A stretch of DNA of 41,532 bases, taken from the NCBI GenBank assembly GCA_963618935.1, contig CAVEVC010000075.1, positions 1 to 41,532 on the forward strand. The letters are read 5' to 3'. Below, in pieces: positions 1 through 41,532 of the stretch. This DNA comes from Clostridiales bacterium CCNA10 (GTDB lineage Bacteria > Verrucomicrobiota > Kiritimatiellia > RFP12 > UBA1067). The translations under genes and the position numbers were made by a program. Under the pieces are notes generated by a model that saw nothing but the letters and a program-made list of their open reading frames with translations, did not search any database and was not told the DNA's origin. Positions within the stretch are counted from its first letter, which is position 1. Each line of letters opens with the position of its first letter.

Positions 1-40
1 CCCCTCCGCTTCATGGACCTTGCATGGACGTTGCGCATGC

Positions 41-92
41 GGGAGGGTCGCGTTCCTGCGCGACCTGGAAGGGAGCGCGGCCCTCCCGTTTT
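41..92 (+). terminator. GC-rich stem-loop followed by GTTTT; probable intrinsic terminator of a gene lying upstream of the window
   Basis: gggagggtcgcg (41-52) pairs with cgcggccctccc (76-87) with one G-T wobble and is followed by gtttt (88-92). A mutually exclusive inner hairpin is ggtcgcg (46-52) / cgcgacc (59-65). The same GGGAGGGTCGCG..CGCGACC module recurs at 27189-27212 and, diverged, at 37973-37992. Confidence 0.4.
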
Positions 93-145
93 GGACTCCC
101 CCAAAAAAAACGAAAGCCCAAGAACGAAACCCCAAGCCCCCTAAC

Positions 146-187
146 CCCTGATACCTGGACCCTGATACCTGAACCCTAAAACCTGAA
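146..187. repeat. 3 x 14-bp tandem direct repeat immediately upstream of the hydrogenase promoter
   Basis: The units are CCCTGATACCTGGA (146-159), CCCTGATACCTGAA (160-173) and CCCTAAAACCTGAA (174-187). The array ends 16 nt before the putative -35 box at 204. Confidence 0.8.
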
Positions 188-203
188 GCCGCTTAAATTA
201 GTG

Positions 204-233
204 TTGCCTAACAAGTGGACCGTGTGAGATAAT
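204..233 (+). promoter_or_regulatory. putative sigma70-type promoter of the hydCBA operon
   Basis: TTGCCT (204-209), an 18-nt spacer, then GATAAT (228-233) preceded by TGa (extended -10-like). An AAAGGAA Shine-Dalgarno lies about 10 nt before the ATG at 272. Confidence 0.45.
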
Positions 234-271
234 CACCGACGAATTTCAACCAATCAAAAGGAACACGTCAC

Positions 272-784
272 ATGTGTGAACACTGCTCACCGGCCGCGGC
301 CGGGAAGTACGCCGAGCTCGATGCGTTCATCGACGGCCTCGGGCTGGACCCGGCCGACGAGCGCCGGCGCGGGCGCCTCATCCAGATCCTCCACCGCGCG
401 CAGCACATCTTCGGCTACCTGCCGCGCGAGGTGCAGCAGCACGTGGCCGCGAAGATGGCGATCCCCGAGAGCGCCGTCTCGGGCGTCGTCTCCTTCTACA
501 ACTACTTCACCACGAAGCCGAAGGGCAAGTACGTGATCAACGTCTGCCTCGGCACGGCGTGCTACGTGAAGGGCTCCGAGGGCGTGCTGCGCGAGATCGA
601 GCGCGTGCTGGGCGTCGAGGCGGACACGCACCCGACGGCCGACGGGCTCTTCTCCGTGAGCGCGCTCCGGTGCGTCGGCGCCTGCGGCCTCGCGCCCGTC
701 ATGATGGTCAACGACCAGGTGTACGGCAAGGTGACGCCCGCGAAGGCCGTCGAAATCATCAACGAATACAAGGCGAAAGGCTGA
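272..784 (+). CDS. hydC: NuoE-like thioredoxin-fold [2Fe-2S] subunit of a multimeric [FeFe] hydrogenase (HydC / gamma)
   Basis: 170 aa. Four-Cys pattern CLGTAC ... RCVGACGLAP, typical of the NuoE/24-kDa family. It sits directly upstream of the NuoF-like and H-cluster subunits. Confidence 0.85.
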   Translation: MCEHCSPAAAGKYAELDAFIDGLGLDPADERRRGRLIQILHRAQHIFGYLPREVQQHVAAKMAIPESAVSGVVSFYNYFTTKPKGKYVINVCLGTACYVKGSEGVLREIERVLGVEADTHPTADGLFSVSALRCVGACGLAPVMMVNDQVYGKVTPAKAVEIINEYKAKG

Positions 785-792
785 GCCGCACC

Positions 793-2724
793 ATGGACAA
801 GATCACGAGCAAGGCCGATCTCGACGCCGCGTTCGAGGCCGCGAAGGGGAAGCTGGCCCTCCGCCTCGTCGCCCACGGCGCGATCGACTCGACGAAGAAG
901 GACATTCTCTGCTGCGGCGGCACGGGCTGCCACGCCTCGGCCTCCCAGGCGCTGATGGCGAACCTGCGCGACGAGATCCGCGCGGCCGGGCTGGAGGCGG
1001 ACGTCAAGGTCGTCCAGACCGGCTGCTTCGGCTTCTGCGCCCAGGGCCCGATCGTCAAGGTGATGCCGGACAACGTCTTCTACGTGCAGGTCACGCCGGA
1101 CGACGCGAAGGAGATCGTGCAGAGGCACGTCGTCGGCCACGAGGTCGTGGAGCGCCTCCTCTACGTGGAGCCCACGCTCAAGGCGAAGATCCACGACTAC
1201 GAGAAGATGCCGTTCTACGCGAAGCAGCACCGCATCGCCCTCCGGAACTGCGGCCTCATCGACGCCGAGTCGCTGGAGGACTACATCGCGAGCGGCGGCT
1301 ACCAGGGCCTCGCGAAGGCGCTCACCGCGATGACGCCCGGCGAGGTCGTGCAGGAGGTGCTCAACTCGGGCATCTGCGGGCGCGGCGGCGCGGGCTTCCC
1401 CACCGGCCTCAAGTGGAAGATCGCCGCCGGCGTGAAGGCCGACGAGAAGTACATCGTCTGCAACGCCGACGAGGGCGACCCGGGCGCGTTCATGGACCGC
1501 TCGATCATGGAGGGCGACCCGGGCAGCGTCATCGAGGCGATGGCCATCGGCGCCTACGCGATCGGCGCCCAGCACGGCCTCGTCTACATCCGTGCGGAAT
1601 ACCCGCTCGCGGTGAGCCGCCTCCAGATGGCGATCGACCAGGCGCGCGAGGCCGGCCTGCTCGGCAGGAACGTCCTCGGCACGGACTTCTGCTTCGACAT
1701 CGAGATCAAGCTCGGCGCCGGCGCGTTCGTCTGCGGCGAGGAGACGGCCCTCATCCACTCGATGGAGGGCCAGCGCGGCGAGCCGACGACGAAGCCGCCG
1801 TTCCCCGCCAACGTCGGCGGCGGCTACTGGGGCTGCTCCACGAACGTGAACAACGTGGAGACGTATGCGTCGATCCCCGTCATCCTCGTGAAGGGCGCCA
1901 AGTGGTACTCGCAGATCGGCAACTGGAAGGCCGAGACGGACGAGGAGGGCAACTGGACGAGGACCGTGAGCGGCAACGCGGGCACGAAGGTGTTCGCGCT
2001 CGCCGGCCAGGTCAACAACGTCGGCCTCGTCGAGGTGCCGATGGGCACGACGCTCCGCGAGATCATCTACGACATCGGCGGCGGCATCTCCGGCGGCCAT
2101 GCGTTCAAGGCGGTGCAGACGGGCGGCCCGTCCGGCGGCTGCATCACGGCCGAGAACCTCGACACGCCGATCGACTACATGAACCTCGGCAAGATCGGCT
2201 CGATGATGGGCTCCGGCGGCATGATCGTCCTCTCCGACAAGGACTGCATGCCCGCGATGGCGAAGTTCTACCTCGGCTTCACGAAGGACGAGAGCTGCGG
2301 CAAGTGTACGCCCTGCCGCATCGGCACGCGCCGCATGCTGGAGATGCTCGAGAAGATCTGCGACGGCAACGGCACCGAGGAGATGCTGGAGGAGCTGGAG
2401 GGCCTCGCCAACACGATCAAGGACACCGCGCTCTGCGGCCTCGGCCAGACGGCGCCGAACCCGATCCTCTCCACCCTGCGCTACTTCCGGGACGAGTACA
2501 TCGCCCACGTACGCGACAAGAAGTGCCCCGCCGGCACCTGCACGAAGCTCTACACGCTCAAGATCACGGACAAGTGCAAGGGCTGCACGAAGTGCGCCCG
2601 CAACTGCCCGGTCAACGCGATCGCCGGCACCGTCAAGCAGCTGCACGTCATCGACGCGAAGAAGTGCATCAAGTGCGGCGCGTGCATCGCCGCCTGCCCG
2701 TTCAAGGCCATCGTCAAGGAGTGA
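793..2724 (+). CDS. hydB: NuoF-like flavoprotein subunit of [FeFe] hydrogenase (HydB / beta), FMN/NAD(P)H binding, with extra Fe-S domains
   Basis: The track ORF 559-2724 was trimmed to the ATG at 793 (MDKITSK), 9 nt after the hydC stop. Motifs seen: an N-terminal thioredoxin-like 2Fe-2S segment (CCGGTGCH..GCFGFCAQGP); GRGGAGFPTGLKW and CNADEGDPGAFMDR (NuoF FMN/NADH site); ESCGKCTPCR; and two C-terminal CxxCxxCxxxCP ferredoxin motifs (CKGCTKCARNCP, CIKCGACIAACP). Confidence 0.9.
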   Translation: MDKITSKADLDAAFEAAKGKLALRLVAHGAIDSTKKDILCCGGTGCHASASQALMANLRDEIRAAGLEADVKVVQTGCFGFCAQGPIVKVMPDNVFYVQVTPDDAKEIVQRHVVGHEVVERLLYVEPTLKAKIHDYEKMPFYAKQHRIALRNCGLIDAESLEDYIASGGYQGLAKALTAMTPGEVVQEVLNSGICGRGGAGFPTGLKWKIAAGVKADEKYIVCNADEGDPGAFMDRSIMEGDPGSVIEAMAIGAYAIGAQHGLVYIRAEYPLAVSRLQMAIDQAREAGLLGRNVLGTDFCFDIEIKLGAGAFVCGEETALIHSMEGQRGEPTTKPPFPANVGGGYWGCSTNVNNVETYASIPVILVKGAKWYSQIGNWKAETDEEGNWTRTVSGNAGTKVFALAGQVNNVGLVEVPMGTTLREIIYDIGGGISGGHAFKAVQTGGPSGGCITAENLDTPIDYMNLGKIGSMMGSGGMIVLSDKDCMPAMAKFYLGFTKDESCGKCTPCRIGTRRMLEMLEKICDGNGTEEMLEELEGLANTIKDTALCGLGQTAPNPILSTLRYFRDEYIAHVRDKKCPAGTCTKLYTLKITDKCKGCTKCARNCPVNAIAGTVKQLHVIDAKKCIKCGACIAACPFKAIVKE

Positions 2725-2730
2725 GGCAGA

Positions 2731-2785
2731 AACCGCAAGGGACGGGGGAAAAAACCGCAAAGGACGGGGGAACCCAGGTTCCCCC
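2731..2785 (+). promoter_or_regulatory. hydB-hydA intergenic direct repeat plus hairpin (possible mRNA processing or stability element)
   Basis: AACCGCAAGGGACGGGGGA (2731-2749) is repeated as AACCGCAAAGGACGGGGGA (2753-2771). GGGGGAACC (2766-2774) pairs with GGTTCCCCC (2777-2785). No T-run follows. The hydA Shine-Dalgarno AAGGAAGGA is at 2798-2806. Confidence 0.5.
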
Positions 2786-2815
2786 GAACCCCCTCACAAG
2801 GAAGGAATTTTTGAA

Positions 2816-4582
2816 ATGGCTAACGTAACCGTCATCATCAACGGCACCAAGGTCGAGGTGCCCGCCGGCTCGACGATCCTCGACGCGGCGAACAAGATCA
2901 ACGTCCACATCCCGACGCTGTGCTACTGCCCCGACGTGGGCTGCGGCACGGCGAACAAGCCCGCCTCCTGCCGCCTCTGCCTCGTGGAGGCGACCGGCAT
3001 CCGCGGCCCGCGCAGGATCCTCGTGCCGGCGTGCGCGACCCCGCTCGCGCGCGACGGCGTGGAGGTGTGGACGAACTCGAACCGCGCCCTCAAGGCGCGC
3101 CGCACCGTCCTGGAGCTGCTCCTCTCCGACCACCCGCAGACGTGCCTCACCTGCGCGAAGAACCAGGAGTGCGAGCTGCAGAAGCTCGCCGCCGAGTTCG
3201 GCGTGCGCGAGATCCCGTTCCGCGGCGAGATGAACCAGTTCCCCGTCGACCGGTCCGCCGCCATCATGCGCGACCTCTCGAAGTGCGTGATGTGCCGCCG
3301 CTGCGAGACGGTGTGCAACAAGGTGCAGACCGTCGGCGCCCTCACGGGCAACGGGCGCGGCTTCAACGCCAAGGTCGGAACGGCCTCGATGATCCCGCTC
3401 GCGGACTCGAGCTGCACGTTCTGCGGCCAGTGCGTCAACGTCTGCCCCGTCGGCGCGATCGTCGGCGTGAGCTACGTGAAGGACGTGTGGAAGGCGATCA
3501 ACGACCCCACGAAGACCGTGATCGTGCAGACCGCCCCCGCCGTGCGCGTCGCCATCGGCCAGGAGTACGGCTTCAAGCCGGGCGAGCCCGTCACGGGCAA
3601 GCTCGTCGCCGGCCTCCGCCGCCTCGGCTTCGACAAGGTGTTCGACACCGACTTCTCCGCCGACCTCACCATCATGGAGGAGGGCCACGAGCTCGTCGAG
3701 CGCGTGAAGGCCGGGAAGAACCTCCCGATCCTCACCTCCTGCTGCCCCGGCTGGATCAACTTCCTCGAGCACCACTACCCCGACCTGCTGGACATCCCGT
3801 CGAGCTGCAAGAGCCCGCAGCAGATGTTCGGCGCGATCGCGAAGACCTACTACGCCGAGAAGATCGGCGTGAAGCCCGAAGACCTCGTGGTCGTCTCCAT
3901 CATGCCGTGCCAGGCGAAGAAGTACGAGGCCGCGCGCCCCGAGTTCGCCCCCAACGGCGTGTGGGACGTCGACTACGTCGTCACGACGCGCGAGCTCGGC
4001 GCGATGCTCCACGAGGCCGGCGTCAACCTCGCCAACCTCGAGGACGAGGACTACGACAGCCCGCTCGGCGAGTCCACCGGCGCCGGCGTCATCTTCGGCG
4101 TGACGGGCGGCGTGCTGGAGGCGGCCCTCCGCAGCGTCCACACGATGCTCACGGGCGAGAACCTCGCCGGCGACGCGATCAACTTCCGCGCCGTGCGCGG
4201 CCTCGACGGCGTGAAGGAGGCGAAGGTGGAGGTGGCCCCCGGCATGACGGTGAACGTCGCCATCGCCTCCGGCCTCGGCAACGCCCGCAAGGTGCTCGAC
4301 ATGGTGCGCGCCGACCGCGGCCGCTTCCAGGCCATCGAGATCATGGCCTGCCCCGGCGGCTGCATCAACGGCGGCGGCCAGCCCTACATCCGCGAGGACC
4401 GCCAGGGCGCGCTGGAGCGCCGCATGAAGGGCCTCTACGCGGAGGACGCCGGCAAGCCCTGCCGCCTCTCGCACGAGAACCCAGACATCAAGAAGCTCTA
4501 CGCGGAGTTCCTAGGCGAGCCCGGCTCGGAGAAGGCGCACCGCCTCCTCCACACGGCCTACCACAACAACCCGCGCGCCTAG
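2816..4582 (+). CDS. hydA: [FeFe] hydrogenase catalytic subunit (HydA / alpha; HndD-like)
   Basis: 588 aa. It has an N-terminal 2Fe-2S ferredoxin fold, a His-ligated cluster region (HPQTCLTCAKNQECELQ) and two 4Fe-4S motifs (CVMCRRCETVC, CTFCGQCVNVCP). All three H-cluster signatures are present: TSCCPGW, MPCQAKKYE and EIMACPGGCINGGGQP. Confidence 0.93.
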   Translation: MANVTVIINGTKVEVPAGSTILDAANKINVHIPTLCYCPDVGCGTANKPASCRLCLVEATGIRGPRRILVPACATPLARDGVEVWTNSNRALKARRTVLELLLSDHPQTCLTCAKNQECELQKLAAEFGVREIPFRGEMNQFPVDRSAAIMRDLSKCVMCRRCETVCNKVQTVGALTGNGRGFNAKVGTASMIPLADSSCTFCGQCVNVCPVGAIVGVSYVKDVWKAINDPTKTVIVQTAPAVRVAIGQEYGFKPGEPVTGKLVAGLRRLGFDKVFDTDFSADLTIMEEGHELVERVKAGKNLPILTSCCPGWINFLEHHYPDLLDIPSSCKSPQQMFGAIAKTYYAEKIGVKPEDLVVVSIMPCQAKKYEAARPEFAPNGVWDVDYVVTTRELGAMLHEAGVNLANLEDEDYDSPLGESTGAGVIFGVTGGVLEAALRSVHTMLTGENLAGDAINFRAVRGLDGVKEAKVEVAPGMTVNVAIASGLGNARKVLDMVRADRGRFQAIEIMACPGGCINGGGQPYIREDRQGALERRMKGLYAEDAGKPCRLSHENPDIKKLYAEFLGEPGSEKAHRLLHTAYHNNPRA

Positions 4583-4601
4583 GCCCGCGCCCCGGCGGCA
4601 G

Positions 4602-5558
4602 ATGGACAAGACCGACCCATACGAGACGACGCGCGCCATCGCGGCGCTGGACCCCTGGGAACGCGCCGCGAAGCACAACTGGGCCCTTGTACCGCAGACG
4701 AGCGCCGAGCCGTTCGTGGTGACGGCGGTGGACGAGCGGAAGGGCGAGGGGCCCGTGGCCGGGCGCCTGCTGCTCTTCCCCGGCTTCGCCACGTTCCGGG
4801 ACTTCGTAATCACGCGGCAGGTGCGCGATTTCGGCGTGGCGACCGGTCCGGTCGACTTCCGCCACTACGAGGCGGTGGGGCTGAAGAACGGCGACGTGGA
4901 GATCTTCTCCTACGAGCCCGGGTTCGTGCCGCTGCCGCCGTCCCCGGAGGAGCGGCGCCTGCTGGCGCAGCTCCTGCAGGAGTGCTACGGCCTGCTGCTG
5001 CGGCTGGAGGAGAACCCGGACCTGCCGCTCGCCTACATGGACAAGAAGGCGATGTTCGCGCGCAAGGAGGTGGTGGAGGGCGTGTGGGTGGACGGCCCGT
5101 TCCTGCTGCCGCAGGAGGCCGCCCAGCAGACGGAGCAGGTTGCGCTGTCGCGGGGCGCCTGCGCGAAGGCGAAGGAGCTGCCCGTCTTCCCGAAGGAGGC
5201 CTGGGAGGTCGATTTCGTCCTGGTGCCCGCCTACCACACGCCGGGCCCGCGTCCGCGCTTCCTCTACCTGCTCGCGGCGGTGGACGCGGCGACGGGCGGG
5301 CGGATGGCGTGGGAGAGGCTGTCGGTGGACGGCAAGGCGGACGGCCTGAAGCGCCTGTGGGAGGGGCACGCGCAGCGGCTGCTGGACGCGATGGTGGCCC
5401 ATGGGCGCGTGCCGGGCGAGCTCCACGTGCGGTCCGGCCGCATGATGCGCTTTCTGCGGCCGCTCGGCCTCCAGCTGCCGTTCAAGCTCGTCCAGCACGC
5501 CAAGCTCCCTGCCCTCGACGCGGCCCTCGCCCACGCCATCCAGGCGAAGAAGGTCTAG
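4602..5558 (+). CDS. hypothetical protein, no recognisable motifs
   Basis: 318-aa ORF in the host's high-GC coding style. It starts 19 nt after hydA and ends 2 nt before the next gene. No signal peptide, TM segment or catalytic motif was recognised. Confidence 0.6.
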   Translation: MDKTDPYETTRAIAALDPWERAAKHNWALVPQTSAEPFVVTAVDERKGEGPVAGRLLLFPGFATFRDFVITRQVRDFGVATGPVDFRHYEAVGLKNGDVEIFSYEPGFVPLPPSPEERRLLAQLLQECYGLLLRLEENPDLPLAYMDKKAMFARKEVVEGVWVDGPFLLPQEAAQQTEQVALSRGACAKAKELPVFPKEAWEVDFVLVPAYHTPGPRPRFLYLLAAVDAATGGRMAWERLSVDGKADGLKRLWEGHAQRLLDAMVAHGRVPGELHVRSGRMMRFLRPLGLQLPFKLVQHAKLPALDAALAHAIQAKKV

Positions 5559-5560
5559 CC

Positions 5561-6589
5561 ATGCCCGACCTCGGCATCAACCGCGACATCCCCGTCTGGC
5601 TGTCGCTCGCGTTCATCGTGGGCGGGCTCGTCGTGCTGGCCTGGAGCGCGGACCGGTTCGTCGCGGCGGCGGCGCGCCTCGCGCGGGCGTTCGGCGTCTC
5701 GCCGCTCATCGTGGGCATGGTCGTCATCGGGTTCGGGACGAGCGCGCCGGAGCTGGCGGTCTCGCTGCTCTCGGCCCTCTCCGGCCAGTCCAACCTCTCC
5801 CTCGGCAACGCCTACGGGTCGTGTACGTTCAACCTGGGGGTCATCCTGGGCGTGACGGCGTTCATCTCGCCCATCGTCGTGAAGCCGTCCGTCTCGTTCT
5901 GCGGCGTGCCGCTTCTGCTGGGCGTGACGGCGCTTTCCTACTTCCTCGTGCGGGACATGGCCTTCGCGCGCGTGAACGGCGCCGTGCTGCTCGTCGCCTT
6001 CCTCCTGGTCATGCCGCTCTACTGCTGGTTCGACCAGATGAAGGGGCAGAAGCCGGCGGCGGCCGCCGGGGCGGAGGCGCCCGCGGCGCGGCCGCGCGTG
6101 CGCGCGGGCGACTTCGCGCTGCTCGTCGCGGGGCTGGGCCTGCTCGTCGCCTCGTCGCACGTCCTCGTGTGGGGGTGCGTGGACGTCGCGCGCGACGTGC
6201 TGGGCGTCTCGCCGCTCCTGATCGGGCTCACGATCGTCGCGGCGGGCACGTCGCTGCCGGAGTTCGCGAGCGCGCTCGCCTCCGCGCGGCGCGGCGAGCA
6301 TGAGTTCGTCATCGGCAACATCGTGGGGTCGAACCTCTTCAACGCCCTCGCCGTGGTGGGGGTGGCGGGGACGGTCTCGCCGTTCGCCGGCTACAGCCGC
6401 TACATCGTGTCGCGGGACCTGCCGGCGATGTTCCTCATGTCGGCGCTCCTCTTCGTATTCGGCTTCAACTGGCGCCGGCCGTCCGAGCCCGGCCGGATCG
6501 TCCGCCGGGAGGGCGCGCTCTGGGCGCTGCTCTTCGCCGCCTATCTCGTCGTCATGGTTCTCCAGGAGACGGGGCGCTTGCCCCGGTGA
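5561..6589 (+). CDS. Na+/Ca2+ exchanger (CaCA, YrbG-like) family membrane protein
   Basis: The track ORF 4982-6589 was trimmed to the ATG at 5561 ([18 protein letters not shown]). Both alpha-repeat signatures are present: [12 protein letters not shown] and [12 protein letters not shown]. It has multiple hydrophobic helices. Confidence 0.85.
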
Positions 6590-6611
6590 ACGGCATGGAA
6601 GGAGGCGCATC

Positions 6612-7487
6612 GTGAGGAAGGGCATCATTCTGGCGGGCGGCGCGGGGACGCGCCTCCACCCGCTCACGCGCGTCGTCTCGAAGCAGCTTCTGCCGGTCTA
6701 CGACAAGCCGATGGTCTTCTACCCGCTCTCGACGCTGATGCTGGCCGGCATCCGCGAGGTGCTGGTCATCTCCACCCCGCAGGACCTGCCGAGCTTCCGG
6801 CGGCTCCTGGGGGACGGCTCCGGCCTCGGGATGTCGTTCTCCTACCAGGCGCAGGAGACGCCGAACGGCCTCGCCCAGGCGTTCGTGATCGGGCGCGGCT
6901 TCCTCGGCGGCGACGACGTCTGCCTCATCCTCGGCGACAACATCTTCTACGGCGCCGAGCTCCCCCTGCTCCTCAAGGAGGCGAACGCGGCGGCGGAGCC
7001 GACGGTGTTCGGCTACCGCGTGGCGGACCCCGCGCGCTACGGCGTCGTCTCCTTCGACGCCGCCGGCCGCGCCGATACGATCGAGGAGAAGCCGGCGCAT
7101 CCCCGGAGCAGCTACGCCGTCGTGGGGCTCTACTTCTACCCGAACGACGTCGTGGAGATCGCCGCGCGCCTGAAGCCCAGCGCGCGCGGCGAGTACGAGA
7201 TCACCGACGTGAACCGCGAATACCTCCGCCAGGGCCGCCTGCGCGTGCGGCAGATGAGCCGCGGGTTCGCGTGGCTCGACACCGGCACCCACCAGTCCCT
7301 CGCGGACGCCACGAACTTCGTGCGCGCGGTCGTCGAGCGCCAGGGCCTCCAGATCTCCTGCATCGAGGAGATCGCCTGGAACAAGGGCTGGATCGACGAA
7401 GCCCAGCTGCGGCGGCTCGCCGACGGGTACGGCAAGTCCACCTACGGCGACTACCTGCGGAAGCTGGCGGGGGCGGGCGGAATTTAA
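6612..7487 (+). CDS. rmlA: glucose-1-phosphate thymidylyltransferase
   Basis: The track ORF 6300-7487 was trimmed to the GTG at 6612 ([19 protein letters not shown]), preceded by a GGAAGGAGG Shine-Dalgarno. It carries the G-x-G-T-R-L-x-P-x-T nucleotidyltransferase signature and an RmlA-like C-terminal half ([10 protein letters not shown]). Confidence 0.9.
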
Positions 7488-7522
7488 GAAACAGGAAAAA
7501 CAAGCGGAAAGGTGAAAGGCGT

Positions 7523-10456
7523 ATGCGAACAAGGACATTCTGCGCGGCGGCCGGCCTGGTGGCGGCCGCGGCGGCGCTGACGGGATGCAACGAGGCGGCG
7601 AACGCGCGGCGGACGACGTCCCTCTGCGGCGACGGCTGGCGCTTCGCGAAGGACGCGGGCGGCGCGCTCAAGGCGGAGGCGGCGGACTTCGACGACGCGG
7701 CCTGGCAGGCGGTCGAGGTGCCGCACGACTGGGCGATCTCGGGCCCGTTCAGCCCCGAGGCGGACGGCGGCTCGGGCAAGCTGCCCTGGCGGGGCGTGGG
7801 CTGGTACCGCCGCGCGTTCGCGGTCTCGGCGGAGACGGCCCGCGCCGTGCAGGCGGGCGGCGCGCTCTGGCTGGAGTTCGACGGCGTGATGGCGCGCCCG
7901 GAGGTCTACGTGAACGGCGCCCGCGCGGGCGGGTGGAACTACGGCTACATGGGCTTCCGCGTGGACGTGGCGCCGTTCGTGCGGGAAGGGGAGAACGTCC
8001 TCGCCGTGCGCGCCGACACGCGCGACCACCATTCGCGCTGGTACCCGGGCGCGGGCATCTACCGGGCCGTGCGGCTCGTCGCGGCGCCGGCGGTCCACGT
8101 CGCCCCGGGGACGGCGTTCGTGACGACGCCGGGCGGCGCGCGGGAAAGCGCGAGCGTGCGCGTCGCGTTTGAGGTCACGAACCGCCTCGACGCCGCCGTC
8201 TCGGTGGACGCGGGCGTGCGCCTCGAAGGCGCGGGCGCGAAGGCGGGGGAGGCGAGGCGGATCGGCGCGAAGGGCCGCGCGACGTTCGTCTTCGACCTGG
8301 AGGTGGTGAACCCGCGCCTCTGGGACGTCGAGAGCCCCGCGCTCTACACGGCGGAGGTCGGCGTGCGGGCGAAGGGCGCGCTCGACGCCGAGACGGTGCG
8401 CTTCGGCATCCGCACGGCCGAGTTCACGGCCGACGACGGCTTCCACCTGAACGGACGGCGCGTGCAGCTCAACGGCGTCGACCTCCACTCGGACATGGGA
8501 CCCCTCGGCATGGCCTTCAACCGCAGCGTCATGCGCCGCCAGCTGACGATCATGAAGGACATGGGCGCGAACGCCCTCCGCACGAGCCACAACGCCTGCG
8601 ACCCGCAGGTGCTGGACCTCTGCGACGAGCTCGGCATCGTCGTCTGGAACGAGTGCTTCGACAAGTGGGACGGCACGAGCGGCCGGCGGAAGGGCGAGAG
8701 CCTGGAGGACTACGTGGCGGAGAACCTGCGCGCGTTCGCGCGCCGCGACCGCAACCACCCCAGCGTCGTCGTCTGGTCGATCGGCAACGAGATCACGCCG
8801 AACGGCTGGGACTGGGGCGGGAAGAACCCGAAGGCGCAGGACGGCATGAGCGCCGAGCGCTTCCGCCTCTTCCGCGCCGCGATCCGCGAGCTCGACCCGA
8901 CGCGCCCCGTCGGCATCGGCTGCTGCCACGGCCAGGCCGTCGACACGGGCATGTTCGCGGAGCTGGACCTGACGGGCTGGAACTACGGCGCGCAGTACCG
9001 CAAGGTCAAGGCGCGCCACCCCGACAAGCCCGTCGTCTACTCCGAGAGCGCGAGCGCGCTCAGCAGCAGCGGCTTCTACGAGCAGCCCCCGGCGGCGACG
9101 AAGACGGACTACGCCGTCGCGCGGCGCGAGGTGGGCGCCTACGAGCACAACGCCGCCCCCTGGAGCGACATCCCGGACGTCGAGTTCGCGCGCATGGAGG
9201 AGGACCGCTACTGCGCGGGGGAGTTCGTCTGGACGGGCATCGACTACCTCGGCGAGCCGACGCCCTACGTGCAGGGCGGCTCGTTCCCGATGATGAAGGA
9301 CCTCAAGAAGGGCGAGCTCGCGCGCAGCTCCTACTTCGGCGTCGCGGACCTCATGGGCCTGCCGAAGGCGCGCTACTGGCTCTACCGCTCGCACTGGAAC
9401 AGGAAGGACAGCACGGTGCAGGTCACCCCGCACTGGAACTGGCCCGATCCCGCGTCCAAGGCGGGCCCGCCCGCCGCCGTCCCCGTCTACGTCTACACGG
9501 ACGGCGACGAGGCCGAGCTGTTCCTGAACGGCCAGTCGCTCGGGCGCCGGCGGAAGGGCGTGTCGCAGCGCCCGGCGAACTTCGCGGCGGGCAGGCCCGT
9601 GGACGCGAGCAGCGTCGAACGGCGCGGCGACCGGGTCAACGCCCCGTCCCACGCGGTCGACGGCGAAGACGGCACGCGCTGGTGCGCGAGCGGGCCCGAG
9701 AAGGGCGCCTGGTGGCAGGTCGACCTCGGCGCCGTGCGCGCGTTCCGCACCGTCCTCGTCTCGGGCGAGCAGGCGGACGGCAACTACGCCTGGACGGTCC
9801 GCGTCTCCGACGACGGCAAGGCCTGGCGCGACTTCGCGAAGAAGCCGCTGGGCGCGGCGCAGAAGCCCGTCGCCGGCACGGCGGCGCGCGCCCGGTTCGT
9901 GCGCGTCGTCTTCGACGACCTGCGGGACGGGACGTGGCCGTCCATCCGCGAGGTCGTCGTGAGCGACTGCGCGGATGCGTTCCGCCTCAACCCCTACTAC
10001 GACGTGTGCGACCGCTACCGCCTGCGCTGGTTCGACGTGCCCTACCGCCCGGGCGAGCTGAAGGCCGTCGCCTACAAGGGCGGGTCGCCGATCGGCGAGG
10101 CCGTGGTGCGCACGGCCGAGAAGCCCGTCGCGGTGAAGCTCGCCGCCGAGGCGGCCGCGCTGCCGGCCGACGGCGAGACGTGCGTCTTTGTGCAGGTCGA
10201 CGTGGTGGACGCGAAGGGGACGCGCGACCCGTGGGCGACGGACCGCGTGTCGTTCGAGCTGACCGGCCCGGGGAAGATCCTCGCCGTCGGCAACGCCGAC
10301 CCGCGCGCCCACGAGGCGTTCACGAAGGTCGATTCGCACCCGCTCTACTTCGGCAAGGCCGTCGCCGTCGTGCGGCGCGACAAGGGCGCCGCCGGGCCCA
10401 TCGTCCTGAAGGCCGCCGTCAAGGGCCTGAAGCCCGCCGAGGTCGAATTCCGCTAG
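7523..10456 (+). CDS. glycoside hydrolase family 2 lipoprotein with a discoidin (F5/8 type C)-like domain
   Basis: The track ORF 7271-10456 was trimmed to the ATG at 7523. It has a lipoprotein signal MRTRTFCAAAGLVAAAAALTGC. The GH2 sugar-binding, Ig and TIM layout includes NHPSVVVWSIGNE (acid/base Glu). A later segment, DGEDGTRWCAS..WWQVDLG, is typical of F5/8 type C domains. Confidence 0.85.
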   Translation: MRTRTFCAAAGLVAAAAALTGCNEAANARRTTSLCGDGWRFAKDAGGALKAEAADFDDAAWQAVEVPHDWAISGPFSPEADGGSGKLPWRGVGWYRRAFAVSAETARAVQAGGALWLEFDGVMARPEVYVNGARAGGWNYGYMGFRVDVAPFVREGENVLAVRADTRDHHSRWYPGAGIYRAVRLVAAPAVHVAPGTAFVTTPGGARESASVRVAFEVTNRLDAAVSVDAGVRLEGAGAKAGEARRIGAKGRATFVFDLEVVNPRLWDVESPALYTAEVGVRAKGALDAETVRFGIRTAEFTADDGFHLNGRRVQLNGVDLHSDMGPLGMAFNRSVMRRQLTIMKDMGANALRTSHNACDPQVLDLCDELGIVVWNECFDKWDGTSGRRKGESLEDYVAENLRAFARRDRNHPSVVVWSIGNEITPNGWDWGGKNPKAQDGMSAERFRLFRAAIRELDPTRPVGIGCCHGQAVDTGMFAELDLTGWNYGAQYRKVKARHPDKPVVYSESASALSSSGFYEQPPAATKTDYAVARREVGAYEHNAAPWSDIPDVEFARMEEDRYCAGEFVWTGIDYLGEPTPYVQGGSFPMMKDLKKGELARSSYFGVADLMGLPKARYWLYRSHWNRKDSTVQVTPHWNWPDPASKAGPPAAVPVYVYTDGDEAELFLNGQSLGRRRKGVSQRPANFAAGRPVDASSVERRGDRVNAPSHAVDGEDGTRWCASGPEKGAWWQVDLGAVRAFRTVLVSGEQADGNYAWTVRVSDDGKAWRDFAKKPLGAAQKPVAGTAARARFVRVVFDDLRDGTWPSIREVVVSDCADAFRLNPYYDVCDRYRLRWFDVPYRPGELKAVAYKGGSPIGEAVVRTAEKPVAVKLAAEAAALPADGETCVFVQVDVVDAKGTRDPWATDRVSFELTGPGKILAVGNADPRAHEAFTKVDSHPLYFGKAVAVVRRDKGAAGPIVLKAAVKGLKPAEVEFR

Positions 10457-10480
10457 GCGCCGCGCGGGATGCCGCCCTCG

Positions 10481-10515
10481 GGCGGCCCGCCCTCTCTTGG
10501 CGGGCCGCCTTTCTT
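10481..10515 (+). terminator. rho-independent terminator of the GH2 gene
   Basis: Perfect 11-bp stem GGCGGCCCGCC (10481-10491) / GGCGGGCCGCC (10499-10509) with loop ctctctt, followed by TTTCTT (10510-15). It marks the last high-GC sequence before the island. Confidence 0.8.
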
Positions 10516-10650
10516 ATGCTATACCAACGCGCGCTTCAGCACCGTTGTGGCAAGCACGCTTGAATTCAGACGACACCGCACCAGCTCTCTGCGAGAGGCA
10601 GAACGCAAAAACTGCATCTGCCAGTAAATAAGGATTAAAAACAGAATTGT

Positions 10651-11670
10651 TCATTGAAGCGAGCCTTCCTCTGGCTGCCTCGGTTTTTTAGGCTCGAGAT
10701 TTGTATCGTTAGAGGTTGGGTTGTAGATGGAAAGAAACTTCAACGCCGCGCCTCTTTTCCCCCCAGCGAACTGGACATGGCAAATCTGAAAATAATTTGC
10801 CGCCTTAAGTGTGCCATCCTCGTTCAACTTGCATCTGCTTCTGATAACAAGAACTTTTGACGGATCAAACAATTCCCGTTCATATCCTATGACATTTCCC
10901 CGCTTGTCGCGGCCGGCAACACGTTCCGAATAGGAAAATTCCGTCTTGTAATCTTCGTTGGTATTGGCAGTATAGATACCAATGTATTCGCTCCCGTGCG
11001 TCTTTGTCGCATAGTATCCGCCCGCGTATTTTTCTGTGAACCGCATTTTCAAGGCCATCCCTTTATACTCTTTATTATGCCATAGCCCGTCCCAATCAAA
11101 CATAACCTCCACATCAGAAGCGGTGCCGATGCCATACGGTTTTACAAAATCGTACTTCATCAAATCAAACCCAATCCACTTCTGCAGTTCCATGGTCCTT
11201 TTCCACTCTGGAGCATTGGCGATTCGTGCCTGTGGATTTTTTATGGGCAGTAATACGATTTTCCTAGCCATACCCCAAGGCTGCCATTTTGAGCCTTTTA
11301 CTTCATGTTCATGCCCCATACTGATGAAACTGACAAAATCGTTCGACCGATAATATCCTTCTCGCGAGACTTCTATTTCCAATGCCCCTTTCGTTTTCCC
11401 CTCGACCGCACAAACGCCATTAGCGTCTGTCTGGGTAATCACCCGCCGTCCTTTGGAACGGTCGGCCATATCGAAGAAAACATTGACGACGGCATCTTTA
11501 ACGGGGTCTCCCACGTCGTCCACAATTCTAAACTCAACCCTTGCCCATGCTCCTTTGTCATATGCTTTCTGGAAATCCGTGAGGTCGATTCCAGGCAAGG
11601 CGCATACTGGTAAAGCCCATAATGCCAGCATTGACATCAAGCAACCGTTAGCAAAGCCTCCTCTTTTCAT
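10651..11670 (-). CDS. secreted hypothetical protein (candidate partner or immunity protein of the giant hydrolase)
   Basis: 339 aa, low-GC codon usage. N-terminal signal peptide MKRGGFANGCLMSMLALWALPVCALPG. A segment RVEFRIVDDVGDPVKDAVVNVFF..TDANGVCAVEG resembles carboxypeptidase-regulatory-like beta-sandwich domains. Its start ATG overlaps the stop of the upstream gene (ATGA at 11667-11670). Confidence 0.8.
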   Translation of the reverse strand: MKRGGFANGCLMSMLALWALPVCALPGIDLTDFQKAYDKGAWARVEFRIVDDVGDPVKDAVVNVFFDMADRSKGRRVITQTDANGVCAVEGKTKGALEIEVSREGYYRSNDFVSFISMGHEHEVKGSKWQPWGMARKIVLLPIKNPQARIANAPEWKRTMELQKWIGFDLMKYDFVKPYGIGTASDVEVMFDWDGLWHNKEYKGMALKMRFTEKYAGGYYATKTHGSEYIGIYTANTNEDYKTEFSYSERVAGRDKRGNVIGYERELFDPSKVLVIRSRCKLNEDGTLKAANYFQICHVQFAGGKRGAALKFLSIYNPTSNDTNLEPKKPRQPEEGSLQ

Positions 11671-14600
11671 TCGAGTTCTCCTTCTTCTTTGATTTTCTCA
11701 AAAAACCTAAACACGAAAAAATATGCCATGTCCTTTATGTCGGAATGCAGCCATCTGTCGCCCCAGCTCCCGAACAGTCCATTGGGACGCGAGACCCAAC
11801 CATTGGGGCGAGATATGCCATTTTGCGTCTCATCAGTAGAGTTTAAGTTGTACATCGAGTCGTTCATTGAATATGGCCCCCATTTCATGGCGCCGCTTGC
11901 CGGCGTTCTTGATGGTATGCCCTTTGCGAGAAGCGCTCCTCGCAATAAAAGAGGGAGGGAGTTCGTGTTCATGCTCGCGGGTTGAAGTTTGAATACGGTG
12001 CTGGTCTTCAACTCCGCCAACGACATCTCCCACGCATGAGTCGGCTGTATCGTGTTATAGCCCAATGCATTTTCACGAATGCCCCAACCAGCCCAATCAG
12101 TTGTTCCCGTTCGGGCGACTAGGCCCTTGCGTCCTTTCCACAGTTCCTGCTTGTGCCATGAGTAATGCTCGAACATCTGATCCCAGTTCTCATACCCGTC
12201 AATAGCCCAGATGTTGTTGTTGCGTTCAAGTTCAAGAACATGGTCACCGGTGGAATAGAAGTTCACCGCGTAATCTGCGACATCGGCAAATCTGCCACCC
12301 CACGTCAGCAATTGCCTATCATCCCCAGCCTCTTCTTCAAAGCACTTATACCACTCGTTGGCAAACGCCGTTCTTGGATATTCGTTCCAATCCTTATGGA
12401 CGAGAACATTGGTCGGAGTCAAAGTCGTATCATACGCCTCCGCAGGGACGGCGGAGTTGCACATGATGTACTTCGACACCTGCAGCCCATAGTCTTGTAT
12501 CATCGACGAGACGACCATGTTGCCGAGCGAATGCGCCATAATGACCTTGTCGCCTTGGATGTTAGAGAGAATCGGTGCAAGTTGGCTTGCAACAACGAAG
12601 GCATTGGACGCATTTTCGTGGTAGTTCGCCGGGGCTCCGATGTTGCTTCGCCAATCGACATTGTAGAAATCTGCGTGGATGCCGGAAACCCACAGCCGCT
12701 TGAAGAGTATGTCGCCCCAGGATTCGGCCTGCGCTTCGCTGACATTTGCGCCGTGCAGGAAGATGAGGGATTTCGTGTTCTGATCATCCCATATACTATG
12801 GACTGCCGTTGAGCGGATGACGCTGTCATCGGACAGCTGCCGGCTGTTTATCCAACTGTACATCTGCTTCACGGGCAGAATCGTCATGGGCACGGAGTAT
12901 GTGTATAGCAGCTCATCGCCCACTTTTATGTCAATGCGCATTAAGGCGTACGAGGATTTCGCCTCGCACACCATAAGCCCCGAATTCTCCGAGAACTGGC
13001 TGATGGCCGAGTACGGAAGTTCAACTCCACCAACCGGCAGCGCGAGAAGAGATGCGGAGGACAAAGGTTGTCCTGCAAGGGTTGTGGCGTTCATGGTCTG
13101 CACGGAACCGGCAACGTTCCACGGAATGTCAGCAAGGCAGAAGTTGAATGAGTTTGTGTTGCCCCATTCGGGCTTGATCTCATACGAGACTCGATCGCCC
13201 CATGCCGCCTTGAATTTCTCCAAGTCCAAGGCGACGGGGAAGAAATTTATCAAGTCAAACGTACCATTGACAACAAGGTCTGAGGAATTCGCCTTCGTGT
13301 AATCCCTGTTAGGGACAATATAATCCCCATATATCTTGTCCTCGTTAACCCAGTAGTAGAACGTACGGTTGTCGAACCAGGCAGCCGAGTCGCCATCGTC
13401 GATGGAACCGTCGCGGCTGATGTCGAGACGCATCGGCGGGCGCAGCGATGTGATGCGCTGGACTGCCTGGTCCTGCACAAACTTTCCGTCGACCACGTTC
13501 CAATAGCGGAACACGAGACTGACCGCACCTGGGGTGGACGAAGTGATGTAGATTGGGAGCTCGGAGGATTCTCCACTGGTTGCGCGTTTCATCAGGGCTT
13601 TCCAGTAGGCCATTGGAAGGTCTTTCATGGGCGTAGTATCCGTGTCCAGAAGCTTGCGATAGTTCCACGTGCGCCGGTCGTAGTACCAGATCTTGAACTG
13701 GCCGGTCGCGTTCGCAAGTTCGAGATGGACATTGCCGTCCGGGAGCTTGACGTTCGTGACGAGGCGCAGGGTCGGCGCATGCCACAGGTTCGTGCAGACT
13801 GCCATGGGATAGCCGAAGCCGCTGTTTAGCGCGTTGTACGTCGGCAGATTCACTTCGCTGTCGCCCTTGATCGCGATGCCGAGCACGGTCTTGTTGCGCT
13901 GCTGGTAGATTTCCCCGTTGCGGGAGAAAGCGAGTATCGCGTCACCCACGGCCGAGCTCGGGTAGACTCCCGCAAGGTTGACGTCGCATGAGGTCTCCGT
14001 CTTGCTGAAGTTCTTGCCGTTCGAGTCGATGAGGCGCAGCCGGTAGGACTTGTAAGCCACGCCCACGTAGTTCGTCCAGTGGTCGGGACACGGACAGCAG
14101 TTCCGACGTTCGGTTGATACGTCGAGGTGTATCTGCTCGTAGAACGGAGGATCGCGGATGTACAGGACACCGCCGAGATGCTGGACGTTCCGCACGGAAT
14201 TCGTGTAGTCATCCTCGTGGAGGTGGGCGCATTGATCGTATGGGCAGGAATGTGTCGGGCATTCATCGTCAAAGTCGGTATCGTCAATTGGATTGGGTTC
14301 GCCTCCCTGATTGCCGCAGTCGAAACTGCACCATCCGTCGCACGCTCCCCAATAGCAGCGCCAATGCTCGTCATGGTTGTCGTCGGTTTCGTCGGAATCG
14401 TCGCCGTCGCCATCTGAATACCACGGCGGGTCTTCCGGCTGGTCGGGATTCTCCGAATCTGGATCGGGCGGGCGAGGACAGAAGCGGACAGTCTGATTAT
14501 ATGTAGTCTGCCCAAAGAGATACTGCGGATGTGCAAGTGTGTAGGTAATGCCGCCGGTGCTTCTTGCGGAGAAATTGCCGGTGATTGTCGCCGACCGTGG

Positions 14601-16361
14601 AGGATGGTTCTCGGCTTCAACATTATTTCCGCCCTGCCATGTGCAGCTCAATTGCCCGGCATCGCGGCTCGCCGGCAAGCTAACGCTTTTCTTCCTGGCG
14701 TTGAAATCGTGGATGCACGGTGTCGTCGCCACCGTGTTTGGGAAGTTGATGCGTCCAAAAGAGTTGAATGACGGCAGGACGCCAAATGCGAAATCCGCCG
14801 AATCGAGAGCGACCTGCAGCATGGGATCGCCACGCAGATAGAGCGGATACGTTTCGCCTTTCACTATCTGCACCAGCAGGGTTGTTTGTGGCGGTGCGGG
14901 AGTCAGCAGCCTCAATTGCGGTGCGCCCTGCGGCTGTTGTGACGGCGGAACAAGCGGAACGACTTGGTCGCCCACTATCAAATCGCCCGTACCGGAGCCG
15001 GACACGGACACACGAAGAACGGCCACGCTGTCGGATGATTGCGGATAGGCAAACGCTCCATTTGTGCTGCCGGAGTAGAACACGTGTTCGAGGGCTGTGT
15101 TCGTCGAGCCTTCTGGGTAGGCGAACGGATGGATTTCGCCAATCTTGAGCGCCATGCCATCAGAATAGGTGTCGTTTACGGAATGCGGATTCAACGGATC
15201 GGCGCGATAGATGAAGAGCTCTTCGCAATCCGAAAGCCCGTCATAGTCCGTGTCGGGGTTGTGGGGATTTGTGCCGTAGACGAAGAGCTCGTCGATTGTC
15301 GGCAAGCCGTCACCGTCCCAGTCTTGATTAGTCATATCCTCCTCGGAGAGAGGATAAAATGCCATCGATGTGATGTTTGTCGGAATCGAGTTGGTAGACC
15401 ACTCGTTGCCGCCGAATGCCGCGCCTACGAGGATGTTTGTGGCGGTGTCCGTGTTCAGCCGCGAGAGGTCGTAGCGGTAGATGAACTGGCCGTCCGGCTT
15501 GAACTCTGCCTGGAACGAGAGCGTGGCATCGGTGTCGCGGTCAAGAAGAGCGTTCTGCCAAGTCATGAGGAACGAGTTCCAGGGAGTGATTGCGTACCAC
15601 ACTTGGCTTGGCTTGTCGGCTTCGGCGAGCCAGTCCCAGTTCGCCTCCGGCACGATACCGAGCGAGGCCGTGATCGGGGCGAACCAGTAGTTTGCGGCGA
15701 TTGTGCCGCCGGTCTCGCGTATCAACGGCTCGATCTTGCCGAAAGCATAGACGCGCAGCCGATTCACCTCGTTTGTGGAGACTTGGAACGCCCAGTTCGT
15801 GAGTGCCACGTAAATCCAGTCCGTCGCCGCACCGAACGCCCGCCAGTCTGAGACGATGGTCGCGTCGGCAATCGGCGAGAAGTCGAACTGCTCGTCCGCC
15901 CCGATGCGTGTCTGGACAAAACCTCGCTCGAAGTCGGCGGCGGTGATCGTGCGCATTGTGTTCGTCGACGTGATGATGTCAATGTCGGGGAGATCGGGCA
16001 TTGCGCCGCTGTTCAGCGGCTGAAACCCGATGTGCTGTGCGCCTATTTCGGATTGCCGCTGTACGGCTCCCTGCGAAAGTCCGCCTGACGGCATGACCAT
16101 CTGCGGGACATTGTTCGTTCCGCCGCTGCCGTCGCCGTCACCATCTCCGCCACCGCCGCCCGGCTTGACGCTGGCGAAAACCCATAATGCGATGAAGAGC
16201 GAGCCGAGGATGATGCGCCCGGCCTTTGTCTGCTTCTTGAAGAACGCCGCGAAGTCCCGCAGCGGATGGACGTTTTTCTCGCGGCAGACGAGGATCAGCC
16301 ACGCGCAGAAGAACATCCACGCGGAAAACAGCAAGGCGCCCGTCCAGACCTTCGCAATCAT
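11667..16361 (-). CDS. giant (1564 aa) membrane-anchored multidomain protein with TSP3-like Ca-binding repeats and a C-terminal alpha/beta-hydrolase (lipase/esterase-like) domain
   Basis: There are two N-terminal hydrophobic helices (aa 7-26 and 48-65), then a GGGGGDGDGDGSGG linker. DWDGDGLPTIDELFVYGTNPHNPDTDYDGLSDCEELFIYRADPLNP (aa 347-392, nt 15186-15323) matches thrombospondin type 3-like repeats. An acidic Cys/His-rich block spans aa 631-765 (nt 14067-14471). The C-terminal domain has LIFLHG (oxyanion HG), a nucleophile elbow MAHSLGN (Ser1278, codon 12528-12530), STGDHV (Asp1373) and RWLHSD (His1539). Confidence 0.85.
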   Translation of the reverse strand: MIAKVWTGALLFSAWMFFCAWLILVCREKNVHPLRDFAAFFKKQTKAGRIILGSLFIALWVFASVKPGGGGGDGDGDGSGGTNNVPQMVMPSGGLSQGAVQRQSEIGAQHIGFQPLNSGAMPDLPDIDIITSTNTMRTITAADFERGFVQTRIGADEQFDFSPIADATIVSDWRAFGAATDWIYVALTNWAFQVSTNEVNRLRVYAFGKIEPLIRETGGTIAANYWFAPITASLGIVPEANWDWLAEADKPSQVWYAITPWNSFLMTWQNALLDRDTDATLSFQAEFKPDGQFIYRYDLSRLNTDTATNILVGAAFGGNEWSTNSIPTNITSMAFYPLSEEDMTNQDWDGDGLPTIDELFVYGTNPHNPDTDYDGLSDCEELFIYRADPLNPHSVNDTYSDGMALKIGEIHPFAYPEGSTNTALEHVFYSGSTNGAFAYPQSSDSVAVLRVSVSGSGTGDLIVGDQVVPLVPPSQQPQGAPQLRLLTPAPPQTTLLVQIVKGETYPLYLRGDPMLQVALDSADFAFGVLPSFNSFGRINFPNTVATTPCIHDFNARKKSVSLPASRDAGQLSCTWQGGNNVEAENHPPRSATITGNFSARSTGGITYTLAHPQYLFGQTTYNQTVRFCPRPPDPDSENPDQPEDPPWYSDGDGDDSDETDDNHDEHWRCYWGACDGWCSFDCGNQGGEPNPIDDTDFDDECPTHSCPYDQCAHLHEDDYTNSVRNVQHLGGVLYIRDPPFYEQIHLDVSTERRNCCPCPDHWTNYVGVAYKSYRLRLIDSNGKNFSKTETSCDVNLAGVYPSSAVGDAILAFSRNGEIYQQRNKTVLGIAIKGDSEVNLPTYNALNSGFGYPMAVCTNLWHAPTLRLVTNVKLPDGNVHLELANATGQFKIWYYDRRTWNYRKLLDTDTTPMKDLPMAYWKALMKRATSGESSELPIYITSSTPGAVSLVFRYWNVVDGKFVQDQAVQRITSLRPPMRLDISRDGSIDDGDSAAWFDNRTFYYWVNEDKIYGDYIVPNRDYTKANSSDLVVNGTFDLINFFPVALDLEKFKAAWGDRVSYEIKPEWGNTNSFNFCLADIPWNVAGSVQTMNATTLAGQPLSSASLLALPVGGVELPYSAISQFSENSGLMVCEAKSSYALMRIDIKVGDELLYTYSVPMTILPVKQMYSWINSRQLSDDSVIRSTAVHSIWDDQNTKSLIFLHGANVSEAQAESWGDILFKRLWVSGIHADFYNVDWRSNIGAPANYHENASNAFVVASQLAPILSNIQGDKVIMAHSLGNMVVSSMIQDYGLQVSKYIMCNSAVPAEAYDTTLTPTNVLVHKDWNEYPRTAFANEWYKCFEEEAGDDRQLLTWGGRFADVADYAVNFYSTGDHVLELERNNNIWAIDGYENWDQMFEHYSWHKQELWKGRKGLVARTGTTDWAGWGIRENALGYNTIQPTHAWEMSLAELKTSTVFKLQPASMNTNSLPLLLRGALLAKGIPSRTPASGAMKWGPYSMNDSMYNLNSTDETQNGISRPNGWVSRPNGLFGSWGDRWLHSDIKDMAYFFVFRFFEKIKEEGELE

Positions 16362-16365
16362 GGCA

Positions 16366-16905
16366 TTACCTTAATTTGATCACGAAGAAATTGTATCCGA
16401 CCTCGCAGCGGACCCATTCGCCCGGCGTCTCAGCGCCGCGTCTGACCACGCGCATCATCTTCCAGTTGTTCCTGTAGAGCCAGGCCGGAGGGTGCGTTGT
16501 GGAAAGAGCGGCGAATGCCGTCTCGCCCCCGCAAGTGGCGGAGAAATCCGCCAGAACCGAATCCATGTCAAGCGCCATGTGTACGTCGAAAACGCCAGCC
16601 TGCGCGTTGTTGGCGGCATCCGTCTCAATCCTCTCCCAGGTGCGGGCGTTTTCGATGAAGTAGCCCCCCCCCCCCCCCCGCCAGCCATAGACCGTATCGA
16701 TCTCCTCGACATCGAGGATGCCGTTCGTGTTCACATCGCATCCGAATCCGACCTCAAGATCGTTGTATTCGGTTCCGTTCAGCTGCAGATGCAGTTTCAC
16801 CTCCCGGACGTCTGTCCGGCAATCGAAGACAAGACAGCCCCCGTTGCCGATCTCGTCGGCCGGCAATCCACTCTTGAAGGAGAACGATTTTATCGACAGT
16901 TTCAT
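16366..16905 (-). CDS. hypothetical 179-aa protein, first gene of the island operon, containing a G16 homopolymer and an EF-hand-like loop
   Basis: The ORF has no signal peptide. DVNTNGILDVEE (aa 57-68, nt 16702-16737) fits the 12-residue EF-hand loop pattern D-x-N-x-N-G-x-L-D-x-x-E. The G tract encodes R76-G81. Its stop codon TAA lies inside the AAGG Shine-Dalgarno of the next gene, with a 4-nt gap. Confidence 0.7.
   Translation of the reverse strand: MKLSIKSFSFKSGLPADEIGNGGCLVFDCRTDVREVKLHLQLNGTEYNDLEVGFGCDVNTNGILDVEEIDTVYGWRGGGGGYFIENARTWERIETDAANNAQAGVFDVHMALDMDSVLADFSATCGGETAFAALSTTHPPAWLYRNNWKMMRVVRRGAETPGEWVRCEVGYNFFVIKLR
16664..16679 (-). repeat. homopolymeric tract: 16 consecutive C on the + strand (G16 on the coding strand) inside the 179-aa ORF
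   Basis: Counted directly: tag + 7 C (16664-16670) + 9 C (16671-16679) + g. It is read as cgg ggg ggg ggg ggg ggc, giving R-G-G-G-G-G. A second frame through the tract is also open (track ORF 16455-16712) and stops at 16455. Confidence 0.95.
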
Positions 16906-16934
16906 GGTGGCTTTTTCGCATCATTCGCCCATGG

Positions 16935-16954
16935 GTTTTTCGTGGCGAAAAAAC
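16935..16954. promoter_or_regulatory. near-perfect palindrome between the island promoter and the first start codon (operator-like or 5' UTR hairpin)
   Basis: GTTTTTCG (16935-16942), tgg, then CGAAAAAAC (16946-16954): 7 perfect pairs plus one bulged A. It lies 8 nt downstream of the -10 box (minus-strand sense) and 29 nt upstream of the ATG at 16905. Confidence 0.55.
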
Positions 16955-16961
16955 ATGTGAC

Positions 16962-16970
16962 ATGATACCA
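16962..16970 (-). promoter_or_regulatory. extended -10 box TGGTATCAT for the island operon
   Basis: The + strand atgatacca (16962-16970) reads TGGTATCAT on the minus strand, about 57 nt upstream of the ATG at 16905. No convincing -35 was found. Confidence 0.4.
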
Positions 16971-17026
16971 AAAATTCCACTTGCCGTGGCACGTTCCCCT
17001 TGTCTTGTCACCGGCTGAATCCCGAC

Positions 17027-17055
17027 TTACAGACCCAGCCGAAATCTGCTATACT
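17027..17055 (+). promoter_or_regulatory. putative ileS promoter
   Basis: TTACAG (17027-17032), a 17-nt spacer ending in TGC, then TATACT (17050-17055). It is followed by a leader of about 90 nt containing a GCAAC..GTTGC hairpin. The GGAG Shine-Dalgarno is at 17141-17144. Confidence 0.5.
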
Positions 17056-17153
17056 ACCCGGTCAATCACAGGAAGGCCCTTGCCAGACAGCCCTTCGCAA
17101 CGAGTGTTGCGCTGGAAACTGGCTGGCGGGGTAGTTGATTGGAGCAGCGCGAG

Positions 17154-20100
17154 ATGTTCAAGCCGGTATCGAACAAGGTCCAGTTCCCTCGGATGGAGGA
17201 GGACGTGCTCACGTATTGGGCCGAGGCCGATGTGTTCAGGAAGTCCCTCGACCGCAACCGCGGCAAGGAGCGCTACACGTTCTACGACGGGCCCCCGTTC
17301 GCGACGGGCCTGCCGCACTACGGCCACCTCCTCGCCGGCACGATCAAGGACATCGTGCCGCGCTACCAGACCATGCGCGGCAAGTACGTCGAGCGCCGCT
17401 TCGGCTGGGACACCCACGGCCTGCCGATCGAGGCCCTCGCCCAGGACGCCCTCGGCGTCGCCGGCGCCCCGGAGATCAAGGCCCTCGGCGTCGACAAGTT
17501 CAACGAGCAGTGCCGCTCCATGGTGCTCAAATACGTCTCCGAGTGGCGCAAGACCGTCACCCGCATGGGACGCTGGGTCGACTTCGACCACGACTACAAG
17601 ACCATGAACCCCGAGTTCATGGAGACGATCTGGTGGGTCTTCAAGCAGCTCTGGAACCAGGGCCGCGTCTACCGTTCGCACCGCATCATGCCCTACTCCT
17701 GGAAGCTCTCGACGCCGCTCTCGAACTTCGAGGCCGGCTCGAACTACAAGGACGTGCAGGACCCGGCCGTCACCGTGCGCGTGAAGGTCGAGCAGCCGGG
17801 CGACGCGCTGAAGGCCCCGCTCGCGCAGGAGCCGGCGGTCTACCTCCTCATCTGGACGACGACGCCCTGGACGCTCCCCGAGAACCTGATGATCTGCGCG
17901 GGCGCGGACATCGACTACGTGGCGGTGCGCGACCTCACGGACGACGCGCGCCCAATCTACGTGATGGCGAAGGTGCGGCTTTCCTCGATCTTCAAGAAGC
18001 CCGAGCAGTATGAGCGCGTCGCCGCCTTCAAGGGCGCCGCGCTGAAGGGCACCTCCTACGAGCCGCTGTTCCCGTATTTCGCGGACAAAAAGGCCGAGGG
18101 CGCCTTCCGCGTCCTCAACGACGGCTACGTCTCGACCGAGGACGGCACGGGCCTCGTCCACATCGCCCCCGCCTACGGCGAGGACGACTTCCGCGTCTGC
18201 CAGGAGGCGGGGATGCACGCGCTCGTCGACCCGCTCGACGCGAGCTGCAACTTCACCGACCAGGTGCCCGAATACGCGGGCCGCTTCTGCAAGGACTGCG
18301 ACAAGGACATCATCCGTCGCCTGAAGGACGAGGGCAAGCTCGTACACCAGGCGACGATCGTCCACGCCTACCCGTTCTGCGACCGCACCGACACGCCGCT
18401 CATCTACCGCGCGATCGACGCCTGGTACGTGAAGGTGGAGGACCTGCACGGCCAGCTCGTCGCGAACAACAACGGCGTCCACTGGACGCCCGCCTACGTG
18501 GGCGACAGGCGCTTCGGCAACTGGCTCAAGGACGCGCGCGACTGGAACATCTCCCGCAACCGCTTCTGGGGCAGCTGCATCCCCGTGTGGATCAACGACG
18601 ACGACCCGGACGACATGATCTGCGTCGGCTCCGTCCAGGAGCTCGAAGACCTGAGCGGCGTGCGCGTCGCCGACCTCCACAAGCACTTCGTCGACAAGGT
18701 CGTCGTCCGGAAGGACGGCAAGACCTACCACCGCACGCCCGAGGTGCTCGACTGCTGGTTCGAAAGCGGGTCCATGCCCTACGCGCAGCAGCACTACATG
18801 GGATCCACCGGCGCAGCCGTTTCCGACTTCTTCCCCGCCGACTTCATCGCCGAGGGCCTGGACCAGACGCGCGGCTGGTTCTACACGCTCATGCTCCTCG
18901 GCACGATGCTCTTCGGGAAGAGCCCGTACCGGAACGTCGTCGTGAACGGCCTCGTCCTCGCCGAGGACGGCAAGAAGATGTCGAAGCGCCTGAAGAACTA
19001 CCCCGACCCGACGCTCATGCTCGACACCTACGGCGCGGACGCGATCCGCCTCTACATGATCCACTCGCCCGTTGTGCGCGCCGAGAACCTGAAGTTCTCC
19101 GAGAACGGCGTCAAGCAGGTCCTCCGCGACCTGCTCATCCCGTGGTGGAACGCCTACTCCTTCTTCGTCACCTACGCGAACGTGGACGGCTTCCACGACG
19201 AGGAGGTCGTGGCCCCCGACTCGCCGAACGTCCTCGACCGCTGGATCTGCAGCTCGATGGAGACGCTGATCGCCGACGTCGCCTCCGCGATGGACGCCTA
19301 CGACCTCCAGGGCGCGGTGCGCCCGTTCGTCGCGTTCATCGAGGACCTGACGAACTGGTACATCCGCCGCAGCCGCCGCCGCTTCTGGAAGAGCCAGAAC
19401 GACGGGGACAAGCTCCACGCCTACCGCACGCTCCGCTACGTGCTCGTGCAGCTCGCGAAGGTCGCCGCGCCGTTCACGCCGTTCATCTCCGAGGCGATCT
19501 ACCGCAACCTGAAGGGGAAGGGCGACCCCGAGAGCGTCCACCTCTGCGACTTCCCCGCGGCGCGCGCCGGCGCGCGCGACCTCGCCCTCGAGCGCGAGAT
19601 GGCCGCCGTGCAGGCGATCGTCAGGCTCGGCCGCCAGCTGCGCGTCGACAACGACCTCAAGGTGCGCCAGCCGCTCGCGAAGATCCTCGTCGCCGGCGTC
19701 GGCACGCGGCTCGACGACCTCATCCTCGACGAGCTCAACATCAAGGAGATCGCCTACATCGCCGACGAGACCGCGCTTTGCGACGTGAGCTACAAGGCGA
19801 ACTTCAAGACGCTCGGCCCGAAGTGCGGACCGAAGATGAAGGCCGTCGCCGCCGCGATCTCCCGGATCGGAAAGGACGGGGCCTCTGGCGGCCCCGCGCC
19901 CCTGCCCATGGTGGTCGAAGGCGTCGAAGTCGCCCTCGACGACGTCTTGGTGACGCGCAGGCCGAAGGCCGGCATGGTCGTCGCCTCGGAGGGCGCCGTC
20001 GTGGTGGGCCTTGAGACGGCGCTCACCCCCGCGCTCGTCGCCGAGGGCCTGGCGCGCGAGTTCGTGAGCCACGTGCAGGCGATGCGCAAGGAGGCGGACT

Positions 20101-20288
20101 TCGAGGTCACGCAGCGCATCGCCGTCGCCGCCGAGGTCGACGCCGAGCTCCAGGCCGCGCTCACGGCGCACGCCGGCTACGTGAAGGCCGAGACGCTTGC
20201 GACGGCGCTCACGTTCGCCCCCTGCCCCGGCGCGGCGCCCTGCGACCTCAACGGCCACGCCGCGAAGATCGCGGTCGTCAAGGCCTGA
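17154..20288 (+). CDS. ileS: isoleucine--tRNA ligase, type 2 (eukaryote-like) form
   Basis: The track ORF (TTG at 17139) was trimmed to the ATG at 17154 (MFKPVSNKVQFPRMEEDVLTYW). HIGH motif: PHYGHLL. KMSKS motif: KKMSKRL. A length of about 1044 aa and the YDGPPFATGLPHYGH N-terminus are typical of type-2 IleS. Confidence 0.95.
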   Translation: MFKPVSNKVQFPRMEEDVLTYWAEADVFRKSLDRNRGKERYTFYDGPPFATGLPHYGHLLAGTIKDIVPRYQTMRGKYVERRFGWDTHGLPIEALAQDALGVAGAPEIKALGVDKFNEQCRSMVLKYVSEWRKTVTRMGRWVDFDHDYKTMNPEFMETIWWVFKQLWNQGRVYRSHRIMPYSWKLSTPLSNFEAGSNYKDVQDPAVTVRVKVEQPGDALKAPLAQEPAVYLLIWTTTPWTLPENLMICAGADIDYVAVRDLTDDARPIYVMAKVRLSSIFKKPEQYERVAAFKGAALKGTSYEPLFPYFADKKAEGAFRVLNDGYVSTEDGTGLVHIAPAYGEDDFRVCQEAGMHALVDPLDASCNFTDQVPEYAGRFCKDCDKDIIRRLKDEGKLVHQATIVHAYPFCDRTDTPLIYRAIDAWYVKVEDLHGQLVANNNGVHWTPAYVGDRRFGNWLKDARDWNISRNRFWGSCIPVWINDDDPDDMICVGSVQELEDLSGVRVADLHKHFVDKVVVRKDGKTYHRTPEVLDCWFESGSMPYAQQHYMGSTGAAVSDFFPADFIAEGLDQTRGWFYTLMLLGTMLFGKSPYRNVVVNGLVLAEDGKKMSKRLKNYPDPTLMLDTYGADAIRLYMIHSPVVRAENLKFSENGVKQVLRDLLIPWWNAYSFFVTYANVDGFHDEEVVAPDSPNVLDRWICSSMETLIADVASAMDAYDLQGAVRPFVAFIEDLTNWYIRRSRRRFWKSQNDGDKLHAYRTLRYVLVQLAKVAAPFTPFISEAIYRNLKGKGDPESVHLCDFPAARAGARDLALEREMAAVQAIVRLGRQLRVDNDLKVRQPLAKILVAGVGTRLDDLILDELNIKEIAYIADETALCDVSYKANFKTLGPKCGPKMKAVAAAISRIGKDGASGGPAPLPMVVEGVEVALDDVLVTRRPKAGMVVASEGAVVVGLETALTPALVAEGLAREFVSHVQAMRKEADFEVTQRIAVAAEVDAELQAALTAHAGYVKAETLATALTFAPCPGAAPCDLNGHAAKIAVVKA

Positions 20289-20328
20289 TCCCCCGACAAG
20301 GCACGCGCGGCTCGGCACGCGCGGCTTG

Positions 20329-20365
20329 GCACGCGCTGTACCCGCGCCGCCCTCGGCGCGTGGCG
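20329..20365 (+). repeat. REP-like palindromic intergenic repeat, family 1, copy A
   Basis: The sequence is gcacgcgctGTACCCGCGCCGCCCTCGGCGCGTGGCG. The core hairpin is CGCGCCG-ccct-CGGCGCG. It is preceded by two extra GGCACGCGCGGCT half-units (20300-20328) and lies 41 nt after the ileS stop. Confidence 0.85.
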
Positions 20366-20403
20366 TCTCGGCGCGTCCGCGAGTCGATCATCGCGGCATT
20401 TCA

Positions 20404-20432
20404 TTGAACGGGGAAACGCTGTTTGGTATAAT
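20404..20432 (+). promoter_or_regulatory. near-consensus sigma70 promoter of rpiB-glyA
   Basis: TTGAAC (20404-20409), a 17-nt spacer ending in TGG, then TATAAT (20427-20432). The predicted transcription start is near 20439-20440. Confidence 0.6.
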
Positions 20433-20440
20433 GGGCCGAA

Positions 20441-20485
20441 CTTTCACCCACCAAGCTTTCACCCACCAGACTTTCACCCACCATA
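20441..20485 (+). repeat. 3 x 15-bp tandem direct repeat (CTTTCACCCACCA + 2 nt) filling the rpiB-glyA 5' UTR
   Basis: The units are at 20441-20455, 20456-20470 and 20471-20485. The 13-nt core is identical in all three and only the last 2 nt vary (ag / ga / ta). It is followed by the Shine-Dalgarno AAGGA (20485-20489) and the ATG at 20501. Confidence 0.9.
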
Positions 20486-20500
20486 AGGAATGTCGCAACC

Positions 20501-22177
20501 ATGAAAATCGCCATTGGCTCCGATCACGGCGGCTTTGAACTGAAGAAGGCGATCCTCGCCAGGTACACGGACGCGGACGTGCTGGACTTCGGTCCGGAGA
20601 CGGCGGACCCCTGCGACTATCCCGACTACGCCGACGACGTCGCGGAGGCGGTCGCCAGCGGCGCGGCCGACTTTGGCGTGCTCGTCTGCACCACGGGCAT
20701 GGGCGTGACGATGGCCGCGAACCGCTTCCAGAACGTGCGCGCCGCGCTCTGCCGCGACGAGAAGGACGCCGCGCTCGCGCGCGCCCACAACGGCGCGAAC
20801 GTCCTCTGCCTCGGCCAGGACCGCACGAAGCCCGCCGCCGCCCTCCGCATCCTCAGGACGTTCGTGGCGACGAAGGTCGACGCGGCCGGCCGCCACGCGC
20901 GCCGCCGCGCGAAGCTGGAGCGCGCGAGGCGCCTGAGCGACGTCAGCGGCCTCGCGAAGGCCGACCCCGAGGTCTACGCCGCGGTCAAGGCCCAGGTCGT
21001 GCAGGAGGACACGGAGATCAACCTCATCGCCTCCGAGAACACGTCGAGCCGCGCCGTGCGCCTCGCCGCCGGGTCCGTCCTCATGAACAAGTACGCCGAG
21101 GGCTACCCGGGAAAGCGCTGGTACTCGGGCTGCCTGCCGGTGGACGCGGCGGAGGAGCTGGCCTGCCGCCGCGCGTGCGCGCTCTTCGGCGCGGAGCACG
21201 CGAACGTGCAGCCGCACTGCGGCTCGGCCGCGAACATGGCCGTCTACTTCGCCACGATCAAGCCCGGCGACACGATCATGTCGCTCGCGCTCGACCAGGG
21301 CGGGCACCTCTCGCACGGCTCGCCCGTCAACTTCTCGGGCAAGATCTACCGCATCGTCCCCTACACGGTCGACCGCAAGACCGAGCGCATCGACTACGAC
21401 GCCCTCGAGAGGCAGGCGCTGGAGGTGAGGCCGCAGATCCTCCTCACGGGCGCCTCGGCCTACCCGCGCACGATCGACTTCAGGCGCATCCGCGAGATCT
21501 GCGACAAGGCGGGCTGCATCATGCTCGTGGACATGGCCCACATCGCGGGCCTCGTCGCGGGCGGCGCGCACCCATCGCCCGTCCCCTATGCGGACTTCGT
21601 GACGACGACGACGCACAAGACGCTCGGCGGCCCGCGCGGCGGCATGGTCCTCTGCAAGGAGAAGTGGGCGAAGGCGCTCGACAGCGCGGTCTTCCCCGGC
21701 ATGCAGGGCGGCCCGCTCGAAAACGTCATCGCCGCGAAGGCGGTCCTCTTCCGCGAGTGGATGGGCCCCGAGAAGAAGGGCTACGCCCAGCAGGTCGTCA
21801 AGAACTGCCAGGCGATGTGCAAGGCGGTGCAGGACCGCGGCTACCGCATCGTCTCGGGCGGCACGGACAACCATCTCTTCCTCGTGGACGTCAAGTCCAC
21901 GAAGGGCATCACGGGCAAGGAGGCCGCCGCCGCCCTCGACGCGGCCGGCATCGTCGTCAACAAGAACACGATCCCCTACGACGCCGAGTCGCCGTTCAGG
22001 ACCTCCGGCATCCGCGTGGGCACGGCCTCCATCACGACGCGCGGCATGAAGGAGAAGGAGGCCGCGAAGATCGGCGGCTGGATCGCGGACGTCCTCGACG
22101 ACATCGCGGACGTGAAGGTGCAGGCGAAGGTCAAGGCGAAGGCGAAGGCCCTCACGGCCCGGTTCCTCGTGCCCTGA
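20501..22177 (+). CDS. glyA: bifunctional fusion: ribose-5-phosphate isomerase B (N-terminal about 150 aa) plus serine hydroxymethyltransferase (C-terminal about 410 aa)
   Basis: The N-terminus [57 protein letters not shown] matches the RpiB/LacAB family, including the active-site Cys region. From [51 protein letters not shown] (PLP-Lys) it is a full-length SHMT. It is a single uninterrupted 558-aa ORF. Confidence 0.9.
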
Positions 22178-22224
22178 CGGCCGCACGGCGAGACGGCGGA
22201 AAAAAGCGAACGGAGGAGAGGACG

Positions 22225-24294
22225 ATGCGGAAGACGCTGCTGTGGTGCGGGGTGTTCGCGGCGCTGGCGTGCGCGGCGGACGTGGCGTATGTGGACGAGT
22301 TCGACCTTGCGGGGGCGAGCTGCGGGATGGGGCTTTCCGCGCGGGCGCGCACGTCCGTCTGCGGCAGCCCGATCCGCCTCGGCGAGGGCCGCTACGAGCG
22401 CGGCGTGGGCGTGCGCCCGGAAAGCGCGATCGGCTTCGCGCTCGACGGCAAGGCGACGGCGTTCGACGCCGTCGTCGGCATCGACCGCGACGCGAAGGAC
22501 GTGAAGGGCCGCACCTCCCGCCTCGCGGGCGCGATCTTCCGCGTGTGGTGCGACGGCAGGATCGCGTTCGACTCCGGGACCATCACCGAGAAGAACCCGC
22601 CGCGCCCGGTCCACGTGGACCTCGCGGGCGTGGCGGAGCTCGTCCTGGAGACGGCCTCCTTCGCGCCGTGGTGCGGGCTGGAGAGCTCGAACGCCGACTG
22701 GGCGGACGCGAAGATCACCTACGGCGGGGCGCGCCCCGCCGCCACGGGCCCCGAACGCATCGCGCAGCTCGGCATCCTCACGCCCCCGGCGCGGGAGGCG
22801 CCGCAGTTCAACGGCGCCGAGGTGTGGGGCGTGCGGCCCGGCCGCCCTGTCATCTTCCGCGTGCCCGTCTCCGGCGTCCGGCCGATGGCGTTCACGGCGG
22901 AGGGCGTCCCCGCCGGCGTGACGTTCGACGCGGCGAAGGGCATCCTCGGCGGCACGGCGCCCGCGCAGGCCGGCGACTACCCGATCCGCGTCACGGCCGC
23001 GAACGCGAAGGGGACGGCGAGCCGCACGATCACGCTCAAGGTGGGCGAGACGATCTGCCTTACGCCCCCGATGGGCTGGAACAGCTGGAACATCTGGGGC
23101 GACGCCTTCACGATGCAGCACGCGATGGACGCCGCGAAGGCGATGGACGAAAGCGGCCTCGGCGACCACGGCTGGGCCTACATCAACCTCGACGACTGGT
23201 GGGAGATGAACAACAGCGGCAACGACCGCGCGAAGAAGCGCCCGGACGTGCAGGGCCCCGCCCGCGACGCGGACGGGCGCATCCGCACGAACGGCGCCTT
23301 CCCGGACATGAAGAAGATGACGGACTACATCCACGCGCTCGGCTTCAAGGCGGGCATCTACTCCTCCCCCGGCCCGCTCACGTGCGGCGACTGCGAGGGC
23401 AGCTACGGGCATGAGATGCAGGACGCCACGAGCTACGCCGAGTGGGGCTTCGACTACCTCAAGTACGACTGGTGCTCCTACGGCGAGATCTTCCAGAAGG
23501 AGACCGGCTGGAACACCTGGGAGTGGATGGGCGGCGGCCGCGTGGGCCACAACCCGAAGAACAAGCCCGTTCCGCCCCGCGAGGCATGGGCGAAGCCCTA
23601 CCGCCTGATGCAGAAGTGCCTGCGCGCGCAGAACCGCGACATCGTCTACGCCTACTGCCAGTACGGATGCGGCGAGACGGAGAAGTGGGGCCGCGAGGCG
23701 GGCGCGAACGTGTGGCGCATCTGGCAGGACATGAAGGACACCTGGACCTGGATGCGCGTCGCGATGGAGGGCTACGTGAAGGACGCCGAATACTACAAGT
23801 ACACGGGCCCGGGCTTCTGGGCCGACCCCGACATGATGATCGTCGGCCTCCAGCGCTCCTTCGGCACGACGCACCCCACCTACCTCACGCGCAACGAGCA
23901 GTACGCGCACGTCTCCATGTGGTGCCTCCTCGCCTCCCCGCTCCTCATCGGCACGGACCTCACGCGGCTCGACGCCTTCACGAAGTCGCTCCTCGTGAAC
24001 GACGAGCTCATCGCGATCAACCAGGACACGCTCGGCAGGCAGGCGCGGCGCGTCGTGAAGCGCGACGCGGTGGAGGCGTGGGTGCGCCCGCTCGCGAACG
24101 GCGACTACGCCGTGGGCGTGCTGAACCTCTACCCGCTCTCGCGCAGGACGACGCTCTACTTCAGCTGGCTTGACCTCGACGGCGAGTGGATGCTGCGCGA
24201 CTGCTGGAGCCAGCGCGACCTCGGCCGCTTCTCGTGCTGCTACACGGCCGAGATCCCCGCCCATGCCGCGCTCGTCCTGAGGATGTCCCGGTGA
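22225..24294 (+). CDS. secreted GH27 alpha-galactosidase with an NPCBM-like carbohydrate-binding N-terminus and an Ig-like domain
   Basis: The track ORF 21175-24294 was trimmed to the ATG at 22225, which has a GGAGGAG Shine-Dalgarno. Signal peptide: MRKTLLWCGVFAALACA. The GH27 core includes PPMGWNSWN, the nucleophile context YLKYDWC and the acid/base context WADPDMM. The N-terminal roughly 180 aa resemble NPCBM modules and are followed by a putative Ig domain (GVPAGVTFDAAKGILGGTAP). Confidence 0.85.
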   Translation: MRKTLLWCGVFAALACAADVAYVDEFDLAGASCGMGLSARARTSVCGSPIRLGEGRYERGVGVRPESAIGFALDGKATAFDAVVGIDRDAKDVKGRTSRLAGAIFRVWCDGRIAFDSGTITEKNPPRPVHVDLAGVAELVLETASFAPWCGLESSNADWADAKITYGGARPAATGPERIAQLGILTPPAREAPQFNGAEVWGVRPGRPVIFRVPVSGVRPMAFTAEGVPAGVTFDAAKGILGGTAPAQAGDYPIRVTAANAKGTASRTITLKVGETICLTPPMGWNSWNIWGDAFTMQHAMDAAKAMDESGLGDHGWAYINLDDWWEMNNSGNDRAKKRPDVQGPARDADGRIRTNGAFPDMKKMTDYIHALGFKAGIYSSPGPLTCGDCEGSYGHEMQDATSYAEWGFDYLKYDWCSYGEIFQKETGWNTWEWMGGGRVGHNPKNKPVPPREAWAKPYRLMQKCLRAQNRDIVYAYCQYGCGETEKWGREAGANVWRIWQDMKDTWTWMRVAMEGYVKDAEYYKYTGPGFWADPDMMIVGLQRSFGTTHPTYLTRNEQYAHVSMWCLLASPLLIGTDLTRLDAFTKSLLVNDELIAINQDTLGRQARRVVKRDAVEAWVRPLANGDYAVGVLNLYPLSRRTTLYFSWLDLDGEWMLRDCWSQRDLGRFSCCYTAEIPAHAALVLRMSR

Positions 24295-25532
24295 GGGGCG
24301 CCTACAAGTGGTTTCTTCTGGCGCTCCTGTCGTGCGCCTTCTTCTTCCACCAGGCCGACCGCGCGCTCTTCGGCCTCCTGACGATCCCGATCCAGGCCGA
24401 CCTGAAGCTGACGGACGTCCAGATCGGGTGGATCAACACGACCCTCAGCTGGACGCTCGCCGCGATGACGGTCGTGGCGGGCTTCCTCGGCGATCGCTTC
24501 TCTCGGAAGTGGATCATCACCTGCTCGCTCATCGCCTGGTCGCTCATGACGGTGTGCATGGGCTTCATCGGCGGCTTCGCGGGGGCGCTCTTCTTCCGCT
24601 CCATCGCGACGGGCGTGGGGGAGAGCTTCTACGCGCCGAGCGCCTACGCGCTCATCGCCGTCCACCACACGAAGACGCGCAGCCTCGCGCTCTCGATCCA
24701 CCAGGCCGCGCTCTACATCGGCCTGATGGCGTCGGGCCTGATCGTCGCCTGGGCGCTCGGGTTCCTCGGCAGCTGGCGGCACGTGTTCGTCGCCTTCGGC
24801 GCCGCCGGGGCCCTGCTCGGCGTGTTCTTCGTCTGGGGCCTGCGGGAGGGCGGGGGCCGGCCCGCGCCGCGCCCCGCCGCGCCGCCCGCGCGCGAGCCTC
24901 TGGCGGCGGGCCTGCGGGCCTACTTCTGCAACCCGTCCGCGCTCTGCGCGACGGCGGGCTTCGTCGCGATCGTCTTCGTGAACAACGCCTACCTCTTCTG
25001 GGCGCCGAAGTTCGCGGCGCAGAAGTTCGCCCTCGACGTCGGCCTGGCCGGGAAGGGCGTGATGCTGTGGCACCATCTGCTCGCGTTCGGCGCGATCCTG
25101 CTGGGCGGCGCCGTGACGGACCGCTTCGTCGCGCGGATGCCGCGCTTCCGCCTCGGCTTCCAGATCCTCGCGCTCGCCCTGGGCGCGCCGATGCTCGTGT
25201 GGATCGGGCTCGCGCCGTCCTTCACGGCGATGCTCGCCGCGGCGGCGGCCTACGGCGTCTTCCGCGGGTTCTTCGAGGTGAACACGCACGCCTCGCTCTT
25301 CGACGTCATCGCGCCGAAGTACCGCTCGACGGCGGTGGGCCTCCTCAACATGATCGCGTTCTTCTTCGGCGGGCTCTCCGGCGTCGTGATGGGGTGGCTC
25401 GCGCAGAAGTGGGGCGTGCGCGGGTTCGAGGTCGGCTTCGGCCTCATGGCGGCGAGCTACGCGCTCGCGGCCGTCCTGATGCTCGTCTCCTTCCTCTTCA
25501 CCTTCCGCCGCAACCGCGTCGTGGAGGGGTGA
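24291..25532 (+). CDS. MFS transporter
   Basis: The track ORF 24186-25532 was trimmed to the GTG at 24291, which overlaps the GH27 stop (GTGA). It is 413 aa, has about 12 hydrophobic helices and an Ala/Pro/Arg-rich central loop. Confidence 0.8.
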   Translation: MRGAYKWFLLALLSCAFFFHQADRALFGLLTIPIQADLKLTDVQIGWINTTLSWTLAAMTVVAGFLGDRFSRKWIITCSLIAWSLMTVCMGFIGGFAGALFFRSIATGVGESFYAPSAYALIAVHHTKTRSLALSIHQAALYIGLMASGLIVAWALGFLGSWRHVFVAFGAAGALLGVFFVWGLREGGGRPAPRPAAPPAREPLAAGLRAYFCNPSALCATAGFVAIVFVNNAYLFWAPKFAAQKFALDVGLAGKGVMLWHHLLAFGAILLGGAVTDRFVARMPRFRLGFQILALALGAPMLVWIGLAPSFTAMLAAAAAYGVFRGFFEVNTHASLFDVIAPKYRSTAVGLLNMIAFFFGGLSGVVMGWLAQKWGVRGFEVGFGLMAASYALAAVLMLVSFLFTFRRNRVVEG

Positions 25533-25540
25533 GGGGACGC

Positions 25541-25578
25541 GGCACGCGAAGTACCCGCGCCGCCCTCGGCGCGTGGCG
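25541..25578 (+). repeat. REP-like repeat, family 1, copy B
   Basis: The sequence is ggcacgcgaaGTACCCGCGCCGCCCTCGGCGCGTGGCG. It sits between the convergent stops of the MFS gene (25532) and the outer-membrane gene (25592). Confidence 0.85.
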
Positions 25579-25591
25579 CTGCGGGAGCGCG

Positions 25592-27040
25592 CTAGAACGT
25601 GAAGTTGAGCTCCCAGCGGAGGAAGTAGGCGGGGCGGGAGGAGTCGTAGTAGTCGCCGGGGTTGAAGACCTCCGCGAGGAGGTGGCCGAAGATCTCGAAG
25701 AGGTCCGCGCCCCTGGCGCCCTTCGGCGCGAGGCGGAGCGGGAAGTCGTAGCGCACGACGGAGAGGACGCCCTTGAACAGGCTGCCGCCGGAGCCGTCGG
25801 CGTGGCCGAGGCGGTCCTGCACCGCCGCCCACATGGGCCCGGAATAGGCGCAGAGCGCGTGGCGCGCGCCGAGGTCCGCGCCGACCGTGAGCTTCGTGTA
25901 GAGCATGTTGCTCCAGTAGCCGAGCGCGTAGAGGGTGCCGTACTGCACGAGCTCGGAATCCTGCGGCGCGCGCGCCCACATCGGGTCCCAGGCCGTGTCG
26001 CCGTCCTGGGCGCCCGTGCGGCGGCGGTCGCCGGAGAGGTAGTAGGCGGAAAGGCGCGTGTAGGGGCGGACGCCGGCGTAGGACTTCGCCTTGTGGACGT
26101 CGAGGGCGGCGTAGGCCATCGCGCCGCCGGCCTGGGCGCCGTTCGAGCGGGCGCCGAACTGCTGGGCGGCGTCGAGGTCGAAGGAGAGGTTGTCGGTCAC
26201 GTCGGGCCGGACGCGCGCGCCGACGGTCGTGATCTGCTTGTCGGGGACGCGCGCGCCGCCTGGGGCCGTGTAGGCTTCGGCGTGCTTGTGGAGGACGTAG
26301 AGCTGGTAGGGGAGGCGCCCGGCGAGCAGCGTGTCGTGCCAGACGAGGCCGCCGCCCCACTCGTCCATGTCGGGGGAGTCGCCGGGGTGGAGGGCGGTGA
26401 GGGGGCGCCCGCGCGAGAGGCGGTTGCCCCAGCGGATGTCGTTGCGGCTGTTGTCGTAGAGCGCGAAGGCGTCGAGCTTCGAGGTGTCGGAGGCGTGGAA
26501 GGTGAGGCGCACCATGTCCGCGAAGCAGGAGCGTGAGCCGTCGGCGGGGGTGCCGTCCTGGAGGACGCGGTCGAGCCCGAAGACGGAGCGGCCGCGCTCC
26601 AGAAGGTCCTGGCGCCCGATGCGCAGGTCGAAGAGGCCGTCGAAGAGGCCGCGCCCCTCCAGGTAGAGGTTGTCGAGCGCCACTTCGTCGGGGAAGGTGT
26701 AGCTGCGGTTCCTGCGCTTGACGCCGTTCTTGACGGGGTACTCGCGCATCTCGTCGACGAGGCGCCCGTAGAGGGTGAAACGGTCGGCGTCGAGGCGGGC
26801 CCACGCGCGGGGACGGTAGCGGATGTGGTTCTGCAGCTCCTTGTAGGCGCGCGGCAGCACGGCGCCGGGCGCGCCGGGAAGCCCGGGCACGTTGTGCATG
26901 ATCTCCTGGCGGACGCGCAGGTCTGCCCCCGCGTCGAAGGCGAGGGCGGACGCCTCCGCCGCCGTCCCCAAGGGGACGGCGTTCGTTTCGGCACGGCAGG
27001 CGAATGCGACGGCGAGAACGGCGGCGACTCCTGTTTTCAT
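25592..27040 (-). CDS. putative outer-membrane beta-barrel protein (porin or export-channel like)
   Basis: The track ORF 25592-27241 was trimmed to the ATG at 27040 (MKTGVAAVLAVAFACRAETNAV, a signal peptide). It has alternating beta-strand-like sequence rich in Y/G/D/R and a C-terminal ...WELNFTF with terminal Phe, typical of beta-barrel outer-membrane proteins. The family is not identified. Confidence 0.65.
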   Translation of the reverse strand: MKTGVAAVLAVAFACRAETNAVPLGTAAEASALAFDAGADLRVRQEIMHNVPGLPGAPGAVLPRAYKELQNHIRYRPRAWARLDADRFTLYGRLVDEMREYPVKNGVKRRNRSYTFPDEVALDNLYLEGRGLFDGLFDLRIGRQDLLERGRSVFGLDRVLQDGTPADGSRSCFADMVRLTFHASDTSKLDAFALYDNSRNDIRWGNRLSRGRPLTALHPGDSPDMDEWGGGLVWHDTLLAGRLPYQLYVLHKHAEAYTAPGGARVPDKQITTVGARVRPDVTDNLSFDLDAAQQFGARSNGAQAGGAMAYAALDVHKAKSYAGVRPYTRLSAYYLSGDRRRTGAQDGDTAWDPMWARAPQDSELVQYGTLYALGYWSNMLYTKLTVGADLGARHALCAYSGPMWAAVQDRLGHADGSGGSLFKGVLSVVRYDFPLRLAPKGARGADLFEIFGHLLAEVFNPGDYYDSSRPAYFLRWELNFTF

Positions 27041-27047
27041 GCGGGAT

Positions 27048-27056
27048 AGTCTACCA
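27048..27056 (-). promoter_or_regulatory. extended -10 box TGGTAGACT, 7 nt upstream of the outer-membrane gene ATG (probable leaderless transcript)
   Basis: The minus strand reads ttttttGGTAGACTatcccgcATG. There is no Shine-Dalgarno between the box and the ATG. Confidence 0.4.
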
Positions 27057-27134
27057 AAAAATCGCCCCTCGGACGTCGCGCGGGGAAGCAGGATGGGGGG
27101 CGGACGCAATGAATTGCGTCCCTCCCATTGACTC

Positions 27135-27172
27135 GGCACGCAAAGTACCCGCGCCGCCCTCGGCGCGTGGCG
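27135..27172 (+). repeat. REP-like repeat, family 1, copy C
   Basis: The sequence is ggcacgcaaaGTACCCGCGCCGCCCTCGGCGCGTGGCG. It is the left arm of an inverted pair with copy D. Confidence 0.85.
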
Positions 27173-27188
27173 TCCCACAGCGGCACGG

Positions 27189-27212
27189 GGGAGGGTCGCG
27201 CTTGTCGCGACC
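27189..27212 (+). repeat. hairpin repeat, family 2 (GGGAGGGTCGCG-N5-CGCGACC), copy 2
   Basis: The sequence is gggagggtcgcg cttgt cgcgacc. It is near-identical to 41-65 and is followed by a second small hairpin, gggcgg-agggac-ccgccc. Confidence 0.7.
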
Positions 27213-27235
27213 GGGCGGAGGGACCCGCCCCGCAG

Positions 27236-27273
27236 CGCCACGCGCCGAGGGCGGCGCGGGTACTTCGCGTGCC
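27236..27273 (-). repeat. REP-like repeat, family 1, copy D (inverted orientation)
   Basis: The sequence cgccacgcgccgagggcggcgcgggtacttcgcgtgcc is the reverse complement of the family-1 consensus. Copies C and D could form a long hairpin enclosing the family-2 element. Confidence 0.85.
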
Positions 27274-27316
27274 GACGTCGCCAAAGGAAATTTCTCGGAA
27301 AAATCAGGATACGGGA

Positions 27317-27345
27317 TTGACCCCCCAGCGGGAGTTGGCTATACT
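27317..27345 (+). promoter_or_regulatory. near-consensus sigma70 promoter upstream of the GDPD-A2M-pbpC genes
   Basis: TTGACC (27317-27322), a 17-nt spacer, then TATACT (27340-27345). The predicted transcription start is near 27352, giving a leader of about 84 nt that is AT-rich and pyrimidine-rich. Confidence 0.6.
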
Positions 27346-27435
27346 ACGGCGCAGAAGCGGGGTTCGGATTTCTGTCCGTCCGCAACCTCCTTCTCCTCCT
27401 TTTAATTAAACTAATCTTAGCGAAAGTGTGTAGAA

Positions 27436-28377
27436 ATGCGTAGATTGCTGTTTGCCGGATTTTTCCTGTTCACAGGCGCCGTCCTTGCCGGTCCGCGCGA
27501 GGACGGTCTCTTCATCTCCCACGTCCATCGCGGCGGCGGCGCGCGGGAGCGCCCGGACAACACGCTGGAGACGTTCCTCTGGTGCTGGGGAAACGGCTCG
27601 GCGATTGAATGCGACTGCCGCTGCACGGCCGACGGCGTGGGGATCATGTTCCACGACAACGACCTGCGCCGCACGCCGCGCGGCATCCCGGCGGACTGGA
27701 AGGCGCGGCAGATCGGCAAGATGACGTGGGCGGAGATCCGCGACATCGACGTGGGCAGCTATCTGGACGCGCGCTACGCCTCCGAGCGCATCCCCACCAT
27801 CGAGGCCGTGATGGCGGCCATGAAGGGCCGCCCCTCCTATCTGCTCTTCGTGGACGAGAAGGGGGCCGGGCCCGCGCGCATCGCCGCCGAGGCGAAGAAG
27901 TTCGGCGTGGTCGACCAGGTCTACTACACGGGCTGCAGCTACCCGAACATCGTCAAGTGGAACGAGGCCGTGCCCGGCGGCAAGTCGCTCCTCTGGATCG
28001 GCAAGTTCCCCCGTTTCCAGGAGCGCTTCGACCCGGCCAGGCGCGCGGAGATGTCCGCCGCCACGCGCGCGCACTTCGAGGCGCGCATGGACGAGCTGCG
28101 CCGGCACGGCTTCAAGCACGTGACGGCCGTTTCGCTGCACACCTACTGGAACCCGAAGGACCCCGTCGATCCGTTCATCCTCGGCACGGACTACCTAAAG
28201 AAGCTGGTCGACGAGTTCCACGCGCACGGGGTGAAGGTGTGCTCGATCCCCTTCGAGGGAGGCGAGACCGAGGCGGTGTACCACAGGCTGTGGGAGCTGG
28301 GGTGCGACGGGTTCTCGACGGACTACCCGTCCGTCATGTTCAAGGTCATCCGCGATCTCAAGGCCGCGGCGAAATGA
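27436..28377 (+). CDS. secreted glycerophosphodiester phosphodiesterase (GDPD) family protein
   Basis: 313 aa. Signal peptide: MRRLLFAGFFLFTGAVLAGP. GDPD signature: HRGGGARERPDNTLETF..IECDCRCTADGVGIMFHD. Confidence 0.8.
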   Translation: MRRLLFAGFFLFTGAVLAGPREDGLFISHVHRGGGARERPDNTLETFLWCWGNGSAIECDCRCTADGVGIMFHDNDLRRTPRGIPADWKARQIGKMTWAEIRDIDVGSYLDARYASERIPTIEAVMAAMKGRPSYLLFVDEKGAGPARIAAEAKKFGVVDQVYYTGCSYPNIVKWNEAVPGGKSLLWIGKFPRFQERFDPARRAEMSAATRAHFEARMDELRRHGFKHVTAVSLHTYWNPKDPVDPFILGTDYLKKLVDEFHAHGVKVCSIPFEGGETEAVYHRLWELGCDGFSTDYPSVMFKVIRDLKAAAK

Positions 28378-31300
28378 GGGGGGAGGATGCCGTGAAGACG
28401 TTCTGTCGGTTTGCCGCCCTGGCGGCCTTGGTTTTGGCGGGAGGATGCGGCGACCGCGCCGGAGACGGGCAGCCGGGCGGCGCGCCGCCCCCGGCGGCGG
28501 CCACGAATTCCCTCCCGGCGGCGGTCACGAATCCCGTCCCGCCGGCGGCCGCGTCCCCGCAGGAGGCCCCCGCGCAGGAGAAGCCCGCGCAGCAGGGGAA
28601 GCCCGCGCCGAACGCGCCGAAGGAGAAGCCTACGCCCGCCGTGACGGGCTTCTCGGCGTCCGAAGGGCAGATCGAGCTGAAGTTCACGGGCCGTCCCGAC
28701 CTTGTCGCGCTGATGGACTACGTGAAGGTGACGCCGAAGCCTGGCCCGCTCACGCAGGACTGGCAGGACTGGCGCGAGGCCTGCATTCTGCGGGGCGACT
28801 TCAGGCCGCGCACGACGTACCAGATGGTCGTGCGGCCGGGCCTGCCGATGGCGGACGGGCGCGCGACGACGAACGAGTTCCGCCGCACGTGGACGACGGG
28901 GGACCGGCCGCGTTCCGTCGCGTTCGCCTCCGCCGGGCGCTACCTGCCGGCGGGCGGCCGCCGCGCCGTGGCCGTCAAGACGATGAACGTGACGAACCTG
29001 GCCTACACGATCCGGTCCGTGCCGACGCGCAACATCGTGCAGCTCCTCGCCCGCGAGGAGGACTGCTATGGCAGTTTCTACGGGGGCGGCGGCGACTCGA
29101 AGGACGCGGCGGAGCTGGCGGGCGAGCCCGTGGCGCGGACCATCCGCCTCGCCGCGCGCCTGAACGAGGAGCAGACGACCGCCCTCGACGTGCGGGGGGA
29201 GGGCGGCGCCGCCGCGAACGGCGTCTACCTGCTGGGCGTCCACGACGCGAAGGAGGCGAGCGACTGGAAGAAGGCCTGGAAGCTCGTCTGCGTGACCGAC
29301 ATCGGGCTTTTCGTGCGGGAGGCGAACGGCGCCGTCTACGTGTGGGCGACGTCGCTGACGCGCGGCGCGCCGGTCGCGGGGCTGCGCGTCCTCGTCTACG
29401 GCGCGAACAACGCCGTGCTGGGCGAGGGGCTGACGGACGCCGACGGCTGGTGCTGCTGCGAGACGCCCAAGGGCGAGACGAAGCCGTTCGCCGTCGTCGC
29501 CGCGCAGATGGACGAGTCGGACGCCTCCTTCCTCGCCCTGCGGGGCGGCCTCGACGAAACCGCCGCGCTGGGCGCGCGCCGCGCGTTCGTGAAGGAGAAG
29601 GGCAGCGAGGCCTACGTGTGGACGGAGCGCGGCATCTACCGCCACAACGAGCCCATCCTCGTCCATGCGATCCTCCGCGACGGGAAGGGCGACGCGCCGA
29701 AGCCGTTCCCCATCTCCCTCGCCCTCTTCACCCCCGACGGGAAGTGCCTGCAGCGCCGCACGCAGGTGACGGACCGCTTCGGCGTCGTCTCGCGCGCCGA
29801 CTTCTCCGTGCCGGACGACCAGCCGAGCGGGTGCTGGGAGGTCCGCGTCTCGACGCCCGGCGATGACGGCTTCCTGCTCGGCTCGCGCACGGTCCGCATC
29901 GAGGAGTTCGTGCCGCCGCAGATCCGCGTGAAGGTGACGCCGCCGGCGGAGACGCGGGCGACGACGAACCTCGTGTTCGCCGTGGCGGGCGAGCACCTCT
30001 TCGGCAGCCCCGCGAAGGGCCTGCCCGCCGAGGGGGCGGTCCTGTTCGAGGACGCCCCGTTCGCGCCGCGCGGCTGGGAGGCGTTCCGCTTCGGGGACGA
30101 GCGGCGGCGGCTGAAGCCGAACTTCACGACGCTGGAGAAGGTGTACACGGACGACGCGGGCGAGGCGCGCTTCACGGCGGCCTTCCCGCAGGGGGCGCGT
30201 CCGCGCGCCGCCGTCCGGATGGTCGTGCAGGGGAGCGTGTTCGAGAGCGGGGGGCGCCCCGCCTCCGCCCGCGCCGCGACGCTCCTCCACGCCTATCCCT
30301 ACTACATCGGCGTGGCGCTGCCGGAGACCCTCCGCGAATCGCCCGTGCCGCGCCCCTGCCGCGTCGCGCTCGTCAACCCCGACGGCACGCCGCACGTCGG
30401 CGCGCGCCGCCTCGTGGCGCAGTTCGAGCGCGTGGACAGCGTGTACGAGCTGAAGAAGACCGAATCGGGCTGCTGGGAGTGGCGCACGGAGCGCATCCGC
30501 TTCCCGCTGGGCGAGGACGTCGCGCTGGAGGTTTCCGAAAAGGGCCTCGCCACGCTCGCGGTGCCCGCCGCCGCCGGCGGCGACTTCGCCGTCACGGTGC
30601 GGGACGAGGAGACGGGCGTCTCCTTCGGCGCGGGCTACTGGGTGGGCGGCGCCGACGACTCGACCGTGCGGGCCTCCCTGGAGAACCCCTCCCGCGTCAC
30701 GCTGGCGCTGGACAGGAAGGTCTACTACCCCGGCGATCGCCCCCGCCTCACCGTGAAGGCGCCGTTCGCCGGCGTGGCATGGCTGAACGTGCTGCGCGAG
30801 GACATGGTCTACTCGCAGGTCCTCACGCTCACGAACGCGACGGGCGAAATCGTGCTCGAGCCCGTCCAGGCCGCCTGGGCGCCGGGCGTGGACGTGGCGC
30901 TCAGCGTCGTCCAGGCGTCCCGCCCCGGGCAGCGCGGCGCGGTGAACCGCGCCTTCGGCCTCGTGCCCCTGCGGGCGGCGACGCGCGACAGCGCGCTCGA
31001 CGTCCAGGTCAAGGCCCAGGTCGCCTGCGCGCCGATGGGCGGCTCCACCGTCACGGTCGACGTCGCGGCGCGCGGCGAGGGCGTCTTGGGCGAAACGGCC
31101 GTCGTCACGGTCGTGGACGAGGGGATCAACCTCCTCACGGACGAGGAAGTGCCCAATCCGGTCGACTGGTTCGGCGCCGTGCGCGCCGCCGACCACCCGC
31201 TCTGGGACGTCTACAACCGCCTGCTGCCCATTCTCGACGACCGCCTCAAGCGCGCGGGCGCGAAGACGGGCGGCGGCGCGGAAGGGGACCTCTTCCGCCG

Positions 31301-33296
31301 CGTGAGCCCCGTGCCGACCCGGCGCTTCAAGCCGCTCAGCCTCTGGAAGACGAATGTCGCCCTGAAGGACGGCCGCGCGACCGTGCCGTTCACCCTCCCC
31401 GAGTTCGTGGGCGAGGTGCGCGTGACGGCCGTGGCGTGCGGCCGGCGCGCGACGGGCGCGGGCGCCGTGCAGGCCAAGGTGGCTCCGAACCTCGTCATGC
31501 AGCCCGACGCGCCGCGCTTCGCGGCGCCCGGGGACGCGTTCTTCGCGACGGTCGTCCTCGCCAACCGCAGCGGACGCGACGGCACGGCGCGCTACGACCT
31601 CATGGCGGGCGGCAGCGTGTCGCTCGCGCGCCCCGTCCACGGCGAAGTAAAGCTCGCAAAGGACGCAAGCGAGACCTTGAGCTTCCCGGTCGCGGCGGGG
31701 GCCCTCCCCGGCGAGGGCACGCTCGTCTTCGTCTCGGAGGGCTTCGGCGAAAAGCACCGCAGCGAGATCCTCCTGCCGGTGCGTCCGGCGGCGCCCTGGA
31801 CGAAGACGGCGACGACGGTGCGCCTCGGCCCCGGCGAGCGGAAGGCGTTCCCGAACGCCGCCGCCACGCTGCCCGAGGCCGCGCGCCGCACGTTCCTCGC
31901 CTCGGCGGATCCCGTGGCGGAGCTCGCCTCCGCGCTCGAATACCTCGTCGCCTATCCACACGGATGCCTGGAGCAGACCGTGGCGCGCGTCTTCCCGTTC
32001 GTCGCCGCAGGGGGCATCCTGAACACGCTCCCCGTGCGCGAGACCTCGGCGGCCGCCGATGCGAAGGGGGCCGTCGAGGCCGGCATCCGGCGCGTCTCGT
32101 CGATGGTGCGGGCGAACGATTTCGTGATGTGGCCGGACAGCACGACGCCGCCCTGGGACCGCGGCGTCTCCCTCTGGGCCGCGCACTTCCTCGTCGAGGC
32201 GTCCGCAAACGGCTTCGCCGTCCCCCGTGACCGCCTGGACGCCGTGAAGGGCTTCCTCCGCTCCTGGGCGATGTCGACGAACGAGACGGTGGGCGCGTAT
32301 GCGTGCCACACGCTCGCCCTCGCGCGCACGCCGGACCGCGACCGCATGCTCCACTGGTTCGACCGCCGCGCCCGGCTCGCGCCGCTGGACCGCGCGCGGC
32401 TGGCCCGCGCCTTCGTGCGGACCGGCGACCGGGACCGCGCGCGGGACCTGCTTGCGAACGTCCATCCCGCTGCCGTAAAGGACAACGCCTTCGCCCTGCT
32501 CGCGCTCCTCGACCTCGACCCCGACGACGCGCGCGTCCCCGCGTTCGTCACCGCGCTGCTGGAGGCGCGCGACGCCGGGACGCGCCACTGGGGCACGACG
32601 GAGGCGAATGCGCACGCGCTGCTGGCCCTGGGGGGGTATTATCGGCGTACGCCCGCACCCCCGCATTTATATAAATGCGGGGGTGCGGGGGAACCTCATC
32701 TTCTCATCTCCGTCGACGGCCACGACGACGCGCTGCTCGTCAAGCAGGCGAAGCGTTTCACGGGGTGCGGCGAGGCCGTCGTGTCGAACAGGGGGAACGC
32801 TCCCGCGTTCATCTACGCGTCGACGCTCGCTCTGGGCGACCCGGCCGCGCTGTCCGCCGAGACGAACGGCCTTGCCGTCGCGCGGCGCTACGTGCGGCCC
32901 GACGGCACGGAAGTGGACCTTGCGAAACTGGCACGCGGCGACCTGCTCATCGCCGAACTCACGCTCACGGCGCCGGAGAAGACAACCTATTCGGACCTCG
33001 TCATCGAGGACCTGCTGCCGGCCTGCTTCGAACCTGACGCGACGGGCACGGCGGACGTCTGCCCGTGGGCGAAGGCCGGCCCCGCCTGGGAACTGCGGCG
33101 CGAGCTGCGCGACGACCGCGTGCTCGGCTTCTCGCGCCGCTTCGCGCTGGACGCGGGCGCCTCGGCCTCGTTCCGCTACGCAGTGCGCGTCGTGAGCGCG
33201 GGCACCTTCGTCCTGCCGGGCCCGTCCGTCGAGGCGATGTACGCGCCCGCCCTGCGGGCGCGCGGCGCGGCGGGACGGGTGACGGTCGCCCCGTGA
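28374..33296 (+). CDS. bacterial alpha-2-macroglobulin family lipoprotein with an intact thioester motif (YfhM/ECAM type)
   Basis: The track ORF 27609-33296 was trimmed to the ATG at 28374, which overlaps the GDPD stop (ATGA); the GTG at 28392 is an alternative start. Lipobox: ALVLAGGC. It is about 1640 aa with a Pro/Ala-rich linker and the thioester CLEQ in YPHGCLEQTVARVFP. It lies immediately upstream of pbpC, as in the classical A2M-PBP1C pair. Confidence 0.9.
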   Translation: MRGEDAVKTFCRFAALAALVLAGGCGDRAGDGQPGGAPPPAAATNSLPAAVTNPVPPAAASPQEAPAQEKPAQQGKPAPNAPKEKPTPAVTGFSASEGQIELKFTGRPDLVALMDYVKVTPKPGPLTQDWQDWREACILRGDFRPRTTYQMVVRPGLPMADGRATTNEFRRTWTTGDRPRSVAFASAGRYLPAGGRRAVAVKTMNVTNLAYTIRSVPTRNIVQLLAREEDCYGSFYGGGGDSKDAAELAGEPVARTIRLAARLNEEQTTALDVRGEGGAAANGVYLLGVHDAKEASDWKKAWKLVCVTDIGLFVREANGAVYVWATSLTRGAPVAGLRVLVYGANNAVLGEGLTDADGWCCCETPKGETKPFAVVAAQMDESDASFLALRGGLDETAALGARRAFVKEKGSEAYVWTERGIYRHNEPILVHAILRDGKGDAPKPFPISLALFTPDGKCLQRRTQVTDRFGVVSRADFSVPDDQPSGCWEVRVSTPGDDGFLLGSRTVRIEEFVPPQIRVKVTPPAETRATTNLVFAVAGEHLFGSPAKGLPAEGAVLFEDAPFAPRGWEAFRFGDERRRLKPNFTTLEKVYTDDAGEARFTAAFPQGARPRAAVRMVVQGSVFESGGRPASARAATLLHAYPYYIGVALPETLRESPVPRPCRVALVNPDGTPHVGARRLVAQFERVDSVYELKKTESGCWEWRTERIRFPLGEDVALEVSEKGLATLAVPAAAGGDFAVTVRDEETGVSFGAGYWVGGADDSTVRASLENPSRVTLALDRKVYYPGDRPRLTVKAPFAGVAWLNVLREDMVYSQVLTLTNATGEIVLEPVQAAWAPGVDVALSVVQASRPGQRGAVNRAFGLVPLRAATRDSALDVQVKAQVACAPMGGSTVTVDVAARGEGVLGETAVVTVVDEGINLLTDEEVPNPVDWFGAVRAADHPLWDVYNRLLPILDDRLKRAGAKTGGGAEGDLFRRVSPVPTRRFKPLSLWKTNVALKDGRATVPFTLPEFVGEVRVTAVACGRRATGAGAVQAKVAPNLVMQPDAPRFAAPGDAFFATVVLANRSGRDGTARYDLMAGGSVSLARPVHGEVKLAKDASETLSFPVAAGALPGEGTLVFVSEGFGEKHRSEILLPVRPAAPWTKTATTVRLGPGERKAFPNAAATLPEAARRTFLASADPVAELASALEYLVAYPHGCLEQTVARVFPFVAAGGILNTLPVRETSAAADAKGAVEAGIRRVSSMVRANDFVMWPDSTTPPWDRGVSLWAAHFLVEASANGFAVPRDRLDAVKGFLRSWAMSTNETVGAYACHTLALARTPDRDRMLHWFDRRARLAPLDRARLARAFVRTGDRDRARDLLANVHPAAVKDNAFALLALLDLDPDDARVPAFVTALLEARDAGTRHWGTTEANAHALLALGGYYRRTPAPPHLYKCGGAGEPHLLISVDGHDDALLVKQAKRFTGCGEAVVSNRGNAPAFIYASTLALGDPAALSAETNGLAVARRYVRPDGTEVDLAKLARGDLLIAELTLTAPEKTTYSDLVIEDLLPACFEPDATGTADVCPWAKAGPAWELRRELRDDRVLGFSRRFALDAGASASFRYAVRVVSAGTFVLPGPSVEAMYAPALRARGAAGRVTVAP
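32652..32689. repeat. perfect 38-bp palindrome with an AT-rich centre inside the A2M coding sequence
   Basis: CCCGCACCCCCGCATTTA-TA-TAAATGCGGGGGTGCGGG: every position pairs with its mirror. It is translated in frame as PAPPHLYKCGGAG. It is the only copy in the window. Confidence 0.95.
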
Positions 33297-35542
33297 CGCG
33301 GAGGCTCCAGCGCGCGCTGCGGCGCGCCGCCGTCGCGGGGGGCGGCCTCCTGGCGGCGGGGGCGCTCGTCTTCGCCGGGTCCTGGCTGCTGATCGACCCG
33401 CGCCTCGATGCGGCGGAGGCCTTCCCCGGCGGCACGGTGCTGCGCGACCGTGCGGGGCGCGTGCTGCGCGTGTCGCTTGGTCCGGACGACGTCGACTGCC
33501 GACCCGACTACGTCGCCTCCACGAACGACTGGATCGTGAAGGCGCTCGTCGCGAGCGAGGACCGCCGCTTCTTCCGCCACTGGGGCGTCAACGTGCCGAG
33601 CGTCCTGCGGGCGTGCGTGCAGAACGTCACGCATCTGCGGCGGATCTCCGGCGCTTCCACGATCACGATGCAGGCGGCGCGCCTCATGGCGCCGCACCCG
33701 CGCACGCTCGCCTGGAAATACGTCGAGGCGTTCCGCGCGCTCCAGATCGAGCGGCGGCACGACAAGCTCTGGATCGTCTCGCAGTACCTGAACCGCGCGC
33801 CGTTCGGCTCGAACCTGGTGGGGATCGAGGCCGCCGCGAACGGGTGGTTCGGGAAGCGGGCGCACGACCTGGGAATCGGGGAGGCGGCGCTGCTGGCGGG
33901 CATGGTGCAGGGGCCGTCGCGGTTTCGTCCGGACCGCCATCTCGACCGGGCGCTGAAGCGGCGCGAATACGTGCTGGGACGGATGCGGGCGTGCGGGATG
34001 ATCGACGCGCGGCAGCACGAGGGGGCGCGGCAGGTTCTCCCCCGCATCCAGCGCGGTCCGCGTCCGTTCGCCGAGCCGTTCTTCTGCGACTGGGCGATGC
34101 GGCACGTGGCGCGCCGGGGCGGCGAAGGGGGCGACGTCCGCACGACGCTCGACGCGGACGTCCAGGCGCGGGCGAAGCGCACGGTGGAGGCGGCGGCGGC
34201 CGGCGGACACGCGGCGGCGGCAGTCGTCCTGCGCGTGCGGACGGGGGAGGTCCTGGCCCTCGCGTGCTCGGGCGACTACTTCTCGCCGGACGCCGGGCAG
34301 GTCAACGTCGCCGTCGCGCCGCGTCCGGCGGGCTCGACGCTCAAGCCCTTCCTGACGGCGCGCGCGCTGGACCTCGGCCTCGTGACGCCCGAGGAGCGCC
34401 TGTCGGACGTGCCGCGCGCCTACCGCGGCTACAACCCCCAGAACTTCGACGCGACCCATCGCGGCACGGTGACGGCGGCCGACGCGCTCGTCCTCTCCCT
34501 CAACCTCCCGTTCGTCCAGCTGCTCGAGCGCGTCGGCGTGGTCGGCTTCGGCACGACCCTGCGCGCCCTCGGCTGCCGGAACATGGAGGCGGCGGACGCG
34601 AGCTTCGGCCTCGGCATGGCGATCGGGAACGTCCACGTCTCGCTCGTCGAGCTCGTGGGGGCCTACGGATGCCTCGCCCGCGGGGGCGTGTACGTGCCGC
34701 CGTGCGCGCTCCAGTGCGAAGCCGAGGAGCAGAAGGGGCGGCCGGGCGCGCGGGTCTTCTCCGAGGGGGCGTGCCGTCTCGTCGCCGAGATCCTCTCGGG
34801 CGAAGAACGGAGCGCGGCCGCGCTCGGGCACGTCGCGGACGTGCGGACCTCCCGGTTCGCCTGGAAGACGGGGACGTCCGCCGCCTACCGCGACGCCTGG
34901 ACCGTCGCGTGGAATCCGGAGTACGTGGTGGGCGTGTGGTGCGGGCACAAGGAAGGGGGCTTCGGCGACGCCTCGGTGGTCGGGGCGCAGGCCGCCGCGC
35001 CGTTCGCGTGGGAGCTGGCGCGGTCGCTCTATCCGGCGGACGACGGCCCGTGGTACGGCGCGCTCCCCGCCGAGATCGTGGCGCGGACGGTGTGTGCCGA
35101 AAGCGGGCTGCCCGCCGGGCCGGACTGCCCGGCGACACAGGCGGGGCGCGCCCTGCGCGGACGCTCCTCGACGGCCCTCTGCCCGCTCCACGTGCGGGGG
35201 CTCGACGGCGAGGCCGGGCGGCGGGACGACGCCTTTGTCGCGGCCTTTCGCGGGGAGGCCGCGACGGCGCGGCGGCTGGCGATCCAGAAGCCCGAGGACG
35301 GCGCCGTCTTCCGCCTCGTGAAGGGCCTCCCGAACCAGAAGATCGTCTGCCGCGTCGTCGGCAACGTCGAACAGGGGAGGCTGTGGTGGTTCGTCGACGG
35401 GCGGAACGTCGGCGAGACGCGCGGCGCGCAGCCGTTCGCGTGGCTGCCCGAGCCGGGCGCGCACCGCCTCTCCTGCGCGTCGGCCGAGGGCGTCTCCGCC
35501 GCCGTGGACATCCGCGTGGCCCTTGACGAAGCCACGCCCTAG
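33293..35542 (+). CDS. pbpC: penicillin-binding protein 1C (bifunctional transglycosylase/transpeptidase)
   Basis: The track ORF 33065-35542 was trimmed to the GTG at 33293, which overlaps the A2M stop (GTGA). It has an N-terminal TM anchor. GT51 motifs: EDRRFFRHWG and RKxxE-like. Transpeptidase motifs: GSTLKPF (SxxK), SLN and KTGTS. A C-terminal PBP1C-type domain is present. Confidence 0.9.
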   Translation: MTRRLQRALRRAAVAGGGLLAAGALVFAGSWLLIDPRLDAAEAFPGGTVLRDRAGRVLRVSLGPDDVDCRPDYVASTNDWIVKALVASEDRRFFRHWGVNVPSVLRACVQNVTHLRRISGASTITMQAARLMAPHPRTLAWKYVEAFRALQIERRHDKLWIVSQYLNRAPFGSNLVGIEAAANGWFGKRAHDLGIGEAALLAGMVQGPSRFRPDRHLDRALKRREYVLGRMRACGMIDARQHEGARQVLPRIQRGPRPFAEPFFCDWAMRHVARRGGEGGDVRTTLDADVQARAKRTVEAAAAGGHAAAAVVLRVRTGEVLALACSGDYFSPDAGQVNVAVAPRPAGSTLKPFLTARALDLGLVTPEERLSDVPRAYRGYNPQNFDATHRGTVTAADALVLSLNLPFVQLLERVGVVGFGTTLRALGCRNMEAADASFGLGMAIGNVHVSLVELVGAYGCLARGGVYVPPCALQCEAEEQKGRPGARVFSEGACRLVAEILSGEERSAAALGHVADVRTSRFAWKTGTSAAYRDAWTVAWNPEYVVGVWCGHKEGGFGDASVVGAQAAAPFAWELARSLYPADDGPWYGALPAEIVARTVCAESGLPAGPDCPATQAGRALRGRSSTALCPLHVRGLDGEAGRRDDAFVAAFRGEAATARRLAIQKPEDGAVFRLVKGLPNQKIVCRVVGNVEQGRLWWFVDGRNVGETRGAQPFAWLPEPGAHRLSCASAEGVSAAVDIRVALDEATP

Positions 35543-35726
35543 CCCCTAGGAGTCTGGACGCCCCCACGTTCGGGCGGGCCGCCGAGGACGTCGGCCCCTA
35601 CCATCGGACCCTCCCGTGGGGGCCGCTGTCGGACGCCACGCGCCGGGCCGATGTTGGTAGGGGCGCGCGTCCCGCGCGCCCGCCCGGCCCCCAAACTACG
35701 GCCCTGAGTCCATTGAGGCCAAAGTA

Positions 35727-35735
35727 TGCTATACT
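35727..35735 (+). promoter_or_regulatory. extended -10 box TGCTATACT, 8 nt upstream of the LRR lipoprotein ATG (probable leaderless transcript)
   Basis: The sequence reads tgctatact atcccgcc ATG(35744). No Shine-Dalgarno is present. The spacer is nearly identical to the one at the outer-membrane gene (atcccgc). Confidence 0.45.
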
Positions 35736-35743
35736 ATCCCGCC

Positions 35744-36526
35744 ATGAGACAGGTCTTTCTGATTCTTGCCGCGGCCGCGTGCGTTGCGCTGGCCGGATGC
35801 TTCGACAACCACGGGCGCCCGCAGGACGCGACGCCCGTCACCTCCCTCGCGGCGCTCGCCGCCACGAACCGCGCCGAGGTCGTGCGCCTCTACCTGCGCG
35901 GCGGCGCGGAGCCGCTGGCGAAGGAGTCCTTGGCGGACCTCCCCCGTCTGCGCGAGCTGGACCTTTCGGAGCGCGCGCTGACGGCGGTGCCGGAGGAGGT
36001 CTTCGCGCTTCCGGCGCTGGAGCGGTTCTGGTTCGCGCGCAACCAGCTGGCGGAATTCCCCGCCGCGCTCGCGAAGCTGCCCGCGCTCACCTACCTGAAC
36101 CTGGACGGCAACAGGCTGGCGGCGGTGCCGGAGGCGCTGGGCGACGCCGCGCGTCTGCGCTATCTGCGGCTCAACGAAAACCAGCTTGCGGACCTCCCGG
36201 CGGCGCTGGGGAGGCTGAAGGAACTGCGCCGCTTCTACGCGGTGCGCAACAGGCTGACGGCGGTGCCCGCGTTCCTGAAGGAGTGTCCGCTGGTCGAGGA
36301 CGTCATCCTCGACCACAACGCGATCGCCGAGGTGCCCGCGTGGCTGACGGCGATGCCCGCGCTGCGGAGCGTGTCGCTGACGGGATGCCGCGTCGCGAAG
36401 CTCCCGGACGACCTGTCCGGCTGGCGGAAGCTTGAGGCGCTGTCGCTCGCGGGGTGCCCGATTCCCGCCGACGAGATGAAGCGCATCCGGAAGGCGCTCG
36501 GCGACGACGTGGCCGTCACCTTCTAG
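35744..36526 (+). CDS. leucine-rich-repeat (LRR) lipoprotein
   Basis: The track ORF 35726-36526 was trimmed to the ATG at 35744. Lipoprotein signal: MRQVFLILAAAACVALAGC. It has about 8 consecutive 23-residue LRRs (LxxLxLxxNxLxxvPxxl). Confidence 0.8.
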   Translation: MRQVFLILAAAACVALAGCFDNHGRPQDATPVTSLAALAATNRAEVVRLYLRGGAEPLAKESLADLPRLRELDLSERALTAVPEEVFALPALERFWFARNQLAEFPAALAKLPALTYLNLDGNRLAAVPEALGDAARLRYLRLNENQLADLPAALGRLKELRRFYAVRNRLTAVPAFLKECPLVEDVILDHNAIAEVPAWLTAMPALRSVSLTGCRVAKLPDDLSGWRKLEALSLAGCPIPADEMKRIRKALGDDVAVTF

Positions 36527-36530
36527 CGCA

Positions 36531-38012
36531 ATGCGGGCTCAGGAGAGGCTGAAGGACCTTGCGGAGGCGCCCCTCGGGCGTCTCCTTGTGCGTTTCTCGT
36601 GGCCCGCGCTCGTCTCGATGTCGCTGAACGCGCTCTACGCGATCGTGGACCGCGTGTACATCGGGCACGGGTGCGGACAGGACGCGATGGCGGGCATCAC
36701 GCTCGCCTTCCCGGTCATGATGGCGTTCGGCGCGTTCGGCGTGTTCGTCGGCGCGGGGCATGCGGCGCTCCTCTCGATCAAGCTAGGGGAGGGGGACCGC
36801 ACCGCGTGCGAGAAGATCCTTGGGGAGCTCGTGGCGTTCAAGCTCGCGTTCTTCTTCGTGCTGCCGCCGCTCGTCTTCCTCTTCCTCGACCCGATCCTGC
36901 GCGCGACGGGCGGGGACGGCGTGACGCCCGGCGCGCTCGAACAGGCGAAGGTCTACCTGCGCATCGTCCTCTTCTCGCACATCTTCTCCCACCTCGCCTA
37001 CGGCCTTTCCGCGACGATGCGCAGCGAGGGGGCCGTCGTGCCGTCCATGATGTGCATGGTGGCGGGCTTTGGCGTGAACCTCGTGCTGGACCCGATCTTC
37101 ATCTTCGGGTGCGGGATGGGCGTGGCGGGGGCGGCCTGGGCGACGGTGATCGCCATGCTCGTCTCCTGCCTGTGGGCGTTCGCCTACTACCGTCCGGGGC
37201 ACAGCGCGGTGCGGCTGAGGCTGCGCCGGGTCGGCTTCTACCGGGCCTATGCGGGGCGGGCGGCGGGCATTGGGCTTTCGCCGGCCCTGCAGCAGCTGAT
37301 GGGGAGCCTGATCAACGTGTCGATGCAGATCGCGTTCGCGAAGTGGGCGGCGGACCGGGCGTCCGCCACCATGCAGATCGCCTCGCTCGGCGTCTTCCAG
37401 ATGGTGATGATGCTCTTCTTCATGCCCATCCTCGGCGTCCAGCAGGGGCTCGCCCCGATCGTCGGCTACTGCTGGGGCGCGCGCAGCTACGCGCGCGTGC
37501 GGCGCGTGCTGCTGCTCGGCCTCGCCGTGACGACCGCCTGCTGCACGCTCGCCGCGCTCGCGCAGGTGCTCGTGCCGGAGCCGATCGTGCGGATCTTCAC
37601 GGACGGCACGGACCGGGCCTTCCTCGCCCTCGCGGCGGGCGACCTGCGCCTCTCGAACTGCATGCTCTGGTGCATCGGCCTCAACGTGGTGGCGACCACC
37701 TACTTCCAGTCCATCGGGCACCCCTGGACGGCGACCTTCCTCTCGATGCTGCGCCAGTTCCTCTGTCTGCTGCCCTGCGTGTGGATCCTGCCCTACTTCT
37801 TCTCCGACCATGCGTTCGCGATCTGGGTCTCGCTGCCGATCTCGGACGTCCTCGCCTTTTTCGCGACGATTCCCCCGTTCCTCCTCCACCTCCGCTTCCT
37901 CGGTCGGTTCGGAAGGCGGGGGCGCAATGCACGGACGCGACAAGCGCGTCCCTCCCCGTCGTGGGGATGCCCGGTCGCAACAAGTTGCGACCCTCTCGCC
38001 ACTCAAACCTAA
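36531..38012 (+). CDS. MATE family efflux transporter
   Basis: 493 aa with about 12 TM helices. The N-terminal LLVRFSWPALVSMSLNALYAIVDRVYIGH is typical of MATE/NorM-like proteins. The last roughly 45 aa are Arg-rich and are encoded by repeat-like DNA (see 37973-37992), so the functional C-terminus is uncertain. Confidence 0.85.
   Translation: MRAQERLKDLAEAPLGRLLVRFSWPALVSMSLNALYAIVDRVYIGHGCGQDAMAGITLAFPVMMAFGAFGVFVGAGHAALLSIKLGEGDRTACEKILGELVAFKLAFFFVLPPLVFLFLDPILRATGGDGVTPGALEQAKVYLRIVLFSHIFSHLAYGLSATMRSEGAVVPSMMCMVAGFGVNLVLDPIFIFGCGMGVAGAAWATVIAMLVSCLWAFAYYRPGHSAVRLRLRRVGFYRAYAGRAAGIGLSPALQQLMGSLINVSMQIAFAKWAADRASATMQIASLGVFQMVMMLFFMPILGVQQGLAPIVGYCWGARSYARVRRVLLLGLAVTTACCTLAALAQVLVPEPIVRIFTDGTDRAFLALAAGDLRLSNCMLWCIGLNVVATTYFQSIGHPWTATFLSMLRQFLCLLPCVWILPYFFSDHAFAIWVSLPISDVLAFFATIPPFLLHLRFLGRFGRRGRNARTRQARPSPSWGCPVATSCDPLATQT
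37973..37992 (+). repeat. hairpin repeat related to family 2 (GGTCGCAAC-aa-GTTGCGACC), inside the 3' tail of the MATE ORF
   Basis: It has a 9-bp perfect stem. The upstream context ggggatgcccGGTCGC resembles gggagGGTCGCG of the copies at 41 and 27189. Confidence 0.6.
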
Positions 38013-38038
38013 AACCTCAAACCTAAAGGCATTTTAGG
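38002..38038 (+). repeat. 2 x 14-bp A/C-rich tandem repeat plus a small hairpin at the MATE stop, upstream of the fabD promoter
   Basis: The repeat units are CTCAAACCTAAAAC (38002-38015) and CTCAAACCTAAAGG (38016-38029). The hairpin is CCTAAA-ggcat-TTTAGG (38022-38038). It shares the AACCTAAAACCT string with the repeat at 146-187. Confidence 0.7.
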
Positions 38039-38040
38039 GG

Positions 38041-38069
38041 GTCACAAGCCGCCCTCTTTTTGCTATCAT
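38041..38069 (+). promoter_or_regulatory. putative fabD-fabG promoter
   Basis: GTCACA (38041-38046), a 17-nt spacer ending in TGC, then TATCAT (38064-38069). The AGGAGA Shine-Dalgarno is at 38084-38089. Confidence 0.4.
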
Positions 38070-38098
38070 GTTCGGACAAGTTCAGGAGATTCTGCATC

Positions 38099-39019
38099 AT
38101 GTCTGATTGCTGCGTTTTTGCGGGCCAGGGCGCCCAGGTGCCCGGAATGGGCAAGGACTTCGCCGAGGCGGACGCCACGGCGATGGCGCTTTTCGACAAG
38201 GCGAACGCCGTCCTCGGCTTCGACCTGAAGACACTCTGCTTCGAGGGGCCGGCCGAGGCGCTGACGAAGTCCAACGTCTGCCAGCCCGCCATCTTCGTGA
38301 CGAGCTATGCCGCCTACCTCGCGCTCCAGAAGAGGCGCGCGACGCCGTTCGCGGCGGCGGCGGGCCTGTCGCTGGGCGAGTGGAGCGCGCTCTGCGCGGC
38401 GGGCGTCCTCGACTTCGACGCGACGCTGACGGCGCTGGAGGCCCGCGGCCGCTTCATGCAGGAGGCGTGCGAGGCCACGCCGAGCGGCATGATCGCCATC
38501 GTGGGCGCCTCGCCCGCGCAGCTGGACGAGCTGTGCGCGAAGACGGGCTGCACGCCCGCGAACATCAACTCGGCGGCGCAGGTCGTCCTCTCCGGCGACA
38601 AGGCGCAGGTCGCGGCGGCGGCCGCGACGGCAAAGGAACTCGGCATCAAGCGCGCGATTCCGCTCGCGACGGCGGGGGCGTTCCACTCGAAGTTCATGCA
38701 GCCGGCGCGCGAGAAGCTGGCGCCCGTCCTCGACGGGATCACGTTCCACGCGCCGAAGATCCCCGTGATCTCGAACGTGACGGGCAAGGTCCATTCCTCC
38801 GACCCCGCCGAGATCAAAGACGTGATGCTCCGCCAGGTCACCGAGACGACGCGCTGGGCGGACGACATCGCGGCGGCGAAGGCGCTGGGCTGCACGCGGT
38901 TCATCGAGTTTGGTCCGGGCAAGGTGCTTTCGGGCCTCATCAAGAAGATCGACGCCGCGCTCACGACGCTCAACGTCTCCGATCTGGCGACGCTGGACGC
39001 AGCTGCGGCCGCGCTGTAA
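38099..39019 (+). CDS. fabD: malonyl-CoA:ACP transacylase
   Basis: The track ORF 38060-39019 was trimmed to the ATG at 38099 (MSDCCVFAGQGAQVPGMG). The active-site sequence is GLSLGEWSA, and AGAFHSKFM is present. Confidence 0.93.
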   Translation: MSDCCVFAGQGAQVPGMGKDFAEADATAMALFDKANAVLGFDLKTLCFEGPAEALTKSNVCQPAIFVTSYAAYLALQKRRATPFAAAAGLSLGEWSALCAAGVLDFDATLTALEARGRFMQEACEATPSGMIAIVGASPAQLDELCAKTGCTPANINSAAQVVLSGDKAQVAAAAATAKELGIKRAIPLATAGAFHSKFMQPAREKLAPVLDGITFHAPKIPVISNVTGKVHSSDPAEIKDVMLRQVTETTRWADDIAAAKALGCTRFIEFGPGKVLSGLIKKIDAALTTLNVSDLATLDAAAAAL

Positions 39020-39044
39020 GGGCTTAAGGAAAAGGAGCAGGAAA

Positions 39045-39809
39045 ATGGGTAACTTGGACGGCAAGGTCGCCATCGTCACCGGTGCGGGGCGTGGCATTGG
39101 CCAGCAGATCGCGAAGAAGCTCGCCGAGGCGGGCGCCAAGGTCGCGGTGGTGGACCTCCAGGCGGATTGGTGCCGGGAGACGGTCGACCTCGTCGAGGCG
39201 GCCGGTTCGACCGCCCTCGCGCTCGGCTGCAACGTGGCGGAGAGCGCCGAGGTCGATGCGTGCGTGAAGCGCGTCATCGAGGCGTTCGGCGCCGTGGACA
39301 TCCTCGTGAACAACGCGGGCATCACGAAGGACGGCCTCCTCATGCGCATGAGCGATGCGGACTGGGACGCCGTGCTGAACGTCAACCTGAAGGGCACGTT
39401 CCTCTTCACGCGCGCCGTCGCGCGCCCGATGATGAAGAACAAGGCCGCCGACGGCACCCAGCTCGGCGGCGCGATCGTCAACCTCGCCTCCGTCGTCGGC
39501 ATCATGGGCAACGCCGGCCAGGCGAACTACACGGCCTCGAAGGGTGGCGTGATCGCCCTCACGAAGACGACGGCCAAGGAACTCGGCTCCCGCAACGTGC
39601 GCTGCAACGCCGTCGCGCCCGGCTTCATCCAGTCCAAGATGACGGATGTGCTTTCGGACGACGTGAAGAAGGCGTACATGGACACGATTCCGCTGAAGCG
39701 CTTCGGCACGGCCGAGGACATCGCCAAGTGCGTCGCGTTCCTCGCCGGGCCCGACGCCGCCTACATCACCGGGCAGATCATTTCCGTCAACGGCGGCATG
39801 ATTGGCTGA
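39045..39809 (+). CDS. fabG: 3-oxoacyl-ACP reductase (SDR family)
   Basis: The track ORF 38910-39809 was trimmed to the ATG at 39045, which has an AAGGAAAAGGAG Shine-Dalgarno region. Motifs: TGAGRGIG, NNAG and the catalytic Y-T-A-S-K. Confidence 0.93.
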   Translation: MGNLDGKVAIVTGAGRGIGQQIAKKLAEAGAKVAVVDLQADWCRETVDLVEAAGSTALALGCNVAESAEVDACVKRVIEAFGAVDILVNNAGITKDGLLMRMSDADWDAVLNVNLKGTFLFTRAVARPMMKNKAADGTQLGGAIVNLASVVGIMGNAGQANYTASKGGVIALTKTTAKELGSRNVRCNAVAPGFIQSKMTDVLSDDVKKAYMDTIPLKRFGTAEDIAKCVAFLAGPDAAYITGQIISVNGGMIG

Positions 39810-39864
39810 TTTCGCATTTCTTTTGCAGATATGATGAAATTTGGTCGGTCGGGCATTTGCCCCC

Positions 39865-39893
39865 TTGCATGAATCACGGAGTTTTAGTACACT
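39865..39893 (+). promoter_or_regulatory. putative dedicated acpP promoter in the AT-rich fabG-acpP spacer
   Basis: TTGCAT (39865-39870), a 17-nt spacer, then TACACT (39888-39893). The TAAGGAGAA Shine-Dalgarno is at 39911-39919. Confidence 0.5.
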
Positions 39894-39924
39894 AGTCGCT
39901 GTTCCAACCATAAGGAGAAAACAA

Positions 39925-40191
39925 ATGGCAGGTAAGCTTGAAGATCGCGTGAAAGAGATTATCGTTGACCAGCTCGGCGTCAATGCGGAGCAGGTCAATC
40001 CGGAGGCGTCGTTCATCGACGATCTGGGCGCGGACTCGCTCGACTCCGTCGAGCTCATCATGGCTTTTGAGGAAGAATTTGGCGCGGCGATTCCCGAGGA
40101 GGACGCCGAAAAGCTCACGCACGTGGGCAAGGTCATCGAATACCTCAAGAGCAAGGGCTACGGCGACGACGGTTCGGCGCCGGCCAAGTAA
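39925..40191 (+). CDS. acpP: acyl carrier protein
   Basis: The track ORF 39841-40191 was trimmed to the ATG at 39925. The phosphopantetheine attachment site is [20 protein letters not shown]. It is 88 aa with a short C-terminal extension. Confidence 0.95.
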
Positions 40192-40214
40192 GGAAGCGGA
40201 CCATCCGTCCAGGA

Positions 40215-40252
40215 AGAGAAGGGACAGGCCCGAGGCTTGCCCCTTCTCTTTG
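40215..40252 (+). terminator. stem-loop after acpP (weak-tailed terminator or attenuator)
   Basis: AGAGAAGGG (40215-40223) pairs with CCCTTCTCT (40241-40249) and is followed by TTG. The short T-run suggests only partial termination before ruvB. Confidence 0.5.
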
Positions 40253-40258
40253 TCTAGG

Positions 40259-41257
40259 ATGAAGAACGAGCGTCCGAGCGAGGAGCTGAACAGGCGGAAC
40301 GCGGCTTTCGACAACAAGCTGCGCCCGGGGCAGTTCGCCGACTTCGTCGGCCAGCGGAAGATCCGCGACCGGCTGGAGCTTGCGGTGCAGGCCGCGAAGG
40401 ACCGGGGGGAGACGCTGGACCACGTGCTGTTCTCGGGTCCGCCCGGCCTTGGCAAGACGACGCTCTCGTACATCCTCGGCGACGCGATGGGCGTCCACGT
40501 GAAGACGACGAGCGGGCCCGTTCTGACGAAGCCGGCGGACCTCGCCGGGCTTCTGACCTCCCTGGAGGCGGGCGACATCGTCTTCATCGACGAGATCCAC
40601 CGCATGGCGAAGACGGTGGAGGAATACCTCTACTCCGCGATGGAGGACTTCGCCATCGACATCCTCATCGACCAGGGGCCGAACGCCCGCAGCGTGCGCC
40701 TGGAGCTGCCGCGCTTCACGCTCGTGGGCGCGACGACGCGCATCGGCCTCATCGCCGCGCCGCTCCGCGCCCGCTTCGGCCTCGTCAACCGCCTCGGCTT
40801 CTACGAGCCCGCCGAGCTCGCGTCCATCGTGACGCGCTCGGCGGCGAAGCTGAACGTCGGCATCGACCCCGACGGGGCGCTTGAGATCGCCGCCCGCTCG
40901 CGCGGCACGCCGCGCATCGCCAACAACCTCCTCCGCCGCGTGCGGGACTACGCGCAGGTGCGGGCGGGCAACCAGATCACGAAGCAGGTGGCCGTGGAGT
41001 CGCTCTCCCTTCTGGAAATCGACCCGCAGGGGCTTGACGAGATGGACGTCAAGATCCTCGAGACCATCTGCGTGAAGTTCGGGGGCGGTCCCGTCGGCCT
41101 CTCCACCATCGCCGTGAGCGTGGGCGAGGAGCCGGACACGATCGAGGAGGCCTACGAGCCGTTCCTGATCATGGAAGGGTATCTCGACCGGACGCCCAAG
41201 GGGCGCGTCGCGACGGACCGCGCCTGGCGCAAGCTCGGCCTCGGAAAAGAGCCATGA
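40259..41257 (+). CDS. ruvB: Holliday junction branch migration helicase RuvB
   Basis: The track ORF 39965-41257 was trimmed to the ATG at 40259. Walker A: GPPGLGKTT. Walker B: IVFIDEIH. Also present: GATTR and [16 protein letters not shown]. Confidence 0.95.
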
Positions 41258-41291
41258 AGCGGCCTGCATCTCACCGGCCCCCCGCGTGGGC

Positions 41292-41445
41292 GGTGGGCGT
41301 TCTGCTTTTCGTCGCGCGCTGAGGGGCGTTCTGCTTTTCGTCGCGCGCTGTACCCGCGCCGCCCTCGGCGCGTGGCGCTGAGGGGCGCTTTGCTTTTCGG
41401 CGCGCGCTGTACCCGCGCCGCCCTCGGCGCGTGGCGCTGTGGGGC
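41292..41445 (+). repeat. tandem array of about 2.8 x 59 bp, each full unit containing one family-1 REP core (copies E and F)
   Basis: The units are 41321-41379 and 41380-41438, each 59 bp and differing at only a few positions. A first partial unit, 41292-41320, has the 28-29-nt left half (gggcgttctgcttttcgtcgcgcgct) but lacks the REP core. The REP cores GTACCCGCGCCGCCCTCGGCGCGTGGCG are at 41350-41377 and 41409-41436. Confidence 0.9.
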
Positions 41446-41452
41446 GGTTCTT

Positions 41453-41461
41453 TGCTATAAT
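41453..41461 (+). promoter_or_regulatory. extended -10 box TGCTATAAT, 7 nt upstream of an ATG (probable leaderless transcript)
   Basis: The sequence reads tgctataat tcccggc ATG(41469). No Shine-Dalgarno is present. Confidence 0.45.
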
Positions 41462-41468
41462 TCCCGGC

Positions 41469-41532
41469 ATGGCGAAGTCAGACGAGAGCAGGCGGCGCGC
41501 GGCGAAGGCGTTTGTCGAGCGCTGGACGTTCC
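41469..41532 (+). CDS. 5' end of an unidentified ORF truncated by the window edge
   Basis: MAKSDESRRRAAKAFVERWTF... is open to the end of the window. It is supported only by the promoter-ATG geometry shared with two other genes. The product is unknown. Confidence 0.3.
   Translation, partial: MAKSDESRRRAAKAFVERWTF

Follow-up and report, generated by a model that had tools for sequence, protein, structure and literature searches.

The window, by which we mean the whole stretch of 41,532 nucleotides that was analysed, holds a block of low-G+C DNA between its GH2 gene and ileS, and this locus raises two questions: how the block came to lie there, and what its genes do. A preliminary description had taken it for a self-contained three-gene operon, horizontally acquired and encoding one functional module. 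We found that positions 10526-17046 are indeed horizontally acquired DNA, put into the GH2-ileS spacer of a Kiritimatiellia genome of about 70% G+C, because close relatives have an empty site and the composition of the block is strongly foreign. The genes on either side are housekeeping genes. The features are:

10480..10510, plus strand: terminator hairpin of the host GH2 gene, directly left of the insertion point (terminator scan)
10517..10524, no strand: 8-bp direct repeat TGCTATAC, left copy, resembling a target-site duplication
10526..17046, minus strand: inserted island of 6,521 bp, 54.7% G+C, absent from the GH2-ileS junctions of four relatives
10526..10654, minus strand: ORF3b', the opening 43 codons of another ORF3 paralogue (blastn and translation)
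10651..11670, minus strand: ORF3, 339 aa (AF2 pLDDT 88.4)
11667..16361, minus strand: ORF2, 1,564 aa, a predicted giant exported protein
16366..16905, minus strand: ORF1, 179 aa, with an EF-hand-like Ca loop (DxNxNGxLDxEE; alignments with at least 30 homologues)
16664..16679, minus strand: G16 homopolymer in the coding strand of ORF1 (sequence and alignment)
16906..17046, minus strand: non-coding upstream end of the insert, holding a candidate extended -10 and a palindrome
16936-16952: 7+7 palindrome in the non-coding end upstream of ORF1 (sequence motif)
16970-16962, minus strand: candidate extended -10 TGGTATCAT (sequence motif)
17047..17054, no strand: right copy of TGCTATAC, here within the ileS extended -10

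Insertion site and base composition

The GH2-ileS junction is empty, at 108 nt, in four contigs of close relatives (L083-L086), whose proteins are 88-98% identical to the window proteins flanking the island. The same GH2 terminator hairpin precedes the junction there. In these relatives TGCTATAC occurs once and belongs to the ileS extended -10 motif (TGcTATACT); in the window it occurs twice, and the exact copies bracket the insert, so that the earlier view that the flanks hold no convincing direct repeats is overturned by the empty-site comparison. That view had been joined to a report of no integrase, transposase or tRNA, which stands: tRNA and Rfam searches of the whole window gave zero matches, none of the island's ORFs is integrase- or transposase-sized, and neither terminal inverted repeats nor a transposase or integrase remnant was found in the island. 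The terminator placed after GH2, the coordinates and strand of the three ORFs, the 4-nt gap between ORF1 and ORF2 and the ATGA overlap between ORF2 and ORF3 were likewise as first described. The operon's own extended -10 box and palindrome exist as sequence motifs, but a two-hexamer promoter scan upstream of ORF1 found no consensus promoter, and blastn of positions 16906..17046 against the regions upstream of relatives' ORF1 returned no similarity.

G+C is 0.547 in the whole insert and 0.700 in the rest of the window; in 500-nt windows it is 0.46-0.61 at positions 10501-17000 and 0.64-0.75 in the flanks. Tetranucleotide composition agrees, the insert lying at a distance of 0.054 from the host against 0.011 +/- 0.003 (maximum 0.019) for host segments of 6.5 kb, a difference of about 15 sd. 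The spot counts of 43-55% G+C by which the island was first recognised hold for its 3' half and not for the rest, and the statement that its codons end mostly in A or T is overstated for ORF1 (GC3 0.75) and ORF2 (0.70); ORF3 has 0.51 and the flanking genes 0.93-0.99. Recent arrival does not account for all of the low G+C, part of which is typical of the ORF3 family: in every host examined, ORF3 genes lie at 0.44-0.51 G+C, with a mean GC3 difference of -0.24. ORF2 has the G+C of its closest homologues (0.56), which are found in genomes of 0.55-0.64 G+C. Both ORF1 and ORF2 of the window lie 0.2-0.25 below the host GC3, although the family average for these two genes tracks the hosts.

Origin and decay of the island

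The island is a cut-out fragment rather than a mobile element, because its left end truncates a second ORF3, its ORF1 has lost the signal peptide and same-species copies carry internal deletions. The order ORF1-ORF2-ORF3 is conserved in relatives, but the operon is not the self-contained set of three genes that had been proposed, since the truncated ORF3b' makes a fourth. Its ATG overlaps the ORF3 stop (ATGA), and it encodes a signal peptide and the start of the mature part before being cut exactly at the left junction; blastn matched it to ORF2-end/ORF3-start junctions of five loci (L029, L017, L033, L005 and L012), and it is 67% identical to the N-terminus of the L029 ORF3. The fragment was cut from a larger gene array of another, lower-G+C Kiritimatiellia lineage, and it probably entered as foreign DNA that was joined to the chromosome by illegitimate or staggered-break integration, without machinery of its own. 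Alternatively, transposition could explain the 8-bp target duplication, the transposase having lain outside this fragment from the start.

The island is also decaying, because the export signal of ORF1 is gone and same-species strains have three microhomology-flanked deletions. These deletions lie within the island, at the same site, in four same-species contigs (L167-L170), and the decayed variants lack the N-terminal half of ORF2 and keep ORF3 intact. ORF1, which had been thought cytoplasmic-looking, belongs to a family whose members examined all have a signal peptide; in the window copy, unrelated sequence stands in place of that peptide and the first conserved strand. The G16 homopolymer changes the family motif GWRGGRYF to GWRGGGGGYF, adding 6 nt and removing a nearly invariant Arg. 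Judged by these alignments, the window ORF1 is a degenerate copy of what is predicted to be a small secreted Ca-binding accessory protein; its EF-hand matches are weak.

Two other origins were considered. A transposon or other mobile element, inserted with an 8-bp target-site duplication and since stripped of its transposase and terminal repeats, is an improbable source of the island. The exact 8-bp copy of the target around the insert would fit such an event, and several transposase families typically leave duplications of 8-9 bp, but the missing inverted repeats and transposase or integrase remnants argue against it, as does a module gene that is cut mid-codon series at the left end. Mobility genes, moreover, are never conserved neighbours across 82 loci, and the viral and plasmid collections searched lack the module. 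Far less probable, and already largely refuted, is an ancestral locus at GH2-ileS that was deleted in the relatives, its low G+C being intrinsic to the gene family. The low G+C of ORF3 across hosts and the known deletions within the island could be read in that way; the relatives' junctions, however, are clean, with one copy of the 8-bp repeat and with terminator and promoter intact, a truncated gene lies at the insert end, ORF1 and ORF2 fall below a host GC3 that they would normally track, and other genomes carry modules at many different sites.

Architecture and distribution of the module

ORF2 has more than 300 homologues which, among the matches listed, are mostly full-length and 38-77% identical. 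The AF2 model of residues 365-1564 has a pLDDT of 82.9. From the N-terminus, all on the minus strand, its parts are:

16167..16349: residues ~5-65, two hydrophobic helices with a conserved basic loop (EKNVHPLRDF..FFKKQxKxGR)
15162..15974: residues ~130-400, a conserved beta-rich N-terminal domain, then bacterial TSP3 calcium-binding repeats
13437..15044: residues ~440-975, a stalk of beta-sandwich (Ig-like) domains (AF2 secondary structure, pLDDT)
12780..13436: residues ~976-1194, like the N and middle domains of peptidylarginine deiminase (PAD; Foldseek)
11670..12779: residues ~1195-1564, an alpha/beta-hydrolase, lipase/esterase-like (motifs, relatives' Pfam matches)

The two helices, which would form either an inner-membrane hairpin anchor or a bipartite extended signal peptide, are conserved in the family consensus, other family members having an ordinary signal peptide instead; a Gly/Asp-rich linker comes next. 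The assignment of residues ~130-400 is based on PF18884 in 17 of 26 relatives, a PDB profile match to the TSP3-like stretch of Bap, and invariant columns. The stalk, broken by an acidic, Cys-rich linker at about residues 628-707, matched Ig/FnIII strings, pilins and S-layer proteins in Foldseek. The PAD-like domain (9huh_A, PAD4; Foldseek probability 1.00, 329 aligned columns) is the start of a conserved, swappable C-terminal unit. In the hydrolase, the motifs FLHG (1201-1204), AHSLG with Ser1278 (codon 12528-12530) and WLHSD with His1539 (codon 11745-11747) were recognised, and the putative catalytic Ser and His are invariant in alignments of 26, 58 and 30 sequences. Relatives' hydrolases contain PF12697 and PF05990; that of the window ORF2 falls under every Pfam family threshold, and its Foldseek matches to solved esterases and lipases are weak (TM ~0.3).

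ORF3 consists of a signal peptide, an N-terminal transthyretin/CarboxypepD_reg-like beta-sandwich (weak PF13620 in Pfam) and an all-beta C-domain, for which there was no PDB match, the Foldseek matches spanning the N-domain only. Family alignments give it a conserved NPTxNDTNLEP tail, and its homologues examined all have Sec or lipoprotein signals. Its last six codons (EEGSLQ*) come from the 3' end of an ORF2 and are a recombination scar. A membrane-anchored lipase-like protein and a secreted partner, as proposed for ORF2 and ORF3, both hold.

The order ORF1, giant ORF2 and ORF3 (1-5 copies) is met again at dozens of unrelated loci in gut and rumen Kiritimatiellia MAGs, often more than once in a genome, and several MAGs hold three or four. 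Across 82 loci these genes are the sole conserved neighbours (ORF1 at 33, ORF2 at 61+5, ORF3 at 51), which supports the idea of one functional module. The C-terminal 590-aa unit of ORF2 has 1,869 representative clusters, its named members all being 'hypothetical', and is always C-terminal, joined to many different N-terminal regions that in the wider family carry the adhesin-type repeats TSP3, cadherin, Big, beta-helix, PMP, RCC1 and MAM. ORF2 is mosaic, with recombination breakpoints near residue 975. The identity between two hydrolases predicts how similar their neighbouring ORF3 proteins are, with a Spearman coefficient of 0.85 in comparisons with the window and 0.81 across 895 module pairs, and ORF3 diverges faster than the hydrolase. 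In arrays, the additional ORF3 copies have their closest counterparts in the leading ORF3 of modules whose hydrolases differ; in L076, for example, the second ORF3 shares 99% identity with the first of L068, their hydrolases being 59% identical. At four loci (L028, L069, L057 and L058) hydrolase fragments that lack export signals stand as orphans, each with an ORF3 behind it. ATGA coupling of the hydrolase gene to its ORF3 homologue is kept in distant members, some of which stand singly among housekeeping genes. On these sequence comparisons, ORF2 and ORF3 belong to a large, undescribed gene family that recombines like bacterial toxin-immunity cassettes; the module seems to be taxon-restricted and multi-copy, with the ORF2 C-terminal unit and ORF3 as its probable functional core.

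Function and likeness to known systems

The best reading, which we hold tentatively, is that ORF2 is an exported lipase-like effector and ORF3 its cognate, immunity-like periplasmic partner. The N-terminal hairpin or signal sequence would take ORF2 through the inner membrane, and the long Ca-binding, Ig-like stalk would hold at its end a lipase/esterase-type hydrolase acting as an antagonistic, membrane-attacking effector. ORF3, translationally coupled and with a Sec or lipoprotein signal, would serve as an immunity protein, binding and neutralising its cognate hydrolase in the periplasm of the producing cell, and extra paralogues would guard against the hydrolase types of neighbouring cells. 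Such behaviour is suggested by the mosaicism of ORF2, the co-variation of hydrolase and ORF3 and the faster divergence of the latter; by ORF3 arrays that match foreign hydrolases and orphan hydrolase-ORF3 cassettes; by an ORF3 left intact in decayed variants that have lost half of ORF2; by the persistent ATGA coupling, the invariant Ser and His and the export signals of all ORF3 homologues examined; and by the recently reported bactericidal phospholipase of the DUF900 type that is described below. Against it, none of the loci links the module to secretion or delivery machinery or to a trafficking domain (PAAR, VgrG, Rhs, TPS, LXG). Within ORF2, conservation is highest in the hydrolase, whereas the C-terminal domains of classical polymorphic toxins differ in fold. 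Physical linkage alone or a dedicated chaperone would also produce the co-variation. The ORF3 fold matches no known immunity family, single distant members lie among housekeeping genes, and lipid hydrolysis is a prediction accompanied by weak structural matches to solved lipases.

Less probably, the module is no weapon but a surface or periplasmic enzyme for nutrient acquisition or adhesion, carried as mobile niche-adaptation cargo. ORF2 would then show an esterase/lipase on a long stalk to host or dietary substrates, and ORF3 would be a dedicated helper that either binds substrate as a lipoprotein or acts, in the manner of a lipase foldase, as a steric chaperone or activator. The adhesin-type repeats of the wider family are in keeping with this, as are gut and rumen hosts that degrade glycans, a GH2 gene adjoining the island, some ORF3 homologues that are beta-sandwich lipoproteins like surface glycan-binding proteins, lipase-foldase pairs that are likewise adjacent and specific, and the single-copy members among housekeeping genes. 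However, up to five divergent ORF3 copies, some cognate to foreign hydrolases, are unexpected for a chaperone or binding partner, and orphan hydrolase fragments each followed by an ORF3 are equally so; ORF3 is all-beta where Lif foldases are helical, and intense mosaicism with several modules per genome suggests diversifying over purifying selection. An anti-phage or abortive-infection system with a lipase effector is hardly credible: HNH, SLFN/AlbA, GmrSD and kinase/phosphatase genes of a defence-like kind adjoin some relatives' modules, but they are not among the conserved neighbours, PADLOC gave no match, and all three family proteins are predicted to be exported or membrane-anchored, with no cytoplasmic sensor features.

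As had been anticipated, no described system fits: Pfam, NCBIfam, PADLOC, a PDB sequence search and Foldseek gave no assignment, and membership of Tle/Tli, CDI, Rhs or MARTX was rejected. As in T6SS Tle1-5/Tli pairs, the gene for a GxSxG-type alpha/beta-hydrolase lies just before that of an exported partner, periplasmic or a lipoprotein, which is often present as tandem paralogues, and the loci are variable and horizontally exchanged. Unlike them, none of 56 family members matches DUF2235, Lipase_3, DUF3274, PGAP1-like or PLD in Pfam, VgrG, PAAR and Hcp linkage was not seen at module loci, ORF2 brings a Sec-type N-terminus of its own and some 1,100 aa of stalk, and the ORF3 fold is new. With CdiA-CT/CdiI and Rhs-CT/RhsI the module shares a C-terminal unit and downstream partner that form one swappable cassette with breakpoints at domain boundaries, displaced orphan C-terminal fragments downstream, each followed by a partner gene, several loci per genome, and a recombination scar exactly at the toxin-end/immunity-start junction. 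Its C-terminal units, however, share one enzyme fold at 30-88% identity rather than unrelated toxin folds, its N-terminal parts are as variable as its C-terminal ones, and it lacks a TPS domain, FHA or RHS repeats, a VENN or PxxxxDPxGL demarcation motif, and CdiB. The LipA/Lif pairs of Pseudomonas and Burkholderia likewise consist of a lipase-type gene followed by a translationally coupled gene for a lipase-specific envelope protein, but Lif is helical and membrane-anchored (PF03280) whereas ORF3 is all-beta with a cleavable signal, and divergent tandem arrays and orphan lipase fragments are not known for Lif genes.

DUF900 (PF05990) is the Pfam family closest to the hydrolase of several relatives (P0277, 24.3 bits, cut-off 20.5), although the window's own protein is under all Pfam thresholds. 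A secreted archaeal alpha/beta-hydrolase of the DUF900 type, 'cinquedea', has recently been reported as a bactericidal phospholipase (bioRxiv 10.64898/2026.06.10.730825); it differs from the module in being encoded by one gene that stands without a partner. In ORF2, some 220 residues ahead of the hydrolase can be superposed on the non-catalytic domains of PAD4, with acidic motifs like its Ca sites, but here the alpha/beta-hydrolase takes the place of the missing catalytic deiminase domain.

Horizontal acquisition of the island

The island between the GH2 gene and ileS was acquired by horizontal transfer: its composition is foreign and its site is empty in close relatives. In sliding windows of 500 nt the G+C content fell from 0.74 at positions 10001-10500 to 0.48 at 10501-11000, stayed at 0.46-0.61 up to 17000 and then returned to 0.64-0.75; the delimited insert has a G+C content of 0.547, against 0.700 in the remaining 35 kb of the window. 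Its tetranucleotide distance to the host profile was 0.054, that of equal-sized host segments 0.011 +/- 0.003 (maximum 0.019). GC3 was 0.51 in ORF3, 0.70 in ORF2 and 0.75 in ORF1, compared with 0.93-0.99 in every credible flanking gene. The abrupt low-G+C island of the preliminary description is real. The flanks consist of housekeeping genes, for a HydABC-type hydrogenase, a nucleotidyl transferase, GH2, IleRS, an RpiB-SHMT fusion, an MFS transporter and an alpha-2-macroglobulin/PBP1c pair. In the fusion a single ORF (20501-22177) joins ribose-5-phosphate isomerase B (RpiB) to serine hydroxymethyltransferase. The features of the insert are as follows.

10526-17046: the insert, 6,521 bp
10517-10524 and 17047-17054: exact 8-bp repeat TGCTATAC that brackets the insert
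16366-16905, minus strand: ORF1, 179 aa
11667-16361, minus strand: ORF2, 1,564 aa
10651-11670, minus strand: ORF3, 339 aa
10654-10526, minus strand: start of a second ORF3 paralogue, 43 residues

On re-reading, the three ORFs lie as had been described, all on the minus strand, with a 4-nt gap at the first junction (AAGG overlapping the ORF1 stop) and an ATGA overlap at the second. The promoter that had been proposed for ORF1 received no support from a promoter scan.

Four empty-site relatives (L083-L086) were obtained from an IleRS protein scan of metagenome contigs. Their proteins are identical to those of the window at 90% for IleRS, 91% for GH2 and 96-98% for the upstream hydrogenase genes. 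In all four, 108 nt part the GH2 stop from the ileS start; the same terminator hairpin is present and the module is absent. This is the comparison of GH2-ileS junctions that the preliminary description had proposed. Their junction reads ...TTCTTATGCTATACTACCCG...; the corresponding window sequences are ...TTCTTATGCTATAC/CAACGCG... at the left junction and ...GAAATC/TGCTATACTACCCG... at the right one (the slash marks the junction). Comparison of these sequences shows that the 8-bp target, which belongs to the extended -10 motif of ileS, has been duplicated around the insert. The statement that there were no convincing flanking direct repeats accordingly has to be corrected, since the empty-site alignment revealed one; a repeat finder alone gave no meaningful flanking repeat, 8 bp being too short to notice without the empty site. 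Just to the right of the junction, the ileS leader has 74 nt (17061-17134) in a place where the empty-site relatives have 14 nt; this stretch contains a short hairpin, GCAACGAGTGTTGC, and has no match in Rfam.

Deletion from the relatives, as an alternative to insertion in the window, was considered and rejected. The island contains no integrase, transposase or tRNA gene, as had been noted, the window has neither a tRNA nor an Rfam family, and no mobility gene is a conserved neighbour of the module at 82 loci elsewhere. No terminal inverted repeat was found at the island, where the target duplication is the only element-like end feature. A phage- or plasmid-borne element was likewise rejected: the plasmid collection searched gave no match to the module, and the viral contig collection searched matched only the TSP3 repeats of ORF2 and nothing in ORF3. 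The arrival of the island may instead have involved incoming chromosomal DNA that integrated at a staggered break.

Its sequence shows the insert to be a fragment, and a decaying one. The second ORF3 gene begins with an ATG that overlaps the ORF3 stop and breaks off precisely at the left junction; what it encodes, a signal peptide and the beginning of the mature part, is 67% identical to the ORF3 of locus L029. In ORF3 itself the last six codons (EEGSLQ and stop), with the ATGA after them, nearly match the junctions between the end of ORF2 and the start of ORF3 in L029, L017 and L005; they are the scar of a recombination between cassettes. ORF1 has neither the signal peptide nor the first conserved strand, both of which are present in all of the more than 30 homologues examined. 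Its coding strand also carries a run of 16 G residues (16664-16679) that turns the family's GWRGGRYF into GWRGGGGGYF. The tract is in frame here, with a nearly invariant Arg replaced; a slipped-strand switch, mutation in the course of decay or an artefact of assembly could each account for it.

Four contigs from the same species (L167-L170; 96-99% nucleotide identity) carry the island at the same site with three microhomology-flanked deletions, equivalent to window positions 16709-16552, 16335-15155 and 14711-14082. Through them ORF1 has lost a section that includes the G tract, and ORF2 its N-terminal half; ORF3 is intact. The locus thus has empty, full and eroded alleles. Horizontal transfer is in itself ordinary, yet this event is unusually well documented: whatever the function of the cargo, the three alleles of one locus form an unusually clean natural experiment, and together they show the import of a gene cassette without any mobile-element machinery.

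The proteins of the module

The N-terminus of ORF2 has two hydrophobic helices with a conserved basic loop between them and a Gly/Asp linker after them. Other members of the family have an ordinary signal peptide in place of the two helices, and most of ORF2 is accordingly extracytoplasmic. The AlphaFold2 model of residues 365-1564 (pLDDT 82.9) contains TSP3 calcium-binding repeats and a chain of beta-sandwiches interrupted by an acidic, Cys-rich linker; the domain that precedes the hydrolase resembled the non-catalytic N-terminal and middle domains of PAD4 in Foldseek. The C-terminal part, from about residue 1195, is a lipase- or esterase-like alpha/beta-hydrolase, with the nucleophile elbow (G/A-x-S-x-G), the HG oxyanion motif, the conserved His and the fold all present. 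In alignments of 26, 58 and 30 sequences the motifs FLHG (1201) and AHSLG (1276; Ser1278) and His1539 never vary, the modelled topology is beta-alpha-beta with weak Foldseek matches to solved esterases and lipases, and the hydrolases of relatives reach the Pfam families Abhydrolase_6 (PF12697) and DUF900 (PF05990).

Searches of Pfam, NCBIfam and PADLOC with ORF1, ORF2 and ORF3 returned nothing above threshold, and single-sequence and profile searches of the PDB with the three proteins found just a TSP3-like stretch and EF-hand loops. Foldseek of the ORF2 model gave Ig-like strings, PAD4 and weak esterases, and no Tle or other toxin structure. A search with the last 590 residues, the PAD-like domain plus hydrolase, yielded 1,869 representative clusters at E <= 0.001. 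This unit is always C-terminal, in proteins of 580-3,407 aa whose N-terminal parts carry TSP3, RCC1, beta-helix, PMP, cadherin, Big or MAM repeats; every named member is 'hypothetical' or called after its repeats. Even in distant members an ORF3 homologue comes next and is translationally coupled.

ORF3 has a signal or lipoprotein peptide, a transthyretin-like N-domain and a conserved NPTxNDTNLEP tail. Its AlphaFold2 model, folded with an alignment of database proteins, is all-beta (pLDDT 88.4), and when it was submitted to Foldseek the N-terminal beta-sandwich alone found matches in the PDB, of a generic kind, and the all-beta C-domain found no counterpart. The ORF1 family consists of small secreted proteins, featureless apart from an EF-hand-like loop. 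Profile-profile comparison of ORF1 and ORF3 against ORF2 detected no internal homology.

Distribution and cassette exchange

ORF2 has more than 300 homologues, mostly full-length among those listed and 38-77% identical. A scan of species-representative genomes gave 164 matching stretches. Nearly all come from gut, rumen or faecal metagenome-assembled genomes (MAGs) that bear the label Kiritimatiellae/Kiritimatiellia or, under older naming, Lentisphaerae/Verrucomicrobia. Some MAGs have three or four module loci, and many contigs break within the ORF2 gene. Among 82 loci that we fetched (L001-L082), an ORF1 homologue lies just upstream of ORF2 in 33, and ORF3 homologues lie just downstream in 51, amounting to 82 genes with one to five per array. 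The trio recurs at many unrelated chromosomal sites, and since ORF1 and ORF3 are among the few conserved neighbours of ORF2 it represents a real, self-contained module, as the preliminary description would have it. The only other conserved neighbour is an FMN reductase, found in 9 of the 82 loci. This 171-aa FMN reductase/flavodoxin-like gene is just downstream of the module (L001 16725-17240, L004 17326-17841, L069 16744-17259 and six more loci), and the nine modules come from different MAGs; the shared gene suggests that one lineage of the module had a single ancestral place in the chromosome.

Defence-like or variable genes adjoin the modules of some relatives (positions 1-9400 in L004 and L005, 800-9300 in L001). 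They include genes for a bAvd/23S-IVP four-helix protein, a Ser/Thr kinase and phosphatase, GmrSD, HNH, SLFN/AlbA and DUF932 proteins, together with another giant ORF, longer than 1,400 aa; none is a conserved neighbour. At L044 (5001-14185), L080 and L081, other modules, 35% identical to that of the window and different in position and orientation, are found beside homologues of window genes: the hydrogenase (272-4582), RpiB-SHMT (20501) and A2M/PBP1c (27609-35542). The chromosomal neighbourhood represented by the window thus seems to accept modules repeatedly.

ORF2 is a mosaic: in individual loci some segments match the window at 70-84% and other segments at 25-35%, and the switches fall at domain boundaries, notably near residue 975. 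The identity of the C-terminal unit to that of the window predicts the identity of the adjacent ORF3 (Spearman 0.78-0.85, with 0.85 for the hydrolase segment), and across 895 pairs of modules the hydrolase and ORF3 identities were correlated at 0.81, in an all-pairs analysis that replaced a single-linkage typing found to be too coarse. Identity in the stalk and N-terminal segments of ORF2 does not predict that of ORF3. ORF3 diverges faster than the hydrolase, and extra ORF3 copies often resemble more closely the first ORF3 of a module from another genome, where the hydrolase is of a different type. Two ORF3 genes (L076 14474-15505 and L068 12643-13674, from MAGs RUG12088 and RGIG2266) are 99% identical beside hydrolases that are 59% identical, which points to a single ORF3 gene having been exchanged very recently. 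Downstream of complete modules in L028, L069, L057 and L058 we found orphan hydrolase fragments, lacking an export signal and in some cases frameshifted, each with its own ORF3 next to it. In the eroded alleles of the island, ORF2 is disabled and ORF3 is kept. By these sequence patterns, and by the junction scar in the window, the hydrolase end and the downstream ORF3 are exchanged as a cassette, and orphan cassettes occur downstream. In L069 an EcoRI-type adenine methyltransferase gene (12909-13811) sits within an ORF3 array, between an ORF3 and an orphan hydrolase fragment.

Possible functions and known systems

Cassette patterns of this type are population-genetic hallmarks of effector-immunity cassettes such as CdiA-CT/CdiI, Rhs and Tle/Tli. 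They are one reason why we tentatively favour a role for ORF2 as an exported lipase-like effector and for ORF3 as its cognate periplasmic immunity-like partner. The location of ORF3 is another, because the periplasm is where immunity against a membrane-attacking lipase would be expected, and a third is that a secreted DUF900-type hydrolase was recently reported to be a bactericidal phospholipase (bioRxiv 10.64898/2026.06.10.730825). The sequence data show the insertion, the module and its architecture, the conserved catalytic motifs and the cassette-like co-variation with orphan fragments; the substrate, target, toxicity and export route of ORF2, like its inhibition by ORF3, are things that we infer. 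Three points speak against an effector and immunity pair: the module has no linked delivery apparatus or trafficking domain, its enzyme keeps a constant fold and is not polymorphic, and linkage by itself produces some of the co-variation. A different account, in which ORF3 is a helper, a chaperone or a substrate-binding protein and ORF2 is nutritional or adhesive, draws on the adhesin-like N-terminal repeats found across the ORF2 family and on single-copy members in housekeeping contexts; we consider it plausible, though less likely. A lipase-foldase pair of the Lif type was rejected, Lif being helical (PF03280) and the ORF3 model all-beta with no Pfam match, as was a catalogued anti-phage defence system, for which PADLOC gave no match at E <= 0.1.

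The preliminary description could not assign the module as a whole to a described system such as Tle/Tli, CDI, Rhs or MARTX, and a search for the defining features of each bears this out. The Tle1-5 catalytic families are absent from the Pfam families listed for ORF2 of the window and for two sets of 26 and 30 members, and the same scans listed no RHS or PAAR match. The module is not linked to genes for VgrG, PAAR, Hcp or the T6SS, the conserved neighbours at the 82 loci being ORF1, ORF2, ORF3 and the FMN reductase. The Pfam listings contain no TPS domain, FHA repeats or VENN/PT motif, and no transporter, CdiB included, is a conserved neighbour. RtxA-type glycine-rich repeats, the MARTX cysteine protease domain and T1SS linkage are likewise absent from the Pfam scans and the 82-locus neighbours. 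Polymorphic toxins combine a conserved N-terminal trafficking region with C-terminal toxins of unrelated folds; the module, unlike them, has one C-terminal fold in all 1,869 clusters and N-terminal regions that vary. It would work most like Tle/Tli pairs and orphan-cassette polymorphic toxin loci, but without their Tle catalytic families, T6SS or T5SS linkage, Rhs, TPS or FHA repeats, or unrelated C-terminal folds.

No description of the module was found in the literature, and the cargo appears to be a taxon-restricted family that has not been described before and a fresh form of the effector-immunity theme. Kiritimatiellia are abundant in the communities of the rumen and of the horse and human gut, but most have not been cultured, and little appears to be known of how they compete. 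Among their gene families the module is one of the most expanded and of those that recombine most. It is plausible, though less likely than not, that it forms an undescribed system of interbacterial (or anti-eukaryote) antagonism specific to Kiritimatiellia and related PVC bacteria. Such a system would have a Sec-exported, stalk-mounted lipase effector that is independent of known contact-dependent secretion systems and a periplasmic immunity family with a new fold, and would diversify by cassette recombination and spread horizontally in gut and rumen communities. Should the effector and immunity assignment hold, the module would provide a lipase effector family and an immunity fold that are both new, as well as a marker of strain-level competition in gut metagenomes, and might reveal a new way of exporting giant proteins in PVC bacteria.

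Two further observations concern composition. In L001-L082, ORF3-family genes have a G+C content of 0.44-0.51 and a GC3 of about 0.45-0.55, nearly constant across hosts of about 0.55-0.70 G+C (mean GC3 difference -0.24); the composition of ORF1 and ORF2 on average follows that of the host. A second, smaller dip in G+C (0.57 at 39501-40000) lies towards the right end of the window, where a minus-strand ORF (39892-40605) has a GC3 of 0.80.

Follow-up and report, generated by a model that had tools for sequence, protein, structure and literature searches.

The window, meaning the whole stretch of 41,532 nucleotides that was analysed, carries a gene cassette that resembles a toxin–immunity module of a kind not yet described. 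In the best reading, to which we assign a probability of about 0.4, the cassette would encode an exported lipolytic effector together with a cognate immunity-like partner. The order of the cassette is conserved: a gene for a small secreted protein (small) is followed by the gene for a giant protein (big) and then by 1 to 5 genes for exported proteins (down). The central gene, big, lies on the minus strand at 11667..16361 and encodes 1,564 aa. The first-pass annotation had proposed this open reading frame, and it proved to be real; because 302 homologues of the protein were found, more than 100 of them full length at 38 to 77% identity, the gene is far beyond chance. Its ATG start lies 9 nt past an AAGG and 4 nt past the stop of the upstream open reading frame. 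The relatives, all unnamed, are from MAGs of gut and rumen Kiritimatiellia. The first-pass annotation had missed the strand as well as the cassette, its insertion and the partner gene.

The C-terminal domain (aa 1190-1564; 11670..12794, minus strand) is very probably a real exported serine hydrolase. The alpha/beta-hydrolase fold proposed earlier was borne out by Pfam, where Abhydrolase_6 matched the isolated domain with 28.9 bits (cut-off, 26.3), by an AF2 model of the C-terminal 375 aa (pLDDT 87.2, pTM 0.90), and by Foldseek, where the best 50 of 61 PDB matches at E ≤ 0.001 were alpha/beta hydrolases throughout (probability 0.87 to 1.00, mostly at least 0.94). The likeness to solved structures was remote, with TM values of 0.2 to 0.3 over about 130 aligned residues. 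A script placed the motifs LIFLHG, MAHSLGN, STGDHV and RWLHSD at aa 1199, 1275, 1370 and 1536, as had been claimed. They hold the oxyanion motif H1203-G1204 (nt 12750-12755) and exactly the triad predicted, namely Ser1278 (nt 12528-12530), Asp1373 (nt 12243-12245) and His1539 (nt 11745-11747), all on the minus strand. In the model, the key residues follow strands b3, b5, b7 and b8; the triad takes up the canonical positions, Ser behind b5, Asp behind b7 and His behind b8, and about 165 aa of inserted cap separate Asp1373 from His1539. Across homologues, Ser1278 was invariant (111/111), as was His1539 (109/109); position 1373 was Asp or Glu in 110/110, and the HG motif was kept in 110 to 111 of 111.

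With slightly better than even odds, the enzyme is lipolytic, and it is predicted to be a lipase or a phospholipase A-like esterase. The nearest specific Pfam family was DUF900, matched by 10 of 20 family members; the window's own domain scored 12.4 bits, under the cut-off of 20.5. The secreted bactericidal phospholipase A cinquedea of Haloferax larsenii has an S-H-S-L-G nucleophile motif and homologues that are mostly DUF900 proteins (bioRxiv 10.64898/2026.06.10.730825); the corresponding motif in the window's hydrolase is A-H-S-L-G. The lipases PlaB and BlEst2 were among the PDB matches of the hydrolase in Foldseek, and weak fold matches in a viral library were of lipase, PGAP1, LCAT and LysB types. 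The families named in the first-pass annotation (DUF676, PGAP1, Lipase_2, LCAT and Tle) gave no match in Pfam and sequence searches, save for DUF676 in one relative (0.0079). Its description of a lipase/esterase effector is made plausible by the DUF900 lead, the lipase-type fold matches and the neighbourhood, but it is unproven.

The giant protein begins with a membrane hairpin (16167..16343, minus strand), detected by a hydropathy scan and by the conserved N-termini of homologues. TM1 (aa 7-26) and TM2 (aa 48-65), the latter followed by a Gly/Asp linker, correspond to the only 19-aa windows with a Kyte-Doolittle mean above 1.6 (starts 5-10 and 47-50), in agreement with the two helices seen before. 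The loop between them, REKNVHPLRDF..KKQTKA, is basic (6 K/R versus 2 D/E), and hairpin and loop are kept in homologues. By the positive-inside rule, the loop is predicted to lie in the cytoplasm, with the hairpin as anchor and the bulk of the protein outside, which supports the envelope anchoring proposed earlier. The same C-terminal domain on other scaffolds occurs in proteins with Sec signal peptides or the same hairpin, and an extracytoplasmic site would suit the TSP3 repeats and the Cys residues.

Between hairpin and hydrolase, the protein appears to be built largely of beta-sandwiches. The approximately 280 aa formerly called unassignable include a domain (aa 158-335; 15357..15890, minus strand) with the top column conservation, the most conserved part of the protein, which models as a beta-sandwich (AF2 strands, pLDDT 60-85) and gave no family match in a Pfam search. 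It is followed by two conserved TSP3-type repeats of a predicted Ca-binding kind (aa 347-392; 15186..15323, minus strand), with DWDGDGL at 347 and DTDYDGL at 370 as first reported. D347, D349, D351, G352, E358, D370, D372, D374, D378 and E381 are invariant. The earlier assignment held for the family, where TSP3_bac matched 11 of 12 aligned mid-regions at E ≤ 0.01; the exception was the window's own copy (E = 0.014), which at 15.6 bits fell below the Pfam threshold of 25. The next block (aa 393-439; 15045..15185, minus strand; ..PFxxPEGSTNTxxEHxFYSG(S/T)TNG..) has invariant columns from P412 to N434 and was poorly modelled by AF2. Further predicted beta-sandwich domains (aa 440-626; 14484..15044, minus strand; AF2 strands, pLDDT 75-86) contain the motif PCIHD (548-552), of which C549, I550, H551 and D552 are invariant.

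The acidic Cys/His-rich linker (aa 629-765; 14067..14477, minus strand) was delimited by composition, low conservation and gaps. A script counted 10 Cys, 8 His and 28 Asp/Glu in aa 650-765, but the proposal of a discrete metal-binding or disulfide-knotted module is unsupported as stated. The block is mostly a variable, gappy, low-complexity linker, missing or replaced in some homologues and poorly modelled (pLDDT of about 30 for aa 629-697). The only invariant elements in this region are the CCPCPDH at its end (aa 755-761; nt 14079-14099), C628 and the C549 of PCIHD. The following stretch (aa 766-1171; 12849..14066, minus strand), in which no motif had been recognised before over about 430 aa, is modelled as consecutive Ig-like beta-sandwich domains (AF2 pLDDT 75-92). 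With the overall mid-region model as query, Foldseek returned PADI6 matches and then generic Ig arrays; the top two rows were 9xrl chains without a protein name, rank 10 was 9fmn_B (PADI6), and SGBP-B and the S-layer protein SbsC were among the fold matches.

The down gene (10651..11670, minus strand; 339 aa) has a start that overlaps the stop of big (ATGA), an overlap kept in about 30 of 45 loci, and a down gene was present after big in every locus with a readable 3' side. The protein combines a signal peptide with a transthyretin/CarboxypepD_reg-like sandwich and a further, unknown domain that ends ..NPT(S/P)NDTNLE; down proteins are exported, and many homologues are lipoproteins. Hydrolase and adjacent down protein pair class for class, nearly one to one: H1 with D1 in 19/21 cases, H2 with D2 in 7/7, H3 with D4 in 3/3, and H4 with D5, H5 with D6 and H6 with D3 in 2/2 each. 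Pairwise identity of the down proteins tracked the C-terminal half of the hydrolase (Spearman 0.78), not the mid-region (0.34). The pair was also found behind an unrelated 2,492-aa beta-helix/PMP scaffold (hhalign E = 1.9e-38). Down arrays hold 1 to 5 genes per cassette, with up to 4 to 5 paralogues, and one is broken by an R-M system; non-adjacent copies belong to classes cognate to other hydrolase classes (loci L027, L028, L042 and L004). Linkage alone could explain the pairing, because hydrolase and down gene adjoin and recombine as a block.

The cassette is horizontally mobile in gut and rumen Kiritimatiellia, and its gene big is a recombining mosaic of modules. In the window, the inserted DNA (10525-17046) spans 6.5 kb, is low in GC and separates GH2 from ileS. 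It is flanked by 8-bp direct repeats, TGCTATAC, at 10517..10524 and 17047..17054 (plus strand; pattern count 4 versus 0.08 expected), which mark the junctions in an alignment with empty sites, and six related contigs carry the empty site. The cassette has a GC content of about 0.55 in hosts of 0.47 to 0.70, and MAGs hold several copies of different classes. The flanking genes are unrelated from locus to locus and include none for polysaccharide utilisation. The window's copy is clipped at both ends. On one side, the 5' end of a second down paralogue (10522..10654, minus strand; 44 codons) is cut at the insertion edge; it matched the 5' ends of down genes in L031, L027 and L022 by blastn, and its translation reads MNNSVFNPYLLADAVFAFCLSQRAGAVSSEFKRACHNGAEARVG against ..CFSQRVGAVSREFENACHNGAEARVEF in L031. 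The gene small (16366..16905, minus strand; 179 aa), with an EF-hand-like loop DVNTNGILDVEE and an in-frame G16 run (16664-16679), lacks the signal peptide present in homologues, and the copy may be incomplete.

The hairpin of the giant protein would insert into the cytoplasmic membrane, leaving about 1,500 residues outside the cytoplasm: the conserved beta-sandwich, the Ca-binding TSP3 repeats, the variable acidic linker, the Ig-like stalk and, last, the serine hydrolase. The hydrolase would act as a lipolytic esterase and antagonistic effector, with the down protein as its cognate inhibitor or immunity protein and the additional paralogues as spare or orphan immunities. These roles of the pair are proposed tentatively, with circumstantial support for an effector from the cognate downstream partner, the arrays, the mosaicism and the mobility; the topology, the lipid substrate and how (or whether) another cell is reached are likewise inferred. 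The mosaicism, the multi-class copies per MAG, the GC content, the empty sites and the repeat-flanked insert resemble the behaviour of a conflict system. Searches of the cassette proteins gave no match to Tle, Tox-ABhydrolase, Tli or Imm families, nor to PADLOC or PHROGs entries; the cassette encodes no secretion or delivery apparatus, and no known secretion system was matched. In a diderm, it is hard to see how a protein anchored in the inner membrane would reach a target cell, which counts against an effector. So do the scaffold, which among homologues was never found with another C-terminal fold, unlike classical polymorphic toxins, the beta-sandwich architecture of down, the clipped cassette and the remote structural likeness.

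That same architecture is common among surface and adhesion proteins, and an unlikely alternative is a degradative or nutritional enzyme, in which an envelope stalk presents a carbohydrate esterase or foraging lipase to host- or feed-derived polymers, with small and down as accessory binding or anchoring parts. An Ig-like stalk, Ca-binding repeats and beta-sandwich partners are typical of surface enzymes and adhesins, SGBP-B and SbsC point the same way, and large surface proteins with lipase domains remodel extracellular polymers (Zhang et al., PMC3482391). The hosts degrade glycans in gut and rumen, and GH2 lies beside the cassette. Since the empty site is present in relatives, however, GH2 is a neighbour by the chance of where the cassette inserted, and at other loci the cassette was not accompanied by recurrent CAZyme, CBM or PUL genes. 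Nor would a nutritional enzyme be expected to show class pairing one to one, arrays with orphan partners, mosaicism or movement between species. Decay would explain the clipped insert, the down gene cut after 44 codons, the small gene without signal peptide and with a G16 run, and the weak consensus matches that were all an upstream promoter search gave. We nevertheless think it improbable that the cassette in this genome is a decaying fragment without current function, as the 4.7-kb big and first down open reading frames are intact with all invariant residues kept, and the G16 run is in frame.

Other roles for the pair were also weighed. Lipase-foldase operons are established, as in the Lif foldases of Pseudomonas and Burkholderia lipases, and an adjacent, translationally coupled, co-varying, exported down protein could be a Lif-like folding helper or activator of a lipase/esterase rather than an inhibitor. 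This is rather improbable, as down matched no lipase-chaperone family and is beta-rich, not helical, and tandem arrays with non-cognate classes are hard to explain. A conjecture, and an improbable one, is an acyl- or peptidyl-transferase acting on the producer's own envelope, which would process the giant protein or attach it or the partner lipoprotein to an envelope component, forming a variable surface structure (an adhesin or a phage/host-immunity decoy) and no weapon. The domain is always extreme C-terminal on very different giant exported scaffolds, and surface antigens also typically show mosaic variation; the conserved HG oxyanion motif and the large cap, by contrast, suggest that the substrate is a small-molecule or lipid ester.

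Compared with known systems, the giant protein resembles giant Ca-dependent surface proteins with Ig-like extender domains, such as Bap and RTX adhesins, in the great length of its beta-sandwich-rich extracytoplasmic region and in its Asp-rich, Ca-binding repeats, and it gave a profile match to the Ca-binding region of Staphylococcus aureus Bap (7c7r; overlapping profile positions 171-254, E = 7e-5). Unlike them, it lacks a T1SS signal, an LPXTG motif and RTX repeats, ends in a catalytic domain and has a cognate partner gene. In LipA-Lif operons, too, the gene directly downstream of that for an exported lipase-like enzyme encodes a dedicated partner that is itself exported, but down has no Lif homology, is beta-rich and occurs in arrays with non-cognate classes. 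DUF900 (PF05990), the nearest specific family, and cinquedea, likened by description, share the x-H-S-L-G motif and a secreted enzyme, whereas the window's domain has about 375 aa with its cap, fused to a 1,200-aa stalk, and for cinquedea, a single-gene unit, no partner gene has been reported (bioRxiv 10.64898/2026.06.10.730825). The preferred effector-immunity reading draws on T6SS Tle/Tli pairs and Tox-ABhydrolase toxins. The cassette differs from Tle/Tli in having no sequence match to DUF2235, other Tle, or any Tli or Imm family, and from both these and polymorphic toxins in having no T6SS, PAAR, VgrG, Rhs, TPS or LXG trafficking module, an N-terminal hairpin as anchor, and one constant fold with no alternative toxin set. 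Alpha/beta-hydrolase toxin domains do occur at the C-termini of polymorphic toxins (Zhang et al. 2012, PMC3482391), and in the Tle3-Tli3 pair the immunity protein is a lipoprotein (PMC9860674). The cassette has in common with both systems a large exported protein that terminates in a GxSxG-type alpha/beta-hydrolase, a partner that is exported (often as a lipoprotein), is encoded directly downstream and co-varies with the enzyme, and tandem and orphan partner copies in recombining, mobile loci.

The 1564-codon ORF at 11667-16361 was confirmed, though on the minus strand. Its ATG is preceded by AAGG and located 4 nt past the stop codon of the upstream ORF, and its stop codon overlaps the start of the downstream ORF (ATGA). 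A search of 5.8 billion proteins returned 302 relatives of the encoded giant protein, more than 100 of them full length with 38 to 77% identity, indicating that the gene is conserved and is not a chance ORF. All relatives came from metagenomes or metagenome-assembled genomes (MAGs), and none had a name other than "hypothetical." Every motif quoted in the first-pass annotation was found at its residue position, and the only strongly hydrophobic 19-residue windows (aa 5-28 and 47-68) coincided with the two N-terminal helices proposed there. The hairpin with its basic loop (REKNVHPLRDF..KKQTKA; 6 K/R and 2 D/E) is conserved. By the positive-inside rule, the loop would be cytoplasmic and the residues after position 66 extracytoplasmic.

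In an alignment of 111 homologs, the highest conservation was observed at aa 140-460, a region comprising a beta-sandwich without a family match, two TSP3-type repeats with invariant Asp, Gly, and Glu positions, and an invariant block, PEGSTNT..EHxFYSG(S/T)TNG. Results for the proposed TSP3-like calcium repeats were mixed. The DxDxDG..D..E residues were invariant in all 111 sequences, but the TSP3_bac profile (PF18884) stayed below its cut-off of 25 bits in the window protein (15.6 bits, E = 0.014). The same profile matched 11 of 12 aligned mid-regions (E <= 0.01, best 1.5e-7), the exception being the window's own copy. The only PDB sequence match in the mid-region was between the family profile and the calcium-binding region of Staphylococcus aureus Bap. 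For the proposed Cys/His/acidic module, the composition of aa 650-765 was reproduced (the 10 Cys, along with 8 His and 28 Asp or Glu), but the stretch at aa 629-697 is gappy and varies among homologs; only CCPCPDH (755-761), PCIHD (548-552), and C628 were invariant in the 111-homolog alignment. The AlphaFold2 (AF2) model of aa 136-1185 was of moderate confidence (pLDDT 68), with 75 to 92 for the sandwich domains and approximately 30 for the TSP3 region and the acidic Cys-rich stretch at aa 629-697. Fold matches of this model of about 1050 aa were generic Ig-like arrays and PADI6 (9fmn_B, at rank 10, with the top two entries unnamed and the aligned part of the model not specified). We read the middle of the giant protein as a putative stalk.

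Scans with the full-length protein gave no match in Pfam or NCBIfam; matches came from domain-wise scans alone. The region aa 1180-1564 matched Abhydrolase_6 (clan CL0028) with E = 2.3e-6 and 28.9 bits, above the curated cut-off of 26.3. Among 20 diverse family members, 13 matched Abhydrolase_6 and 10 matched DUF900 (PF05990), the latter at E <= 0.1 with a best value of 1e-6. One relative, P0203, scored 24.3 bits against DUF900. The window domain itself scored 12.4 bits against DUF900 (E = 0.11; gathering cut-off, 20.5). Judged by these profiles, it is a neighbor of DUF900 rather than a demonstrated member. The AF2 model of the domain, built from a 20-sequence alignment, had a pLDDT of 87.2 and a pTM of 0.90. 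A Foldseek search against the PDB returned 61 matches at E <= 1e-3, and the 50 listed were all alpha/beta hydrolases (probability 0.87 to 1.00, mostly >= 0.94), including pyrethroid hydrolase, SABP2, PhaZ, PlaB phospholipase, and BlEst2 lipase. These matches were distant (E of about 1e-4, TM of 0.2 to 0.3, and approximately 130 aligned columns), and no hydrolase relative emerged when the PDB was searched by sequence, whether with the protein or with profiles.

The Ser-Asp-His triad predicted in the first-pass annotation passed all of the checks that were run, which covered secondary structure, order along the chain, and conservation. In the model, the first core strand (model residues 19-23; canonical b3) ends with LIFLHG, which contains HG at 1203-1204. 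Ser1278 of the HSLG motif directly follows the strand at model residues 93-98 (canonical b5), Asp1373 follows that at 186-190 (canonical b7), and His1539 follows that at 352-355 (canonical b8). Conservation of the serine was one of the points on which the assignment could be checked, and Ser1278 was invariant in 111 of 111 full-length homologs. His1539 was invariant wherever present (109/109), position 1373 was acidic in 110 of 110 (Asp in 81 and Glu in 29), and H1203-G1204 was kept in 110 to 111 of 111; E1308, D1347, and R1349 were likewise invariant. The alpha/beta-hydrolase fold of the C-terminal domain is supported by the Pfam match, the AF2 model, and Foldseek together. The giant protein is very probably exported and membrane anchored and carries at its tip a serine hydrolase that looks active.

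Of the 4176 cluster representatives in the hydrolase family, 1209 matched at E <= 1e-30. Among the best 150 of the 4176, which are all close family members, the domain was always located at the extreme C-terminus of giant exported proteins. It also occurs on unrelated giant exported scaffolds with RCC1, beta-helix, PMP, MAM, and many TSP3 repeats. Assigning a substrate to an alpha/beta hydrolase is notoriously difficult, and the matches that bear on it here are all weak. Fold neighbors in a viral library were of the lipase, PGAP1, LCAT, and LysB types. Cinquedea, a recently described secreted bactericidal phospholipase A of Haloferax larsenii, has homologs that mostly match DUF900, and its nucleophile motif is HSLG, as here (bioRxiv 10.64898/2026.06.10.730825). 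Because relatives of this domain match DUF900 as most cinquedea homologs do, because HSLG is shared, and because of the types of the viral-library neighbors, a lipid or ester substrate is a slightly better than even guess for this domain.

The giant gene has the same cassette neighbors in 45 loci from other assemblies. A small gene (16366-16905, minus strand, 179 aa in the window) lies 5' of it; in other loci its product has approximately 200 aa, a signal peptide, and an EF-hand-like loop, and it is occasionally found 3'. On the 3' side, one to five paralogous proteins of 305 to 390 aa are encoded (in the window, 339 aa at 10651-11670, minus strand), here called downstream proteins. These proteins have a signal peptide or lipobox and an N-terminal sandwich that is transthyretin/CarboxypepD_reg/Big_1-like, and their C-terminal motif NPTPNDTNLE is conserved. 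About 30 of the 45 loci show a 4-nt overlap between the stop codon of the giant gene and the first downstream gene, and none of the 360 relatives of the downstream family is named. The recorded hosts are gut or rumen Kiritimatiellia or carry the submitter labels Lentisphaerae, Verrucomicrobia, or "uncultured bacterium"; the exceptions are a 2.3-kb contig binned as Mailhella sp. and a marginal match (E = 1e-5) in an Actinomycetota MAG. Several MAGs hold two or three cassettes, and the genes flanking the cassette vary between loci. Upstream of one homologous cassette in a MAG (locus L001, 809-9315), an adjoining low-GC island with HTH, HATPase_c_3, DUF932, SLFN/AlbA_2-HATPase_c_4, and HNH_2 genes resembles a defense island or an integrative element in content.

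The modules of the giant gene differ in history. Compared with the window, the L022 locus shows 32 to 40% identity in the stalk, 79% and 75% in the hydrolase, and 65% in the downstream protein. The L001 locus shows 78 to 84% in the stalk, 48% in the hydrolase cap, and 37% in the downstream protein, and a third locus (L029) has only the N-terminal domain in common with the window (80%). When 39 loci were compared pairwise, the identity of the adjacent downstream protein followed that of the hydrolase's C-terminal half (Spearman 0.78) and not that of the stalk (0.34). After clustering, the hydrolase class (H1 to H6) predicted the class of the adjacent downstream protein (D1 to D6) almost one to one: H1-D1 in 19 of 21 loci, H2-D2 in 7/7, H3-D4 in 3/3, and H4-D5, H5-D6, and H6-D3 each in 2/2. 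Second or later downstream genes sometimes belonged to a class cognate to another hydrolase class (L027, L028, L042, and L004). In all readable loci, a downstream gene lies directly 3' of the hydrolase domain. On other scaffolds, a 2492-aa protein is followed by a homolog of the downstream gene with a 4-nt overlap (hhalign, E = 1.9e-38), and a 3407-aa protein is followed by a putative overlapping 399-aa ORF. The recurrence of the downstream gene behind the hydrolase on another scaffold indicates that the two form a scaffold-independent unit. An identity table inspected by eye gave no clear pattern of covariation between the small gene and the N-terminal domain. In one locus (L152, 3364-5352), a DNA methylase and an NgoPII-type restriction enzyme interrupt the array of downstream paralogs. 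Six downstream homologs (L016, L025, L015, L011, L018, and L005) have an in-frame stop within the region aligned to the window copy; these are either pseudogenized array members or alignments that run past the true stop.

In the window, the giant gene lies within a low-GC island (GC of 0.48 to 0.58 vs about 0.70 on either side). The GC content of the cassette is approximately 0.55 regardless of host GC (0.47 to 0.70) and drops in a consistent 5'-to-3' gradient (about 0.60 to about 0.48). Six metagenome contigs (L070 to L075) preserve the empty site, in which GH2 (91% identical) is followed directly by ileS (90 to 93%) across a 96-nt spacer. The window insert at this GH2/ileS site is 6522 bp (10525-17046) and is flanked by an 8-bp direct repeat, TGCTATAC, at 10517-10524 and 17047-17054. 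The window contains four copies of the octamer, where 0.08 would be expected, one of them at 35727-35734 just before another gene start; the empty-site relatives have a single copy, between the GH2 terminator and ileS and just upstream of ileS. It resembles an extended -10 box (TGnTATACT). Both ends of the insert are clipped. At one end, a 44-codon 5' fragment of a second downstream paralog (10522-10654, minus strand) overlaps the stop codon of the intact downstream gene (ATGA) and runs into the junction, indicating that the donor had at least two downstream genes; at the other, the small protein lacks the signal peptide that 22 of 22 aligned homologs have.

A transposon-like element with terminal inverted repeats was rejected: the 8-bp direct repeat alone bounds the island, with no inverted or long repeats. 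A phage origin was also rejected, with no relatives in IMG/VR contigs. No transposase or integrase was found inside the insert, no tRNA genes were found, and an Rfam scan of the whole window gave no match. The locus is a clean natural case of recent insertion with the empty site preserved. Separately, the small gene contains a run of 16 G residues (16664-16679, minus strand); no other homopolymer in the window reaches 9 bases. The G run is in frame (WRGGGGGYF vs WRGGRYF in homologs), has no equivalent in homologous small genes, and could be either a tract for phase variation by strand slippage or an artifact of assembly or sequencing. Just upstream of ileS, approximately 75 nt (17062-17136, plus strand) are missing from the closest relatives, which have approximately 17 nt instead. 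This segment folds as a long hairpin (-39 kcal/mol, z of -2.65), has no Rfam match, and may be a small insertion or a leader element. An opposite-strand ORF at 17049-20318 was discarded as an operon member, as codon-position GC showed the real gene to be the plus-strand ileS. A functional tie to the adjoining GH2 beta-galactosidase was ruled out by the empty site in relatives.

Other genes in the window (all on the plus strand) were also recorded. A 558-aa ORF (20501-22177) appears to be a gene fusion, with an N-terminal RpiB/LacAB ribose-5-phosphate isomerase domain joined to a complete serine hydroxymethyltransferase domain. A bacterial alpha-2-macroglobulin of 1895 aa (27609-33296) is followed by a PBP1C-type transglycosylase/transpeptidase (33065-35542), the known A2M-Pbp1C pairing. 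At 559-4582, a NuoF-like flavoprotein with Fe-S domains adjoins an [FeFe]-hydrogenase large subunit; the two resemble part of a multimeric hydrogenase, possibly an electron-bifurcating one, which would fit an anaerobic gut organism.

We propose, with a probability of roughly 35 to 40%, that the hydrolase is an effector and the downstream protein its cognate immunity protein. The argument is that the partner is obligatory, translationally coupled, exported, and class matched, that noncognate copies occur in arrays, that modules are shuffled, that several classes occur per genome, and that cassettes have spread between species. Precedents are the Tox-ABhydrolase domains in polymorphic toxins (Zhang et al. 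2012, PMC3482391) and the Tle-Tli pairs (PMC9860674). Several results count against this proposal. Pfam and NCBIfam scans matched no known toxin, immunity, or trafficking family; among homologs, other toxin folds never occur on this scaffold; and no delivery machine is encoded. In the same scans of the cassette proteins, no RHS, HINT, PrsW, TPS, LXG, or PAAR domain was found, and no type VI Tle family (Tle1-5, such as DUF2235) matched at E <= 10. The cassette has only three genes, its neighbors are GH2 and ileS, and no link to VgrG, PAAR, or T6SS genes was seen. PADLOC and PHROGs profiles gave nothing better than E = 0.16.

Other explanations fit parts of these data. Adjacency and linkage alone could explain the class pairing. 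A Lif-like foldase relationship between the hydrolase and the downstream protein is a rival account of the same obligatory pairing. The enzyme could instead be a nutritional surface esterase or a transferase that acts on a variable surface structure of the cell itself. The window copy could also be a decaying copy of the cassette; clipped ends speak for this and intact catalytic residues against it. If the effector-immunity proposal is wrong, the class-for-class pairing of enzyme and partner still marks a specific protein-protein system. If it is true, the cassette would encode a new toxin domain family and a new immunity family and pose a delivery problem, namely, how a membrane-anchored stalk of 1500 residues gets to its target.

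Communities of the rumen and hindgut abound in Kiritimatiellia, almost all of them uncultured, and we know of nothing on how they compete. A wider reading is speculative and, taken as a whole, rather unlikely: gut and rumen Kiritimatiellia, and relatives with other giant scaffolds, would possess a so far undescribed, secretion-system-independent class of interbacterial or anti-host weapons, each a giant exported stalk tipped with a DUF900-like phospholipase and neutralized by exported beta-sandwich immunity proteins of a new family, with cassettes moving between species and reshuffling by module. Literature searches covering Kiritimatiellota as well as surface proteins, thrombospondins, and toxins turned up no account of the giant family, and neither a name nor a paper was found for this family, the hydrolase subfamily, or the downstream family. 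The hydrolase family is large, yet unnamed and without a characterized member. The parts are known, namely, the alpha/beta hydrolase, the TSP3 repeats, and the Ig-like stalk, and the logic resembles that of known effector-immunity modules. As in polymorphic toxin systems, cassettes recombine here, and the arrays of downstream genes resemble orphan or poly-immunity arrays. In contrast to those systems, in which alternative unrelated C-terminal toxins are carried on a conserved N-terminus, the same hydrolase fold is present in all homologs of this scaffold.

Follow-up and report, generated by a model that had tools for sequence, protein, structure and literature searches.

The closest described parallels to the locus reported here are the poly-G/C loci of Campylobacter jejuni, Neisseria, Haemophilus and Helicobacter. 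In Campylobacter, G/C tracts of at least 8 nt switch and the PhasomeIt program applies a cut-off of at least 7 G/C; most tracts in this genus are 9 to 10 nt long, with tracts of 13 to 15 nt being rare (PMC6321876). Classic phase-variable genes typically carry the G's on the coding strand and the tract in the 5' half of the gene (PMC6321876). Among PVC bacteria, an intragenic (G)8 and (C)10 in Akkermansia muciniphila have been proposed as phase-variable from sequence alone (PMC3048395). Our search of the literature for Kiritimatiellae together with phase variation returned no paper linking them. Two further settings in which long homopolymers appear are decaying genes, such as the homopolymer frameshifts of host-restricted pathogens, and Illumina two-colour poly-G artefacts.

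We followed up a run of 16 consecutive G's in a 179-aa open reading frame (ORF) of a gut Kiritimatiellae strain. Throughout, the window refers to the whole 41.5-kb stretch of DNA that was analysed. Like the loci of Campylobacter jejuni, Neisseria, Haemophilus and Helicobacter, this one has a coding-strand G run inside an ORF, above the 7 to 8 nt threshold, where a change of one G leads to premature termination, and it belongs to a multi-copy family of secreted or surface proteins. In those genera, however, the repeat is kept across strains at variable length, whereas here it is unique to one contig; the 41.5-kb window and related loci give no sign of a genome-wide phasome, and the tract is known from assembled sequence. 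The Akkermansia muciniphila case is similar in concerning a gut-associated PVC bacterium with long intragenic G/C runs, and both cases are sequence-based, but it differs in phylum or class, in affecting capsule synthesis genes, and in having shorter tracts. At roughly even confidence, we read G16 as a young, lineage-specific, length-unstable homopolymer that came about incidentally under selection that was relaxed or fluctuating, and not as an evolved, conserved switch.

The G16 tract and its effect on the reading frame

The tract occupies positions 16664 to 16679 as C16 on the plus strand, and thus G16 on the coding (minus) strand of the small ORF (16366 to 16905, minus strand), as an earlier note on this DNA had reported. 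It lies in the 5' half of the ORF with the G's on the coding strand, and is bordered by the flanks GGTCTATGGCTGGC and CTACTTCATCGAAAACGC. The codons TGG CGG GGG GGG GGG GGG GGC TAC are read as W-R-G5-Y, within the translation TVYGW-R-G-G-G-G-G-YFIEN, such that the run encodes part of R76 together with G77 to G81 at a beta-hairpin turn. The earlier view that such a run is not expected by chance held up under both mononucleotide shuffles of the window and the background run-length spectrum. The longest G/C run in 300 shuffles ranged from 8 to 14 and never reached 16. In 1.04 Mb of sequence comprising the window and related loci, run frequency dropped about 5.3-fold for each extra G/C, which gives an expectation of 0.007 runs of at least 12 and about 9e-6 runs of at least 16; G/C runs of at least 8 were strongly depleted in this set. 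G16 is the sole homopolymer longer than 8 and the only long G/C tract in the window, where the next longest G/C run is 7. The regional GC content had been put at about 50%, and this figure needs correction: local GC is 57 to 58%, with 55% across the island formed by the cassette genes (10651 to 16905) and 70% in its flanks.

We varied the number of G's in silico to see what each length would encode. The full-length 179-aa product is obtained with 16 G, and also with 13 or 19. With 15 G (or 12 or 18), translation would stop at 16455 to 16457 (minus strand) to give a 149-aa product that ends in a 69-aa unrelated tail, and with 17 G (or 14 or 20) it would stop at 16625 to 16627 (minus strand) to give a 93-aa product. 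The early stop at 16455 had been predicted for a one-base shift and is confirmed, although the tail comes to 69 aa and not the 59 aa given previously. The alternative-frame tails are rich in Arg and Pro, being GC-rich sequence read out of frame. The number of repeat units therefore decides whether the small ORF stays in frame, and the run lies inside an ORF and above the 7 to 8 G/C mutability threshold (PhasomeIt cut-offs). With slipped-strand mispairing as it is known from other bacteria, the small ORF would be expected to flip between one ON and two OFF frames. The in-frame length of the assembled consensus has a one-in-three chance under neutrality, and also fits selection for the ON state. 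Searches of the surrounding sequence turned up no sigma-70 promoter and no terminator.

The three-gene cassette and the tract site among relatives

The small ORF belongs to a family of secreted Kiritimatiellae proteins that have a galectin/ConA-like beta-sandwich. We found 74 homologues of the 179-aa protein, all of them unannotated and all from gut or rumen Kiritimatiellae-type MAGs or metagenomes, and genome and metagenome scans added a further 140 family loci, often several per MAG. A typical member is about 194 residues long, has a signal peptide and carries the motif DTEVSTN, which is near-invariant. The protein encoded in the window has neither the signal peptide nor the motif; both were lost by several indels common to the window and a sister strain described below. 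A simple frameshift of the family sequence was considered as the origin of this divergent N-terminus and ruled out by the same indels in the DNA alignment. The core of the protein (residues 30 to 179) keeps all near-invariant residues, and its dN/dS against relatives is 0.10 to 0.26, like that of other family pairs. The AF2 model of the small protein is a beta-sandwich (pLDDT 76) with weak galectin/ConA-like matches, in which strands 69-76 and 81-86 border the turn encoded by the tract. Judging from this model, extra Gly residues at the hairpin turn would be tolerable.

Downstream lies a giant gene of 1564 aa (11667 to 16361, minus strand), followed by a third gene of 339 aa (10651 to 11670, minus strand) whose start overlaps the giant stop by 4 nt and whose product has a weak CarboxypepD_reg-like match. 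From N- to C-terminus, the giant protein consists of TM helices, a disordered Gly-rich linker, a beta-sandwich, TSP3-type repeats, a variable middle and an alpha/beta-hydrolase (AHSLG). About the first 400 residues, with three TM helices, the linker, the beta-sandwich and the TSP3-type repeats, are conserved in the family and the rest is variable. A gene for a protein of about 339 aa usually comes next after the giant gene in related loci. The fold of the giant N-domain had no match in the PDB, nor did a PDB sequence search return one. The giant protein had earlier been called a hydrolase. An Abhydrolase_6 match of 28 bits in its C-terminal third is the sole support for this name. The cassette had also been described as toxin-like, a description that our searches do not bear out: no toxin, immunity or defence domain was matched in Pfam, NCBIfam or PADLOC, the only enzymatic domain being the alpha/beta-hydrolase at the giant C-terminus, and the folds are those described above. 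The giant and 339-aa ORFs are intact in the window, and on this sequence basis the cassette may well be functional in the window strain.

The junction between the small and giant genes (16359 to 16373, minus strand) comprises a Shine-Dalgarno (SD)-like AAGG, the small-gene TAA at 16366-16368, a 4-nt spacer and the giant ATG at 16359-16361. This agrees with the earlier observation that the SD of the next gene sits at the small-gene stop, with AAGG placed just upstream of it and 4 nt between stop and start. The offset of 8 nt from the last sense codon to the giant ATG recurs in the large majority of related loci that reach the giant gene, and relatives carry GAGGTG at the SD site versus AAGG in the window. 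Because this stop/4-nt/ATG arrangement is conserved, some translational coupling is plausible, and truncation of the small ORF may, by way of the junction, also affect the giant gene to some extent. The giant gene keeps its own SD-like site, however, so that a switch for the operon, as had been proposed, is an extrapolation. With premature stops just 89 to 260 nt upstream, in addition to this SD-like site, polarity may be weak.

We then compared the tract site across the family. At about 95 homologous DNA sites, orthologous or paralogous, the corresponding codons are mixed (TGG CGN GGN GGN CGN TAC) and G runs are 2 to 6 long. The third codon at these sites may also begin with G or A (TGG CGN G/A.. 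GGN CGN TAY). At the protein level, 71 of the 71 family members with the motif read R-[G/A/N/T]-[G/V]-[R/C], typically W-R-[G/A]-G-R-Y, and are free of poly-Gly. W-R-G5-Y is confined to the window contig among the sites and family proteins compared, and a repeat retained at variable length was found at none of the approximately 95 sites and in none of the 71 proteins. Set against its closest relative (TGGCGTGGAGGCCGGTAC in L068), the window sequence TGGC-G16-CTAC has Gly in place of a near-invariant Arg and is longer by 6 nt. An interrupted tract in orthologues had been named beforehand as an observation that would speak against a switch, and the mixed-codon, RGGR-type turn of the relatives is largely that.

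Sister-strain deletions, assembly evidence and other long tracts

A sister strain is represented by contigs from six samples (L001-L006) that are 96-99% identical to the window and share its synteny of IleRS, small gene, giant gene, 339-aa gene and GH2. In all six, a 159-bp segment of 53 codons that includes the tract (16551 to 16709, minus strand) is deleted in frame, leaving a 126-aa protein. The sister strain has also lost 1187 bp (15149 to 16335, minus strand), which removes giant residues of about 9 to 404 and with them the TM anchor and the conserved N-domain, and 631 bp (14081 to 14711, minus strand). These last two deletions together amount to 1818 bp, or 606 codons. Microhomology at the junctions of the 159-, 1187- and 631-bp deletions is 1, 5 and 1 nt, respectively, the 5 nt being GGCGC. 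Over the first 30 codons of the small gene, the two strains differ by three non-synonymous and one synonymous substitution. Between window and sister, the giant gene has a dN/dS of about 0.5 to 0.7 and the 339-aa gene one of 0.23, values that derive from very few substitutions. The locus thus resembles homopolymer frameshifts in decaying genes in that the tract sits in a copy that lacks conserved N-terminal features and that close relatives carry outright deletions in the same operon. It departs from them in that the allele as assembled still reads in frame, both downstream genes are intact in the window strain, and amino-acid change in the protein core is not elevated.

The exact 179-aa product had no other record in an exact-protein look-up. 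The exact giant and 339-aa proteins were found elsewhere on one Logan contig only, L067 (7440 bp, run SRR13434667), which is 100% identical to window positions 16679 to 9240. A literature search for this run accession found no papers. A homologue search with the giant N-terminus returned nothing closer than 72%, and an intact cassette of the window strain was found in no other sample of the collection. L067 opens with exactly G16 followed by ctacttcatc, the real downstream sequence, and its assembly graph (k=31) is broken exactly at the 5' edge of the run. A second assembler thus saw at least 16 G ahead of real downstream sequence, and the tract is present in the reads. A break at this place fits a fork between reads with 16 G and reads with at least 17 G; stutter during library or cluster amplification would have the same effect. 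We looked for an upstream Logan contig ending in the tract through two versions of the IleRS protein, neither of which was on record. Where contigs of relatives break off within the small gene, they show no poly-G at their ends and stop in ordinary sequence just before YGW, probably because a multi-copy family breaks assemblies.

Three G/C runs of at least 12 (12, 16 and 19 nt) occur in the 1.04 Mb, and all three lie within 300 nt of a small gene, a zone that makes up about 15% of the sequence (p ~0.004, post hoc). The shortest is a C12 in L078, about 25 nt upstream of the small-gene ATG, at the place where L079 has C6; the flanks of the two contigs are identical for 48 nt upstream and more than 100 nt downstream of the run. 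The longest is a G19 in L130, just after the signal peptide of a gene downstream of a family member, and it is assembled out of frame. A near-identical contig from a Hadza MAG (L039) ends exactly at this tract. Homology of the G19-bearing gene to the giant gene was considered and ruled out.

Competing explanations and what the tract means

We weighed three other explanations against an incidental, recent expansion. One takes the tract at face value as an adaptive contingency locus, in which slippage of the G tract would reversibly toggle the small ORF and, by coupling or polarity, the giant and 339-aa proteins, to give surface heterogeneity. The tract lies far above the mutability thresholds, is assembled in frame and has its G's on the coding strand, the last as in classic phase-variable genes (PMC6321876). 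Across the family, the small-gene stop and the giant start keep their 4-nt spacing, and the Logan contig breaks exactly where multiple length alleles would break it. Genomes carry several copies of the family, whose products are normally secreted or anchored in the membrane and whose giant protein varies at its C-terminus, all of them features of typical phase-variation targets; the C12/C6 and G19 outliers also lie near family members, and homopolymer phase variation has a proposed precedent in Akkermansia, another PVC member (PMC3048395). Against this, the tract is conserved nowhere among the compared sites and proteins and takes the place of a near-invariant Arg, the region is simply deleted in the closest strains, and this copy of the small protein lacks an export signal. 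The giant gene with its own SD-like site may feel little polarity, the window holds no second long tract, and runs of at least 8 G/C are scarce in the window and related loci. We regard an adaptive switch as possible but doubtful. Of the phase-variation switch put forward in the earlier note, what stands is that the tract is real and that a one-G change truncates the ORF. A conserved contingency locus is not supported, as the tract is absent elsewhere in the family and deleted in the sister strain. A broader form of the same idea is that gut and rumen Kiritimatiellae use long poly-G/C tracts as true contingency loci on a multi-copy cassette, with G16, the C12/C6 pair and the G19 as instances, which we consider unlikely. 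The cassette in that reading would comprise a secreted galectin-like protein, a membrane-anchored TSP3-repeat giant whose C-terminal enzyme varies, and the 339-aa protein as their partner.

The remaining two explanations question the run itself or the way in which it acts. The run, or its length of 16, could be an artefact, stemming from poly-G calls in two-colour Illumina sequencing, from stutter during PCR or from a mis-join, the true sequence being an RGGR turn or a shorter run. Homopolymers are prone to error, the tract is carried by one sample only, and the window and Logan assemblies probably draw on the same reads, which leaves them non-independent at that level. Such artefacts, too, take the form of a long G run in sequence derived from metagenomes, with a clear case at the end of the related contig L041, which starts with C34. 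The G16 differs from that case in being internal to the window contig. Neither a contig-end position nor a join of unrelated sequences was found at the tract; both coding flanks are collinear with homologues, the net gain of 6 nt keeps the frame, and two assemblers agree on 16 G. Real sequence stands behind the run in L067, an orientation that poly-G read tails should not be able to give. An artefact is therefore quite improbable in our judgement. The run might also act through RNA or DNA structure, with a G-quadruplex (G4) in the mRNA or the non-template strand stalling ribosomes or polymerases, or through transcriptional slippage that yields mixed-frame mRNAs, instead of or besides a change in length. 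Under quadruplex-aware folding, the tract is predicted to form a three-layer G4 and the minimum free energy of the mRNA drops from -34 to -64 kcal/mol (-30 for the family-type sequence), and the 159-bp deletion in the sister strain spans the predicted site. G4 motifs provoke replication stalling and deletions. It is speculation on our part, drawn from the folding model, that a G4 could interfere with translation or replication and may have helped to bring about that deletion. This explanation is purely predictive; ordinary folding is unremarkable (z = 0.07) and there is no match to an Rfam family. A conserved run with an alternative product, as in programmed frameshifting or transcriptional slippage, was not found, the run being absent from all homologues; since the tract is not conserved, neither are the alternative-frame tails, and a programmed two-frame product is unlikely. 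We hold an action through structure or transcriptional slippage to be highly improbable.

That the tract occurs in one strain only makes a recent accident of slippage look likelier than an on/off switch shaped by evolution, and we infer that its expansion was non-adaptive. According to this preferred reading of a young and incidental homopolymer, G16 would have arisen at the G-rich codons of the conserved beta-hairpin turn (W-R-G-G-R-Y), where one Arg-to-Gly change and a slippage expansion of 6 nt would produce W-R-G5-Y. Slipped-strand mispairing makes a run of this length gain and lose units at high frequency. At 16 G, the tract would be hypermutable by this process, judging from other bacteria, and the population would be a mix of 16-G alleles (in frame), 15-G alleles (149 aa) and 17-G alleles (93 aa). 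This copy of the cassette would have lost the export signal of its small protein before the expansion, and in the sister lineage the decay would have continued with the deletions that removed the tract region and the giant N-domain.

The comparisons made here document a widespread and previously unannotated three-gene cassette family in Kiritimatiellae, with decay at the level of strains. They also have cautionary value, in that an eye-catching homopolymer can turn out to be a single, recent expansion within a gene copy that is decaying, and it is the comparison with homologues and a sister strain that tells such an expansion from an evolved contingency locus. If the tract slips in vivo, an uncultured gut Kiritimatiellae strain would carry a stochastic ON/OFF allele in a conserved and uncharacterised surface-protein cassette. 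Should the tract, together with the two other outlier tracts, prove to be a true contingency locus, phase variation by simple sequence repeats would extend to a phylum in which it was previously undescribed, and the cassette family would provide the first such phasome in that phylum.

Damage to the 5' end of the small gene and deletions in the sister strain

As in the sister strain, the small gene of the window (16366-16905, minus strand) lacks both the signal peptide and the near-invariant DTEVSTN motif of its family. The loss, which affects codons 1-30 (16816-16905), was caused by several indels, and an in-frame TGA is located five codons 5' of the ATG of the gene.

The sister strain is represented by six contigs from six samples (L001-L006), which are 96-99% identical to the window and carry three deletions in the cassette, of 159, 1187, and 631 bp (within 14081-16709). 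The first (16551-16709) spans the G tract of the small gene, while the other two (15149-16335 and 14081-14711) fall in the giant gene and together remove 606 codons. Therefore, a 958-aa ORF remains open in these contigs; it starts at the original ATG of the giant gene and passes through 443 nt that are read out of frame.

Other long G/C tracts near family genes

In two metagenome contigs, a small-gene homologue is preceded by a poly-C tract, which is located about 25 nt 5' of its ATG. The run is C12 in one (L078:49-60) and C6 in the other (L079:~5838-5843). The two contigs do not differ from each other in the 48 nt before this run or in more than 100 nt after it.

Another gene, which is unrelated and located 3' of a family member, has a G19 run (L130:6081-6099) directly after its signal peptide, and the tract is out of frame as assembled. 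The ribosome binding site and ATG are tandemly duplicated just upstream of it (24 nt, about 6009-6056). A near-identical contig from a Hadza metagenome-assembled genome (L039) stops at position 8667, exactly at the G19 tract. The C34 with which a related Hadza contig begins (L041:1-34) is an example of the poly-G artefacts that are typical of contig ends; in contrast, the G tract of the window (16664-16679) is internal.

Repeats and an in-frame insert

A repeat of about 45-60 nt, GC-rich and REP-like in appearance, was observed at several sites in the window (41295-41446, 27130-27281, and 25536-25578) and in a sister contig (L001:904-958), with tandem copies at 41.3-41.45 kb of the window.

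About ten family members share an in-frame insert of 81 bp at one common site (DNA loci L107:4013-4093, L108:4913-4993, L085:4110-4190, and L110/L111:6259-6339). It encodes 27 aa, N-[AP]-P-V-[AT]-[ED]-G-D-Q-[VI]-[GV]-R-[MK]-S-[EV]-A-[NT]-E-P-[QR]-S-G-R-K-S-P-[GR], and the proteins concerned are P0013, P0016, P0018, P0021, P0040, P0041, P0042, P0048, P0050, P0055, and P0058. In P0013, a related 27-aa insert is placed at W-R|G-R, exactly the position of the G tract in the window. Partial copies occur in other places (L034, L030), and the insert may be a small mobile element or repeat element.

The cassette as an island and the architecture of its giant proteins

The three-gene cassette (10651-16905) forms a low-GC island of 55% GC, falling to 47% in the 339-aa gene, in a genome of 70% GC. 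It is flanked by genes for IleRS and a GH2 beta-galactosidase, and no tRNA was found near it. The cassette family is multi-copy in several metagenome-assembled genomes, with at least three copies in RUG10619, RUG14821, and RUG14528, for example.

Across the family, the giant proteins have only their first ~400 residues in common, comprising transmembrane helices, a Gly-rich linker, a beta-sandwich without a PDB match, and TSP3 repeats. Because this N-terminal part is shared while the C-terminal regions differ, the giant proteins have a modular architecture with a variable C-terminal 'cargo'.
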